A stretch of 64,000 nt of DNA, taken from Hydrolagus colliei. Taxonomy: Eukaryota. Shown in pieces: positions 1 to 64,000 of this stretch. Position 1 is the stretch's first letter. Each line of letters opens with the position of its first letter. The translations under genes were made by a program, and so were the position numbers. The notes beneath the pieces were generated by a model, which was given only the letters and a program-made list of their open reading frames with translations, made no database searches and was not told the origin of the DNA. The stretch is taken from contig CM068743.1 of assembly GCA_035084275.1 (NCBI GenBank), forward strand, positions 37,510,001 to 37,574,000, read 5' to 3'.

Positions 1-134
1 GTGCTCGCATACCGATTTTTTACCTCGATATATCGTTTTTCGATATATCGATATTTTTTAAATGTCTATATCGGCGTATCGATATGAAAATTATATCGGG
101 TTTTAGCGATATATCGATATATCGCTGGACCCTA
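1..134. mobile_element. Right end of a hAT MITE of the same family, apparently nested in a Tigger-like MITE ending at 274
   Basis: Ends GATATATCGCTGGACCCTA; the downstream flank ends GGTGCCGGATAAACTGGCTTTTACTG-TA. Confidence 0.75.
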
Positions 135-1109
135 GTCCGCAGTCAATTAACCGGAATAATGCATTTTTTAAAATTTAAAAACAATTTCGGGTGTGTTTTT
201 GGCTGAATATCCGGCACGCGCTTTAACCGGCATTGGTCAGGTCCCGAGGGTGCCGGATAAACTGGCTTTTACTGTAGTAGAATTTGATGCTTCACAATTT
301 CCAACAGTAGCAATTTACTCAGCGAATTGAGGAAATAATTTACACGTTATGGAAAAGGTAAACTGTGTACCAAATGACCATAAAGATACTTCAGTCGAAT
401 CTCATTACTCCCTAGAGACAAATAATGCTGCAGTCAATTTCACGTCGCAGGAACGTCTCAAAGCGCTTCACAGAACCAACCCGTCAACGAAAATGTTGAG
501 AACAGGCGCCATCTGCTGGAATTGTGATCCAGTAGAACAAGGGAAAAATGACTCCCGCAGTATAAAAGAAGGAAGCAGTTTAGAAACAATAGAGGAGATA
601 AAGACCAAACCACAAGGCTCAAATCTCCAACAAATTGCAGGGTTTCACAGTTTTAGGTATTCAAATCCTCAATTCAGTAAATCTGTGATTCTCACAGCTC
701 ACTAAAAGACCGGGATTATTATCAGAAAACCTTGCAGGTGTAAACTCCAGCTCTGTCAGAAAGCTTTATACCTAAAGTGGATTGAGTTGCTCTCAAATCT
801 ATATATTTTTTAAAATCGTAACTCTCCTGTTGCATTTCAAAGCTGGAGAAAATCTACCGGACTTCTGCATGTGTAATAATAATCCTTGCATTTTATATAG
901 CGCCTTAGCACGTCTTGAAGAGGCCTCAAAATGCATCACAGAATATACAACAAGAATTTAAGAATCGTTTCCCACTCTCCATCCATCATCTTCTCTTGAT
1001 ATTTCACTAAATACCTTTTAAATATTGGATTGCAATTATGCTATATGGAATCACATTAAATGACAATGGCACAAAACAAGCCTTTCTTCTGCCCAACTCG
1101 TGCATGTTG

Positions 1110-1562
1110 GCGTTCATCTCCCCCATCCTCGCCCGACTCCACTGGCTCCCCATCACTCAGAGCACCCAATTCAAGATCCTGGTCCTCACATTCAAACCTC
1201 GCCGCACCCTAAAACTGTGAACTCCTATCCCCCTACCAACTTGCCCGCCCCGTCCGCCCAGCAGGCTCCACCTGTTCCACATCCTCTGACCCACCTGCCC
1301 TACCACTGGCTTGCGAGCCTCCAGCCACTCTGCCCCCAACATCTGGAACTCCATCCCACAGTCCCTCCACCTCGCCCCCTCCCTGGCCTCCTTCAAGTAC
1401 CCTCCTCAAGATCCTCCTCTTCGATGGTCCCATCAGTCACTCTAAATGCCCCCCTTTCCCTCCACCCACCCCCTGTCCCCAGCTCACGTCTGAAAGAATG
1501 ACTGTCCAGAGCCTTGGGACGTCTTCCTGACGTGAAAGGCACTAAACAAGTGTAATTTTTTG
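1110..1562 (+). mobile_element. L2 LINE 3' fragment (second subfamily)
   Basis: [13 protein letters not shown]...FKILVLTFK; tail GGGACGTC..GTGAAAGGCAC..AAGTGTAATTTT. Confidence 0.85.
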
Positions 1563-1805
1563 TATTCACCACAAAACCCTCCAATCTGCTTGGAACCCTC
1601 TATTCATTTCTCCCTCCCTCGTATACGCATCAAAGTTTCCACTTGATAACATCGGATGCTAGTTTTCTCAATTATATTTTAACATGATCGCCAACATTAA
1701 CGGTGATGCGGTGAAGACATGGCTAAACATTAAAACCGTTTTGTGCAATTTGCACCCAAAGCTGACTGGAAGAAATTCAATTAAAACATTTATTTCCTCA
1801 CTGAC

Positions 1806-1936
1806 TTGATTTCCGGAGAGCGCGGTGGTGAAGGGGAACGTTCAGAAGTCACTGGTACGGCAGGAGATGGTGATGGCAATGGCTCTCGTGGTATTCCCGA
1901 AGGTACAGTGTTAGTGCTCGCGTCAACGTTTATATT
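1806..1936 (-). CDS. LARP4B: LARP4B coding exon NINVDASTNTVPSGIPREPLPSPSPAVPVTSERSPSPPRSPEI
   Basis: tttcag acceptor at 1937; similar to the DASVNT...ERSPSP region of LARP4B; donor AA|GTCAGT (an alternative GTGAGG lies 4 nt further on). Confidence 0.85.
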
Positions 1937-2072
1937 CTGAAACAAAAAAATTATCCAATATTGTAATCTAAATTTTCACACAGGTTCAAATACAAAGAAA
2001 TCATAGCTGCCCATTCCAAAGACAAGGCATTCATTTTATTTTGCTTTGTGAGTACTTCCAAATTAAATTACA

Positions 2073-2103
<31 letters not shown>

Positions 2104-2412
2104 CACCACCAATTTGCTTCAATTTGTATTTTAGATTCCTATTTTCTCTCCCCTTCCCCTGGTACTCCTCCAAATGGACGTCTTTCATGGTCAAAGCTAA
2201 ACAGCCAGTGTTAAAATCAGGCAAAAGGCCCTAAACCCATTCTCTCAAGCCCACATGAACACAGTTTCTAACATGGGAGACTGAACAGTCATCAGAAGCG
2301 CTAGCTGATTATTTTCTTCTCGTAGCCCTGAGGCCAGTTATCAGACACCCAACTAAGTACGGTTCCACGTCAATTTATTGTTCACCAATAAATCAGCTTT
2401 GTAAAGGTTTAA

Positions 2413-2715
2413 AATAATAATAATAATCCTTGCTTTTGATATAGCGTTTTTCACATCTTCCAGACGTCTCAAAGTGCTTCAGAGAATATACTGTAAAGTG
2501 AATTGACTGTATATTTGTGGGCGAAACACAGCAGCCAATTGCGCACAGCACTGTCCCACAAACAGTTGTGGATTGAAATGATCCATTTCATTATTGTGAT
2601 TTTGCTTGGAGGGATTATTATTAGGCGTGTGTGTGTGTGTGTAGGATGAGGAAGCTTGCGCAAGGTTTCGCCCTGACCTGCCTGGATTCGAACAAAGGTC
2701 TCACACTTGTAAAGC
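2413..2715 (-). mobile_element. tRNA-derived SINE (Deu-like core, L2-like tail)
   Basis: Family consensus GGGACA(C/G)TGCTGTGCGCAATTGGCTGC; tail ATCAAA(T/A)GCAAGGATTATTATT. Confidence 0.88.
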
Positions 2716-3323
2716 ACTGTGTTTAAGATTACCGTAGCCTTCTAGGCATTTCCTTCTCCTCAGATCACAAAAGACTGAAACAACCTGACAAATCAAGAAA
2801 TGTTTGATTCGCTAAATACAATTTGCTCCTTATGCATCCGGCTCAAAGTCAAACTTTCTCCCATATCACCTGCTATATTATAACATATGATTATAAAGCT
2901 AGGATGGCTGGTAAAGGTGGTGTTAATAATCTGTATAGCATACACTCACTGATGTCATTTGTTGGCATCAAAACTTAACGGGTTTCTGGTTTCACTTTGA
3001 TGCCTTTAAATACAGTATTATTTTTATTCACTGCAGTCAAAATAATTTTCCTTCTGAAAGAGATCAGTAACCAAAGGAATCAGTTGGGTTGTGTATGCAA
3101 ATTGTAGCATCATAGAAAACCAAAACAGTAGAAGCCACCTGATTAATTACACAGAGAGCCTCATTACATCAGGGGAAGAGTTTGAAGCTGAACTGGGGAA
3201 TAAAGAGGTGACTTGAGGTACAGTCAAAGAGGAAGGTGTGATCTGAGATAGGCAAACAGGGACCATAAAAGCACCAGTTCATTCACTGTGCACTACCATA
3301 GAAACACAACCAGTGCCAACTAT

Positions 3324-3638
3324 GGAGTCCTGTAGCTCAGTGGTTAGAGCACTTGCCTCACAAGCAAGAGACCTAGGTTTGATTCCCGGCAGAGCGAAAT
3401 GTTGGGCAAGTTTCCTTTCTCCACACGCCTGATAATAATCCCTCAAGAAATTAGAAAAATTGGTCACTTCAATCCACGACTGTTTGTGCGACACTTTCTG
3501 TGCACAATTGGCTGCTGCATTTGTCGCCCACAAATATACAGTCAACTCACTGTACAGTGTATTCAGTGAAGTGCTTTGAGACGGTTCGAAGACGTGATAA
3601 GGCGCTATATCAAATCCAAGGAGTATTATTTTATTATT
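3324..3638 (+). mobile_element. tRNA-derived SINE
   Basis: A box TAGCTCAGTGG, B-box-like GGTTTGATTCC, family body and tail. Confidence 0.88.
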
Positions 3639-4274
3639 AGAAGTAAAACGGCCAACTTCAATGCCATCAGGTCTCCTCAACACGTGCTGCTAATTTGGGG
3701 GGTCTCTGGTTTCACTTTGATGTCTTTAAATACAGTAAATGTCAGGGTCCTTAGATGCCAGATCTAGAGCGGCTCAATGCGAGCAGCGGCAAGTGTAAAC
3801 TAGGCGACCTTCTCCTAGACCTTTGGGAGAAAAGCAGATAAGCTGAACTGGCAAAGACATAAACTATTAAACCACAAACATGCTTTCAGCAGCAGTCTAA
3901 ACCTGAAAAGAAGAACAACAACAACTCTACATTTAAAGAGCGCCTTTCACGTCAGGAGGATGTCCTAAGGAGCTGAACGGTCAGGTCGGGACCCGAACAA
4001 TGGAGAGGGGTAGGTAGGGGGAAGGGGCAGGAGAGAGTTAGGAGGGGAGTGATAGAGTTGGGAGAGCAGCAGAAGGGAAGGCGAAGAAGAAGGTCTTGAG
4101 ACCAGCCTTGAAGGAGGCAAGGGAGAGAGCGAGGGGAAGGGACTGTGGGATGGAGTTCCACAATTCATCATTTAAACCGGCAAGTTTATACAGGAGCTTC
4201 ATTGGTGAAGGCAATCGTTTTAAAATCAGTTCTTACTCTTAACAAAACATGTGTTTCAGTAACTCGCACAGTAC

Positions 4275-4454
4275 CTGCACAATTGGTGTCTTTTCTTTTG
4301 AAATCCCTTTTACTATATTGGATAATCTGGTCTCAAGTATCTGCTCAGTTTTGAGATTGCCTGCCGCTCCAGGCAGGGGAGGAAAGTTGGATAACCCCAG
4401 CTCAAAATTGGGAGACGGAGGCTTCGGCGGAGGAGGCGACTGTGTCTGGGGTCT
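4275..4454 (-). CDS. LARP4B: LARP4B coding exon RPQTQSPPPPKPPSPNFELGLSNFPPLPGAAGNLKTE...PIVQ
   Basis: tttcag acceptor, CAG|GTACTG donor, 180 nt, phase 0-0; conserved FELGLSxFPPLPG motif. Confidence 0.93.
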
Positions 4455-6219
4455 CTGAAAACACAATAAGATTACTGAAACATTGTCGATTGAATACCCG
4501 GGGAAAACCTCGGCCGAGACTAACCGGATTGATACATGCGCATACATACTTTTAGTATTGATATTTAGTATACATACATACATACATAAAGAACATACAT
4601 TCATAACATTTCCTGCTCTGTCTAACCTTCCAGGTGGCATTACATCAAATTGGTAGACAGCATTTACAGATACCAATTACAAACTGCCTTCGCCTCAATA
4701 CCATCACATAAAATAAACTGCATTAAATTTCAATAGTTTGACATTTTAAATATATTCCTTCCAATTTAGTGTCACGCCATCCTGGACCAGCCACAATGAC
4801 ATTTTTATGCTCGGACTTGAGCTGAGTAGAAGGGAAGATAAACAGACAGGTTTGAATTCATTACTTTATGCAAAGAATGGGAAAACTATGGAATAAATAA
4901 CCAGGTGATGTGTGGAGATAGGCTGGGTCTACAAATACAAGGAAGAATTAAGAGAGCCGTTGAATAAATCAATGTATGTAATCAATATATGCGTTTAAGA
5001 GATTAGATTTTTTGTTTGAGAGCATTAATTATAATTAATCTGGGAGCACGATGGTAGACATTAGAATGGCTTTTCTTGTTCCCAGATTGTGACCAGCAAG
5101 ATGGAATATGATGAGGTGGGTGGGTGGAGGGATTTGTAGGGAATAAAATAGTAAATGTGGAAGAGAATATGGGAAATAGGAAATTGGTATTAGGACTGAT
5201 GACTTAATTACCCACTTTACAACAAATGATCCCCACCGTGTCAGATTTTGATGGTTATGTTTTATTAATATCACACAGTAACTGCATGAGTGTGGAAGGC
5301 ACAGTCTTAGCGATGGAGGTTTTGTCAAAATACTTTGTTTCCAGTGGAGAGGGGGGGAAGGGAGGGAAGGAACAGAATTCAAGCAGGGTTGTGTTCTGCC
5401 ACAAAGCCTTTTCAGATTGTTCTTTGCAATTATAGCAAATGAGGCCACTTGGAACTTGTTGAAAGGTGCACACACTATAATCAACTATTCAATTTGGATT
5501 TCTATTGGGGGTAATGGAAGGCAGTGGCACACGTTTAGATTTTGAATTTTCCACAGAGCAAATTGCCAACTACTGCAAAAATGCCAACAATATCAGAATC
5601 ATCTTCTAATCGTCTCAATGTGCTTCACAGAATATACTGTAAGGTGAATTAACTGTATATTTGTGGGCGAATCGAGGCAGCCAACTGCGCACAGCAGTGT
5701 CCCACAGACAGTCACGGATTGAAATGACCAATTAATTATTGTTTTTTTCGGGATTATTATTAGGCTTGTGGAGTAAGGATTATTATTACACCAGTAGAGT
5801 CATCAACTCAAAGGTGAATATTTTTTATATGTCTGAAACTAATTGTTCCAATCGCATAAATTACAAAATGACAATATGATATGGCGCCTAATCACATCTT
5901 TGAGACGTCTCAAAGCGCTTCACACAGTAATGTACTGTGAAGTGAATTGACTGCAATATTTTGTGGGCAAAACATAGAGAAACATAGAGAATGAGAAACT
6001 GTTCTGTTTGAATAAACTGAAAATGGTCATAATCCCCCGGAAAACCAACTAGCAGCAATGTTTCATGTCGTCATAAACCTCTCTTTCCCCCACCACAACT
6101 AATCAGCTAACTGAAAGCTAAGGAACTTAATACTAGCCCGAATCAGCATCTCTGCGCTCGAGTGTTGTACATTGACTCTCTAACCTTAATGAGAATATTT
6201 AAGCCTTAAACCTGCTCAC

Positions 6220-6265
6220 CATGAACTTGTCTTCCCTTTTCTTCCGATTACTGTACAAATTCTTC
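6220..6265 (-). CDS. LARP4B: LARP4B 46-nt coding exon KNLYSNRKKREDKFM
   Basis: tttcag acceptor, ATG|GTGAGC donor; phase 2 to 0; resembles KNSFGYRKKREEKF. Confidence 0.9.
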
Positions 6266-6621
6266 CTGAAACACAAAAATATATTTAATCGACCAAAACA
6301 AATTACATTCAATCTTAAGACACCAATCTATTATTTAGATCATAATAGGAATCTCAAAAACATTGTGTTATTTCAGTGCCTTGGGAAGTCCTACCGATGT
6401 GAAAGGTGCTATATATACACAGTAGAAGCGGAAAATGTCAATTCTTTCAAGAACACATTAGATAGACTTCTGTTAGGGAATAAGATCTCGGGTCAAGATA
6501 AATAGTTTGGGGCATGACATGCGACTGCCAGATGGAGACTGCAATGGACCTTGGTCTTCTTTGTCTTATCTATGGGACATTATTTTAAACAAGAGAGACT
6601 TCAAATAGAATCCATACTAAC

Positions 6622-6873
6622 TTTCCTCGGCCCATGCTGGATGACGTATCGAGATTGATCTGCTCTGGTCTTCCAGTACCAGGGTCCCTCTTATTGTAAC
6701 CTGTGTTGTTATGGATCCGAGGCCTGTTGGGTCCCACCGGCCGCATTTGTGGACTTCGCACGCCATTCAACAGACGATCAGCAGAAAAATTGAATATTGT
6801 GGGGCTCTCCAGAAGGCCTGGTCCGCGGTCTGTGTTCGGTAATGTCGCCCGCAGGTGGGATTTACTGTGGTTC
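6622..6873 (-). CDS. LARP4B: LARP4B coding exon NHSKSHLRATLPNTDRGPGLLESPTIFNFSADRLLNGVRSPQ...MGRG
   Basis: ttttag acceptor, AA|GTTAGT donor, 252 nt, phase 2-2; RGPGLLESPxIFNFxADRL is conserved in LARP4B. Confidence 0.95.
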
Positions 6874-7028
6874 CTAAAATGACACCCCCCCCCCAAACAA
6901 AATTGCACGCTTAAGAGTAGAAATCATCTTACTGTATTGAAAGAGAGAAAACCATACTTGGGTATTTTTAAACACCTTATGTCGAAACTCAGTGCGCTTC
7001 ATTGCGATTATTGTCAAGTTATCTAATT

Positions 7029-7348
7029 GTCCTGTAGCTCAGTGGTCAGAACACTCGCCTTACATGCGCGAAACATGTGTTCGGATCCAGGCAGGTCAGG
7101 GCGAAACCATGGGCATGTTTCCTAACTCCACATATGCGCCTAATAATAATCCATCAAAAATAAAAACAATAATAAATTGATCATTTCAATCCATGACTGT
7201 TTGTGGGGACAATGCTGTGCACAATTGGCTGCCGCATTTTGCCCACAAATATACAGTCAATTCACTTTACAGTATATTCTGTGAAGTGCTTTGAGATGTC
7301 TAGAAGACATGAAAAGTGCTACATCAAAATGCAAGGATTATTATTATT
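7029..7348 (+). mobile_element. tRNA-derived SINE
   Basis: Full head, body and (TTA)n tail. Confidence 0.88.
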
Positions 7349-7852
7349 GTTGTCTTTGAATGCAAATATAATATTCTGAAAATGCATGCTACAGGCTGGC
7401 TGGAAGTTGCTTTGAAGTGCAGTGGAACAATAGACCACACCAGCAACTTCCACAAACAATGAAATGAATGAGCGATTCATCCACTTTGGTGAATTTGACC
7501 TGGTGAGCCAAACTGTCTATAATCCATCCAACTGATACAACAGATTACAGCCAAAAGCAAAAAAGAACCGGAATTCCTCTCCTCCCTCCCTCCCCCACCC
7601 ACCATTCTCCATTCCCCTGACGGAAACTTATTTTAATCACTGGAACCACATTTATCGGTTTTCTATTTTTTAGGTTCTTTAATCCAAAAACAAGCAAAAA
7701 GAAATCCACCAAAGCTTCACATATTAAGAGCGTTAAATAATAACTCAATAATTCCAACGTTTCTCACTCTCTCTCTCTGCCCACAAACATGAAGAAATCC
7801 ACATTGCATTAGGTTTTATTTAGTTTGGAAATTTACGTACCAAAGATCGTAC

Positions 7853-7962
7853 CTGTTTCTAGGATTATAGTGTCTGAGTGTTGTCAGTGGGGCTGCAGCA
7901 GATTTGAAGTTCGGGGCCGTGGTAAATCCATTGATGAAACCTGCACTTGGAAACGGGGCAAC
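7853..7962 (-). CDS. LARP4B: LARP4B coding exon VAPFPSAGFINGFTTAPNFKSAAAPLTTLRHYNPRN
   Basis: ttgtag acceptor, AG|GTACGA donor, 110 nt, phase 0 to 2. Confidence 0.93.
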
Positions 7963-9786
7963 CTACAAAGAAATAATAAATGACACTGTGCACAACGAAT
8001 GTAATATTCAATATAACAACAACAACTTGGATTTATATAGTGCCCTCACTCCACGCCGGGCGGCATCTCGGAGCGCTTCACAATAACGGATCCCAGGGCC
8101 GAGCTGGGATCAGGGGGAAAAAAGTGACCGAAGGCGCGGTCAAACAGAAAGGTCTTTAGCCAAGACCTGAAACTAGGAAGAGAGGGGGTGAGGCGAAGGG
8201 AGTTCCAGAGCCTCGAGGCATAGTGGCTGAAGACACAGCCGCAGATGCTGGAGCGGATACATGACACACTACACAACGAAAGGCAAGACTAGTTTGGGAA
8301 CCTTTACTGCATATGTTCCTAGGACATTTGGGATGTTTGGAACCAGTAAATTAGTAAAAAAAAATTAAGGTTAATGTGTCACCCCCCTGTATAAATGTGA
8401 ACCAGCTTGGAGTGAAATGTGAACCGGTTTATCAGGAAAGCAACTAGGTTACAAGTTCCAAATGTTAACTTGGAACCAGGATTATATTTCAGACTAAATT
8501 TCAGACTCGATTACACGTACAAACTGTATAATGCAGTGACGTGGATTGAATCGAAGAGTTAAGACTAATATTCAAAATGGAGAAGCTGTTTGAACAACTT
8601 TCATGGGATCATTTTGATGCTCATAGTTCAAGGGGTGATAAAGACTGCAGCTTGGGCTTTCGAAAGCTTTAAAAATCTCCAATAAATGTGTTGGAATTCT
8701 TTGAAGAGGTTGAGAGCCAGTGGATACAATTACCTGCTTTTGGCGACGGTGTTGACAAGCAATCAATACATGAGAATTTAAAAAAATGTCATAGCCTTCA
8801 TCTTTAAATTGCATTTAAATTGTTTGGCTTAACAAAAAGCAACAGAGAATAGGGGTGGAAAAGGAAGAAAAAGCTACACATTTGTAAATAGAAGGCTGTG
8901 TTCTTGGTTCTATACTCTAAAGCAGAACCAAAATTGGCTCCCGTGGATAATCAAGGTTCCAATTACACACACACTTTACAGCAAAACAGGCTGACTGTGG
9001 AGCTATGAATTAACCAGGAAGTGGAATGCCCACTTCTGGCTCCGGCTATTCAATTTACAGCCCTTTTTAAAAAAAACGAAACGTTGACATCAGATCACCA
9101 CTGATTTAACTTCTTGTGGAAAATGCATCAGCCCCACTGATATCACTTTGCAAAGCTAGAATCATCATCAGCAACCCAACAGCCAACAAATCAGACATTT
9201 TTTTCTCAAGTTAGTTTGTAAAACAGCCTCATGACTGTTGGAACCTAGAAGATGATGGTACGTGAAGTTCTCTGTACAATTCCTGATCCAATAAGATTAA
9301 AATGAACACTAATCTGCCAATTAGGCTTTGGTGTTTCATTATTATACAAAACAGAGTTACACTGCTTGAGGGATAAACTTACAAAACATTTTCTATACTC
9401 TGTATACTGTTGCTTAAATGCTCTTTTGAATTGCAAACTTTATAGGACCCATTTAAACTGCACCGAAGTCATGGACAACATCACAATGGATTTAACAATA
9501 TAACCACAATAAATAATCTGGCAATTAATATTACAATTGAGAACGATATGATCAGAAGAATTTGCTTCTAAATTAAAGGGAATAGAAGAACAAATGGGAG
9601 CCTAAAGAGTACAGCAAAGTAAACTAAATGTTCTGCCAATATATCTTTTAAAAAAAGGAAATTTCAGCCCAGATATTCTTACATGACTCAATTAACAACA
9701 AACAGTTAATATTAACCAGGTATTTTTTAGACTTAGTCGTTGAAGAAAATCAAATGGTATAAACATTTCTGAAGTACCTCTTTGTA

Positions 9787-10038
9787 TAATAATAATCCTT
9801 GCATTTGATATAGAGCTTTTCACATCTTCTGCGCTTCACAGATTTTACTGTAAAGTGAATTGACTATATTTGTGGGTGAAACGCAACAGCCAATTGTGTG
9901 ACCAATTTTTTATTCCTTGAGGAACCATTATTAGGCGTGTGGAGTAAGGAAACTTGCCCAAGGTTTTGCCCTGCCCGGAATCAAACCCAGATCTCTCGTT
10001 TGTGAGGCGAGTTCCCTAACCACTGATACGGTACTCCA
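9787..10038 (-). mobile_element. tRNA-derived SINE
   Basis: Family consensus, reverse strand. Confidence 0.82.
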
Positions 10039-11831
10039 CGATTTTTGTGTGATTTTAAAGTATGTTGGGAGGTATTATTATAAAATAAGAGTACTCTTGA
10101 AAGGTAGAATGTCAGACATGAGGTATACCTTATGAAGCTGTGTTGTACAATGGTCGGAACAAAATTGACTCTTTAATAATAATATACAATAAATTGAATA
10201 CAGATTTGGTTTGGAAACCAACCCGCTGTCCTCATGGAAAGCTATTTTACCTTTGAGAACTGAAGTTGATTGTTGTACTATTTTCAATATAAGGCACTGC
10301 TAAATATAAAAGTTAAGGAACTCACAATTCTTAGTTCTGAGCAGCATGCAAGGATTTCCCTTATGTGCGTGCAGAAGCACATAAGGGAAATCATATCAGT
10401 GTCCAATCTGGTTTAACTAGGAGTCAAATGGATGGCACCCGTTCACACTTGCATGACGATAAAATACACATTCGTCAGAAATTCGACCATTTATGAAGAT
10501 GACGATACGGGTCACTGTATTTTCAAAAAAAAAAACTCTTCTCGTTGGTGGTGGTTCAGTGCAAGCATTGCTTGTGTTCAAAGGTTACCGACTATTTGAA
10601 GGCGGGGTGGGAATAGTGCACAGAACGAAGAGCTAAAGCCCAAGGAAAGCTAAAAACATTGCACTGACTGATTCGCCAACCGACACCTATTTCTCTACAC
10701 CTTCCACAGAATTGATTTTTGACTTCCAATGCAGGCAACTTTCCCCCAAATGCCATTAAATGGCATGCTATCAGCCAGGAACGTTCGAGCAAAGTACGAC
10801 TGGACAGCTTAGCGACGTTCATGAAACGTTGCCTTCTTCTGAAAGCCCATGTAAGTAAGTAAAGCATGGTTGATCCCAAAGCCTCAACTCTGTATAGATT
10901 GCTCCACATGGTTGGACCACCATTATAATCTATATCTAAGATGGAGCCTTATTTAGCGCCATGTAGCCAACGCGCCAATTTAGCTAACTTCCGACAGGAT
11001 TCAATTTCCTTTTTCTTTTTTTTTATATAGAAAAAAAAACAGGAAATATGAAAGCATGACAAACATTAATTTAAAAATTAAGTCTACACTCCAACGTGCT
11101 TACCATCAAATGGTAGGACACTGGCTCGAACCGATTCCCCCACCTGGTGAAATCCCCATTCTCAGCTGTGTTCTTGGGGAGGTGCTGTGCAGAGGCCAGT
11201 CACTTCCTCACAAGGAAGAAAGGGGAGAAAAAAAAAGACAAGTCATCCAGGACTAATCTCATGCACCTCCAAACAGGTGGTTTATAGAGTGGCATTGACA
11301 GAGACCTGGGAGCAAGTTCCCCGCCTGCCCGCTCAGCTGGGGAATAGTGAATGTTATGAAAACCAAAAATTTTTAAAAAGGAGGAAAAATAAAATAACTT
11401 TCTCCCCTCAAGAAACGCTGGAAATAAAGAATATTTGACATGGGGAAATAGTGGATGTGTTTACGTTAGTCCTGTTCAGCCTTCCTAACAATGGGGGCAC
11501 AACCTTTTGTGAAGATTGCCGGGAGCTAATTTCTTCCTGCAACGGGCCATATAAAGCAAAGGAAAAGCTCACAGAAGTAGAAATTACAGGACCTCAAGTC
11601 GTTGAAAGAAATATTAAATTGACGGGTGTTGCAAATGCGCTTCGAATCGTATTTGTGCAACCGTTTAAAAGTTAAAGAGAGAATATGAAAGCACCGAAAA
11701 CATCAGCCGTTTTGTGTTCAATAGGCTCCAATCTGGCACAAAAATAAACAATTCTAAACAACAACAGAGCAATTTTCTGCTGGCAAAGGTTAATAAGCAA
11801 GCAAAAACATTTCCAAACTCAGAGCACTCAC

Positions 11832-12038
11832 CAATGTTGGATCCAGGTAGCTGTGTGTTGCAGACCAAGACTGAGGAGTAAGAAGGCTATAAAGTGGAAA
11901 TTGCTGTTGGGGGCTGTAGAGAGGAGGTACATAAAATGATGTGTACCGTTGCTGAGTGTACAGGTTCATATCAATCGGTCTGTAACCATTCTTTGGCAGG
12001 AAAGTATTGATAGCCATTGGCTTTGCTTTTATCCTTGC
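11832..12038 (-). CDS. LARP4B: LARP4B coding exon ARIKAKPMAINTFLPKNGYRP...SWSATHSYLDPTL
   Basis: ttccag acceptor, TTG|GTGAGT donor, 207 nt. Confidence 0.96.
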
Positions 12039-12132
12039 CTGGAAGAAATGTACCAGCCAGTCAGTCACCGACAAATTCACGTCACAAAACGTCCCAACAA
12101 AGGAAATGTTGCATCATTTCAAAAAGTGTTAC

Positions 12133-12186
12133 CTTTATAGGTCGCCCTTGGAAAGTTTTCACTTCTTCGCGAAGATATCTGTAAGC
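12133..12186 (-). CDS. LARP4B: LARP4B coding exon AYRYLREEVKTFQGRPIK (end of RRM)
   Basis: ggtcag acceptor, AAG|GTAACA donor, 54 nt. Confidence 0.96.
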
Positions 12187-12371
12187 CTGACCAAAAACAC
12201 ACACAGGAAGCCATCAACCTCACATAGGCCTTTTTCTTTTAAAAGGTTTAAAATAAATACGAGTTCTGTTGCAAACTTAAAATCAAAAGCCACAAAGTAT
12301 AATGATTTGCCAAAAAAATTTTAAAAATAAAATCCTGCTTTTCTAACTCTAATTGCTTCGTACCCAGGTAC

Positions 12372-12953
12372 TAGGGACCGTCGATATGGGAAATTTCCGA
12401 TATGGATCTATCGGTTGGCTCATATCGATATATACCGATATATTCGGGTTTTTTATACTGCGCATGCAGTACCTCCTATCTCCTCAGGAGGTAAATATCT
12501 CTCTCCCTGTGTCTCTCACACTCACTCTCTCCATCTCTCTCTCTCTCTCTCTGTCTCTCCCTCCCTCTCCTCTCCCCCACCCCACCCCGTCTCTCCCCTC
12601 CCCTCCCCGCCCCCCCTCCCCCCTCTCCCTCCCTCTCCCCCCACCCCTTGTATACCTGTATATTGTATTCGAGGACTATGAATACAATATGGCAGCTTGC
12701 ACCTCAGTCTGCGCATTGTGTAGAGATGAGCATTCTGGGTCTTGTAGTTCAGTGCGCGCGCATTCGGGGTATGCACGCATTCGGATGTGCGCGCGCATTC
12801 CATGCTCTAGGCCCAGGAGGTTGCAATGCCGGAGACAAGGTACCGATTTTTTTTATATCGAATTTTTTGTTATATCGATATATTTTAAATTTCGATATCG
12901 GCATATCGATATGAAAATTATATCGGATATAACCGATATATCGACGGGCCCTA
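12372..12953. mobile_element. hAT-type non-autonomous MITE (ATCGAT/GATATATCG-rich)
   Basis: TIR TAGGG(A/C)CCGTCGATAT; perfect 8-bp TSD CCAGGTAC at 12364-12371 and 12954-12961. Confidence 0.92.
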
Positions 12954-14402
12954 CCAGGTACTAGACGAGATTTTTCTCCTCTTAAACATAGAAATATATA
13001 TATCCACCATAACAACTCAATTCCTAAAATTGAAAGAGCAAAAAGCTACTTGTCCTGAGATAAATGATCAACTATAAAAAAGGTAATATTGCTTGAATTA
13101 ACATTACATAGTGCAGATACTCTCAATTTAGAGCTTGATATCTCTAAACACACCAATGCTCTTTTTTGAACTGTTTCCTACAATTTTATATTGTTTTGAT
13201 GGTCACAATTAGAACAGTATTCTACATGAGGCTGCAATGAAGTCTTTCCACCCATGTCAAATGTCAATGATGTTACCCAGTATTTCACAGGTTTAATAAC
13301 TGTTCATTACTAACAGGAAACATAAAAAGGCAATAATGGGGCCATTCAGACCTTTGAGCATTTTCCACCAGTTTAGCAGACCTTGACGGGGGGGGAGGGG
13401 CGAATGTCCAAACTTTTGCTGAGGGCCAGGTTTTGGATTTAAGAAATGTCCGCAAGGCTACAAAAGCAATATAGGCAGACCTCGCTTAACCTTGCTTCTG
13501 TCACCATTGTTTTGTTATTACGTTGCTGATACATAGGGAAATATATATTCATTCAACATCGCGTTTTTCCCTATTACGTCGTTGCGCGAGTGGAATCAAA
13601 TGACTTTGGGTAGCGTAAGCGTATATAGATCTCAAATGTCCGATATTCTTGCGCGGGTTTGCATAATGTTTCGCTTAAAGTCATACTTTTCGCAAACACA
13701 ACTACGACATTAAGCGATGACTAAGTTTGTTTGCTATCCTGTTTGTTCAGTCCTGTTGCCAGGCAGAGCCTGAGCCCCAGTCCCCACCACCCCCCCATAA
13801 CTGTCTGCTAATTGGCTCAGGGCGTGCCTGATGCCTGTATTTACCCATTGGACTCTGAAATTGGGAATGGCTCGTGGGCCAGATGCAGTCCGGGGGCCAC
13901 CAGTTGGAGCATACTGACCTTTCCAAATCTTTTCATCCCAATGCCCCACCTTTTCGCCATAACTTTACCACCCAAGTATCTGTCTTGCTGTCAAATATTC
14001 TTGTGGATTGCTTCTCTACAGCTTTGCAGTGTAGAGCATTCCACATCTTGGCAACCCTCCGAGTGAAGAAACACTGCCTCAGTTCTAATGAGCTAATCTT
14101 TGTTCTGATTTCAAGGCACTACATGTGGCTTGTAATAGAAGCATTGAGTAAATGACAATCACCTACAACCTTATTAGCTTTGCTCACGCAATTCAGCAGC
14201 CACCTATTCCTCAAGACAAACCACAAGAAATTATTTCAGCAGTTTTCCGCAGTCTCTATTTTATACTGTGAGTTGTAACTAACAAAGAACAGGTGGCATT
14301 TTTTAAAAAATTACGTTTGTAGAAATTCCTTGACAGAATTTCTGTAATATATTATTAAATCAAATTGGCACACCCAAAACCTTAATAATAAACAAGCTTT
14401 AC

Positions 14403-14513
14403 CTGTTGTGCATCTGCCTCAGATTCAAATGTGATAAACCAGTTGTCATTGTAGGCAAACTCGCAGCTCATGAACTTTGGAAAATTTTCGCCTTTGAACA
14501 GTGCTTCTACCTC
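14403..14513 (-). CDS. LARP4B: LARP4B coding exon [37 protein letters not shown] (RRM)
   Basis: tttcag acceptor, CAG|GTAAAG donor, 111 nt. Confidence 0.97.
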
Positions 14514-14829
14514 CTGAAAATAAATAAGTGTTAAATTAAATTAATGCTGAAAACAAGTTCCAAATAAGCAACATTTATTTGAGCCTTTTGAAATAATGGA
14601 TGGATTTCTCCTTCTCTAAAGGAAAATAGAAATACTAATTCCTGGCTATTTTCAGAATTGCATTGGTGATCCTTCAAATTATAAAATGCAGCTCTAAAAA
14701 GGTGGCTGATCCCTCCAATTTTCCCTCCATGGAGAAAAAAGACCTTCACTTTGTATGTTGAGATCGGGAACTCATTCAAGGGTGGATTGGGGCACAACAT
14801 CTGCCTTTACATGGAGCTCCTGTATCTGT

Positions 14830-15155
14830 GGAGTCCTGTAGCTCAGTGGTTAGAGCACTCGCTTTACAAGCATGAGACCTGTGTTCAAATCCAGACAGAT
14901 CAGGGCGAAATTTTGGGCAAGTTTCCTTGCTCTACACGCCTAATAATAATTCCTCCAAAAAAAACCCCACAATAATAAAAATTGGTCATTTTCAATCCAC
15001 GATTATTTGTGGGACACTGCTCTGCGCAATTGGCTGCCGCGTTTCGCCCAGAAACATACAGTCAATTCACTTTACAGTGTATTCTGTGAAGCGCTTTGAC
15101 ACATCGACAAGATGCGAAAAGGCTATATCAAATGCAAGGATTATTATTATTATTA
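14830..15155 (+). mobile_element. tRNA-derived SINE
   Basis: Full head, body and tail. Confidence 0.9.
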
Positions 15156-15369
15156 TAAGCATTGAAGGCCCCAACGTACTGTACCAGCATTGCCACATTT
15201 TAAACTATGATACGACAGCTATAGAGGTTGCTATTTTCTTTCTTCTCAACTAGCAGTAAACTGAAGGCCACAAACAAGCAAAAACATTTTACAATTAACA
15301 GATGTACCTGGGAGAGGGAGAAAACATATAATCTAAAATATGAATCAGTTCAATAAGGTAAAATAAATA

Positions 15370-16925
15370 CCGTAAATCTCTGCGTATAAGGCGCACTCGC
15401 GGATAAGGAGCACACCCCACCTTTGACCACTTTTTGGCGAAAAAAAAGTGTTTTGCTATTTTTGCTATCATTTTCATGTTACTCTTTCTTGTTATTTGGT
15501 GGCCCTGAAAAGGGCCGTTGGTGTGTAAAGCTGTTATGCTAAAAACCCAGGAAATCCTCGTCGTCGGTCGCCTCGTAGAATACTGCGCGAAGTTCCTCGT
15601 CTGAATCTGCATACAGAAGGTCGGCGTCGCTGTTGTCGCTCTGGATGTGCTAGGTGAGTTGTCTTCCATCGTCTTCCATGCCACCCGAGCTGTCGGATAT
15701 ACACACTTCAGGAAACCGCGTCTGATGATCTCTGCTGGCAGCTCATCCCAGACTTTTAGTATCCAAGAGCAGATGGTTGGGAGATCTACCTTCCGCATCC
15801 GTCCCCCAGCCGTGTACGTCTTCTCCCACTGCAACATCCAGTCCGCCCAGCACCTCCGCAGGCCATCCTTGAAGGGCTTGTTCACCGCGACATCAAGAGG
15901 CTGGAGAAGCGATGTAATTCCGCCGGGGATCATCACGAGATTGGTCTTGGATTTCCGCAGGGTCGCCTTTGTGTGGTCCGACTTGTGATAGCGGAAGGAT
16001 TCGAGGATGAGAAGGCTTCTGCGCCTCCTCTTCGCCTCTCCTAGACGCAATGGAGCCAGTCATTGACGAGGTCGTCGTCCATCCAGCCCTTTGGGTGAAC
16101 CCTCACGAAGACGTCGGGCGGGAACCTCTGTTTGGGAAGAGTCTTCCGCTTAAAGATGACGTACGGTGGCAGCTTTTCTCCATCGGCGGTGCAGCCCATC
16201 ATTACTGTGAAGCAGTCCTTCTCGTGACCAGTCGCCGTGATGCTCATGCTCTTTGACCCTTTAGCCGCTATGGTGACGCTCCGGGGGACATCGAAGGTGA
16301 GTGGCGTCTGGTCTGCGAAGCCGATCCTGGTGAGCAGGTAGTCGTACTGGCGGCGCAGCTTGATAACGTACTTCTGGAAGCTGGTCGTCTTTTCCTCCAA
16401 GTCAGCAGGCATGTGCTGGGCGATATGCATACGTCGGCGGATGGATAGCCCGTGCCGAGACATAAAAAGCTAGCCTTGAAATCGACGATTCCCGCCCTGT
16501 CAGCGATGGTCCTGGCTTTGAGTCGAAGCGCTATCGTTGAAATTGCATGTCCCTCAAGCTGTTTCTCATGAACCCAGGCGCTGAACTCCACCTCCAGTTC
16601 AGGCCACTTGGCTGTACCTCTCCGTAGCGCCTTCTTTTGCTTGGGCATCTCCTCCAGAGAAGACTGCATTGAACGCCATTGGCGAACGTTGGATTCAGCG
16701 ATGCCGAATCTCCTGCCAGCCTCCCGGTTCCCAGCCTCTTCAGCATATTTGCAGACGGAGAGCTTGAACAAAGCGGCGAAAGCACGTCGAGACATCTCTC
16801 ATCTGCTACCGGTACTTTGAATTTTCGATGCTCAAAATTTCTTGTATCTGCGTATAGGACACCCCACCACCCTTTGAGAATTTTCGACGTGAAAAAAAGT
16901 GCGCCTTATACACGGAGATTTACGG
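15370..16925 (-). mobile_element. pogo-family (Tc1/mariner superfamily) DNA transposon, near complete, frameshifted POGK-like transposase
   Basis: 28-bp TIRs CCGTAAATCTC(T/C)G(C/T)GTATAAGGCGCACT with 2 mismatches; TA TSD at both ends; ORF pieces resemble Brinker-type DBD, CENP-B HTH and DDE_1 (ADQTP, KLPPYVIFK, GWMD, LQPLDVAVNKPFK). Confidence 0.93.
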
Positions 16926-18554
16926 TACTTCACTTTACAATGGAAAATAGCAATTTTTTAAAAATTCTAGATTTGGATGAAAGGTGACAAAATCATAATG
17001 ATAACTTCTCCTATTCAAGGTATTTGCTTAAAAGTTGCCAGAAACCAAAGCATCGAAACAAAATTTCACCAACGTAGGAATTTTGCCTTGGTTAGTTCCG
17101 GTTATCAGAAACAGATTCTTTTTTCCCCATTTGTATCTTCTCCCATCGAATATCTTTTTTGGGGGGGATAAAACTAGCCTTGTTATATATGATTCATCTT
17201 TCATTCTTTTTTTTCTGTTCTATTACATTTCCAAATTACCCCACCATCTTTAAAAACAAAAATCTGCTGAAAACTCGGCAGTATCACAACATCATTATAA
17301 CAGGTCAATCGGCCCTTATGTCCCGAAAATCTGGAACACTCTCCCTCAATCCCGCCACCTTGCCCCCTATCTCTCCCTTTTCAAGTCCCATCTGAAAACT
17401 TTGTTTTCGACCATGCTTACAACACCCACCCGCCCCCCAGCTCGGAATCAGGCTCTGCCACTATTAAGTGTTCTGAGGTGCTATATCGCCTGACGGGCAC
17501 TATATAAGTGCAAGTTGTTCGAAGCACTCTGAGACTCCTTCCGGCGTGGAGGGCACTATATAAATTGAAGTTGTTGTTGTTGCACTTCACATTTTCTGTT
17601 TCGTCAGGCAACGTAGATTTCAACGAGAAGCCTCGTAATAGTTAAAATGAAATCCTGCTTCCCTACCGCCTAATTCCTTTATACCGAGGTACTACGGAGA
17701 TTTCAATAGCAAGCAAATGATGCTACCACAGTAGTGCTTTGAAAGTCAATGTTTTACAGTGCTGAAACGCAAGGGATAGTTTTCTTCTTTTCAATTTTTT
17801 AAAATTATGATTAACAAACAAAATCCAAACAGGAATGTTGATACATTAAATGGAACAATACACTGAATATTGATTTGGGGGTGAGCATGTCGAACTGAGA
17901 ATTCACTCCCTTATCAGCAGACGGCCATCATAACCTGAGGCTGATTAAGCATAAATTATGGATACTATTCAATATCCCTAAGGAATCATATCACTAACCA
18001 ATCCAAGTCCGGAAGCCATCACCATTTCAAATTTAGATAAAACGTAAATTGACACAATACCATGTACACTTATATATAACGCGTTTCATGTCAGGAAGCA
18101 TCCCATAGAGGCATTTTGAAATACTTACATTAATACTTCCACCAACCAGGGTGATTACCTGGCTTCGGGTTTTGATATTTGAGATGACTGCACTGTACTC
18201 AAGATAATAATAATCCTTACATTTGATATAGCAGAGCTGCCAACATTTTTTAACAAAAAAAGTACTTCTGAAAGCTAAAAACAGTATGTTGTAGTTAAAA
18301 AAATGATTTTTCCCAGAAACTACCACTACTTAACGAAACAATTACAGAGCGAAAAGATCCCAAGTAAAATGGGGCTTCAAAATCCCCTGTGTGGCAAAAA
18401 TTGCATTAAGCGGGAGGCCCATACTGTGTTTCCGTATATGAAAGAAATTGTTCCCAGTAATGCCTTGTGCCTAGCCTAGCGCCCAGCGCTAACATTTACA
18501 GTGTATCAGCAACAGCATAAGGAGGTAGCACTGCTATTGAAGGCAGGGAGAGAG

Positions 18555-18770
18555 TTAAAGAGACTGAGACAGAGAGACTGTGAGTGAGATTGTGACAGCC
18601 AGAGATTCAAACAGAGAGAGAGAGAGAGAGAGAGGGACAGAGAGAGACAGAAAGTGCGCGACCCAGACAGACAGAAAGAGGGAAGAGACACGGAAAGAAA
18701 CACAGAGAGAGAGAGACACACACACAGAGGGAGACTGAGACAGAGAGAAGGAGAGACAGACAGACAGAGC
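18555..18770. repeat. (GA)/(GACA) compound microsatellite
   Basis: Read directly. Confidence 0.9.
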
Positions 18771-20351
18771 ATGGAATTTCCAAAATTCGGATTTTCCAAA
18801 AAACATATTTTAACAAGAAAAATTGTACTGCCGTATTTACTTCAATTTACAGTACTAGATACGGCAAAAACCTACTGGTTGGCAGCTCTGATATAGCTCT
18901 TTTCACGTCTTCTAGACGTATTAAAAGCGCTTCACAGAATATACTGTGAAGTCAATTGACTGTATATCTTAAGATGTTAGTTTAAGTAATGCCACCAACT
19001 TAAAGAAATGCTACAGATTTACCATGAGGTAACGCGGTGTCTGTAGGTGAGATTTAAACCAGTTCAACCAAACTGCCTTTTCATATAAATCTCCACTACA
19101 GCCTAATCGTTGAAGAATATGCCTTAAGCAATACAGTTTTTCATTGAGGATGATTTTGTAGGAAGATGATGTTTAACAAGCTTAACAGGATCAATATGTA
19201 TCCCAGGATGCAATGCTGTTCAAAGCAAGCTTCAAATGAAGCAAAACACAGGGACAAAAACCTGAAGTGTGGAGACCAACACTGAAGAATTAAAGGGATG
19301 ATTGACACAATCGGTCATAATAATCCTTGCATTTGATGTAACGCCTTCTCAAGTCTTCGAGACTGTAAAGTGAATGGATGGTATATTTTTGTGAAATAAA
19401 ATGTTTGCCAGTTGAAGGATTCTGGCTAGAGCTAACAATGATAACGTAATGAAGAAATCAGGATCTGATTAAAATTGAATCCCGAGTAACAACAAATTGC
19501 ATTTACAGAGCTATGTCCCAAGATTCTGGACACTCACTTTTAAAGCCCTCCAGGGTCATGCTCTCTTGTCAACGTCTGCATTCTATGAACATCACAATAA
19601 ACTATCCATTCTGCCTGCTCAGCAGGCACTGGCCAATTTGCACCCAGCAGGAATTTTGTAAATAATGGCCAAATCTGACTAAATACTAAACAGGCTAAAC
19701 ATTTCCAAGGAAAGGTACATGTTACAACTCAGTGCTAATGTGAGAGAAACAGCTTGACGGTCTAATGGGAGAGCAAAGGGATTATTAACCCGAAACAATA
19801 ATATCAAATAGACCCAAATGCCTGTTTGATCCCAAATTTTTTTGTGACTATGAAAATACAATGGTGAATGATGGCTCAATTCACGTTTCTACCAACTGAA
19901 TCAATTGGGGGGGAATGGAGGAGAGGTAAGGAGAAATTAAAGTATAGATTCTACATTCCCAAACAAATGCAGCCATACAGAATAACAGCTGCATTTTTCC
20001 AGAATTAGATTAACTTTGTTGTATATTGTTGTTGCCTTTTGCACACCCTAAGGACCCCAGAACAAGCACATTAATTGTTCTACTTGTTGCTTGGCAAATA
20101 ACAATAATAATCCTTGCATTCAATATAGCGCTTTTCACATCTTCTGTAATTGACTGTATGTGGATGAAACGCTGCAACCATTTGCACACAGCAGTGTCCA
20201 ACAAATAATCATGCATTGACATGATCAATTTATCATTGTTTTTTTTAACGGATTATTATCAGGCGTGTGGAGTAAGGCAATATTATTATTATTATCGTAC
20301 CAATTTCTGGACGCGAATATTCGTGTGTTCAACTCATTGCTCAAATCTTAC

Positions 20352-20455
20352 CTCGATCGGTGTCGATTCCGGTACCTCTCGTAAAATTACGATGCAGCGA
20401 TTCTGATTAGGTCTGACCTTTTCTCCCTTCTCATCCACTTGAACCAAAGGCAATG
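20352..20455 (-). CDS. LARP4B: LARP4B coding exon (S)[34 protein letters not shown] (La motif/RRM junction)
   Basis: ttatag acceptor, GAG|GTAAGA donor, 104 nt, phase 1 to 0. Confidence 0.97.
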
Positions 20456-20552
20456 CTATAAACAATGAGACTTTTGGTAAGCAACATTTTTTAAATTTAT
20501 TAAACAAAACACACAAGAGGAAAACAAGCTTGTCGCATTCGAACACACTTAC

Positions 20553-20689
20553 ATTTCAAAACGTCGACAATCAGGTCCATATCCGTACTCAGTTTCTTCA
20601 CATGGTCGAGGTTTGCTACTGTCAGTATTGGCACATACTGGTCGCTGTCCATTTGGGATACGAGGTACATATCGCTGGCCAGATTTTCT
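20553..20689 (-). CDS. LARP4B: LARP4B coding exon [45 protein letters not shown] (La motif)
   Basis: ttgcag acceptor, T|GTAAGT donor, 137 nt, phase 2 to 1; followed by a 97-nt intron. Confidence 0.97.
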
Positions 20690-21293
20690 CTGCAAAACGC
20701 AAAGTAGATTCATCAATACAACGACAATCATCAACACTGGCTCTCAACTTCATTGCGAGGCTCTGTATTAGTTGAGCATCAGCTCTTTAGGTATGTTCTT
20801 AGTTTGACATCGCTCCACATATTGCCCAATGAGTCGACGACATACCAAGGATTGTTTCCTTCATTAAAACCAAATAAAAAACATGGTGCACAGAGCATCC
20901 CTCCAATCCAAATGAGTGTTTGGCATGTAGGAATGTAACCACTGTTTCTAACAGTTGTGAACACACACAGTATTACCCTTCAATTAAAATTTGAATTGAA
21001 AAGATCATTGTGCCAATCAATAAAATAAATTGCGTCTAATGTCAGATATGGAAATGCAGGCGTATAGGTCATTGAAAGTGGTCTTGCCAGGTGACATGGC
21101 TGTGAATAAGGCAAATAGTATCCATAATAGTTTTATACAGAGGTTAAGAGAACAGAGGGACAGAAATTATGCTATATTAGTGTAAATCATTGGTTAGGCT
21201 GTAACTCGAGTATTCTGCGTCCAGTTCCAAGCACTTGACTTCAGGAAAGATTTTAAGGTCTTTGAGCAGGTGCAGAGGAGGTTCATGCGAATG

Positions 21294-21625
21294 ATAATAA
21301 TAATCCTTGCATTTGATGTAGCGTCTTGTCACGTCGAGACATCTCAAAGCATTTCACAGAATAGGTGAAATGCCGCAGCCAATTACACACAGCAATGTCC
21401 CACAAATAATCGTTGATCGAGTGACCAATTTTTATTTATTTTTTGAGGGGTTTATTACCCCCAGAAAAATGATCTACCTATTAACAACCAGATACCTACT
21501 TATTGCTAGGTAAACAGAAGCGTGTGAAATAAGGAAACTTGTCCAATGTTTCGCCCTGCCGGGAATTGAACCCAGGACCTCTCGCTTGCAAGGTAAATGT
21601 TCTAACCATTGAGCTACAGGAATCC
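21294..21625 (-). mobile_element. tRNA-derived SINE inserted in a decayed CR1 (about 21030-22040)
   Basis: CR1-like sequence (..VQRRFMRM) before the SINE resumes after it (ERLEKLDLYTLEQRRLMGDLIEV). Confidence 0.8.
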
Positions 21626-22395
21626 AGGGATGCTAAAAAATTAAGTGCTACAGTAATGATCGAGAGGTTAGAGAAGCTGGACCTGTACACATTGGAGCAG
21701 AGAAGGTTGATGGGAGACTTGATTGAGGTACACAAAATAATGAGGGCTTTTATCTGGATAAATAGAAGTTATCTTGTTGAATAGATAGAATATCTCGTTG
21801 AATCGATAAATAGAAGTTATCTCGGAGTCAATAACTTGGGACTATAGTTACAGGATAGATGCACAGTCACAAAAAGATCAAAAAGGAGAATTTAGGAGGA
21901 TTTGTTTTTCAACCATATGGTAGCAATGTAGAACGTCCTGTCCTGGAGGGTGGTGGAGGCAGAATCCATTGTAACTTTAAACGGGAAGTAGTATAGGCAT
22001 GTGAAAAACGTGGCTTGAAGAGTGAAGGGGATGTGCATGTTTTGGTATTGAAGTGATCTTAATAATAATCTGTCCAAAAAAAAACACAATAATAAAAATT
22101 GATCCATTTTCAATCCACGACTGTTTGTGGGGACACTGCTGTGTGCAATTGGCTGCCGGGTGTCGCCCACAAATATACAGTCAATTCACTTTACAGTATA
22201 ATACATGAAGCGCTTTGAGACATCAATAAGATGTGAAAAGTGCCAGATCAATTGCAAGGATTATTATTATTATTATTATCTTCCTGTGAAACCAATTAGC
22301 CTCCATTATGCACTGTGCTAAGTTTGTAACCCAATGTGGAAATAAGTTACCAAAAAATGTGTCACAGCATTCAGAAAACTATCATTATGATTTAC

Positions 22396-22489
22396 CGAGA
22401 CAAACAGAATTCCAATGTCTTTTTCAGCAATTCTCGAAGATCTTCATGGCCAACAGTCTGCTGTTCCAAAGAAGTCTGATCACCTCCTC
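22396..22489 (-). CDS. LARP4B: LARP4B coding exon GGDQTSLEQQTVGHEDLRELLKKTLEFCLS (start of La motif)
   Basis: tgttag acceptor, CG|GTAAAT donor, 94 nt, phase 1 to 2. Confidence 0.95.
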
Positions 22490-23428
22490 CTAACAGATAC
22501 AAAAGAAAAACAAATCATTTAGGCAGGAAAAACAGACAGCCAGTTTTCATATATCAACGCAATGCAACACATTATCCCCTTTCAAGTACATAAACAATAA
22601 TTATTATTATTCCAGTGTTGATTTTAAATCCATGACTTTGAATAAAGATGTAATTCCCCGTTCTAAATTTTATATTGCTTACGATAGACAAACTGGACAA
22701 AAAATAGGCCAGGTGCTGGCAATTAAAATTGTTTTAAGAGATTATTTTTTGGATTTGTATCTGAAAGCCAAACGGACCTTTAAGAATTTTAAACGGTCAA
22801 TATTGATTGCCACAGTAATTCTCCCAGCTCATTATCCTGAAGGCTGACAGGCCAATGTACTCAGATGAAATGCCAGCAACATGGCTAAGTAATTGAGTTG
22901 GTTAGAGCAAATGTGAACCGTAAAGGTATAACATTGGAATGGTGTGAAAACTGAGTACACATCCAAGATAATGTCTTAAGTTATCTTCTGTGCCAAATAA
23001 AGTGATATCCTATGGCAGGGAGGTGGTGGAGGGGAGGGTATAGAGAAATGAGGTGAGAGGGTAACAGATGTGCTTGGCAATGGGACTGTCAGAATCAAGA
23101 CCACCCAGTCTGGCTTATCAGTGAGACTTGGACTCAATACACACACTCTTCCCACTCAACTCCAATTTGCCTTTCAAGCGAAACCCTGCACAGATGGAAT
23201 GGTTCCAGTTAAGGACATCTAATGGGAATCCTGCCAGACAGTGCTCTCAATGGCAAACTATGCAGTTTTAGTTGGTGGAACCTGAGCAAATCTCTCAACA
23301 CTTTATGACTCTCACCAACCTGAACCTAATGCTCGCCGGAATGAAGCAAACAGGGAACATGTGTGCTTTCCACTCCAGAGAGTGAAAATTTCACACGTAG
23401 GTGGCATACACCTACATATGGAATCATG

Positions 23429-23715
23429 GGAGTCCTGTGGCTCTGCAGTTAGAGCACTCGCCTTGCAAGCGAGAGAACTGGGTTCGATTCAGGGCAGGGC
23501 GAAACCGTGAGCAAGTTTCCTTACTCCACATGCCTGATAATAATCCCTTGAAAAAGAACAATAAATTGGCCATTTCAACCCACGACTGCACAATTGGCTG
23601 CTGCGTTTCGCCCATAAATGGTCAATTTACTTTACAGTTTATTCTGTGAAATGCTGTGAGACGTCTAGAAGACGTGAAAAGCACTACAGTATATCAAATG
23701 CAAGGATTATTATTA
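23429..23715 (+). mobile_element. tRNA-derived SINE
   Basis: Head GGAGTCCTGTGGCTC..GGTTCGATTC; family tail. Confidence 0.86.
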
Positions 23716-23890
23716 TACATATGTGGGACTCAGGTTGGATTGGATACCCTTAAGCAGGGTGATTATTTCCACTGGTATACACGGTTGGCCACAAAATGTC
23801 AAAGGTACAACAACCCATAAAATAACAATTAGATTTACTTGTATCAACAACCAACAAGAAAAGCCTAGTTATATTGGATGGTGGATTTAA

Positions 23891-24175
23891 GGTGGCAAGT
23901 GGGGTAAAACATTGTTTTCATGTCAAAGTGTATTTTGAACTATATACTTTCAGAAATAAAACTTATTTTCAAACAAATATAGGGAATGTGACATATCAAA
24001 TAAGCACTTCCGGCTTATTTTATTGTTGAATTCTTATTCTTTACCCTATATTTCTTTGGAAATAAGTTTATTTCACCAATCAAAACAGTTTATTTCTGAA
24101 AGTATATAGTTCAAAGTACACTTTGACATGCAAAAAATATTTTTATTTTTTTTATTTTTTACCCCACTTGCCACC
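23891..24175. mobile_element. Palindromic MITE with TTAA flanks (Kolobok-like termini)
   Basis: TTAA-GGTGGCAAGTGGGGTAAAA...TTTTACCCCACTTGCCACC-TTAA; internal arms (CATGTCAAAGTGTA..GAACTATATACTTTCAGAAATAAA) are also inverted. Confidence 0.8.
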
Positions 24176-25529
24176 TTAAAACGATACTCAAAATAAGTCT
24201 GCTTCCTTATTTAATCAGATTTCACTTTTTTGGCAATTTTTTGGAAAAAGTTTGCCTGACATACAAATAGAGGAACAAAGCAAACAAAAAGCACCAAACC
24301 CACAAATTTTCTAAAAACGCTAAGTTAGTGATTCATTCTGGAATGACTAACCGCAAAGCCTTATTTTTCCAATTAATGTGTACACTTCAAAATACTTCAC
24401 AAAACATGTAACTGACATCAAATTTCAGTTAATTGCACAACTGAAAATTGTGAATATTTTGAGAAAGACCGCAACTATTGTTTTCAGATTGTCTCTCTCT
24501 CTCCCTCCGCAAAATATCTCTGAAGACTGCACAAAGCAACAATGGTGTACTTTAATGGTGACATTTTGTTTGTTAATTGTAACCACAATACCATGGACAT
24601 AATGCTAGTCTTGCGTTCTAATTGATATCAAAAGGACGTTCCCATTGAAATTTAGGATACAGCTAGATTAACAGTATTACTCTCATTCATGCCAGGATCG
24701 ACTATGCTAATCTCCTGCTTGTTGGCTTTCCCAACTCCTCCCTCTATGGACTACAGATCATCCAGAACACTGCAGCCCGTGAACTCTCCCACGCCAAGCT
24801 CCATGCGCTCCAAGATGCCACCTGCCGTGGAAGGCACTATATAAATGCAAGTTGTTGTTGTCGTTGAACCTATCCACTCCACTTTCCCGACTCCACTGGC
24901 TTCCCATCATTCAGAAGTTTCAATTCAGGATCATGGTCCTCACCTTTAAAGCGCTTAATGGCGATGCCCAGCCCTACCTATGCGACCTCCTAACCCCTTA
25001 CCAATTCATTGTTTTGTAGATTCAGAACATTCACAACTCATTCATAATGAATATGTTTTCCAGTATTTGGGTTTAAATCTACTTTACTCTAAATTCTCTC
25101 CAGATGCTCAATCCTATTTTCTTATTTTACTTTCAAGCTTTCATTGTTTGGGATTGATTTTGTGGATCATTCAGCAGAAACTGCCTATATTTAAATGTCA
25201 CATGAGGAGAGAATGAGGCTCTGCCGTGATCTTTTTTCCACAGCTAAAACTGTCTCATCAATACCACTGTCCACACTCACACGTAGCACATCCATTTGAG
25301 TGAGGCAGGAACCAATTTCAATATTCTATATATTTCAATTATACGTCCTCCCCTCCTAACCTTCCCAGGGAGCAAATCTCACGTTTCTTCAATGTTACCT
25401 CATTCTCTGAACATATGGATGGCATGCATCAGACTTCTATTACTGCTTTGCGCAATTTTTTGTGAAGCATTTGTAGCTTGATGACTAAATTGTATTTGGT
25501 GAAATCTAGGCGACAGGGTCAAGATCTAC

Positions 25530-25694
25530 CTGTCTGCTTGGTTCCATGCATCGTCTCGTATTCTGAAAAATTAGAGTCAGGACATTGGAGTGTCACAACA
25601 TTCGGGTCTGGAGGCTCAGTGGGAGAAACTATCAAGTGGGGCTCCTGTGACGGTCTCTGGAAGGACTTGACAGCATCACCAATGGCCTCAAATC
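25530..25694 (-). CDS. LARP4B: LARP4B coding exon FEAIGDAVKSFQRPSQEPHLIVSPTEPPDPNVVTLQCPDSNFSEYETMHGTKQT
   Basis: tttcag acceptor, G|GTAGAT donor, 165 nt, phase 1-1 bridging the neighbouring exons; weak similarity (SEY) to the LARP4B N-terminal region. Confidence 0.8.
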
Positions 25695-25879
25695 CTGAAA
25701 TCACGTTGAAGTGCATTACAATTATAAAACTATATATTAATTATCTACTCATTATGCTACATTACTCCACAGATAACCCCAAAACAGTTCACAAACCAAG
25801 AAGTACGTACTTTGGCTCACTAAATGGGCAACTTCAGCCACCCCCCCACCCCTCCCCTATTCAAAAAATTGTGCCCTGT

Positions 25880-26202
25880 AACGTATTCATTAGTGCACTC
25901 GCTTGGAAGTGAGAGGATCTGGTTTCAATTCCCGGTCAGGGCAAAACATAGGGCAAGTTTCCTTACTTCACGCGCCTCTGTTTACTAACAGTAAGTAGGA
26001 ACCCAGTTATTAGACAATAGGTGGATCTCTTCTCTGGGGGTGATAATCCCTTAAAACAATACACACACCCACACACACATTTGGTCACTCTCACAAAATA
26101 TACAGTCAAAATACATTTTATAGAATATTTTATGAAGTGCTTTGAGACGTCTCAAAGACGTGATGAGGCGCTATTTCAAATGCAAGGATTATTATTGTTA
26201 TT
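25880..26202 (+). mobile_element. tRNA-derived SINE (older variant)
   Basis: GGGCAAGTTTCCTTACT body; family tail. Confidence 0.8.
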
Positions 26203-27465
26203 AAGAACGCTCAAATATACTGCACCGTGGAGTGAGGAGACCCTGTCTGTACCTAATCCTGCCTACAGCTAAACTACATTGTGTTGTTGCCGATTAAGTT
26301 ATAGCCTCAGAATCTATTACAGCAGAAGAACCTAGTGTATTCAGTGAAAAATCCACAAAACCAAATCTTTTCTAGGATTTTTGAGTAAGAGTTTTGGCAT
26401 CCTCTCAAGAACAACTCGGTTCGATTCCTGAGTGGGGTGAAACCTTAGATAAATTTCCTTACTCCACATTTCACCTGCGATGACTCCCTGCTTAAGCATT
26501 ACCAAGAACAGCTCGTGTTCTCAATTTCCAAAAGGCTCCAGAGTAATAAATTCCTGACAATATCTCCAGCTTCAATTGTGCAAGAGATTTAGGGCACTGT
26601 AGCTAACAGAACTGTTGTTATATAGGACAAACCATTATTTTTATAATCCATTAATCCCCAATACCCATCCATTCATATGGATCTCTACATTTATGGTAAA
26701 AATAGCTGGGTAACATTGTAGTCAGACAGTTGAATATGGGATGTTACATTGATCACACAAGGATGGACTGGCCACATTTTGAATTAGAATATTACAGTGC
26801 AAAGGTACACAAAACACACGATAGGCCATATCTTTCATGTGTAATCTACAGTCGCACAGTGATATTGATTTCAATTGATGTTGCTTCTAGAATCAATACT
26901 CAATGCCAGAAATGGCAGATAGCCTTGGAAAAGGTTGGTTCAAAATAGTACAATGAACCACTAATCAGATAACAGACTAAAGTATGTACTTTATAATATA
27001 TTGACCTATTACATCTAATAATAAATTTGATGTATGATAAATTATAATCACACATTGCATCCAAAATAGTTTATCACACTTCACAGTATCCTTGTGGCTC
27101 TTTTTTGAGGCATCCTCCCATTGCTAAAGGTGTAATATCCAATTCAAGGATTATTGTTTACGCAATAACTCATTTTTCAGTTAGAAGTAACTAATTACCA
27201 CTCCAAATCACTCTAATAATAAAGGGAAGGACAAAGTAAAATAATTCTTTGTAAAAACACGACAATAAATTGGTCACTCAGTCCACGACTGTTTGTGGGA
27301 TATTGCTGTGTGCAGCTGTCTGCCGCGTTCTGCCCACAAGAAAATATATAGTCAATTCACTTTGCAGTATATTCTATGAAGGACTTTGAGATATCTCAAA
27401 GGTGTGATATCAAATGCAAGGATATTATTATTATTTTTATTAATATATTCACAAGAAAAACATAC

Positions 27466-27601
27466 CCTCTGAGCAGGTATCGGGATTTGGCAACGGTTCT
27501 TCCCATGTCTCACAGGCATTGCTAGCAGCAGCATCAAGATTTAGCATGTGATTTGCCCATACTTTGGCGTTAGGATTCAAATCAGAAACCTTGGCCGAGT
27601 C
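27466..27601 (-). CDS. LARP4B: LARP4B coding exon DSAKVSDLNPNAKVWANH...CSE (PAM2w motif)
   Basis: ttgcag acceptor (phase 0), G|GTATGT donor; LNPNAKVW is the PAM2w motif of the LARP4 family. Confidence 0.95.
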
Positions 27602-28189
27602 CTGCAAAAACAGAAAACTATTAACATACATTTAAAACCTTTACTGTTATGAAAGACCAATTAATCTGCAGCATTTCTCAACAAAAAAAAGGAAAACCAT
27701 TTAAATAAATCAAACTGAGAATTCCATGCATTCTGAGAATTCCCACTTACTCATGGAAACTCCAGAGATAAATCTAGATTAATATAGGCTCCATAGCCTC
27801 AGAAGAAAATGCTTCAACTGCTAACCTGACAATTTAACATGACTTTCTGATCCACCTTCCTCCTAACATTCACCTTCAAATACATTTCTAAACCTTGATA
27901 ATAAGCTATAAATTTCTAACTGCCGCCCATCCCAAAATTCTTTATTTCAATTTAATTAAAACAATAAAACAATAATAAATTGGTCACTTCAATCCATGAC
28001 TATTTATGGGACACTGCTATGCGCAATTGGTTGCTGCCCACATTACACACTATATTCACTTTACCGTATATTCTGTGAAGCGCTTAGAGACGTCTAGAAG
28101 ACACAAAACACATTATATCAAATGAAAAATGATTTATTATTATCTCTTTATCGTATAATAAAATATTTGATAGTTTTCTTGTGATTAGT

Positions 28190-28560
28190 GGAGCCCCATA
28201 ACCTAATGGTTAGTGTGCTTGCCTCGTAAGCAAGAGGATCCCAGTTCGATTCCTGGACAAGGAAAAACCTTAATCAAGTCTTCTTACTACACCTGCCACT
28301 GTTTACCTACCAGTAAGTAAAAACACAGTTGTTGGTCGATCGGTAGACTGCTTTTCGGGGATTATAATCCTTCCCCTCCAAAAAGAAAAATAATTAAATC
28401 CGCGACTACTTGTTGGGACACAGCTGTGCTCAATTGGCTGCTGCCTCTTTGCCAACAAATATCTAGTCAATTCACTTTACAACATATTCCATGAAGTGCT
28501 TTGAGACGCCTCAACGACAATAAGATGCTATATCAAGTGCAAAGATTATTTATATTATTA
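28190..28560 (+). mobile_element. tRNA-derived SINE (older variant)
   Basis: AGTTCGATTCC B box, Deu-like core, tail. Confidence 0.8.
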
Positions 28561-29080
28561 TCATAAACCCCATTTCTCATTAGTTCCTTCCTCCAAAAGA
28601 CTACAATAGTCAAATATAGACTGGTCCAGGAAACCCATTTACCAATAGCATATGTGTGGTGAGCAAGTCTCACCCTAATAAAAATGATACTGCAACACAA
28701 GAGTCAGAAAATACAGTTGACAATGATGCGCAGACAATATTGATGTGAAAATTTGTACTAGGATAACAACGATTCATAATTTTCACATACATCAGGGTAA
28801 TAGTCACATAAAATGTTGTACTCCCACGGACTTAAGTGAAACTGAGCACTAAATTACTTTACACACAAAAAAAAATCTAGCAGTTAAAAGAGTAATGCAA
28901 TTCTGATTCAATGTTGATTTCTATTTCTAAAGTGCACTTAAGTCAAATATATTTGAAGAGATTAGGTTTGAGATTGGTCATCCATGAATGAAATCACAAA
29001 ACATCTTAAATAAAGTGCTGAGGAGAAAAGGCAAACCAGCATTGATGTTTTTAAAATGTCAAAAAGTCCAAATCCAATTT

Positions 29081-29397
29081 AATTATAATAACAATCTTGG
29101 CATTTGATATAGCGCTTTTCACATCTTATCAACGTCTCAGAGCGCTTCAAAGAATATACTGTAAAGTGAATTGACTGCATATTTGTGGGTGAAACGCAGC
29201 AGCCAATTGCACACAACAGTGTCCCACAAGCAGTTGTGGATTGAAATGACCATATTATTGCGGGTTTTTTGGACCGATTATTTTCAGTGTATGGAGTAAG
29301 GAAACTTGCCCAAGGTTTCGCCCTGATCTGCCTGGATTCGAACACAGGTCTCACGCTTCTAAGGCAAGTATTCTAACCACTGAGCCTCAGGAGCTCC
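29081..29397 (-). mobile_element. tRNA-derived SINE starting about 25 nt into the intron after the giant exon
   Basis: Head GGAGCTCCTGAGGCTCAGTGGTTAGAAT; full body and tail. Confidence 0.9.
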
Positions 29398-29423
29398 ACC
29401 AGAGTTAAGAGATAGATACTCAC

Positions 29424-32400
29424 AGTCTGGTCATATTCATTAATCCATCCCCACACATCACTAGTTTCAGAGAGGGAAAGCGGGTAGGGATATATTCCCA
29501 TAAGAGCTACTGAAATGTCAACATTCTTTGATACTGGTTCTTGGGTTACATCCATTTGTTGTAGGTTGACCTCTTTCATAATTTCAGAAAAGCAGGTATT
29601 CCACAAACAGCTCGGCTGGTTGACCGAATTGGGCTTCAGCTGTTCAGAAAATGTATGCACAGATCTATCTTTGGCCACGGTATCAAAAGCTTGATTGACC
29701 TCCCACAACGGGGCTATTTCGCTTTGAAAACCATGTCCATCTATTTTAGGTTGGTCCCCAGACTCCCCTAGAATAACTTTCATCATCCCCATGACACATC
29801 TCTCACTATTTGCAGACGTTTCAGACAAACATCTCCCCTTTTCATCACAATCTGTGAAGTTCGAAACTTGGGGTATTTCATATGAAGGAGTTGACGCATA
29901 TCGGTCGATCTGACTTTCATCTGTAGAAAGTTCCGTGGATGCATAGAATTCAGTAGAGTCATATACATCTTTTGGAATGCTAGAAAAAGGAAAGGCCTCA
30001 CTATCTTCCATTGCTACTGCTGTTTTTAAACACTCAGCACCCTTTTGTGAATCAGTTTCAAAGCTGCACAGACTTCTACACTTGACTGAGTCCTCTGCGG
30101 TTCCATCACTCGTGTCATATGGGACTTGTGGATCTTCATTTTGTTTTCTGCATAGAGCTGGGTACTGTATCAACTCGGTGCTAAATATCCGGTTCAAGTC
30201 TTCACTTGTCCCTTCATCGCAGTATTTTGACAGATTCGCATTTACGTTGCCATCAATTCTGCTCCTCAATTGTGTATTTTCCACTGTTTCAGGACCTCTA
30301 AGCATCACTTTTTCTTCCCAAGCAGCTGCATTCAGCCAGGATACACATTCACTGCTCCGAAGATTCTGCTCAGTTATTTCATTCAAGACTATTTCTTTCT
30401 CAAGGTCTTTGAAGCTGTCTAAATCTCCACCTGAATTCGAGCACACATCCAGGTAGTTTTCCAGTACACCAGTAATTACAGAACAATTCTGAATGGCAAA
30501 ATCCCCTTCGCTGTCTACTTCTGAAGTAGAACCATTAGCTAAAGCCAATGTATCTTGGTGATCCAGCTTTACCTTATTGATGTCTGTGGCACTGTAATCA
30601 AACTCATCTTTCCGCTGCTGATTAGTTGCGTTCGTGGCCAACCTTTCAGAGTTCCACAAATTATTCAATTCATAATGATTATCAGCCACCTGCTCAGGAA
30701 CATCAGATTGTAAGGATGTCAGGCTGGCATGGCAGTCACTGTCAGGTATGTCGAACATAACACCAGTTTGCAAAACATTCTCTATGCAAATAGCGTCAAG
30801 ATTTTCCTCATCTTGACAACTGGCGTTTTGATTCTGCAGCTGCTCAACAATGATAGAATCACTGTCCTCATCAGAAGCCAGCACCCTGTCGTTAGCATGT
30901 GGATCAAGTTTCAAAACCTTCCCTTTGGCTGCTACTTGCTCAGGCTGTTGTCGAGCGGTAGATGTGGGTATCGATTCCAAATAGTCATCCAATTGGTTGC
31001 TTGGCTGCATGAAATACAGACATTCACCTTCTGGAGGTTCAGAGTACAAACCGTTTATACTTTCATCAAACTCGGTATTTTGTCCCACTTTTTGGAACGC
31101 ATCCGTATCACTCTGACGATTGGCAAACTCACCTTCATCACCACAGTCTTTCTGCAAAGTAGTTGGCGTACAAATTAAGTGGTTACGAATGTGCTCATCA
31201 CAAAGGGATTGACTGAAGTAATGGCTTGAAATTCCCGTAAAGCATGAATTAGGCATTCTTTCGGCCACAGAATTACAATGCAATGTTTGGTTCAACTTTG
31301 ATGACTCTTCCAGTCTCATTTCAGGCAAACCATCGGACAGATTTTGGTCATTTGCATGACTGCATGGGGCTGTCCCTTCATCCTCAAGCAGTTGGACAGT
31401 TGAGATTAGATCCAGCAGAATTTTAGATTCAGATTTTTTCTCATCAAGTGTCCATGTACAAGCCTCTTTGAAAACTGAATCAGAGGTTTCCAAATCAGCA
31501 AACTTTAGCGATGGTTCGAAAACATTCTCTGCAACTCCAATTACAAATTTTGAAGCAGGATCTGTTGTAGGCCTTGGAGGAGGATCAGAAAATTGCAAGC
31601 ACGTTCCATTGATAGCATCTGTTCCATATATGTGACAATCTCCTTCGCAAAGTTTCACAACTTGTTTACTTTCTGTTGATAAATACGCAGTCACAACTGT
31701 ACCTTTAATCGGGTTATTTTGCATGGGAGAACCCATCGCTATCTGCTTTCCATCACAACCAGAGTATTCTAACAACTTGCTAACGCTGGAGTACTTTGAA
31801 GCATTGTTGCCTGAACTAAGACAGTTGTTCCACTCGGACAAGCAAGGTTTCTCAACAACTGAAGGCTGCACAAAGCTGCCTTTCATTCCATATTTAGGTT
31901 GGCCATTGCGAGTATCTGCATCACATTCAGTTGTTTCTGCAAGCAGCCGGACAACACTCAATCTGTGGTTTGATAATATAGAAGCCTGCGCGTCAGTGTA
32001 TATTTCTGTAGAAACATTGTGTGGCATCATAAAGCCTGACTCTACTTGTTCCATTACTTCAGGCTCAACTGCCTCTCCTAGCTCAGCTGCAGCTGCCGTG
32101 CTTCCCAGCAGTGTTGAAAAGTCCTGGACAGACCATGTTAGGTTGTGCTTTCTCTCCACTCTAACAGCTGAACAATGCATCTCTGGAACAATGTTACAAG
32201 TAAAAGCAGGTGCCGCCTCATCTAGTTCATCATCTTCCACATCTATTGCACAGATACTGTAGAATTCATTTGGTCTGGGTTTTATATTTATTTCAGAGGC
32301 TACATGATTGGTATCCAGGATGTTCTCTTGTATGTTTTGCCTCCACGTTTTAATGCCTTCAACTTCCTCGGGCGTTTTATTTTCACCGAAATGTAACTCA

Positions 32401-33056
32401 GTCACTAAACGACATGAAATATTTTGGAAAATCTCACCGCTGGTTTGACAACTCTCCATATATTCTCCACTTGGAGGTTTTTCAGGGGTTGGAAGCAGTT
32501 TCTCATTCTCGGGGGAATCACTCTCAACGGTCGAATCAGGCATTCCTTCAGTTACATTCTCGGCACATTCGCCCTTTCCAGAATTTCCCTTCAAAGAATT
32601 AGCGAAACTCCACAACTTTCGGGATTCACTCTTCGAGTCCTCGTTCTCTGTTTTAACAGAGCACTGTCTCTTTGGCAAACCAAAGATATCCCACAGTGTC
32701 CTCCGCAAATTCGACCGGGAAGAATCTTTGGTGAGGAAATAATCAGTGACCTCCGCAAGATTCTCAGGGTGCTGAAAATGATTTGCATTCTGGTAAGAGC
32801 ATTCGTCATTTAACCAAGGCCAGAATCTCCTCCGGTTAGACTTGAACCCTCCTTGCCCCTGGTTGAGAGCACATGGAGTTTCCATCTTACCGTACTCTTC
32901 AGCTTGCACATCTAATTCATTATTTTCAGTGACATTGGCGCGACAACTTTGAATGCTTTCAAGGGTCTCTCTTCTTGTCTTCTGTAACAAGCTTGTTTTT
33001 TCACTGACCTGTTCAGGCACCACAGGGCCCCTCTCTTTACTGAAGCAGCAGCCCAT
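29424..33056 (-). CDS. LARP4B: Putative alternative giant first coding exon of LARP4B: 1211-aa acidic Ser/Glu/Cys-rich extension starting MGCCFSK
   Basis: 3633 nt without a stop codon or repeat insertion; strong start context CAGCATGG with an in-frame TGA just upstream; ends ACT|GTGAGT in phase 0, matching the phase-0 acceptor at 27601. Confidence 0.8.
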
Positions 33057-35109
33057 GCTGAGTCACGACAATGCTACTACACACTGAAGCTCAGAGCCCA
33101 TGAAATGAACTAACTGCTAACGCAGACGAGCCAACACCCGAGTACCAAAAATAGTGCGGATAAAAAAAACTGTGCTGATGTTCAATGTGCTCCTGTCAAT
33201 CAAAGCCTTGGTTCAGGGTTCGGCAGGGGGCAAGATTTAAGGCTGAAGGATTGTGGAGGGGCTGGGATCACTTGGCTCCACCCCCCTGTCTGCTGTCAAC
33301 ATGGCTAAATTGCCAGTCAGTCAATGGATCGGCAGCTGGCAATGTCCAGCCGTCAGTCAGGGGATGGGATGAGGGGGTCACGATGATCTAACGAAGGGGG
33401 TTAGCCAGTGGACTGAGTAGTCAGTCAGCTGGCTGAATAAGTTTAAACAGCTGTGCCATCGTGAAAAAGTGCAAATAAATGAGTCAGATTCAGCCAACTT
33501 TTTCCTGAATTTTGCAAACCTCAAAGTGATTGGGGGAGGGAAGGGGATTTTAAGCCTTGCTGACCTTCCACCCCACCCACCCCCTTCTAGCACTAAATTA
33601 ACTTTATATTATGAAAGTTTGGCCCCTAGGTATTTCCCAATTGTATACTATTGGGCTGGACCATTTTTGCGATGGGGGGTGGAAGAATTTCTAGAGTCCA
33701 AGTTAGTGCTACAATAGAACTAGATCAATTTATTTCACTCTTATTTTTATTTCTGGTATTAGGCAAATTCCACTCCATCTCTGATAGTTCCATGCGTAGC
33801 TGGGATGCATGGAATTCTTAGTTTGGTTTGGATAATCTGAAGCATAATGATGGATTATGACACTCTCTTTCAAATTACAGTTTTCTGTTTTTATTTCCTA
33901 AAGATGGTGTCCAGAAAACCTCTGCATGTCAAGTCGTAAGAAAGGCACAGCATAAAAGGAATGCATTGCAATATTAATGGTGTTCTTTGCCAGCCACACA
34001 GCTAAGGTTAATAGTCGTCATCCTTGCATTTGGTTTGGTGCCCTATTCATGTCAGGATGATGTCCCAGAGCTTGTCATAGAAGCTACCTTGAAGTGGAGT
34101 GATTTGTGGGCGAAGGTGCCAGCTAATTTATGCACAGCAATATTCCACAAACAGCCACTGAATTACCAATTTATTTTGAGGGACTGCTGGCCAGGATAAC
34201 AGAAGAAACTCCCTTCTCTATTCAAATAATGCCATGTGATCTTAAACATCCACCTGAATAGGCAGACAGGACTTCGGTTTGACATCTCATCCAAAGGAAT
34301 GCAATGCAATGCAACACGTCCTCAGGGCTGTATCGGAGTGTCAATTTAAGACTACGAGTCCATGAGTCTTGATTTCACAGCTTTCTGACTTGATCCACAA
34401 GACTGCTTCCACTGAGCCAGGTTAACATGTGGGATCCTTCATCCCACTTCCCAATCTGTGAACTTGTGTGTATGATGGGTTTACCTCAGATGCTGAAGTA
34501 GAGCATAGTTATAACACTATTTGTGGGCAGAAAAATCCTAGCCAGCAGTATAATCGGACATGACTGCCAGTCAGCTCTTCTGCATTCACTACAAGAGTCA
34601 GAAAGCTGACCGGTAACCAGCTCAAAAAACTAGCAGACTTCGGAACCATCGGGTTGTGACAGTCAACGCTTCCTACACATTGCATCAGGCAGCAACCTGA
34701 AGACTGGAAACTAGCCCTTTATTTAAAACAAAATACACACAAGAAAACAGCCAGCATTTTGAAACAAGACAACATGATTTGAAGTGTGCCAGCTACCTAG
34801 GTGCATTCTGAATGTTTCCATTCCAATTACACTATAATCAAACACATACTGTATTGTAATGCAACCCATTATAACAGGTTCTACTATATTCACCAATATA
34901 TTCGCCTATAATTTTAAATAGAAAGCTGAAGCTGTGTCATCATATGACATCTGTTCAAAAAACTCATGGGACAAGGATTAAGGCACAGAGTGGCTGAAGT
35001 AGAGGGGATGATGGAAGATATAAAAGGGGTGGGAGGGAACTGGGGCATGTTGAGATTCATGTTTCTCCTTTGTCTTCCTTGTCCTGCCTCCCCCTCTCTG
35101 TTAATCCTC

Positions 35110-35236
35110 AAAAACCTCTCCCTCCCAACATGCTCCAGTTCTGACAAAGGGTCGTGGACCCGAAATGTTGACTTTCCTTTCCATAGATGCTGCCTGACCT
35201 GCCAAGTTTTCCCAGCCATTTCTGTTTTTGTTTCAG
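35110..35236 (+). mobile_element. Penelope-like element terminal fragment with a hammerhead-like motif (related pieces at 40620-40715 + and 61270-61350 -)
   Basis: CTGACAAAGGGTCGTGGACCCGAAATGTTGAC..CCATAGATGCTGCCTGACCTGC. Confidence 0.6.
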
Positions 35237-35244
35237 GATAGAAT

Positions 35245-35588
35245 GATCCCCCCGTTCAGCAGGACTTGGCCTGCTCCAAGCCCCCCGCCCAAACCGCCCC
35301 ACCATCGGAGGCCGGGCCTTCAGTTGTTCTGCTCCGACCCTATGGAATTCCATCCCCCAATCCCTCCGTCTCGTTTCTTCCCTTTCCTCTTTCAAGGCCG
35401 GTTTGAAGACTTTCCTCTTCGACCGTGCCTTTTGTTCCACCCCGAATTCTTCGACCTCCCCTACTTGTTTCACCCCTTCCCGTACACTCCCCTCCCAGCT
35501 CGGTTCACACGCCTCCTGTGCAGCGCCTTGGGACGTCCTCCCGACCTGAAAGGCGCTTTATAAGTGTAATTTGTTGTTGTTGTTGTTG
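35245..35588 (+). mobile_element. L2 LINE 3' fragment (young subfamily)
   Basis: Reverse complement of the 46107 and 52349 3' ends; TTG tail. Confidence 0.88.
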
Positions 35589-36014
35589 ATCAACTGTCAA
35601 AAGCAGCAGAGGTTACATATGTCCTGAAGTAACCTCCTTTCTTTCTTCCTTTCTTTCTTTAATTCTCCTTTGACAGTGGTTTGTGGCTGTTTTAACATCC
35701 ATTTTAGTAAGGCATTAGCAAATCGGCAAAAAAAATTCTTAACCTCTTTTTTGTTCTTCTGGTCAGAATTCTCAATTTACTTTACTACTGGCATAGATAT
35801 GCTGGATCATTCTGTGCCATAACGACAACTATTCATAATTTTAAAACCATTTTAGATCTCTCCCGAGCTTCCTTTAATCAGTGCTCCTATAATAGGTCCC
35901 AACCTTTCCAGTATCTCCACATTACTATAACTATTAACACTGGTATCATTCTAATAAGTTGCTATTGTATCCTTACCTTCATGAGAATCCCAAAACATAA
36001 TCATCCAACATTAT

Positions 36015-36595
36015 CCAACACACTGGTTAGGCCTCAACTAGAGCATTGCGTCCAGTTCTGGACACCTTATTTCAAGAAGGACATTAAGGCACTGGAAAGG
36101 GTGCAGAGGAGATTCACGAGAATGATACCAGGAATGGGGAACCTTAGCTATGAGGACAGACTGGAGAAGTTAGGACTTTTTCTATTCGAGAAGAGAAGGT
36201 TACACGGGGATCTGATAGAGGTCTTCAAAATCATGAAAGGTTTCGACAGGCTAGATAGGGAAAAGTTGTTTCCACTGGTAGGTGTGTCTGTGACCCGTGG
36301 TCACAGTCTTAAGATATCTACCAAAAGAAGCAGAGGGGAGGTTAGAATAAATTTTTGTACTCAGCGAGTTGTTCGAATTTGGAATGATCTGCCTGAAAGG
36401 GTATTGAGGTCCGATTCGATAGCAGCTTTTAAAAGAGAACTAGATAGGTATCTGGGGAAAACGGGTTTGCAGGGTTATGGGGAGAAAACTGGTGATTGGG
36501 GTTAATGAAAGTGATGTGCTCGGTCAAAGAGTCAGCACAGATTCGATGGGCCGAATGGCCTCCTTTTGTGCAGTAACATTCTATGATTCTATGAT
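36015..36595 (+). mobile_element. CR1 LINE 3' fragment
   Basis: TLVRPQLEHCVQFWTPYFKKDIKALERVQRRFTRMIPG; (TTCTATGA)n tail. Confidence 0.92.
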
Positions 36596-38133
36596 TATCT
36601 CTTTATTTAGCCTTCACATTAATTCATGTCTATTAGGATCACGTCCCTATCCCAATCTTCTCTACAAATAAAGTTAAGGTTAAACACGAACTAGCTTCTC
36701 CTCCTGTCACATGCAGCATCCTAATGGCTCTATCCTCAGTCCTGTCCTCACCATCAAAATGCTCCCAGTTGGTGATATCACCCAGACTTCCATAGATGGC
36801 ACGCAGCATAGATCTCACTGCCTCAACCCTTGGTTGCAGTACTATTGCAGTTCTGATGTTTGTGTCCCACATAAAGTCCAGGATGAACTCTATAACTTCC
36901 TTCAATTCCACTTAGACAAGAGATTCTTGTTTGGTTCCCGTCAACAATTTTCACCCGAGTCACTGACAGTTTAACAACAACTTCCATTTATATAGCGCTC
37001 CTCATTCAGGGTTGGGTCCCAGACCTCACTCCACTTCACAGAGGGGGGTGTAAAACTTCAATGTCTTATTTGATCCTGACTGGTCTTTCAAACACAACAT
37101 CCATCCTCTTATGTATTCAGCTTCCCTCACGTCCATATCGTTGGTCACATCTTCCATAACCGTCCGCCAAAACAGTCATTCACACTTTCATCATGCCCCT
37201 AACCTCTGGAACTCCACCCCGCAGTCCCTCCGCCTTGCCCCCCTCTCTAGCCTCCTTCAAGTCCCACCTCAAGACACTCCTCTTCGAAGGTCCCATCAGT
37301 CACCCCAAATCTCCTCCTCTCCCTCCACCCTCTCGATCCTGACCCCAGCCTGGGTCTGAAACATTGACTGTCCAGCGCTTTGGAACGTCCTCCTGATATG
37401 AAAGGCGCTATACAAATGTAATGTTGTTGTTGTCCAGGCTTGATGACACTTGATCACCTTATGTCTGAGACTTCCAATATTTCTCACAACCTGATCATTC
37501 CCTTCATTTAGCAAACACTGACCTGCCCCACCCTATAACCAATTCACAAGTGGTGTTAAACTTTCAGTCTTTCTGCCACCCTCTCTGAAACTCCATCCTG
37601 GACTCACTCTGACTTGCTCCCTTCCTCATTTAAGACCCACCTCAAAATGTCCCTCTTACCACGCTTTCAGTCATCTTTCCCTTCCTCATTCCCTTCAGCT
37701 CCCATCTAGTCCCTATATGATATACAGGACTAGAGCTAAATGCTATATCCCTCCAACTCTACAGTTATATACTGTATAGTAACCATTCAAACCATTCATT
37801 TCAGCACTCGAGACAATTACTTACATTTGTATTGCACTTTTCACGTCACAAGGATGCCCAAAGGTGCTGATATATGTATAGACAGCATTCTATCCAATGC
37901 CTTTTGAGCAAATTTGAGGCATTGTTAGATCAACGACTTCTGCGAGATTACTCATGTAAAAATCGGAAAAACCATACCAAATTATAGAAGCTACCTGAAG
38001 GCCAGTAGAAAACTACCACTGACCCAAATGACACGCACAACCAAAGCTGCAACAAAGCATGATTTTCCTGTAACCGTAAATCATTTGTCGGTCCAAAGGA
38101 AATGGATCATTAATTAATCTTTCAGCGTCTTAC

Positions 38134-38214
38134 CAGAGGAGAACTGTCTACAACTTCTTGCACTTGCTGCACCTGCGGTTCAGCCACAACTTTAGTGTCC
38201 TGGTCAGAAGTCAT
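38134..38214 (-). CDS. LARP4B: LARP4B canonical first coding exon MTSDQDTKVVAEPQVQQVQEVVDSSPL (exon 38134-38265 including 51 nt of 5'UTR)
   Basis: ATG at 38214, CTG|GTAAGA donor, ccccacag acceptor at 38266; matches the MTSDQDAKVVAEPQ N-terminus of LARP4B. Confidence 0.95.
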
Positions 38215-38316
38215 GAGCCGTCTGCTTTCTGGCTCTGCAGAGAGAATTTTTCTGCGCAGCAAGATCTGTGGGGCAAAATACAAAGTGTTACATTTCAGAA
38301 CTACAGTACTAGTAAA

Positions 38317-38758
38317 GTCCTGTAGCTCGGTGGTTAGAGCACTTGCCTCTCAAGTATGAGACAGTGGGTTCAATTCCCGGCAGGCCAAAATGTTGGGCAA
38401 ATTTCCTTAGTCCATATTCCTCCGTTAACCTAGAAGTATGTAAGAACCTGTTTTTTAGTCAACTGGTGGATCGCTTTTCCGGAGGTAATAATTCCTTTAA
38501 AAAATGTTTTAATAATAAATTGGTCACTTTAATCCACAACTGTTTGCAGAACACTGCTGTGCGCAGTTGGCTGCAACGTTTCACCCACAAAATATGGTCA
38601 ATTCACTTTACAGTATATTCTGTGAAGCATTTTGTGACTTCCAGAATAACAAAAATAAAATTACATTTGTATAGCAGCTTTTACATTGGGAGGACGTTCC
38701 CAGGGTGCTGGAAGACTTGACTTGATACGGTGTTATATCAAATGCAGGGATTATTATA
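38317..38758 (+). mobile_element. tRNA-derived SINE with an inverted L2 tail fragment inside
   Basis: Family head and tail; ACATTTGTATAGCAGCTTTTACATTGGGAGGACGT insert at about 38645-38710. Confidence 0.8.
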
Positions 38759-39052
38759 TATTATCACAACATGTAATTATGCAAACCCATGACAAGAAAT
38801 CCAGCCCAAGTAAGATCCAGATGTTCAATCTAATCCATAGTCTTTCTTTCAATGCTATTTTAGACGTCTATTCATGGCAGTGGATATAGTTTGTTTCATC
38901 GAAAAAAGAAAATAACGCAAAATAAAGGAAACATTGTCGAAAAAGAAAATAACGCAGTGTTTCTCAGGGAGTAATCTCACTGAAGAGTCAACAACTGATA
39001 ACTGAACTTTGATTAGATTTCTGCATTTTTTAATGGAAGTTGGTACTGGCTG

Positions 39053-39350
39053 GATCCTGTAGCTGGATGTGGAGTCCCCGCCTTACAAGCGAGAGATCTG
39101 GGTTCAATTCCAGGCAGGGTGAAACCTTGGGCAAGTTTTGTTACTCCACACGCCTAATAATAAAAATCCCTCCAAAAAATGGGTCACTTCAATCCATAAC
39201 TGTTTGTGGGACATTGCTGTGTGCAATTGGCTGCCGTGTTTCGCCCACATATATCATCAGACTACTTTACAGTATATTCTGTGATGCGCTTTGAGATGTC
39301 TAGAAGATGTGAAAGTAGCTATATCAAATGCAAGGATTATTATTATTATT
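39053..39350 (+). mobile_element. tRNA-derived SINE
   Basis: Family consensus. Confidence 0.86.
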
Positions 39351-41533
39351 TGTTGAATTTTTGGTTAATTAACACTAGTGATTTCCATCTCTGTGATAGT
39401 TCAAGCTAAATCATAAGTTTTGAAAATGTAAGTGGCTTAAAGTAGACAAATTCACTGCTTCCAGAATTACGCTCTAAATTTATTCGCAGAAATCTCTCTG
39501 TCCTTCCTCGAACCGCTAAAACGTATTCCCAAAGAATTTTTCTTTGCAAGACAACTATTTGACCTAATACATTCTCAATTTTACTATTAAATTGACATGT
39601 ATGAAATACATGGGTCAAGGGAATTTGCTTGCAGTACACAAACATAACATGGTGATTGCAAGTCGTTTATTTCGGGAAAAAAAAGGCCAAAACATTAAAC
39701 AGTAACTTGTAAACTGATGAATTTTGCTACAACATCAGGTCTACTGTGGCACACCTTCAGCCCTCATCTCGACCATAAGCATCATCTTTAATTCTTCATC
39801 TAAAACATCTATGTACAGTTGTCAGAGATTCTGCCATTCCCCCTACAACTCCCCCCTAAATTCTGAATACATGAGAAAAATAACTTACAAAAAAAATCTA
39901 AAACTATTGAAAATAAATTTTGAAATTGAGGTGTCAAATTATCGCCAGATAAGTTGTAATGAAGGAGGCCCATTTGATTTCATCCTTGTAGAATATCAAC
40001 CTTATCGGGTCTCAATATCAGAGCGACAAGAAGTTTTTATATAAAAGAAAAATTGTGTATTCACCTAGGCTGTGACTCCTCAAGATACTGTACTCCATGA
40101 TGCAAGGGAGCAATTTGTCAGCAGAATAAAGCGTGGAATTTATCATTTTAATTCACTCTGCAAATGCATTCACTTGTTTTCAATTTTGTACCTACGATCC
40201 TGCTTCAGATTTCACTATCTGAGGTTAGACAAAGTTAGACAAAACGGATGGTTCAAAAGGGACATCCAGAAACTCAAAAACAGCTATTTGTGTCAATAAG
40301 ATCTGCAATTACCAGACCAGAATAATTGAGAACTTAAGATGAATAATTCTGTAACTATACCAAAGTGAAAACTACATCTAGAAGATGTTCAGAACCGAGC
40401 ACTTAAGAAAAAAATTGGGTAAATCAGTGTTTCCAAAAAGGACATGTACATGTTGAAGTCAAAGGCAGTAAAACACAAAGTGCTGAAACTAGGCCACAGG
40501 GCCATAACCTATTCTATATGCAGTATACTGTACATTTACCCAGGATACTTTCAACACAGTAGCCTTACATCTACGTAGAAATTTCTTGAGCTAGCAATCT
40601 AACAAATACAGTCTGACAAATTCGGATGATGGGTCGTGGACCCGAAACGTTAACTCACTTTTCCTTTCTCCATAGATACTGCCTGAGCTGCTGAGTTCTG
40701 CGATTTCTATTTTTGTAACAAAAATAGATGTTGTGGTGTTTGGCTTCCAGATAGACATACTCATGTCTGTCCTACCCCCACCTCACTTCTTAAGAGATTC
40801 AACATTCCTTCTGCTGTCCATACATATTTCTCAGTATCCAGACAGCCAGATGGTCTACAGGCAGCTTCCAGTTAACTACAATTCCACAGAAAGTCTCACA
40901 CTGACACTCCCTCATCAAATTATACCAATTACTTTTACTCGATAAGTACAGAGGCTTACTTCCAGCTTAAAGGAAATCGGAGTAATTTCAGATGCATCTG
41001 TCATAATTTTCCAAAGCTCACTAGATTCGGAAATTGTGCCTTTAGATTGGAAAATTGTGAATGTCACCCTTTTTGTTTCAAAGAAGGGAAGGGAGGAAAA
41101 ATCAGGAAATTACACACCTGTTAGCTTAGCGTTAGTTGAAGGGAAAATACTGGAATCCATCATCAGGGACAGAGTGAGCGAACACTTGGGGGAGAGGTAC
41201 GAGCTTGTGGAAACGTCAGCGTGGGTTTGTGAAGGGTAGGTTGTGTCTAACTAATTGAGTTGAATTTTTTGAAGAAATCACCAAAATGGTAGATAAGAGT
41301 GTCTATGGATGTCGTTTATATGGACTTTCAAAAGGATAAGATCCCACAAAAAGATTATTAGCAAAAATAGAAGCGCACGGAATCAGAGGTAACCTTGTGA
41401 CATGGCTCGGCAATTGGTTGGGAGGCAGGAAACAGAGTAGGGAACGTTCTCTGATTAGGAGGATGTGACAAGGTCCCTTATGGATCTGTACCGGGACCTC
41501 AGCTTATTGCCACATATATTATATATATGTGTA

Positions 41534-41895
41534 TACTAAAAGCCCGTTTATCCCTGACCTGATCAACCAGATTGCTCGACCCCCTCCTGGGGCAATTCCC
41601 CATTCTAGCAATCACGAGTATACTCACTTTGCGCATGCACATTTGTTAAACTTATGAACTTTGGGTTTTTATCGATTGGAAAAATGCTTTTTTACCAATT
41701 ATTTTACCGAGTGTGCTGGAATCTTTATGGTAAGTATCCATACAATATTCTGCTACTATTTAGTATATTATTAATATGGTATGTTTTAAAATAAGTAAGT
41801 TTTTCTGTTGGGTTTTCGGCAACTTGCCAGCCGATTATCCGATACAGTCAATTTTCGACCCCCCCGGAGGGTGCCGGATAAATGGGCTTTTGCTG
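41534..41895. mobile_element. Tigger/pogo-like MITE inserted in a CR1 LINE
   Basis: Degenerate TIRs (..TAAAAGCCCGTTTATCC / GGATAAATGGGCTTTTGCTG); TA flanks. Confidence 0.8.
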
Positions 41896-41934
41896 TATAT
41901 AAATGACTTGGATGAAGAAACAGAAAGTTTTATA

Positions 41935-42496
41935 CAGTAAAAGACCGTTTATCCGCGACCTGATCAACCGTAACTTCCGTATAACCGGCACCTCAAAAAA
42001 AAAGGCCCCATTCGAAAGGGGTGGGAGGAGGAGTGAGAGGGTGGCGGGGGTGGGGGAAAGAGAGGGTGGCGAGGGGGAGAGAGTGGATTAACTGATTAAT
42101 TTAGATGGAAAATTAGAGGAGTGGAGGGGGGTTGGGTTTGAGATGCCAGACTGACTGAATGTCTGTGTGAAAGAGGGAAGGAGGGAGAGAAAGGAAAAAA
42201 AAGGAAAAAATCGACAGTACCGTTTAAAGAGGAAAAAACTCTTCCATCCGCCATTGTAGAAGTTTGCTTTGTGATCATGTGCTGTTTTATAGACTGTAAT
42301 CGATATTTATTGCTTTATTGGTAAGTATCATACAATATTCCATTTTTATTTAGTCTATGATTAATATGGTATGCTTAAAAATAAGTAACATTTTTGGTGT
42401 GTTGGGTTTTTGGCAAATTGCCGCCCAAATATCCAGCGTGCCGTTTAACCGACATTGGCCAGGTCCCGAGGGTGCTGGATAAACGGGCTTTTACTG
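41935..42496. mobile_element. Tigger/pogo-like MITE inserted in a CR1 LINE
   Basis: TIR CAGTAAAAGACCGTTTATCC / GGATAAACGGGCTTTTACTG; TA TSD. Confidence 0.88.
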
Positions 42497-44043
42497 TATT
42501 CAAGGTTTGCAGACAACACAAAAATAGGAGGCTCAGTTAGTGTAGACGGGAGTAGTAAGTTACAAAGAGACTGAGACAGATTAAGTGAGTGGGCAAAACT
42601 GTGGCAGATGGAGTTAAATGTAGGGAAGTGCAAGGTCATACACGATGGACCAAAACAAGATGAGGCAGAATATTTTCTTAACAGGGAGAAATTAAGAGCT
42701 GTGGAAGAGCAAAAAGATTTGGGCATCTATATCCATAAAGATTTAAAAACTAGTTCCCAGGTGCAAAACATAATCAAAAAGGCAAATTGAATGTTGGCCT
42801 TTTTCTCAAGAGGCCTGGAATACAAAAAGGAAGAAATGATGCTTCAGCTGTATAGAACGTTAGTCAGATCCCACCTGGAGATTGTATTCAGTTTTGGGCA
42901 CCACACTTCAGGAAAGATATATTGGCCCTGGAGGGGGTACAGTGCTGGTTCACCAGAATGTTACCAGGTATAAAAGCGTTAACTTACGAGGAAAGGCTGC
43001 GTAAACTTGGATTGTACTCTCTTAAATTTAGACGGTTTGAGAGGTAATTTGATTGAGGTATTTAAAATGATAGGATAAATAAAGATAAGCTATTTCCTCT
43101 GGTGAGGGAATACAAAACAAAGGGGCAGTCTTAAAATTAAAACCAGGCCATTTGAGTGAAATCAGGAAGCATTTTTTCACTCAAAGGGTGGTGGAAATCT
43201 GAAATTCTCTTTCCACAAAAGGTCGTGGATGGTGGATCCATCTACACCTTCAAGAATGAGGTTGATAGATTTTTGATAGGTCAGGGTATTAAGGGATACG
43301 AGGTGAAAGCGGGAAATTGGAATTGAACAACAACTTCAATTTATATAACGCCCTCCACGCTGGATGGCGTCTCAAAGCGCTTCACAACAACAGATCCCGG
43401 GATTAAAGGATTAGTAGATGCAGATCAGCCACGATCTAATCAAATGCTAGAACAGGCTCGATGGGCTGAAGTGCATACTCCTGTTCCTATGTTCCTAAGA
43501 TAACCTACAAAATTTACTGTGCAGCAAATCTGAACCAAGAATACATAGCCCCTTTGAACCCACCCAGGCCCCCCATTCCCCCTCCCCGTAGCTTGACATC
43601 GAACCCGCCATTGTGAATACAAATTGCAATCCCTGGATTCCGTTTATAATGGCGCTCCTGAAATTCCAGGATTTTATTTTAAAATATATATAAAACACAG
43701 CAGCAGATTCCAGGATTTTATTCAAAAATATATAACACAGCAGCAAAGTTATTTTTCTGTGTCTCTCTTTTTGTCCCTTGTCAAGCCATTGGGTTGCTGA
43801 GGCACCGGGAGGAAGGGGAGTCAGTGACTCGCTCTGCGACAGGTTGTTGTGAATACCTCGCCCTCTCGGCTGAGTTCACTGGTATTTCTCCAAGGCAAGG
43901 TATAGCACCTCAGGATCCCACGATTCGAAGCATTAAATCCTGAAATCCTGCAGTATTCAGAAAAAGCACCAGGATTGCAATCTCTAATTGTGAGGCACTC
44001 AAAGCCACTATCCCTTGTGAAGGGGACTATCTAAATGCAAGTA

Positions 44044-44253
44044 CAGTAAAAGCCTGTTTATCCATCACCCGATCAACCGTAACTTCCGTTATAACTAGCA
44101 TCGCAAAAAAAAAGTCCTCATTCGATTAACCGGAATTTATCTGGAAAATTGCATTGAAATTTGTTTTTTTTGCGTTTTCAGCCGAATATCCGGCACTCAT
44201 TTTAACCGGCATTGGCCAAGTCCCAAGAGTGCCAGATAAACGGGCTTTTACTG
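44044..44253. mobile_element. Short Tigger/pogo-like MITE, same family
   Basis: TA-CAGTAAAAGCCTGTTTATCC...GATAAACGGGCTTTTACTG-TA. Confidence 0.88.
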
Positions 44254-46106
44254 TAGTAGTTGTTACAGTCTTTCAGCTTTTTAAAAATGGCATTGCAGAC
44301 AGTGTCCTTTCCCATTCTCGGTTATGTAAGGCTACTAACCCACCCTCGTTTGGCTACATGTCCCAGAATGAGAATTCAAAATCTTTATTCATATTTTTAA
44401 ACTCCTTCACCCACCTCTGCTACCTCCTCAAACTATACCAACCCAGCCACTCCCTTTGCTCAGTGAGCACCAATCTCTTTCATGTCCCTTACCCTACCTG
44501 TCCAACCATTGCAGACTGGCCTTCGGGCAATCTATCCTCACTCTCTTGAACTCCATCCCCTGTCCTTTAACTTGCTCCCTCCCATACCTTGTTCAAGGTC
44601 CATCTCAAGACTTACTTCTTTGATCATCTTTGATTTCTGGCATCTTTTCCCTCCTTACTCCCTTAAAGCGCTTTGAGATGTCTCGCAGACATGGTTAGGT
44701 GTTATATCAAATGCAAGGATTATCATCAGAGCCCATCCCCTGCTCAAGCTAGACCTGCTTAGCACTGCGGGACATTCTCCTGTTGAGCAAGGTGCTTTAT
44801 CAAATGTACGTTTATATTGTATTGTGGCAAAAGTGCAACAACAACAAAAACATTCAATTTTTAGAGCACTTTTCACATCAGGAGGACGTCCCAATCTTTG
44901 TACAGTTGAGAAACTGTCCAAAATTCACAACTGCATGCTTCACTCATGAAGTGGAAACGTTTTTCTGAGGAAGGTACTTGTGGAATCTATGCACCTTTAA
45001 ATCTCAACTCTATTCAGATTTCCATGTTAAGGACTTGAATAGAAAAGTGTTGACTCAGTATAGGTATAAATATTCAGCTTCGAGATATGTTTACAAAGAA
45101 CATATTAACATGTCAACGCCAGTGTGAGGAATGAAGAAAAGTTCTATTCCCAGCACCAGCTTCACACCTAGATAAACTTGAAAAAAAATGAAAGTGAAAC
45201 TTATTGATCATCATTCAGGTAATTTGTCACATTCCCATTTCCAGATAATTTATGGCACCTAATTTTAAAAAATGGTTTTGACAACACCCAAAACCTCATC
45301 AGATGAGTAATTTACAGAACAGGGTTCAAAAATACAGTTGTCTTATCCTAAATGTACATCTTACGTAAAGTTGTGAAACACTTGGTATACACCCTGTGAG
45401 ACAAACCATCTGCATCAAGTCGCAGCATTTGTTTTGTAATCCTTGTCCTGTGATAACAATTTGCAAGGCAGTGACATTTTTTCCAATTGAAATACTGCGT
45501 CCAATAATCCACCTTTACGCAATTAGAAAGCTATAATGCAGAATGCAGCAATTTGGCCCATCTATAACCACATCAATTTTCCACGAAGCAATTCTGAAAT
45601 GGGGACAATGCCAACAATACAAACAATATAATGGTTGAAACAGGAGGACCAGCCAACTAAAATGACAAGAAAAACAAAAAATAGTCCAATGGCTGGAGTG
45701 GGGGGGGGGGGGGGGGGGGGAGAATCACATGCTGCGGTTCATACAATTTTAAAGTTCCCAGTACAGTCCTACTGGATTATGTTAACATGGCAGGGACTGA
45801 GTGGAATTTGGCTACATAAGCAGGTTTTGACATAAACGGACTACAATGCAGACTGTTCAGATCAATTGAGAACCCCAAAGGAGCTCAAAGGGAAGGATCT
45901 AAAGGTTTTCACAGCACTGTAATTAGATCTACCCAGCAAGATCAGCACAAGGCACCCTGTGCAATGACTCACATACAGGCGCCACGTTTACCCAATCACT
46001 CATGCGTGAAGATAAGGGCCTGTCAACATAAGCAGTAAGACACAATGAGTATAACACTGTTATGGATTTGAAAAATGTATCAATATAAGCATGCCACAGT
46101 TTATGT

Positions 46107-46670
46107 CAACATCAACAACAACAACAATTTACATTTATAGAGCGCCTTTCACGTCGGGAGGACGTCCCAAGGCGCTGAACAGGAGGCGTGTGACCAGAGC
46201 TGGGAGGGGAGTGTTTGGGAAGGGGTGAAACATGAAGGGGAGGTAAAAGAGTTCGGGGTGGAACAAAAGGCACGATCGAAGAGGAAAGTCTTCAAACCGG
46301 CCTTGAAAGAGGAAAGGGAAGAGACGAAATGGAGGGATTGAGGGATGGCATTCCATAAGGTGGGAGCGGAGAAACCGAAGGCCCGGCCTCCGATGGTGGG
46401 GCGGTTCGGGCGGGGGGCTTGGAGCAGGCCAAGTCCCGTTGAACGGAGGGTCCGGGTGGGCGTGTAGGGGGAGAGTAGATCGGTTAAATAGGGCGGGGCA
46501 AGGCCGTGTAAGGCCTTATAGGTGAGGACGAGGATCTTAAACTCGATCCTCTGGAGGATGGGGAGCCAGTGGAGACGGGCGAGGGTGGGGGTTATGTGGT
46601 CGCGGAGGCGGGTGCGGGATAGTACACGGGCTGCAGAGTTTTGGATGGCCTGCAGCCTATGAATGGAATA
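46107..46670 (-). mobile_element. L2 LINE 3' fragment (young subfamily)
   Basis: Highly similar to 52349-52910. Confidence 0.9.
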
Positions 46671-46894
46671 TCAACAGTAAATTTATGTGTTCCTATTTGG
46701 GAAAATGACAGGGACTGCAATTTTTGACCTGATAATCATTTTATTAAGCAAGATTTCAATATAAATGGGTCCGAGATAAATGGGTTGGATAGTACTGTCA
46801 TTTGTCTCACAGAAATTGCTGTGACGAAAAAACTGTCCTCACCAAGTTTCACATTTAATATCCACCAAAAGTCTAGATGAATTTAGTGTAATTT

Positions 46895-47201
46895 TAATAA
46901 TAATACTCCTTGCATTTGATAGCACTATTCGCATCTTCTAGATGTCTCAAAGCGCTTCACAGAATATATTGTAAAGTGAATTGACAGTATATTTGTGGGC
47001 GAAACGTGGCAGCCACTTATGCACAGCAATGTCCGACAAATAGTTGTGGATTGAGTGAATAGATTTTTTTGTGTGGGGGGGTGGAATACAATTCGGCATG
47101 TGGAGTAAAGAAAGTTGCCCATGGCTCTATCCTGCCAGGAATCTAACCCAGGTCTCTCTCTTGAGAGGTGAGTACTCCAACCACTGAGCTACAGGACTCC
47201 A
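46895..47201 (-). mobile_element. tRNA-derived SINE
   Basis: Family consensus. Confidence 0.86.
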
Positions 47202-49446
47202 CATTTTACACTGTAATGCAAGATTCTATTGAAATTTTGTTTTCAGTCAACCTCTTATCTTAACACAAGGAAGCCCATCACAAGGAAGACATTAACAGAA
47301 CTCTATCCGGGCAAAGTTCCACATATGTATTGCAATAACATGTCAGCCGGGTTCTGTTAATAGCACTCTTGATGTTGAATCAGAAGGTTGTGAGTTCTGG
47401 CTGACAAGCCAATGCCAATGTAGTGCTCAGGGTGAACAGAATTGATGGATGAGATGTGAAACTAAGATCTCATCTGCCCATGCAGATAGACATTACAGTT
47501 CTCATGGCATGATCTGAAGATGTGGGTGCTTTTCCCAGCATAGAATCTCTCATATAATTGGTCTCACACTTTAGAAGTCTTTGGGAAATTGCTGTGTGCA
47601 AATTTGTATTAAATGCCTTGTTCTATTCCCCGAGTCATACACAAAATTCACTTATGCACATAAACTGGTCACAGCACATGCAGGGGAACAAGATTAGAAA
47701 ATGTTGCAGTAATCAGGGCTAACAGAGGGGACACAAAACAGAATTGAACTTTACCAATTTAAAATCATTTGAAATTTTGTGAATCACTTCACTTTCAAAC
47801 AATCGACCTTTTCTGCTTTTATATTGCAGTACACGGGAAGCTTGTAGGCCCAGAGTATGGTGTGAAGCAGGTTTACATGGCTTCCAAAAAGACACCGTGG
47901 ATTAAATGTTACACCTATGCGTGGTTGTTGGTTGAGGTCAATGCTCAAATATCATGTTAACATCGAAATACTCACATCTGTGTAACAATGGGAAGAGTTA
48001 TTTTGTGGTGTCCACATGTCAAATGATATTTCACATGAGAACAACGAATTGGATCAAGACAAGCACAGATGTGCAGAACATCAATGGTCTACCTGCTGCA
48101 GAATCAGGCGTTCACAATCAGAATCTAAAACGAGCAAAATTGCTCACTATATCGTATATTACTAACTATCTGTGTAGACAAGTGATTAAAAAGTTGATTT
48201 GATTGATGTCATTAATTATGAATGATCTTAATTTTCATTAAAAGACTTGTGTGTGGTACCATAAAGTGTTTTCTGAAAATCCAAGTTGATTATATTCACT
48301 GGATTGCTTTTCCAAAATTAATTAGCACATTAAGAAAATCCAACAGATTAGTAAACACACATAGCTCAAACATCTGTTAATCTTGGTCATGCCCTGTTCT
48401 CTGATCATACAGTATATTCGCAAGATTTTAAAATATACTCCACCATTTCCCTACCCTACTGACTCAGTTGGTGTAACTCCGGCCCCCAAATCAGAACAAA
48501 ACAACAACATTACATTTATAGAGCGCCTTTCGTGTCGGGAGGACATCCCAAGGTGCTGATTCAGAGAGCACAACCTTCACAACGAAGGTTGGTTTGTGGG
48601 TTCTTGGAAGTCATTTAGTCTGAACTGATCCCCCAACTCAGTGCTTGCGACGTCCTCCCGACATGAAAGGCACTACACAAGTGTAATTTTGTTGTTATTG
48701 TTGTTGGGAGTGAAGCTACATTATTGGAAATGCTGCCCTTCAGATGAGATGTCGAACCAAGATCCCATCTAAAGATTCAATGGCACTATTCGCAAACAAA
48801 AAGGGAGTTTCTTCTGGTGTCCTGGCCAACAACAACCCCCAAAAAATGGATAAAACACTTTAAGGCTGTTTGCAGGACATTGTACATGAATTAGCTGCTG
48901 AATTAGCTGCTGCATTATCCCACTAAAAATGTCACAACAATTTACAATATTAACCTTTGAAGGAAGCATTTCGAACCATCTCACTCATATGAAAGGCGCT
49001 ATAACAAATTGGAATTATATTAACTATAGAATTTTTTAGTGTATTATGCTCAACGTAATCATACCCATTTCTTCAAAAAACAATTTGCCTTCAATATAGC
49101 GCCCTTTACATGAATAGCATCGAATAGTTAACAGTCGTGTAGTTTGAGACCGAGCTGGGAAGTACAATAATACCGAGCTGTACTACAATAGAGAAGTCTT
49201 CAGGTGTGCTCTGAAAAGATCACAAAAGATGTTCTTCGTCACCTGTCCTTCAGATGAAATGTTAAACCAAGGCCGTCTGTTTTCTGCCTGGTCAGTGGAT
49301 ACTAAAGGTCCTATACCACTAACTGAAAAGAGAAGGGAGTTTCTCCCGGTGTCTTGGCCAATAAAATCAGTCATTCACTGTTTGCAGGGCATTGCTGTGT
49401 GCAAATTGGCTGCCGGGTTTGCCTACAAAACTTATTTACTGTATAC

Positions 49447-49865
49447 TAGGGTCCGTCGATATGGAAATTTTCCGATATTGATGTATCGGTGGGCTCATAT
49501 CGATATATACCGATATATCTATATTTCCGGGTGTTTTTATACTGTGCATGCGTGCGCATTCGGTGGGGGTGGGGGGTGCGCACGCATTCGGATGTGCATG
49601 CGCATTCAGGGGCGTGTGCTTATTCAGAGGTACGTGCGCATTCCGGGGTGCGTGCGCATTCCGTTCTCTAGGCCCGGGAGGTTGCAATGCTGGTGACAAG
49701 GTAAGCTGGAAAAGATCGCATTATACCGATAATAACAATATATCGCTGGAAACGATATACCGATATTTACGATATACCGATATATTTTTTCATATCGAAT
49801 TTTTCGATATATTATAAAATATATGAAAAATTATATCGATATACCCGATATATCGCCAGACCCTA
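49447..49865. mobile_element. hAT-type MITE, same family, inserted in an old Deu-type SINE
   Basis: TAGGGTCCGTCGATAT...GACCCTA ends; 8-bp TSD CTGTATAC on both sides. Confidence 0.9.
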
Positions 49866-50554
49866 CTGTATACTATAGTATATCCTGCAAAGTGCTTTGA
49901 GACATCCTCCCAAACATGAAAGGCACTAGACGAAATGTAGTCCCTAAAACCACTTTCTGGTTAAATGTAAAATACATATCAATTAGGCAATGTAGAATCG
50001 GAAGTTAATGGTTTAACTAACTGTGGATCTTAGATAATTTCAGAATCCAGCTCTGGGACAATCTTGACGGCATGTTATCACATGCATAAATTCTTATTTA
50101 TTTCAAGGTGCTGGATGAAATGCAAAGTTTTTCATTTAATATTCTCAGATTTCACAATTTGTTGTTCACAATTTCACACACCTCAACACATTCTGCCTGC
50201 TTCTCTAACCATTTCCAAATTTTTGAAGATCAAACCCATGCTGTAACCCATGTTATTCCACAATCGCCTTGCTAGGATGGTTAAGTCAAAGTTATCTCAG
50301 ATATCAAGAAACAAATTCCTTAACCTAGCAGGTTTCTTTCATTAAGACTAAAACAGAACCAAAGGCTTTTCACGCCCATTATTCCAAGAGCACAAACTCC
50401 ATTCAGTCATGTACTTGATCCTACCATCTCCCATTAAAGAATGGCTTTCAATATTCAAACGTGACCTTTCATTCTCCAGAAACATTGAATGCCATTTTAA
50501 AGAAGGGTGCTGAGAATTGTGCCTGTTCCAAATTTGGCTTCATAAGCCAAATTT

Positions 50555-50885
50555 GGAGCTCCTGTGGTTGGAGCACTTGTCTTGCAAGCTGGGGAGACCA
50601 AGCTGGGGAGACCTATGTTTGAATCCAGGCAGGTCAGGGTGAAACCTTGGGCAAGTTTCCCTTACTCCACACGCCTAATAATAATCCATCCCCAAAAAAA
50701 CCCCACAATAATACAATTGGTCATTTCAATCCACGACTGTTTGTGGGACACTGCTGTGCGCAACTGGCTGCCGCGATTCGCCCACAAATATACAGTCAAT
50801 TCATTTTACAGTATATTCTGTGAAGCACTTTGGGACGTCGATAAGATGTGAAAATCGCTATATCAAATGCAAGGATTATTATTAT
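50555..50885 (+). mobile_element. tRNA-derived SINE, variant with a 15-nt head duplication
   Basis: CAAGCTGGGGAGAC-CAAGCTGGGGAGAC in the head. Confidence 0.9.
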
Positions 50886-52348
50886 GAAAGATTTATCAAG
50901 TAAAGAATATCCTTTTACATTATATTTGAATGCCAACCTAGTATTTGATTGGCTTTCTTGGCTCACACTTTGCATTTTGTACATTAAAATGCTTTTGCCA
51001 ATCAATGGCTCATATGCTTAATTGATTCAGATAATCTGAAATACTATATAGTATCCTCAAACAGGTATTATTTGTCACATTTCTTAACAAAAGTAAATTT
51101 CATAATATTAAAAAGAAGCATCTTGCAGGCACAACAGCCATTTATTTGCACAAAGTAATGTCCCACAAGCAGCCACAAAGTAAATGCCCAATTTTCTGTG
51201 AGGGATTATTGGCCAGAACACTAGGTGAAACTCCCTCCCTCCACCTCCCCACAAAAATCATGTTATGGGACCTGAACAGGTTAGGGGCTCAGTTTAACAT
51301 CTCACCTGAAGTACACCACCTCCAACAATGTCCCACAACCCCGGCACTGAGGTACCTTGGCTGCATACTGTATACAGTACATGCGGGCGAAAAGTGGCAG
51401 CTAATTGCACACAGCAGTGTCCCACAAACAGTCAAGATTGAAATTACCAATTTTTTTTGAGAGATTATTATTAATGCAGCCATTGTTAATTTCATCCTGA
51501 TTTTCAGAAGACTGAACAATTTAAAGAAAATATTAAATCCCGATTTTTTATCCAGTGTTATAACTGCCAACCCTGAACACAGTCTGTAAAATGTAGTAGA
51601 GTGGTGGTACTCAGCCCAGTTACTAAATTCACCAATCTCAATCATGAACATTCTTCAAATGGCTACCAATTAAGAGAACAATATGTCAGTATTCATATTA
51701 CTGATCACCATCCAGGAAACTCATCTGAGAAATGTTCACAAAAAGGGTTGATGTTAAGCAAAGATAGAACCAGGCCTCATCATGAAGCTCCAACTCATTC
51801 CCACTATAAACTACCCTTTATAATTCTAGATATCTAATAAAAAGCTGACTGAAGCTCTTGTTTCAGGCTTTCATTGGGCCCTTGACAAAGACTGCTTTCC
51901 TCTGTCCACCTCAATGCAGCCAAACCCTCATTCATACTTTAGTAATCTCCAGGTGAATAATCCAGTGCTTCCCTCGATAGGTTTACCAAACAAACTCTCA
52001 GAGCTCTGTAAGCATTGTTTCCCTTCTTTCAGAAATCCATTATCCTCACCAATTACTCAAAGGTTGATTATTCAACGATTTGATATCAAGATCCTAATTC
52101 TAGCTTCCAAATTCAGAGGCCCTTATCCCTGCAATCTCACTCTCATCACAAAATGAGGCCTGCTGCACATTCAGCTCCTTTCTGCAACATTTAGCCACTT
52201 CTCTGAAATCCCAAAGAACCTCTATTTAGTGACTGGTGAATCGTAGCCACAATAAAACCTTCCAAGTAATGACGGGAAAAAATTGAGACATACATTTCCG
52301 CAAGTTTTAAAATCTAAATGAATGTTGGTTTGCAAATATTAGAAATTG

Positions 52349-53640
52349 ACAACAACAACAACAACAAATTACATTTATAGAGCGCCTTTCACGTCGGGAG
52401 GACGTCCCAAGGCGCTGCACAGGAGGCGTGTGACCCGAGCTGAGAGGGGAGTGTTTGGGAAGGGGTGAAACACGAAGGGGAGGTTGAAAAATTTGGGGTG
52501 GAACAAAAGGCACGGTCGAAGAGGAAAGTCTTCAAACCGGCCTTGAAAGAGGAAAGGGAAGAAACGAGACGGAGGGATTGAGGGATGGCATTCCACAGGG
52601 TGGGAGCGGAGAAACTGAAGGCCCGGCCTCCGATGGTGGGGCGGTTCGGGTGGGGGTCTTGGAGCAGGCCAAGTCCTGTTGAACGGAGGGTCCGGGTGGG
52701 CTTGTAGGGGGAAAGTAGATTGGTTAAATAGGGCGGGGCAAGGCCGTGTAAGGCCTTGAAGGTGAGGACGAGGATCTTGAACTCGATCCTCTGGAGAATG
52801 GGGAGCCAATGGAGACGGGCGAGGATGGGGGTTATATGGTCGCGGAGGCGGGTGCGGGATAGTACACGGGCTGCAGAGTTTTGGATGACATGCAGCCTGT
52901 GAATGGAGGAACTGGGGAGGCCGACGAGGAGAGTTTCCGTAGTCCAGCCTCGAGGTGATGTATACGTGCACGAGTGTTTCGGCAGCGTGGGGGGTGAGAT
53001 AGTTGCAGAGCCTGGCAATGTTGCACAGGTGGAAATAAGCGGTGCAGGTCAAGGCGCGGATGTGGGGGAGGAAGGAAAGTTTTTGATCGAACATGATGCT
53101 GAGGTTCCTGATTGGCTTTGTGAGGTGGAGAGTACAGCCTTGGATGTTGAGGCTGGCAACGCCCGATGTGCGGAGGCGCTGGCTTGAGCCAATCAGGAGG
53201 GCCTCGGTCTTACTCACGTTCAATTGCAAGAAGTTGTCCCTCGTCCAGGACTCGATGTCGGACAGACATGCTGTCAGAACATCGATGGTCTGGGGGTTGA
53301 GGGATGAGGCAGAAAGGTACAACTGGGTGTCGCCCGCATACATGTGGAAATTTACCCCATGTTTGCGGATGACATCGCCCAGAGGGAGCGTGTAAAGGGT
53401 GAAAAGGAGGGGGCCTAAAACAGAGCCCTGAGGGATGCCGTGAGAAGTTGTGCGGGGGTTTGAAGAAAAACCGTTGGAAGAAACAAAGTGTAAACGGTGG
53501 GTCAGATAGGAATGGAACCAGTCAAGGACTGTGCCTTGAAGGTTGAGATGGGAGGAAAGACGTTGGAGGAGGATGGAGTGATCGACTGTGTCGAACGCAG
53601 CACAGGTCAAGGAGGACGAGGAGGCAGAGGGAGCCCTGGC
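52349..53640 (-). mobile_element. L2-clade LINE, 5'-truncated, RT C-terminus with frameshift, (TTG)n tail
   Basis: [12 protein letters not shown]...[13 protein letters not shown]...MYAGDTQLY...LQLNVSKTE; [14 protein letters not shown]. Confidence 0.93.
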
Positions 53641-54599
53641 AACCAAGATACTGACATAATTTTCACTTGCACTTCAAATGCAGAAGTCATGCCATTTGAT
53701 TTGTAATCCTCACGAGTATAGTTTTAAATTTTGACCCATCATTACTTGATGGTGTTGGTTTTAATGCGGAATATATTTCGACATGTACAATTCAGATACA
53801 TATTACTGTTGATCAACTTAAAACCTTACCAATAATTTTTTTGGGATTATTAAGGGAACAGAAATGATTTGAGACCTCCACAATGTGCAATGTTACAGCA
53901 GATGTTTGGCTATTATAAGATATTACATGATGTAGGCTGAGTCAGCATGTTAAAATTCTTCTTTATGAAAAAATATTATACCCCCAAATCATCTGATCTA
54001 ATCAGGTCAAATATGACAGAATAAAATTTAAAAATATTTCCTGGGACATTGTGCAGTCCAGTTAGCTCATTAAACGCCCCAAAACATCATCAATGACTGA
54101 TGTGTAAAACAGAGAATATCCTAATTTCAGTTCCACGCATTCTTCCAAGAATGGGATTGGGCAAAACTGTATTAATCACATGGCCGTGCAGTTGCTAATC
54201 TGGGTATGCTCGATGCAAATTTCGATTGCTTCAAGTGAGAAAACACCCCAATCCCATCCCAAGCAATACGTTTTGTTGATGATCACAACGGAATACACAA
54301 ACATTTGCATATACTAAACAACAGAATGTTTTAGATACTCTCAACGAGAACAATTGTGTTAAAAAATATCATTGCAACTACATTTTCTCACTGTCCCACT
54401 TACAGTATGTGTAACATACTGACCAGAACATACATCTACTTTGAAATGGGGGCTATTTAATTTCCAAGCAGCCCATGAAGCAGAAACATTTATCTTCTTT
54501 GGGTCTCGCCCTTTAGCAACTTAGTTTGGAACCCTCACGGTGATAGAGATGCAGAGTACAATTGCAAGCAGTTCAGCAAGGAAGCCATTAACAGCACAA

Positions 54600-55305
54600 A
54601 CTAAGACTTAGCACAAACTACCAATATAGCCGATATATCGATATATATCGCTATATATTGATATATATCGATATAGCGGGGGGGTTTTGTCCTGTGTATG
54701 TGCGCGCATTCCGGCGTGCGCGCGCATTCGGATATCGACAAGGTAAGTTGAAAAAGTCCGCAGTATACCGATATATCGCCGGACACGATATACTGATATT
54801 TGCAATATATCGATTTTTTTTTACATATCGAATTTTTCGATATATCGATATATTTTAAATTCCAATATCGGCATATTGATATGAAAATTATATTGGATAT
54901 AACTGATATATCGATATATTGCCGGACCTTAGTTGGCCCACACCGATATATCCGGGGGGTTTTGTAATACGCATGTGCGCGCATTCGGAGGTTCTTAGTT
55001 TGTGCTGTTGTGCTCTTAGTTTGTGCTGTTAATGGCGCGCATTCCGATGTGCGCGCGCATTCCGATATGCGCGTGTATTCTGTGCTCTAGGCCCAGAAGG
55101 TTTGCAATGCCGGCGACAAGGTAAGTTGAAAAAGTTTGCATTATACCGATATAACCGATATATCGCCGGACACTATATACCGATATTTGCGATATATCGA
55201 TTTTTTTATATAGAATTTTTTGATATCGATATATTTAAATTTCCAATATTGTCTTATCGATATGAAAAATTATACCGATATAACCGATATATTGTCAGAC
55301 ACTAG
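54600..55305. mobile_element. Rearranged or partial copies of the same hAT MITE family
   Basis: GATATATCG-rich blocks, GCGCGCATTC repeats and GACAAGGTAAGTTGAAAAAG occur twice. Confidence 0.75.
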
Positions 55306-55739
55306 AACGAACACATGGTTCATTCAGTCAAACACTCAAATTATTTTACACACTAATTTCACAACTGATTATTGGACAATGACTTGTTTGCCTTGTAAAC
55401 TGTCCTATTCATAACATAGTTTCTGAGGCACTGGTTATACACAGTAAACTCCTGACAACTCTTCACTCCGAGAGAAAAGGGCTCAGCGGCGAGTTATTAG
55501 GAGTGGTGAATCAGGCCACAATGGGGGTGTAGTGCCTGGGGTGGGCTTTCCACACAAGTTGGATGTGCAAGATCAGATGCATCACAGATGATGGTCCGAT
55601 GCACCAGACCTCCTTACCCTATCCTGTCACAGCACAGAGTGGGAGGCCACAGCACAGTACTCCAATAGACCAGAGGCCTCTGCGATCAGGATGCCATCTA
55701 ATAGGACAAGTCATCCAAAGCAAGCACTTACATTTATCC

Positions 55740-56360
55740 GTCCTCCCCCCACATCCGGTCCCTCACCAGCATCACTTTCTTCCATCACATTACCTGTCTT
55801 GGTCAATAGCTCACCCCCAAAGCTGCCAAAACCCTGGTACATGCCTTTGTCACCTCTTGGATGGACTACTCCAATACCCCCTCACTGGTCTCTCCTACTC
55901 CACCATTCACAAAATTCAGTTCATCTAAAACTTGCATTCTCAACCGCACCAAATTTCGTACCCCGATTACCCCAGTCCTTGCCAAACTGCACTGGCTCCC
56001 TGTCACAGAGCAGATGGACAAGATCCTCACTCTCGTGTTTAAATCCCTCCACTGCTCGCCACCCCTTTACCTCTCTAACCTCCTCTCTCCTCACAGCAGT
56101 ATCTGCTGCCTCCACTCTACTGGGTCTGGCCTCCTCCCTGTCCTCCCCCGTATCCTCCACTCCACCATCAGCAGCTATACTTTCAACCACTAGGCCACAA
56201 AACTCTGGAACTCCCTCCCTCAACCCCTCCTTTCCCATCTTCAGGTCGTGCCTGAAGACCGTTCTCTTCGACCACACTTAGTCACCTTCCCCCTCCCCTG
56301 ACTTGGCCACGGCCATTGTGAAGCACTCTAAGATGCCACAATATAAATGGAAGTTGGTGT
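55740..56360 (+). mobile_element. Old L2 LINE 3' fragment
   Basis: ITPVLAKLHWLPV..KILTLVFKSLH. Confidence 0.75.
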
Positions 56361-57439
56361 AGTTATGACTACAGCAACAACAAAAACAAAATTACATTTT
56401 TGGAGCGCCTTTCACATTAACATTTTGCATGGGAAGAAGCCAGTTATTGATAACGTATCAAGTGGTAGTTACAAGTTAAGCCACGGTATTGTTATCCGTC
56501 TACTATACAACAACAAAATTAACATTTATAGAGCGCCTTTCACGTCAGGAGGATATCCCATGGCACTGTACTTCACAGAAGAAAGATATTTATTTCAAGA
56601 GCACTTCTAGTTTTTCAATATAAATTTGAATTTATAATAGGGACTGAGATAAGGGGCGGGAGACAAGAACACACTTCAGACGAGGCTTGATGATGAATAA
56701 TCCCTAGTGCTTTTGACATGTTCTAGACGTCTCAACACGCTTCATGGGAATATACCGTAAATGTGGGTGATACATCAAGGAAGAGACATGAGTTGGAATG
56801 GAAAAGCGAAAGAGGGTGGGAAGGAAAGTTGGGGGATGGAGGGAGGAAGAGGTTGAGAGAAAAGGCTGGGGGAGGGGTTGGAAGCAGGGTAGAGAAGAAC
56901 AAACAGATCTGTAAAGCTGGAGAACAACAATCACAACAAAATTATATTTATATAGCACCTTTCAAGTCAGGAGGGCCTCCCACAACACACAGGACTCGAA
57001 AGGAAAACAACACACAAACCTAGTGGTGGTGGCAGAGAAACAACATACAGATCTGTATACGATTTGTGAGGGGGGGGGTGGGGGGGTGGAGAGAGAGAGA
57101 AACAACGAGGTGGGACACAACATTCAACAACAAAATTATACTTGTACAGTAGACAGAGAAAAGGAGGCGGAGGGGGTGAGGAGAGAGGGGAGAGAGAGAT
57201 AGAAACAACGTTCAAACCTGAGTGGAGGGGGTGGGGGGAGAGAAGATTCGGGTGGGGAGGAGAGAAACACAAACTTTCGTAAAGGAAGGAACAGAAACAA
57301 AAAGAGACCTGAGAAGATGGAGGGGAGAGGGGGAAGGGAGAGGGGGGGTGGAGAGAGAGTGGGGGAGAGAGAGAGAGAAGGGGGGACAGAGTGGGAGGGG
57401 GGTTGGGGAGAGGGAGGGTTAGGGGAGAGAGGGAAGGAG

Positions 57440-57970
57440 ATTGGGGGAGGAAAGAGAGGGAGGGGGGTGGGGGGAGACAGAGAGGGGGGGGATGGGGGGA
57501 GACAGAGAGGGGGGGATGGGGGGAGACAGAGAGGGGGGGCTGGGGAGAGACAGAGAGGGGGGGCTGGGGGGAGACAGAGGGGGGGGCTGGGGGGAGACAG
57601 AGAGGGGGGGTGGGGGGGAGACAGAGAGGGGGGGTGGGGGGGAGACAGAGAGGGGGGGTGGGGGGGAGACAGAGAGGGGGGGTGGGGGGGAAACAGAGAG
57701 GGGGGGTGGGGGGAGACAGAGAGGGGGGGTGGGGGGGGAGACAGAGAGGGGGGGTGGGGGGGAGACAGAGAGGGGGGGTGGGGGGAGACAGAGAGGGAGG
57801 GTGGGGGGGGAGACAGAGAGGGAGGGTGGGGGGGAGACAGAGAGGGGGGGTGGGGGGGAGACAGACAGGGGGGGTGGGGGGGAGACAGACAGGGGGGGTG
57901 GGGGGGAGACAGAGAGGGAGGGGTGGGGGGAGACAGAGAGGGGGGGTGGGGGGAGACAGAGAGGGGGGGG
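57440..57970. repeat. G-rich minisatellite, unit about 23-24 bp (GGGGGGGAGACAGAGAGGGGGGGT)
   Basis: About 20 tandem near-identical units read directly. Confidence 0.95.
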
Positions 57971-59200
57971 CGAGAGGAGGTGGAGAGCGAACGAGGCCTC
58001 GGCTTCAGTCAATCAGTCAGTTACCCGGGAACATGGCGGCCGCCATGCCGCCGGGCGCCGCCTGTGACTGTTGGCTCTTGAGGCCTCGGGAGGAGGAGGA
58101 GGACGAGAGCGGGGACTGTCTGCCATCCCTTCCCCCTATCTCCCTCCTCCACCACCATCTTAGGCCTCTCAACCTCCCGCCCACCTGCCGGTCTAGTCTG
58201 GTTGCGGCCGACAAGGCCTCCCCCTCCTCCTTTACCTCAGGCCGCTCGAGTGATGGTGGACGCCGCCGACAAAACAACAGGAAGGGAAGAGAAAGGGGGG
58301 AGATGGACCAGTAGTAAAAGATAATGATGGCCGCCGCCTATTAACGAACCTGTGTGTCGGGGGCCGCTCGCGCTCTTCCTCCCTCCCGCAGCCGCTGAGT
58401 CCGTGTGTGTTTGCGCGAGAGAGAGGGGGGCGGGGGGCGGCTGGAGGGAGGGCTGTACAGACCCAACTCAACACACACACACACAGCGGATGTCCCGCCT
58501 TCCCCCCACCTCCTCTCTCGCTGTCTGTCAATTATCCTCACTCTCTCATTCACTCACTCATACACATACATGGACACACCCACTCACCAAGCTCCACAGC
58601 TCCGATTGGTCCCGCGCAGCTGTCAATCACTATCCTTCGCTGCCACTCGCACCGGGTGTTCCTCCTTCTCCCACTCACTCCGTCTGTCAATCATCCTCAC
58701 ACTCACTCTCATTCACTCACATACACAGACCTACCCAATCACCAAGCCCCACTGCTCCGATTGGTCCGCACAGCTGTCAATCACTATCCTCCCACCCTTT
58801 CCGACTCCTCTGTCTGGAGTCGATGTCCAAACTCCCCCTGACACACACACCGGATGTCCCGCCTTCTATCTCCCTGTCTGTCGATTATCCTCACTCACTC
58901 ATTCACTCACATACATAGACACACCCACTCACCGTGACCCACAACTCCAAATGGTATATGCAGCTGTCAATCACTATCCTTTACCCCACCCATTGCTCCT
59001 CACGTCTTCCCAACCACACGCACAGGATGTCCCGCCTTCTTTCTTTCCCTATCTCTCCCTGTCTGTCAATCATCCCCACGCCCCCATTCGCTCACATAGG
59101 CACGCCCACTACCAAGTCCACAGCTCCGATTGGTCGGCACAGCTGTCAATCAGCATACTTTCCCCCCCTCCCCACTCTTCTCCGCCACACACTACTGCTA
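57970..59200 (-). promoter_or_regulatory. CpG-island promoter region with YY1-like sites and tandem CCAAT + TGATTGACAG elements
   Basis: The main CpG-dense stretch not explained by a transposon; AACATGGCGG at 58030; six perfect TGATTGACAG and three linked CCAAT boxes. Confidence 0.75.
58236..58400 (-). other. LARP4B: Probable non-coding exon 1 of LARP4B (5' boundary approximate)
   Basis: CpG-rich segment ending in a GAG|GTAAAG donor (GT at 58235-58234); a second possible donor CGG|GTAACT has GT at 58024-58023. Confidence 0.55.
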
Positions 59201-60243
59201 GCTAGTTTGGTTGCGCAGCAGCTACTGTATCAATAGATTCTTTAGTGCGAGGAAAGGAGAGATGGGTGGGCGGCTGAATGGATGGATCTGTACAACGTTG
59301 TTCATATATTACATAAATTGTTCACACATCGTATATAAAATGTATGGGATCATTATTTAAAAACTAATAATCATCCTTGCATTTGATAGAGTGCTTTTAC
59401 CACATCTTCAAGACATAAGAACTTAAGAACATAGGAATTAGGAGCAGGACTAGGCCATTCAGCCCCTCAAGCCTGCCCCGCCATTTGATAAGATCATGGC
59501 AGATCTTCTACTCTAACTCCATCTGCCTGCTTTATCCCCATATCCCTTAATCCCTTTAGAGACGTCTCAAAGCGCTTCACACAATATGCTGTAAAGTGAC
59601 TCGACTGCATGTTGTGGGAGCGAAACGCAGCAGCTAATTGCGTACAGCAGTGTGCCACAAAGAGGTGGATTGAGTGACCAATTTATTTTTTGAAGGGATG
59701 CATACAATTAGTTGTCGCATTTCGCCCACAAAATATACAGTCACTGTGCTTTTTACAGCATATTCTGTGAAGCATTTTGAGAGGCCTCAATGACGTGATT
59801 GGATTCTATAACAAATGTAAGGTTTATTATGTTACCATTTAATTATGGGTGGTTGCAGATTCATAATTTCATTTAAATTTTGAAAGATTCTTGTACTCAA
59901 TTACCTTGTGGTGGGGTAATTGAGGGCAACATACAGTACTGATGCTGTACATACATTTTTTGTGTTTTCACAAAATACAGAGTCGATCCACTTTGCAATA
60001 CAATAACACCAACAAAATTACACTTGTATAGCACCTTTCACGTCTAGTGGGTCTGGGAGTGAGAGGGGAGGGACAGTTGGTTGAACACGGTTTAAATTTT
60101 TTTTCAATCCACAACTCTGGGACGCGTTTTGCCCACATATTCACATTACAGTTTATTTTGCGAAGCGCTTTGAGATGTCTAGAAGACGTGAAAAGCGCTA
60201 TAAAAGGCAAGGATTATTATTATTATCATTCATATGATAGTGT

Positions 60244-60590
60244 GGAGCTCCTGTGGCTCAGTGGTTAGAGCACTTGTCTTGCAAGCCGGGGAGACCAAGC
60301 TAGGGAGACCTGTGTTCAAATCCAGGCAGGTCAGGGCGAAAGCTTGGGCAAGTTTCCTTACTCCAACAAGCCTAATAATAATCCCTCCCAAAAAAATCAC
60401 AATAATAAAATTGGTCATTTCAATCCACGACTGTGTGTGGGACACTGCTGTGCGCAATTGGCTGCCGCGATTCGCCCACAAATATATACAATCAATTCAC
60501 TTTACAGTATATTCTGTGAAGCGCTTTGGGACGTCGATAAGATGTGAAAAGCGCTCTATCAAATGCAAGGATTATTATTATTATTATTAT
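60244..60590 (+). mobile_element. tRNA-derived SINE, variant with a 15-nt head duplication
   Basis: CAAGCCGGGGAGAC-CAAGCTAGGGAGAC in the head. Confidence 0.9.
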
Positions 60591-61514
60591 ATGCAACTCA
60601 AATATCCCTGTGTTTCGTGTGTAGGAAAAAAAAATCGACTACATTATAATTGTAACAGGAAAAAAACCTTTTAAACTCAAAAGGATTTCACTCACGCAGT
60701 CTGTATTTCATCTGCCAGCCTGTAAAGCTGTACTCAATATGTTTTTTGGGTTTTTTTTGGTGGGGGGGTGGGGGGGGGGGGTGTTGTTTGTTGATGAGAA
60801 ATTGCAGAAACCTACCCTCCAAAAACACACACACAAAGCAGCGGTAGCAGCAACCGTGCAATAGTTATTGGATCATCAAGTCATTTATTTCACCATAAAC
60901 GCAAAACTTAACCTTTTGGATGACAAAATACAACGTTGGGTGGGTAAGTGGGTGGGTTGGTAAGTAATAAAATAGGAAGTAGGTCAATGGATGTTCAGGA
61001 AAATTCTGAATAACATAGACCACAGTAAGCTGTTGTATCTTGTACTGAACAATAGAACCAGAGGACACTGGCCTGCAATTGAAGTGTGGGGAGGGGGTAA
61101 ATTCAGAACAAATCTGCAGAAACATAACTTCAGTGAACGAGTAGCAAACTTATGAAGCAGGCTCCCTGGGGAGACGGTGGAAGTAGAAAGCATCATTGGT
61201 TTCAAGAACAAATTAAATAAGATTTCTGTTGGAAAATAATATTTCAAGAAACAATACCTGTATATAAAACACAAAATACTACAGATGCTGGGAATCTGAA
61301 ACAAAAACAGAAGTTGCTGGGGAAACTCAGCAGGTCAGGCAATACCTATGTATAGTTTGGGGCGCGACATGTTAAGCGATTGCCAGGATGGTGGACAGCA
61401 AACTGGATCTCCTTGGCATTCTTTTGCCTAGCAAGTATTGTACTTATGTTCTTCATTTGCGACCCATGTCCTCTACGTCCATCCATAAGATGGTGACCCC
61501 ATCTCCAAGCATGG

Positions 61515-61950
61515 TGACCCCATCTCCCCCATCATCACCCGACTCCATTGGCTCCCCATCATCCAAAGGATCCAATTCAAGATCCTGGTCCTCACATTCA
61601 AAGCCCTCCGAGGCCTCACTCTATCCTACATCAACGACCTCCTAAACCCTTACCAACCTGCCCTCCCTCTCGCTCAGCAGGCTCTGGCCTGCTCCATGTC
61701 CCCCAACCCAGCCACACCACCATTGGTGGGTGAGCCTTTAGCCACTCTGCTCCCAACCTCTGGAACTCCATCCCACAGTCCCTCCACCTCGTCCCCTCCC
61801 TGGCCTCTTTCAAGTCTTCCTCAAGACCCTCCTCTGCCCTCCACCCTCTCTGTCCCCAGCTTGGGTCTGAAGCAATGACTGTTCAGCGTCTTGGGATGTT
61901 CTCCTGACGTGAAAGGCGCTATACAAGTGTAATTTTGTTGTTGTTGTTGG
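61515..61950 (+). mobile_element. L2 LINE 3' fragment
   Basis: Same subfamily as 1110-1562; TTG tail. Confidence 0.85.
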
Positions 61951-62654
61951 AGTGTTTGTTTGTAAATTTAAGAATGGATCAGATTAAATGGCAATGTAAG
62001 GACTTGATTCTAACAGCGCCTGTCATTTTATACTTAATAAATAATATTTTGCAGTCTGCGTATCTAAGATATGTTATTGCATTTGGACAATTTTGTCACA
62101 AATTCTTTCTTAAAGTAGGTTAGCAAATAATTGGATAAATGTTTACCTCCTAAAATAACTGCTACTACAGTATTTTTGCAGCATGCACTGTATTTAGTGT
62201 TGTGTTCTACAGAAATAGCCTAATCCTAGATCATTCCTCGCAACCCAGATCAAAAACAAGATTAACTTTGCATTTTCAGTCCCTTTCAATAACCCCACTC
62301 AAATCCGTCTCTATCATTCTTTACCTCAAGAGGATTTTTTTTTGTGTGGCTGCTTTGTCGCTGTGGTAATGAATAACTGAAGAGGATTACATTAATCCAC
62401 ACAAGACACAGCTTCTTTTTAAAAAAAACTGTTCAAATAGTTTCCAGATCAAAATACTCGCTATATAAACTCACTGAAGGTATCAGTGATAGATATTTTC
62501 TCAAATGCACATACTTTAACGCAAATTGTGTCGACATGACCAGTTGAACTTGGTTTAACAGTAGATTTACGGCAGCACGTTTGTTCACCATACAGTTCAC
62601 AGATCACTTGTTCCCTGCTGAGCAATCTACTGCATCATCCACACCACCCAACCC

Positions 62655-63006
62655 TACATCCACAACCTCCTAACTCCCTACCAACCTGCCCGGCCCCTCT
62701 GCTCAGTAGGCTCTGGCCTGCTCCACGTCGCCCGACGCACCCTCCCCACCATCAGCGGGCGAGCCTTTAGCCACTCTGCCCCCAACCTCTGGAACTCCAT
62801 CCCACAGTCTCTCGCCCTCTGCCTGTCCTCCTTCAAGTCCCTCCTCAAGATCCTCCTCTTCGATAGCCCCATCAGTCACCCCGAATCCCTCCCTTTCTCT
62901 CCATCCTCCCTGACCCCGCCTCGGGTCTGAAACAATGACTGTGCAGCACCTTGGGACATCCTCCTGATGTGAAAGGCGCTATACAAGTGTCATTTTGTTG
63001 TTGTTG
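62655..63006 (+). mobile_element. L2 LINE 3' fragment
   Basis: Same subfamily; TTG tail. Confidence 0.85.
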
Positions 63007-63292
63007 CATTAGTCATTGGAAGAGTTGTACAATTTAGATGTTCCAATGTTTTTGCACCATCTATTCATATTGTGGCTGTGGAGAAGAGATCTGGTTCAAC
63101 AATTGAAAAAAGTGTCAGGTGTTTGCTGGGCTCAGTTAGTAGCCCTCTTGCCTCTGAGATAGAAGGTTGTGGTTTCAAGCCCTACCCCGGGACTTTAGTC
63201 TACACTCCAATACAGTTTCTTCTTGTTGTTATCTCAAAGACATAATCAGGCGCTACATCAAATAGAAGGATTCTTACTAATACGCTCCAGTT

Positions 63293-63622
63293 GTTATTAA
63301 TAATAACCCTTGCATTTGATATCGCGCTTTTCACATCTTACCGATGTCTCAAAGCGCTTCATGGAATATACTGTAAATTGAATTGCCTGTATATGTGTGG
63401 GCGAAATGCGGCAGCCAATTGTGCACAGCAGCGTCCCTACAGACAGTCGTGGATTGAAATGCCTAATTTTATTATTGTAGGTTTTTTTGGAGGGATTATT
63501 ATTAGGCGTGTGTGTGTGTAGTAAGGAAACTTGCCCAAGGTTTTGCCCTGACCTGCCTGGATTCAAACACAGGTCTCACGCTTGTAAGGCGAGTGCTCTA
63601 ACCACTGAGCTACAGGAACTCC
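63293..63622 (-). mobile_element. tRNA-derived SINE
   Basis: Family consensus, reverse strand. Confidence 0.88.
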
Positions 63623-63741
63623 AATTCAATATTCTTCGGCTAAAATTCTCTTACCGTCCCAAAATTGCTCAATGATTCTTATCCTATGTCACCTCATTTT
63701 ACAATTTTGGTTTATCCAAAAGTATTGTTCTGGGTTTACCA

Positions 63742-63810
63742 TATCAATTTCATTTCGAATTTTATATCAATTTCATTTCGAATTTTATATCAATTTCATT
63801 TCGAATTTTA
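63742..63810. repeat. 23-bp tandem repeat x3 (TATCAATTTCATTTCGAATTTTA)
   Basis: Read directly. Confidence 0.9.
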
Positions 63811-64000
63811 TGTACCTCTCTAAAACATCCTCTGAGATATCACCTTTAAATTGTCTAATCATAGCTCATTCCTCTCTAACACTGGGATCATTCCCCTTGA
63901 TGTCTCCTTGCAGTCTCCGGCTTCTGGCCAGCCATGGAAACCCATCACCAACCAACTCAAACTACAGTACTGATAACTCCAGTAAATGAATGAACGTTTA

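What the first reader, a model, noticed from the sequence alone, without database searches (positions are those of the whole stretch)
29424..33056. Hidden 3.6-kb coding exon in LARP4B intron 2 predicts a giant lipid-anchored LARP4B isoform
Seen: a same-strand 1211-codon ORF with no stop codon and no SINE/LINE insertion, in introns where repeats occur every 1-3 kb. It has its own ATG in strong context (CAGCATGG) with an in-frame stop just upstream, and it ends at ACT|GTGAGT in phase 0. The next LARP4B exon (27601, DSAKVSDLNPNAKVW) also begins in phase 0. Inference: splicing replaces the 27-aa MTSDQD start with a 1211-aa acidic, Ser/Glu/Cys-rich, probably disordered arm and keeps PAM2w (PABP binding), the La motif, the RRM and the C-terminus, giving a protein of about 1,900 aa. 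Established: LARP4B is described as a soluble cytoplasmic mRNA/PABP/RACK1-binding protein. I know of no characterised membrane-anchored form, though automated annotations may list this as an isoform or uncharacterised locus.
Basis: partly seen in the sequence, partly recalled or inferred. Interest (0 to 1): 0.93.

Follow-up and report, generated by a model that had tools for sequence, protein, structure and literature searches.

The report
Giant lipid-anchored LARP4B isoform exon
A 3.6-kb exon inside the LARP4B gene of a chimaera-like fish encodes a long, floppy, fat-anchored arm that replaces the protein's normal short start; public gene predictions for many vertebrates already list it, but it appears unstudied.

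Summary
There is a 1211-codon open frame on the minus strand (29424-33056). It has a strong-context ATG, an in-frame stop three codons upstream and a phase-0 GTGAGT donor. The next LARP4B exon (PAM2w, from 27601) also starts in phase 0.

RefSeq already models this join in the elephant shark (LARP4B X1, 1933 aa, arm 76% identical to the window's) and in the coelacanth. A length-filtered search found 296 LARP4B proteins of at least 1063 aa. Of the 118 new ones listed, 96 begin MGCC. They span birds, turtles, monotremes, marsupials, placentals, amphibians, sturgeon and teleosts.

Conservation lies in short islands: MGCCFSKE, an acidic dileucine (EKTxLL), FYSIC, YA(S/T)TPSYEI, LWN and YPY..VWGW. 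AlphaFold2 predicts the rest to be disordered (mean pLDDT 35).

The first seven residues match the engineered MGCCFSKT membrane tag of mT/mG mice. The anchor layout matches LAMTOR1's lysosomal signal.

No RNA data could be had for this species, so the splice itself is inferred from orthologous models. I found no paper describing the isoform. Verdict: real, ancient, already annotated, functionally uncharacterised.

The parts
29424..33056 (-). Alternative first coding exon of LARP4B ('arm' exon): 1211 codons, ATG to phase-0 donor
   Evidence: It is 76% identical (914 of 1202 aligned residues) to the arm of Callorhinchus LARP4B X1. In a simulation of unconstrained substitution to the same amino-acid divergence, 0 of 300 runs stayed stop-free.
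32985..33056 (-). Residues 1-24: MGCCFSKE (Gly2 myristoylation site, Cys3/Cys4 palmitoylation sites) plus acidic dileucine E19-K-T-S-L23-L24
   Evidence: M1 G2 C3 C4 K7 E19 L23 are invariant in 48 sequences. 98 of 104 proteins begin MGCCFSKE, and 100 of 104 carry [DE]xxxL[LI] within the first 32 aa. Tag and LAMTOR1 papers.
33063..33065 (-). In-frame TGA three codons upstream of the arm ATG. It also ends a 12-codon in-frame uORF that starts at 33101.
   Evidence: read directly from the sequence
33193..33202 (-). Single Pbx:Prep 'DECA' decamer TGATTGACAG, 137-146 nt upstream of the arm ATG; a candidate internal-promoter element
   Evidence: 7 copies in the window against 0.42 expected; the other 6 lie in the main promoter; motif identity. 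Whether it functions is inferred, not shown.
32241..32264 (-). Conserved island FYSICAID (arm residues 265-272)
   Evidence: F265 Y266 S267 I268 C269 D272 are each present in at least 90% of 48 sequences; alignment shown
32163..32171 (-). Conserved island SAV (arm residues 296-298)
29871..29906 (-). Conserved island DRYASTPSYEIP (arm residues 1051-1062)
   Evidence: D1051 and P1057 are nearly invariant. The TPSYEI core is kept from chimaera to monotremes and eroded in placentals.
29586..29606 (-). Conserved island LWNTCFS (arm residues 1151-1157)
   Evidence: W1152 is nearly invariant
29442..29492 (-). Conserved C-terminal island YPYPLSLSETSDVWGW (arm residues 1189-1205), just before the splice donor
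   Evidence: P1190, W1202 and W1204 are conserved in at least 21 of 23 species; alignment
29418..29423 (-). Splice donor GTGAGT
29373..29423 (-). Intron read-through tail (16 codons plus TAG stop) that runs into a tRNA-derived SINE
   Evidence: Read depth is 3-4 million at 29001-29400.
27466..27601 (-). Next LARP4B exon (PAM2w: DSAKVSDLNPNAKVW...). The acceptor AG is at 27603-27602. The 3' end is set by a GT and by homology.
   Evidence: 91% identical to Callorhinchus
38134..38265 (-). Canonical coding exon 2 (MTSDQDTKVVAEPQVQQVQEVVDSSPL, 27 aa), which the arm exon replaces
   Evidence: It is identical to the first 27 residues of the Callorhinchus short isoform P0003.
1796..25695 (-). Remaining LARP4B core exons present in the window (about 25528-25695, 22395-22490, 20554-20703, 20352-20471, 14403-14516, 12124-12189, 11781-12041, 7840-7962, 6621-6872, 4275-4460, 1796-1945). 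The gene continues beyond the window.
   Evidence: tblastn of P0001, 82-98% identity per exon
58490..59160 (-). Main LARP4B promoter region with six DECA decamers

Best explanation
The stretch is an ancient alternative first coding exon of LARP4B. It is orthologous to the exon that public gene models in elephant shark, coelacanth and many other jawed vertebrates already join to the PAM2w exon.

Transcripts that carry it must bypass the MTSDQD exon. They would either start at an internal, non-CpG-island promoter just upstream of 33056, or splice from the non-coding first exon. They would translate from the ATG at 33056 and splice from 29424 to 27601 in phase 0.

The product would be a LARP4B of about 1,930 aa. 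The normal 27-residue start is replaced by a 1211-residue, acidic, intrinsically disordered arm. The PABP-binding PAM2w, the La motif, the RRM and the C-terminal regions are unchanged.

The arm begins with a myristoylation and dual-palmitoylation signal (MGCCFSKE), followed by an acidic dileucine (EKTSLL). The isoform is therefore most likely held on the cytosolic face of membranes, either the plasma membrane or, as with LAMTOR1, late endosomes and lysosomes. There it would keep poly(A)-binding protein and bound mRNAs at that surface. The few conserved short motifs in the arm probably recruit further partners.

Shown here: the open frame, the splice-site geometry, orthology to annotated giant isoforms, motif conservation and predicted disorder. 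Inferred: that the splice and the start site are used in this species, lipidation, location and function.
For: Anatomy.

Orthologous models: Callorhinchus X1-X5 and Latimeria X1-X3 all begin MGCCFSKE and pass from the arm straight into the PAM2w exon. The long and short Callorhinchus isoforms converge at DSAKV, the first codon after the window's acceptor.

Breadth: 296 LARP4B proteins of at least 1063 aa were found at E<=1e-5. Of the 118 new ones among the 120 listed, 96 begin MGCC. By their source names they come from NCBI's automated pipeline (XP_/isoform X), from UniProt-only entries (e.g. A0A669NXU2) and from submitters' own annotation ('hypothetical protein' with locus tags).

Constraint: the arm is 76% identical to Callorhinchus, with 8 gap events. 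Unconstrained simulation to the same divergence gave a mean of 16.5 stops and 0 of 300 stop-free runs.

Motifs: M1 G2 C3 C4 K7 E19 L23 are invariant in 48 sequences. 100 of 104 proteins carry an acidic dileucine.

Disorder: AlphaFold2 with a 48-row alignment gave mean pLDDT 35.4, 0 of 1200 residues at 70 or above, and no secondary structure. The arm matches no Pfam, NCBIfam or PDB entry.

Anchor: MGCCFSKT alone targets tdTomato to membranes (passages). The first 39 aa of LAMTOR1 (myristoylation site, two palmitoylation sites, acidic dileucine) target fusions to lysosomes (passages).

A nested gene ending in the intron is unlikely. The read-through tail is 16 codons and ends inside a SINE.
Against: There is no RNA evidence for this species.

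All long isoforms seen are automated predictions. The cDNA-derived Callorhinchus entries (V9KGS4, V9KZ13, V9KWY3) and the curated Xenopus NP_001123740.1 are short forms. Prediction pipelines can pass a model from species to species by homology.

dN/dS could not be computed. All 5 differences between run X1 and the window inside the exon are nonsynonymous. The arm is less conserved than the core: 76% against about 92% by my arithmetic. Most of the arm is therefore only weakly constrained.

The engineered tag goes to the plasma membrane and LAMTOR1's signal to lysosomes, so the compartment is open. Anurans have LF in place of the dileucine. Several islands are eroded in placental mammals.

The internal promoter rests on one decamer, noticed after the fact, and there is no CpG island.
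Confidence: 0.8

Rival explanations
1. The arm is an independent nested gene. The exon is transcribed from its own promoter and the transcript ends in the intron before 27601. The product is a free-standing, lipid-anchored, disordered protein of about 1227 aa that never carries the LARP4B RNA-binding module. On this view the database joins to LARP4B are prediction artefacts.
For: The ORF has its own ATG and a stop 16 codons past the donor. Four polyadenylation-like hexamers lie in the intron at 29083, 28138, 27956 and 27946. No cDNA-derived entry carries the arm. No RNA data could be obtained.
Against: The read-through tail and its stop lie in a lineage-specific SINE, so they cannot be the ancestral C-terminus. 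The arm's last conserved island abuts a consensus GTGAGT donor in phase 0, which matches the next exon. In 22 of 22 other species examined, the arm is modelled as running straight into the PAM2w sequence. Bird models include several distinct arm-to-core splice forms, which is hard to explain without transcript support. Only 2 of the long models carry names other than LARP4B or 'hypothetical protein' ('uncharacterized protein LOC...' in Pelodiscus and Acipenser), and both still contain the La module.
Confidence: 0.08
2. The isoform is the same, but there is no internal promoter. The arm exon is an internal exon reached from the main promoter by splicing the non-coding exon 1 to an acceptor upstream of 33056 and skipping exon 2. 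Expression would then follow the housekeeping LARP4B promoter and be set by splicing choice.
For: A T-rich tract followed by AG lies about 60 nt upstream of the ATG (...tttttttatccgcactatttttggtactcgggtgttggctcgtctgcgttag). There is no CpG island upstream of the arm (CpG o/e 0.35 at 33000-33499 against 0.71 at 58000-58499). A Coturnix model joins the MTSDQD exon to an internal part of the arm, so arm sequence can be reached from the main promoter in birds.
Against: A DECA decamer of the kind repeated six times in the main promoter sits 137-146 nt upstream of the ATG. The in-frame TGA and a uORF lie between the candidate acceptor and the ATG. No transcript data exist either way.
Confidence: 0.3
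3. The frame is a decaying or non-functional relic in this lineage. It would be open by inheritance but no longer expressed as protein.
For: 5 of 5 within-species differences are nonsynonymous. The arm evolves faster than the core.
Against: 1211 codons stay open with a mean of 16.5 stops expected under no constraint, and 0 of 300 simulated runs were stop-free. The start, donor and motif islands are all intact and identical or nearly identical to Callorhinchus. The five variant codons lie outside the conserved islands.
Confidence: 0.03

Closest known systems
Predicted LARP4B isoform X1 of Callorhinchus milii (XP_007899383.2, 1933 aa) and its counterparts in other vertebrates (e.g. Latimeria XP_064410713.1, 1914 aa)
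   Same: It has the same gene position and the same N-terminus (MGCCFSKERGPVVP.QV.EKTSLLQKT). The arm is about 1,200 aa and 76% identical, and it joins DSAKVSDLNPNAKVW in the same way.
   Different: The window comes from a different, related species. The arm is 7 residues shorter, with 8 gap events. These database entries are automated predictions without published characterisation.
Canonical LARP4B (742 aa in Callorhinchus, P0003; described as soluble and binding PABP and RACK1)
   Same: Everything from the PAM2w exon onward is shared: PAM2w, the La motif (PF05383) and the RRM.
   Different: The canonical form starts with the 27-aa MTSDQD exon and has no lipidation signal. The LARP family review that I read in passages describes only residues 1-71 as the conserved N-terminal region and does not mention an arm.
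LAMTOR1 (p18) N-terminal lysosomal targeting signal
   Same: It combines Gly2 myristoylation, Cys3/Cys4 palmitoylation and an acidic dileucine within the first 39 residues. That segment is sufficient to place fusions on lysosomes (passages). The arm has all three elements within 24 residues.
   Different: There is no detectable sequence homology (phmmer of the first 40 aa against PDB sequences found nothing at E<=10). LAMTOR1 is a small folded Ragulator scaffold, whereas the arm is 1,200 disordered residues. Localisation of the arm is untested.
Engineered membrane tag MGCCFSKT (MARCKS residues 1-8 with Cys at positions 3 and 4) used in mT/mG reporter mice
   Same: 7 of 8 residues are identical to the arm's natural start, MGCCFSKE. 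The tag is described as myristoylated on Gly and palmitoylated on the two Cys, and as sufficient for membrane targeting (passages).
   Different: The tag is artificial, lacks the dileucine, and is reported at the plasma membrane.

Membership tests
LARP4B (La-related protein 4B) giant isoform | The exon lies inside the LARP4B gene, on the same strand, between the MTSDQD exon and the PAM2w exon | tested here: met
   tblastn maps the LARP4B core exons to 27601..1796 on the minus strand at 82-98% identity. The MTSDQD exon is at 38134-38265.
LARP4B (La-related protein 4B) giant isoform | The arm is orthologous to the N-terminal arm of annotated long LARP4B isoforms | tested here: met
   E=0, 75-76% identity to Callorhinchus. 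The N- and C-terminal blocks match Latimeria at E=6e-19 and 2e-15. The islands are conserved in 23 and in 48 sequences.
LARP4B (La-related protein 4B) giant isoform | Splice-compatible junction with the PAM2w exon (donor, acceptor, matching phase) | tested here: met
   ACT|GTGAGT in phase 0; cag|GAC in phase 0
LARP4B (La-related protein 4B) giant isoform | Transcripts of this species actually carry the arm-to-PAM2w junction | not testable with these tools
N-myristoylated, dually palmitoylated membrane anchors (MGCC-type) | Met-Gly start, small or uncharged residues at 3-5, Ser/Thr at position 6, Cys next to Gly2 | tested here: met
   MGCCFSK. M1 G2 C3 C4 are invariant, and F5 and S6 are present in at least 90% of 48 sequences. 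The consensus rules themselves are recalled, not taken from a call.
N-myristoylated, dually palmitoylated membrane anchors (MGCC-type) | Demonstrated lipid attachment and membrane association | not testable with these tools
   Evidence is by analogy only: the 8-residue tag MGCCFSKT targets reporters to membranes.
LAMTOR1-type lysosomal targeting signal | An acidic dileucine [DE]xxxL[LI] close behind the acylation sites | tested here: met
   E19-K-T-S-L23-L24 in the window. 100 of 104 MGCC-start proteins have it within 32 aa. The 4 misses are 3 anurans with LF and 1 pigeon model with a different second exon.
LAMTOR1-type lysosomal targeting signal | Sequence homology to LAMTOR1 | tested here: inconclusive
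   phmmer of residues 1-40 against PDB sequences found no match at E<=10. However, 40 residues is a weak query, and solved constructs may lack the N-terminus.
LAMTOR1-type lysosomal targeting signal | Late endosome or lysosome localisation | not testable with these tools
   Needs imaging of a tagged arm N-terminus.
Any known folded protein domain family (Pfam, NCBIfam, PDB) | A significant profile or sequence match within the arm | tested here: not met
   The window arm matches 0 families. Six orthologous long isoforms show only La (PF05383) and, in 3 of the 6, a sub-threshold RRM_fung match (E 0.06-0.1), all within the core. PDB gave 0 matches at E<=1. The ESM Atlas gave no usable hit. AlphaFold2 gave mean pLDDT 35.4.

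The most novel reading that the evidence does not exclude
All jawed vertebrates may keep a second, so far unstudied form of LARP4B. It would be a protein of about 200 kDa, pinned by myristate and two palmitates, and steered by an acidic dileucine, to the cytosolic face of endolysosomal or plasma membranes. There it would hold PABP-bound mRNAs through the unchanged PAM2w/La/RRM module. Its 1,100-1,200-residue disordered arm would present a handful of 450-million-year-old short motifs (FYSIC, YATTPSYEI, LWN, YPY..WGW) to unknown partners. This would be a built-in membrane tether for poly(A) mRNPs, distinct from the adaptor-based tethers known so far.
Probability: 0.35. Interest if true: 0.7.

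Novelty: already known. Interest (0 to 1): 0.45.

Why it matters
LARP4B is treated in the papers I could search as a soluble factor of about 740 aa that binds PABP, RACK1 and mRNA. The sequence data here show something more. Its gene carries an alternative first coding exon that has stayed open since before chimaeras and bony vertebrates split. It bears an invariant acylation signal and a near-invariant sorting motif.

If the protein is made, it would place an mRNA-stabilising, PABP-binding module on membranes. That bears on local translation and on mRNA transport on organelles. The test is simple in species where models exist (chicken, Xenopus, Mus species). For this scan the lesson is more modest.

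Tried and rejected
RNA evidence. The look-up of sequencing runs (kind rna) returned one run, X1. Read laying showed it is genomic, with contigs at about 50x across both exon and intron. No junction, start or expression information could be had.

The other locus collections hold viruses, metagenomes and prokaryotes, so I did not try them. dN/dS was not computed. I substituted a stop-codon simulation.

Direct searches with the arm were insensitive. The search for homologous proteins on the whole arm gave 2 hits of 7266 candidates. Residues 1-280 gave 1 hit of 1190 candidates, at E=0.035. The search of protein representatives gave 1 hit in 1.84 billion representatives, probably because long isoforms cluster under LARP4B representatives. 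The breadth appeared only when I searched the conserved La module of the public Callorhinchus protein, with the length filter excluding short isoforms. Only 120 of its 296 hits were listed, so the taxonomic picture is partial.

Fold and family searches on the arm gave nothing: Pfam, NCBIfam, PDB sequences and the ESM Atlas. I did not run fold search, because a model with mean pLDDT 35 gives meaningless matches.

Motif readings I considered and did not adopt, all from recalled consensus patterns. WGWI as an LC3-interacting motif: not kept, because Latimeria has WSWH. YEIP as an SH2 pYxxP site: untestable here. A hidden transmembrane segment: rejected, maximum Kyte-Doolittle score 0.96.

Literature. 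I found no paper describing a long or lipid-anchored LARP4B, using these searches:
- LARP4B, isoform, myristoylation
- LARP4B with palmitoylation, lysosome, N-terminal extension, long isoform, alternative promoter. None of the 20 listed papers held LARP4B, so this search was weak.
- LARP4B + isoforms + N-terminal. 40 papers matched and 20 were listed; none dealt with this by title or abstract.
- LARP4B, PAM2w, vertebrates, evolution
- MGCCFSK. 9 papers matched. By title they are reporter, imaging or tool papers. I read passages in 2, and both concern the engineered MARCKS-derived tag.

I read only passages of PMC10963253 and PMC7928011. Supplements were not opened. Figure S3 and Supplemental Table 1 of PMC7928011 may bear on LARP4B N-terminal regions. 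The library lacks most subscription journals. I deliberately did not look for or examine any human sequence. Whether the arm is intact in humans is left open.

The window's own spliced model (arm exon joined to downstream exons) was never assembled, typed or searched. Exons were handled separately, and the only joined sequences used were public database proteins as returned by the tools.


Full report
WHAT IS THERE

On the minus strand, the ORF listing gives one ORF, 29373..33056, of 1227 aa. Its ATG at 33056 sits in cagcATGg, and an in-frame TGA lies three codons upstream. After 1211 codons the sequence reads CAG ACT|GTGAGT. This is a consensus donor in phase 0, with the last exon base at 29424.

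The frame runs on for only 16 codons past the donor. It stops inside a tRNA-derived SINE, whose read depth in a genomic run is 3-4 million against about 50 for the exon.

The next exon follows tttttgcag at 27601 and reads DSAKVSDLNPNAKVW, the PAM2w region of LARP4B, in phase 0. The canonical start exon lies upstream at 38134-38265. It encodes MTSDQDTKVVAEPQVQQVQEVVDSSPL (27 aa) and ends in phase 0. The LARP4B core exons follow downstream, from 25695 to 1796.

The frame is the longest stop-free stretch of 6228 in the window: 1229 codons, against 432 for the next longest and a median of 12. The other long ORFs are a reverse-transcriptase relic, a DDE transposase relic and frames across a G-rich repeat. 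Depth in the genomic run is flat across 29401-33400. The neighbouring intron holds high-copy repeats. This supports 'no SINE/LINE inside the exon'.

WHAT IT IS

A search of 5.8 billion proteins with the arm returned two hits. One was Callorhinchus milii 'la-related protein 4B isoform X1'. The other was Latimeria chalumnae 'la-related protein 4B isoform X2', which begins MGCCFSKE.

Their clusters hold the current RefSeq models. Callorhinchus has X1 at 1933 aa, X2 at 1929, X3-X5 at 1554-1568, and the short X6/X7 at 742/738. Latimeria has X1 at 1914, X2 at 1880, X3 at 1648, and short forms at 761/727.

Callorhinchus X1 starts MGCCFSKERGPVVPDQVDEKTSLLQKT, carries a 1218-residue arm, and passes ...VWGWINEYDQT into DSAKVSDLNPNAKVW. 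The short X6 passes ...VVDSSPL into the same DSAKV. The two isoforms thus diverge at the codon that follows the acceptor in the window. That is independent support for the splice geometry read from the window.

The window's arm is 914 of 1202 aligned residues (76%) identical to the Callorhinchus arm, with 8 gap events. The core exons are 82-98% identical, about 92% overall by my arithmetic. The 27-aa start exon is identical. The window therefore comes from a relative of the elephant shark, most likely another holocephalan. That is an inference, because the organism is coded.

HOW WIDESPREAD

Searches with the arm itself were insensitive. I therefore searched the La-module region of the public Callorhinchus X1 protein. 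The tool's length filter (at least 0.55 times 1933 aa) excludes normal LARP4B of about 740 aa.

The search found 296 proteins at E<=1e-5 among 1894 candidates, and 120 were listed. Of the 118 that were new, 96 begin MGCC. The other 22 start elsewhere. Some appear N-terminally truncated, and two carry the MTSDQD start.

The MGCC models come from:
- birds (dozens)
- turtles (Malaclemys, Pelodiscus)
- monotremes (platypus, echidna)
- marsupials (Macrotis, Sarcophilus)
- placentals (Equus, Mus pahari, Mus caroli, Peromyscus, Cavia, Vulpes, Lontra, Artibeus, Oryx, Echinops, Tamandua, Cebus)
- amphibians (Xenopus, Ambystoma, Lissotriton, Ascaphus, Eleutherodactylus)
- a sturgeon
- elopomorph teleosts (Megalops, Synaphobranchus)

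By their source names they come from NCBI's automated pipeline (XP_ accessions, 'isoform X'), from UniProt-only entries and from submitters' own annotation ('hypothetical protein' with locus tags). All are predictions. The curated or cDNA-derived entries I saw are short forms: Xenopus NP_001123740.1 and the Callorhinchus V9K* entries.

Bird models also show several distinct arm-to-core splice forms. One has the first half of the arm joined straight to the PAM2w exon. Another has the MTSDQD exon joined to the second half of the arm. This suggests transcript support and a modular arm.

WHAT IS CONSERVED

In a 23-species alignment of arms, 26 columns are identical in at least 21 species. In a 48-sequence alignment M1, G2, C3, C4, K7, E19 and L23 are invariant. 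F5, S6, E8, K20, L24, F265-C269, D272, S296-V298, D1051, P1057, W1152, P1190 and the two Trp of VWGW are each present in at least 90%.

The islands, viewed, are:
- MGCCFSKE
- EK(T)xLL
- (E)FYSICxxD.ED
- SAV
- VD(K/R)YA(A/S)TPSYEI
- (L)W(N/T)
- YPYxL...E....WGW, ending a few residues before the splice site

Between the islands, identity to Latimeria is near background (25% overall). Some islands are lost or eroded in placentals: FWPW and TPSYEI.

AlphaFold2 with the 48-row alignment gives mean pLDDT 35.4, no residue at 70 or above, and no helix or strand. The arm matches nothing in Pfam, NCBIfam, PDB sequences or the ESM Atlas. It is acidic (pI 4.43, 204 D+E against 98 K+R) and has no transmembrane-like segment. 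The picture is a long disordered linker carrying a few short linear motifs.

IS IT UNDER SELECTION?

I could not obtain a second nucleotide sequence, so dN/dS is not available. As a substitute I mutated the exon at random until it reached the observed amino-acid divergence. That introduced a mean of 16.5 stop codons, a minimum of 7, and 0 of 300 runs stayed open. Both lineages, however, keep about 1,200 open codons.

Against strong constraint, all 5 differences between the genomic run and the window inside the exon change the amino acid (codons 471, 769, 780, 1019 and 1082). All five lie in spacer regions. The sample is small, but it fits the view that only the frame and the islands are constrained.

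HOW IT PROBABLY WORKS

An MG start with Ser at position 6 is a typical N-myristoyltransferase substrate, and Cys3/Cys4 are typical palmitoylation sites. These rules are recalled, not taken from a call.

Direct support comes from the literature. [quoted passage not shown] It is described as myristoylated and palmitoylated and as directing tdTomato to the cell membrane (passages of 10.1101/2020.09.18.303743 and PMC9183799). Seven of those eight residues are the natural start of this arm.

The next conserved element, E19-K-T-S-L23-L24, fits the acidic dileucine pattern. Several of these are isoforms of one species, so they are not independent.

[quoted passage not shown] The sites are G2, C3 and C4 (passage of PMC6454084). 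I confirm the motif and its conservation, but the location is untested.

My reading is a membrane-anchored LARP4B that keeps PAM2w, the La motif and the RRM. It would therefore hold PABP and mRNA at a membrane surface. Lipid anchoring I rate as likely, at about 0.65. Lysosomal as opposed to plasma-membrane residence I rate at about 0.3.

WHERE TRANSCRIPTION STARTS

Because of the in-frame TGA, arm-coding transcripts cannot be read through from the MTSDQD ATG in the arm's frame. They must start downstream of exon 2 or skip it.

One copy of the Pbx:Prep 'DECA' decamer TGATTGACAG lies 137-146 nt upstream of the ATG. The window holds 7 copies against 0.42 expected, and the other six lie in the main promoter at 58620-59152. 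The motif's identity comes from a passage of PMC6023610. The lead came from note s1-902148. This hints at an internal promoter served by the same factors.

The hint is weak. It is a single site noticed after the fact, and there is no CpG island. A T-rich tract with an AG about 60 nt upstream of the ATG could instead be an acceptor. I leave the two options at roughly 0.5 against 0.3.

RIVALS

An independent nested gene (0.08) is disfavoured. The SINE-derived tail, the phase-matched consensus donor directly after a conserved island, and the uniform join in other species all argue against it. A dead relic (0.03) is excluded for practical purposes by the open frame.

COMPARISON AND NOVELTY

The feature is the orthologue of an exon already in public annotation for many species.

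What seems to be missing is any study of it. Searches for LARP4B with isoform, myristoylation, palmitoylation, lysosome, N-terminal extension, long isoform, alternative promoter, PAM2w and evolution turned up nothing on a long form. A search for the start motif also found nothing relevant. A family-wide evolutionary review describes only residues 1-71 as the conserved LARP4B N-terminal region (passages of PMC7928011). A 2024 LARP4A/4B paper has no occurrence of 'isoform'.

These searches cover open-access papers and bioRxiv only. I read passages, not whole papers, and supplements were closed.

LIMITS

- There is no RNA evidence for this species.
- Only 120 of the 296 long models were seen.
- No human sequence was sought or examined.
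- The window's own spliced model was not assembled or searched as a joined sequence. The exons were treated apart, and joined sequences were used only as public database proteins.

Noticed in passing
window 33193-33202 (-) and 58620-59152 (-): The Pbx:Prep DECA decamer TGATTGACAG occurs 7 times (0.42 expected). Six copies are in the main LARP4B promoter and one is 137-146 nt upstream of the arm ATG. This may mark an internal promoter that uses the same factors.
   Followed up: partly
window 33063-33101 (-): A 12-codon upstream ORF, in frame with the arm ATG, ends in the TGA 6 nt before it. If the 5' UTR includes it, it could damp translation of the giant isoform.
   Followed up: no
window about 29250-29400 (-): A tRNA-derived SINE starts a few bases after the splice donor. 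Read depth there is 3-4 million against about 50 in the exon. The stop of the read-through frame (29373-29375) lies inside it.
   Followed up: partly
window 29813, 30002, 30719, 30751, 31646: The contig of genomic run X1 differs from the window at five places inside the exon, and all five change the amino acid (A>T, S>R, T>A, D>G, E>K). All lie outside the conserved islands.
   Followed up: yes
proteins P0025, P0070, P0076 (birds): Bird gene models split the arm. One form joins arm residues 1-633 straight to the PAM2w exon. A Coturnix form joins the MTSDQD exon to the second half of the arm. A Gallus form skips about 190 residues. The arm appears modular and alternatively spliced in birds.
   Followed up: partly
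window 57500-57969: A G-rich 24-nt tandem array of 19.7 copies (94% matches) lies just downstream of the putative first exon and promoter. It creates spurious long ORFs on the plus strand.
   Followed up: no
window 52375-53646 (-) and 15295-16050 (-): Transposon relics lie in LARP4B introns: a reverse-transcriptase ORF (RVT_1, E=1e-16) and a DDE_1 transposase ORF (E=1e-15).
   Followed up: yes
arm residues 74-92 and 1051-1062 in the 23-species alignment: The FWPW island is present in chimaera, coelacanth and partly in sturgeon and sauropsids, but is deleted in placentals. The TPSYEI island is intact from chimaera to monotremes and eroded in placentals. This suggests relaxed constraint on the arm in placental mammals.
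   Followed up: partly

Follow-up and report, generated by a model that had tools for sequence, protein, structure and literature searches.

Does the choice of a first coding exon give an RNA-binding protein of jawed vertebrates a membrane address? The window analyzed here, the whole 64,000-nucleotide stretch of Hydrolagus colliei DNA, raises this question. A first-pass annotation of it had noted an MGCCFSK start followed by an acidic dileucine word, EKTSLL, likened the pair to the endolysosomal anchor of LAMTOR1, and proposed an isoform that could tether poly(A) mRNPs and ribosomes to lysosomes or endosomes through a long flexible spacer. Few linkers that attach mRNAs and ribosomes to endosomes and lysosomes are described in the accessible text of PMC9249222, namely annexin A11, FERRY, and the fungal Upa1. 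We find that the host gene is LARP4B and that it offers a candidate with its own predicted anchor and sorting signal, carried on one separable exon and kept across jawed vertebrates. As the exon is separable, the long form can be tested without touching the short form.

A long alternative coding exon in LARP4B

The anchor words are real and lie on the minus strand, which had not been stated before: they are encoded by the 24 codons MGCCFSKERGPVVPEQVSEKTSLL, read from 33056 to 32985. The ATG at 33056, in the context AGCATGG, begins a 1,227-codon frame that runs to a stop at 29373-29375 (minus). The gene was identified as LARP4B from its La-domain exon, which matches PF05383 (E 4.7e-15), and from 13 more exon pieces that match Callorhinchus LARP4B at 82-100% identity (82-98% for the La-motif and RRM exons). 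The hallmarks of LARP4B are present at the locus: the La motif with its adjacent LARP4-type RRM, PAM2w, CR1, and CR2. The last two exons are outside the window, just beyond its start; they include that of CR2 (RKPSYAEICQR), some 4.5 kb away. The long frame has the short MTSDQD exon on its 5' side and the PAM2w exon on its 3' side, as follows.

38134..38265, minus strand: canonical short first coding exon, ATG 38214, MTSDQD...SSPL, 27 codons, phase-0 donor (equal to P0004 residues 1-27)
33063..33101, minus strand: upstream ORF of 12 codons, in frame with the main ATG, its TGA ending 6 nt before that ATG
29424..33056, minus strand: coding part of the long alternative LARP4B exon, 1,211 codons, with a phase-0 donor, ACT/GTGAGT, at its end
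32985..33056, minus strand: N-terminal anchor, residues 1-24, M-G2-C3-C4-F-S6-K7-E8 plus E19-K-T-S-L23-L24, predicted myristoylation/palmitoylation and acidic dileucine
29373..29423, minus strand: read-through past the donor to the stop, 16 codons, intron when spliced
27466..27601, minus strand: PAM2w (DLNPNAKVW) exon, common to both forms, acceptor 27601, phase 0
14400..22490, minus strand: La motif and RRM exons, at about 22395-22490, 20554-20703, 20352-20471, and 14400-14519
4275..4460, minus strand: CR1 (FPPLP) exon, by identity to Callorhinchus LARP4B

The phase-0 donor of the long exon matches the phase-0 acceptor of the PAM2w exon, and the two are in phase from chimaera to monkey. A 4,491-base contig from run X1, which behaves as genomic DNA and may be the source sample, covers 29340-33830 without a gap and with no listed difference in the anchor codons. 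No second copy of the long exon was found in the Hydrolagus colliei genome. A La-family search of the same genome gave seven loci, which we read as two LARP1-like, two LARP6-like, La, LARP7, and LARP4B; LARP4A was absent from these seven matches, perhaps because it went unscored or because the assembly lacks it.

The introns also hold repeats. Broken frames at 15295-16987 (minus) within a LARP4B intron resemble a pogo/Tigger-type DNA transposase, and the intronic fragments at 35711-36505 (plus), 46135-46670 (minus), and 52375-53673 (minus), whose surroundings are highly repetitive in run X1, are what we take to be LINE reverse-transcriptase-like pieces.

Entry into the long exon

Since an in-frame TGA lies 6 nt upstream, the Met encoded by ATG 33056 is the first residue. 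The sole AG between this TGA and the ATG is out of phase, so that exon 2 is unable to extend the N-terminus. No strong splice acceptor stands out upstream of the long exon. Two regions bear on its promoter.

33193..33202, minus strand: TGATTGACAG, a Prep:Pbx DECA motif, 137 nt upstream of ATG 33056
58025..59152, minus strand: putative non-coding exon 1 and main promoter, GC-rich, placed by sequence inference only, with six TGATTGACAG copies at 58620-59152

The word TGATTGACAG occurs seven times in the window against 0.42 expected, and six of the copies are upstream of putative exon 1. It is the Prep:Pbx DECA motif, which, according to the accessible part of PMC6023610, is often insufficient alone to drive expression. 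The copy near the ATG is a hint, recognized after the fact, that the long exon may have a separate second promoter. The six copies at 58620-59152 (minus) form a degenerate repeat with CCAAT words, which looks like an amplified Prep:Pbx/NF-Y promoter module. Additionally, TGCTGAGTCA, which we take to be an NF-E2/ARE-like word, overlaps the long-exon start codon at 33056-33065 (plus); it is the sole copy in the window, and 11 of 100 shuffles also yield one.

Conservation of the anchor

From the Hydrolagus colliei sequence alone the dileucine is unremarkable: [DE]xxxL[LI] is expected in 3% of random 24-mers of the anchor's composition, and the 1,211-residue exon holds four copies. Cross-species conservation removes this doubt. 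As the La-module list is rich in birds and in multiple isoforms per species, we made an alignment of 30 species picked to span the jawed vertebrates. M1, G2, C3, C4, E19, L23, and W1202 are invariant in all 30 and L24 is kept in 26, whereas only 63 of the 1,211 positions reach at least 70% conservation; none of the other three dileucine-like words falls among these 63. Residues 1-8 are identical in seven of seven species, while the spacer is 75% identical to that of Callorhinchus and 19-23% identical to the other six. The long exon as a whole is 74% identical to residues 1-1220 of Callorhinchus XP_007899383.2, and 74-75% to elephant shark against 19-23% to bony vertebrates. The check that the first-pass annotation had itself suggested, conservation of the anchor words against a diverging spacer, thus came out in its favor.

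Two further searches extend this picture. With the La-module region as sole query against proteins of 913-2,605 residues, 93 of the best 120 of 399 matches begin with MGCC. In every one of the 93, residue 16 is Glu and residue 20 is Leu, and the next residue is Leu in 88, Ile in 1, and Phe in 4, although these proteins are not independent because birds and several isoforms per species are overweighted. Of the other 27, most have their start within the exon, one is a bat model with a six-residue extension, and two open with MTSDQD and reach the exon at an internal point; anchor-less long forms may therefore exist. A profile built on residues 1-330 of 11 species, run against 1.84 billion representatives, gave 82 matches, all of them the long exon as judged by sequence, with no LAMTOR1, RP2, or evidently non-vertebrate protein among them by the same judgement; record names were consulted for 10 of the 82. 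MGCC is present in 80, of which 79 also have ExxxL[LIF], and the remaining two are incomplete exon pieces.

Among 148 distinct anchors pooled by their MGCC word, ExxxL[LIF] is found in 147, always with Glu at -4 and at position 16 in 131. Ser6 is kept in 140 of the 148 and Lys7 in 139, and the net charge of residues 5-15 ranges from -3 to +2, with 0 in the window. Bony vertebrates mostly have E16xxxL20L21, and chimaeras reach E19 through a three-residue insertion. Frogs carry LF for LL (4 of the 93; 5 of the 148), and one frog-like anchor, P0196, is without a dileucine motif.

Comparison with the anchors of LAMTOR1 and RP2

We located LAMTOR1 of the same genome by pattern. Its exon 1 encodes 14 residues beginning MGCCYSS and its exon 2 begins DREEGKPLL, which places E18xxxL22L23 beside the E19xxxL23L24 of the long exon, a spacing as LAMTOR1-like as had been claimed; in the human LAMTOR1 chain of PDB 6b9x, DREERKLLL occupies residues 15-23. 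The layout thus stands, but kinship does not. PF15454 (LAMTOR) has no match in the exon, in its first 40 or 60 residues, or in six long isoforms, and the same profile library detects the LAMTOR1 exons of this genome. Judged by these profiles, the long exon is not a LAMTOR-family member, and the likeness is one of design. LAMTOR1 and long LARP4B share nothing outside the acylation and dileucine words, and an intron after codon 14 splits the LAMTOR1 anchor, whereas the LARP4B anchor lies within one exon. LAMTOR1/p18, fission yeast Lam1, and budding yeast Ego1 likewise combine MGCC with an acidic dileucine near residue 20, have no basic patch, and use a lipid anchor, predicted in the LARP4B long form, to present a complex on the lysosome. 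The LAMTOR1 cargo is Ragulator and the Rag GTPases; that of the long form would be mRNPs. The accessible text of PMC10940682 reports that Gly2 myristoylation supports lysosomal localisation of LAMTOR1, and that of PMC5752196 reports that fission yeast Lam1 becomes cytosolic when Gly and both Cys are removed and leaks to the plasma membrane upon LL-to-AA substitution.

The first seven residues fit RP2 (XRP2) equally well. A genome search with the DNA pattern for MGC[CF]F[ST]K gave four matches, namely the long exon, RP2, and two short non-coding-looking frames. RP2 of this genome starts MGCFFSKKSKRK and has M-G-C-x-F-S-K at residues 1-7 in common with the LARP4B anchor. However, RP2 has a basic patch, KKSKRK, after MGCFFSK, which the LARP4B anchor does not, and its first exon has no dileucine, whereas the LARP4B anchor has ExxxL[LIF]. 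Dual acylation directs RP2 to the plasma membrane, as stated in the accessible sections of PMC2568879 and PMC13676036. Because the LARP4B anchor joins the first seven residues of RP2 to the neutral-to-acidic linker and dileucine of LAMTOR1, it most likely works like the LAMTOR1 anchor, as far as sequence can tell. The dileucine alone does not tell a lysosomal address from that of a lysosome-related organelle or from endocytic cycling.

The spacer and its conserved islands

The spacer has a net charge of -106 and falls on the disordered side of the charge-hydropathy boundary, and the long exon has no membrane-spanning or hydrophobic segment. AlphaFold2 with a 30-row alignment gave a mean pLDDT of 37, with 1,162 of 1,200 residues below 50 and one short helix; the alignment is shallow (30 rows, 15-18% identity), so the pLDDT is modest evidence of disorder. 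The spacer is thus predicted to be disordered, in keeping with the flexible linker first proposed. By the scaling law for disordered chains, its end-to-end distance would be about 25 nm. Four islands within it are conserved.

32229..32276, minus strand: island 1, residues 261-276, R-x3-F-Y-S-I-C-x2-D-x2-[DE]-L, core FYSIC-x-x-D at 265-272
32163..32171, minus strand: island 2, S-A-V, residues 296-298, conservation 0.93, 0.93, and 0.87 (30 species)
29874..29921, minus strand: island 3, residues 1046-1061, D-P-x-Q-V-D-x-Y-A-x-T-P-S-Y-E-I, conserved
29445..29495, minus strand: island 4, residues 1188-1204, Y-P-Y-x-L...W-G-W, just ahead of the splice to PAM2w, W1202 in 30 of 30

The four islands are probably binding motifs. 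In 145 distinct rows picked by pattern for the island-1 word itself, F is kept in 139, Y in 138, S in 140, I in 139, C in 142, and D in 140. The second half of island 3 has decayed in placental mammals, and an L-W word at 1151-1152 precedes island 4. Set beside the [WFY]xx[LIV] core in a disordered, acidic setting, island 1 has a conserved F-Y-S-I with D at +7; in its F-x-x-I with an acid at +7 it resembles an extended LC3-interacting region (LIR), for which it is a candidate. A FFAT reading of island 1 was dropped, as Ile is a poor fit at position 5. Pfam, PDB sequences, and the ESM Atlas, queried with the exon, the anchor, or island 1, gave nothing usable.

Predicted long forms across jawed vertebrates

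In the RefSeq predicted Callorhinchus isoform X1 (XP_007899383.2, 1,933 aa), an MGCCFSKE start leads through the long exon into PAM2w, and the same arrangement is found in Latimeria X1/X2 (XP_064410713.1). Isoforms of 727-761 aa from both genera begin MTSDQD, and the coexistence of long MGCC and MTSDQD models in these species indicates that the two starts are alternatives. Further fused models include zebrafish XP_021325871.2, Xenopus tropicalis XP_012819819.2, chicken XP_015137622.3, rhesus XP_015001818.3, and Mus caroli. RefSeq predictions joining the long exon to PAM2w span elephant shark, coelacanth, sturgeon, zebrafish, frogs, birds, monotremes, marsupials, rodents, and monkeys. Every fused long protein among these is a predicted model.

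Named intact long forms occur among primates in rhesus, crab-eating and pig-tailed macaque, capuchin, owl monkey, marmoset, titi, and mouse lemur, and among rodents in Mus caroli and Mus pahari; gelada and red colobus are represented by exon-only ORFs. P0291 (1,063 aa, 35 members) has an uninterrupted frame the length of the exon; it is of catarrhine type and identical to macaque at 88 of 98 N-terminal positions. No human- or ape-named record with the long exon was present among the records listed, which cover 15 of the 31 macaque-cluster members. P0210 (primate type) and P0235 (murine type), both single-contig records, are frameshifted near the start of the exon, probably through sequence errors. 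They might suggest that apes or mice have lost the exon, but this is unproven: P0261 and P0291 are in frame where P0210 breaks, and Mus caroli and Mus pahari are intact.

The profile search added teleosts, namely zebrafish, catfish, smelt, and perch-like fishes. The euteleost copies retain the anchor, a PAM2w-like word, CR1, and CR2 though their La module drifts. Among 17 proteins examined, two of them reference rows, LNPxAxxW is present in 15, CR1 in 16, and a clear CR2 in 16; the smelt model P0227 is without a clear PAM2w. P0227, P0231, P0256, P0263, and their relatives are annotated as 'uncharacterized' or 'NAC-alpha domain-containing protein 1-like' and keep the anchor. The La module of euteleost LARP4B-type proteins has evolved several-fold faster than in other vertebrates. 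We also asked whether the divergent euteleost 'uncharacterized LOC' proteins might represent a second duplicate with the anchor alone; this was unsupported, as the La-module tree (26 rows, P0253 omitted, one long branch) fits plain orthology with faster evolution.

Several models vary the exon itself. P0030, P0036, P0042, P0043, P0092, P0110, P0226, and P0268 have predicted donors, acceptors, or skips within it, and isoforms with such internal choices have spacers of about 330 to 1,480 residues, some long forms being anchor-less; splicing may tune spacer length. P0106, P0148, and P0161 comprise a tandem repeat expansion within the pig-tailed macaque spacer and one Xenopus tropicalis model with a spacer of about 1,480 residues; the frame is intact. 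Bat records P0115, P0307, P0308, P0310, P0311, and P0313 have an in-frame upstream Met 6 or 21 residues ahead of MGCC, which could give a non-myristoylated form.

Discussion

We describe a long coding exon of LARP4B that is real, deeply conserved, and apparently undescribed. Automated annotation already carries the long form, labelled 'isoform X1/X2' or 'uncharacterized protein'. A full-text literature search, with subscription journals and supplementary proteomics tables outside it, found no published description of it. In the accessible text of the LARP4/4B research papers checked, including PMC7356810, PMC4478348, and bioRxiv 2024.11.01.621267, the word 'isoform' is absent, and the corresponding part of an evolutionary survey of the LARP4 family describes the short N-terminus only (PMC7928011).

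The short form (LARP5; human NP_055970.1; Callorhinchus XP_042202748.1, 742 aa) comes from the same gene and has the same PAM2w, La motif, RRM, CR1, and CR2. It has a 27-residue MTSDQD start; the long form instead opens with 1,211 residues that carry the predicted lipid anchor and the dileucine, and is without the conserved short N-terminal 'P2+' region described for LARP4B in the accessible part of PMC7928011. From what is accessible of the respective papers, LARP4B binds PABPC1 via PAM2w (PMC7356810), binds 3' UTRs and stabilises mRNAs (PMC4478348), and binds RACK1 via CR2 (bioRxiv 2024.11.01.621267). The same three sources place it in the diffuse cytoplasm, in stress granules, and at the mitochondrial surface, using constructs of the short form as far as their accessible text goes (PMC7356810; PMC4478348; bioRxiv 2024.11.01.621267). 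Such constructs represent the short form, so two differently addressed proteins may be mixed up in knockdown and antibody experiments.

On balance, we lean towards reading long LARP4B as a protein that is dually acylated, is sorted by an adaptor, and tethers poly(A) mRNPs and ribosomes to late endosomes/lysosomes. Since the long form retains PAM2w and the La module as well as CR2, which binds RACK1, the likely product would be an mRNP tether at these organelles. The path to it would have six steps. The exon, its in-phase donor, and the common downstream exons are present, and both words are conserved against a diverging spacer. Splicing to the PAM2w exon, as RefSeq predicts in many species, would give a product about 1,900 residues long. 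Going by the known specificities of the enzymes, Met1 would be removed, Gly2 myristoylated, and Cys3/Cys4 palmitoylated. By analogy with LAMTOR1, Lam1, and Ego1, ExxxLL would then bind an AP adaptor, most likely AP-3 and possibly AP-1 or AP-2, confining the protein to the endolysosomal surface. The acidic disordered spacer would keep the RNA-binding part tens of nanometres off the membrane, and its islands may bind further partners. Finally, if the long form behaves like the short one, PAM2w would engage PABPC1, the La module 3' UTRs, and CR2 RACK1 on the 40S subunit, so that bound mRNAs would be stabilised, and translated at the organelle or transported on it. Against the tether, several bat and some fish records have an in-frame upstream Met that would block myristoylation if used. 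The LF of frogs, the long forms that lack MGCC, the RP2-like first seven residues, the loss of the 'P2+' region, the purely predicted nature of the fused proteins, and a published localisation away from lysosomes, albeit that of the short form, count against it as well.

An unlikely but still weighty alternative is that the protein is acylated and membrane-bound but localises mRNPs elsewhere: it may cycle endocytically from the plasma membrane, reside at the TGN/recycling endosome, or occupy an organelle related to lysosomes in particular cell types, such as a melanosome or an oocyte or secretory granule. MGCxFSK matches RP2, which dual acylation targets to the plasma membrane; [DE]xxxL[LI] is recognized alike by AP-1, AP-2, and AP-3; and a possible promoter of its own would suit restricted expression. 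However, the RP2 anchor has a basic patch and no dileucine, whereas that of LARP4B is neutral to acidic with invariant Glu and Leu, and Lam1, with a like signal pair, is described in the accessible part of its report as vacuolar only, reaching the plasma membrane once LL is lost.

Improbable, in our judgement, is a protein that sits on lysosomes or endosomes but serves turnover, either as a receptor feeding mRNPs, ribosomes, and stress-granule material into autophagy or microautophagy, or by sequestering PABP and mRNA from the short form. Autophagy receptors typically are long acidic disordered arms on a membrane anchor, a build that the long form would resemble, and its top-conserved internal island, F-Y-S-I-C-x-x-D, fits the extended-LIR core. 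Tyr, Ser, and Cys of this island, which a plain LIR does not need, are, however, conserved as well as Phe and Ile. LARP4B does enter stress granules (accessible text of PMC7356810 and PMC4478348), but the retained modules, in the short form, protect mRNA and promote translation according to the sources cited above.

We consider it very improbable that the exon acts mostly apart from the RNA-binding part, as a stand-alone anchored disordered protein that ends shortly past the donor or in short truncated isoforms, with the LARP4B fusion a minor product. The frame does continue 16 codons beyond the donor to a stop, many records are exon-only ORFs of about 1,000-1,200 residues, and some models end early after the La motif. 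The exon-only records looked up are, however, mostly unnamed contig gene calls, which cannot splice. Moreover, conservation ends at the donor, read-through tails vary in length and sequence, and the phase shared with the PAM2w exon is maintained from chimaera to monkey.

That the words are incidental, the exon being an annotation artefact or another start leaving Gly2 internal, is scarcely credible: the exon's 5' end may be set by its own promoter or by a splice from exon 1, with no strong acceptor standing out, and a 12-codon upstream ORF precedes the ATG, but translation from that Met must be what has kept a frame of roughly 1,000-1,500 codons open in all jawed-vertebrate classes sampled, with M1-G2-C3-C4 invariant and ExxxL at a fixed distance, and the in-frame TGA forbids N-terminal extension here.

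Returning to the tether on late endosomes/lysosomes, the broader proposal is more tentative, and we would place it a little short of even: jawed vertebrates, primates included, may have an undescribed single-chain lysosome-mRNA tether, in which exon choice turns soluble LARP4B into a dually acylated, AP-3-sorted protein. If so, PABP-coated mRNAs and RACK1-bearing ribosomes would be held on late endosomes/lysosomes for transport and local translation, and the LARP4B tether would sit beside the mTORC1 platform, anchored by a like signal.

Known linkers between mRNPs and organelles use lipid-binding or Rab-binding domains, or a transmembrane anchor. Annexin A11 on lysosomes, FERRY on Rab5 endosomes, and Ustilago Upa1-Rrm4-Pab1 on endosomes couple mRNPs or ribosomes to organelles, and Upa1 also has PAM2-type words; these linkers are separate adaptors, as far as the accessible text of PMC9249222 describes them. 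AKAP1-LARP4-PABP provides mRNP coupling at mitochondria (accessible text of bioRxiv 2024.11.01.621267). Long LARP4B would instead unite anchor, sorting signal, spacer, and RNA, PABP, and RACK1 binding in one chain, switched by exon choice.
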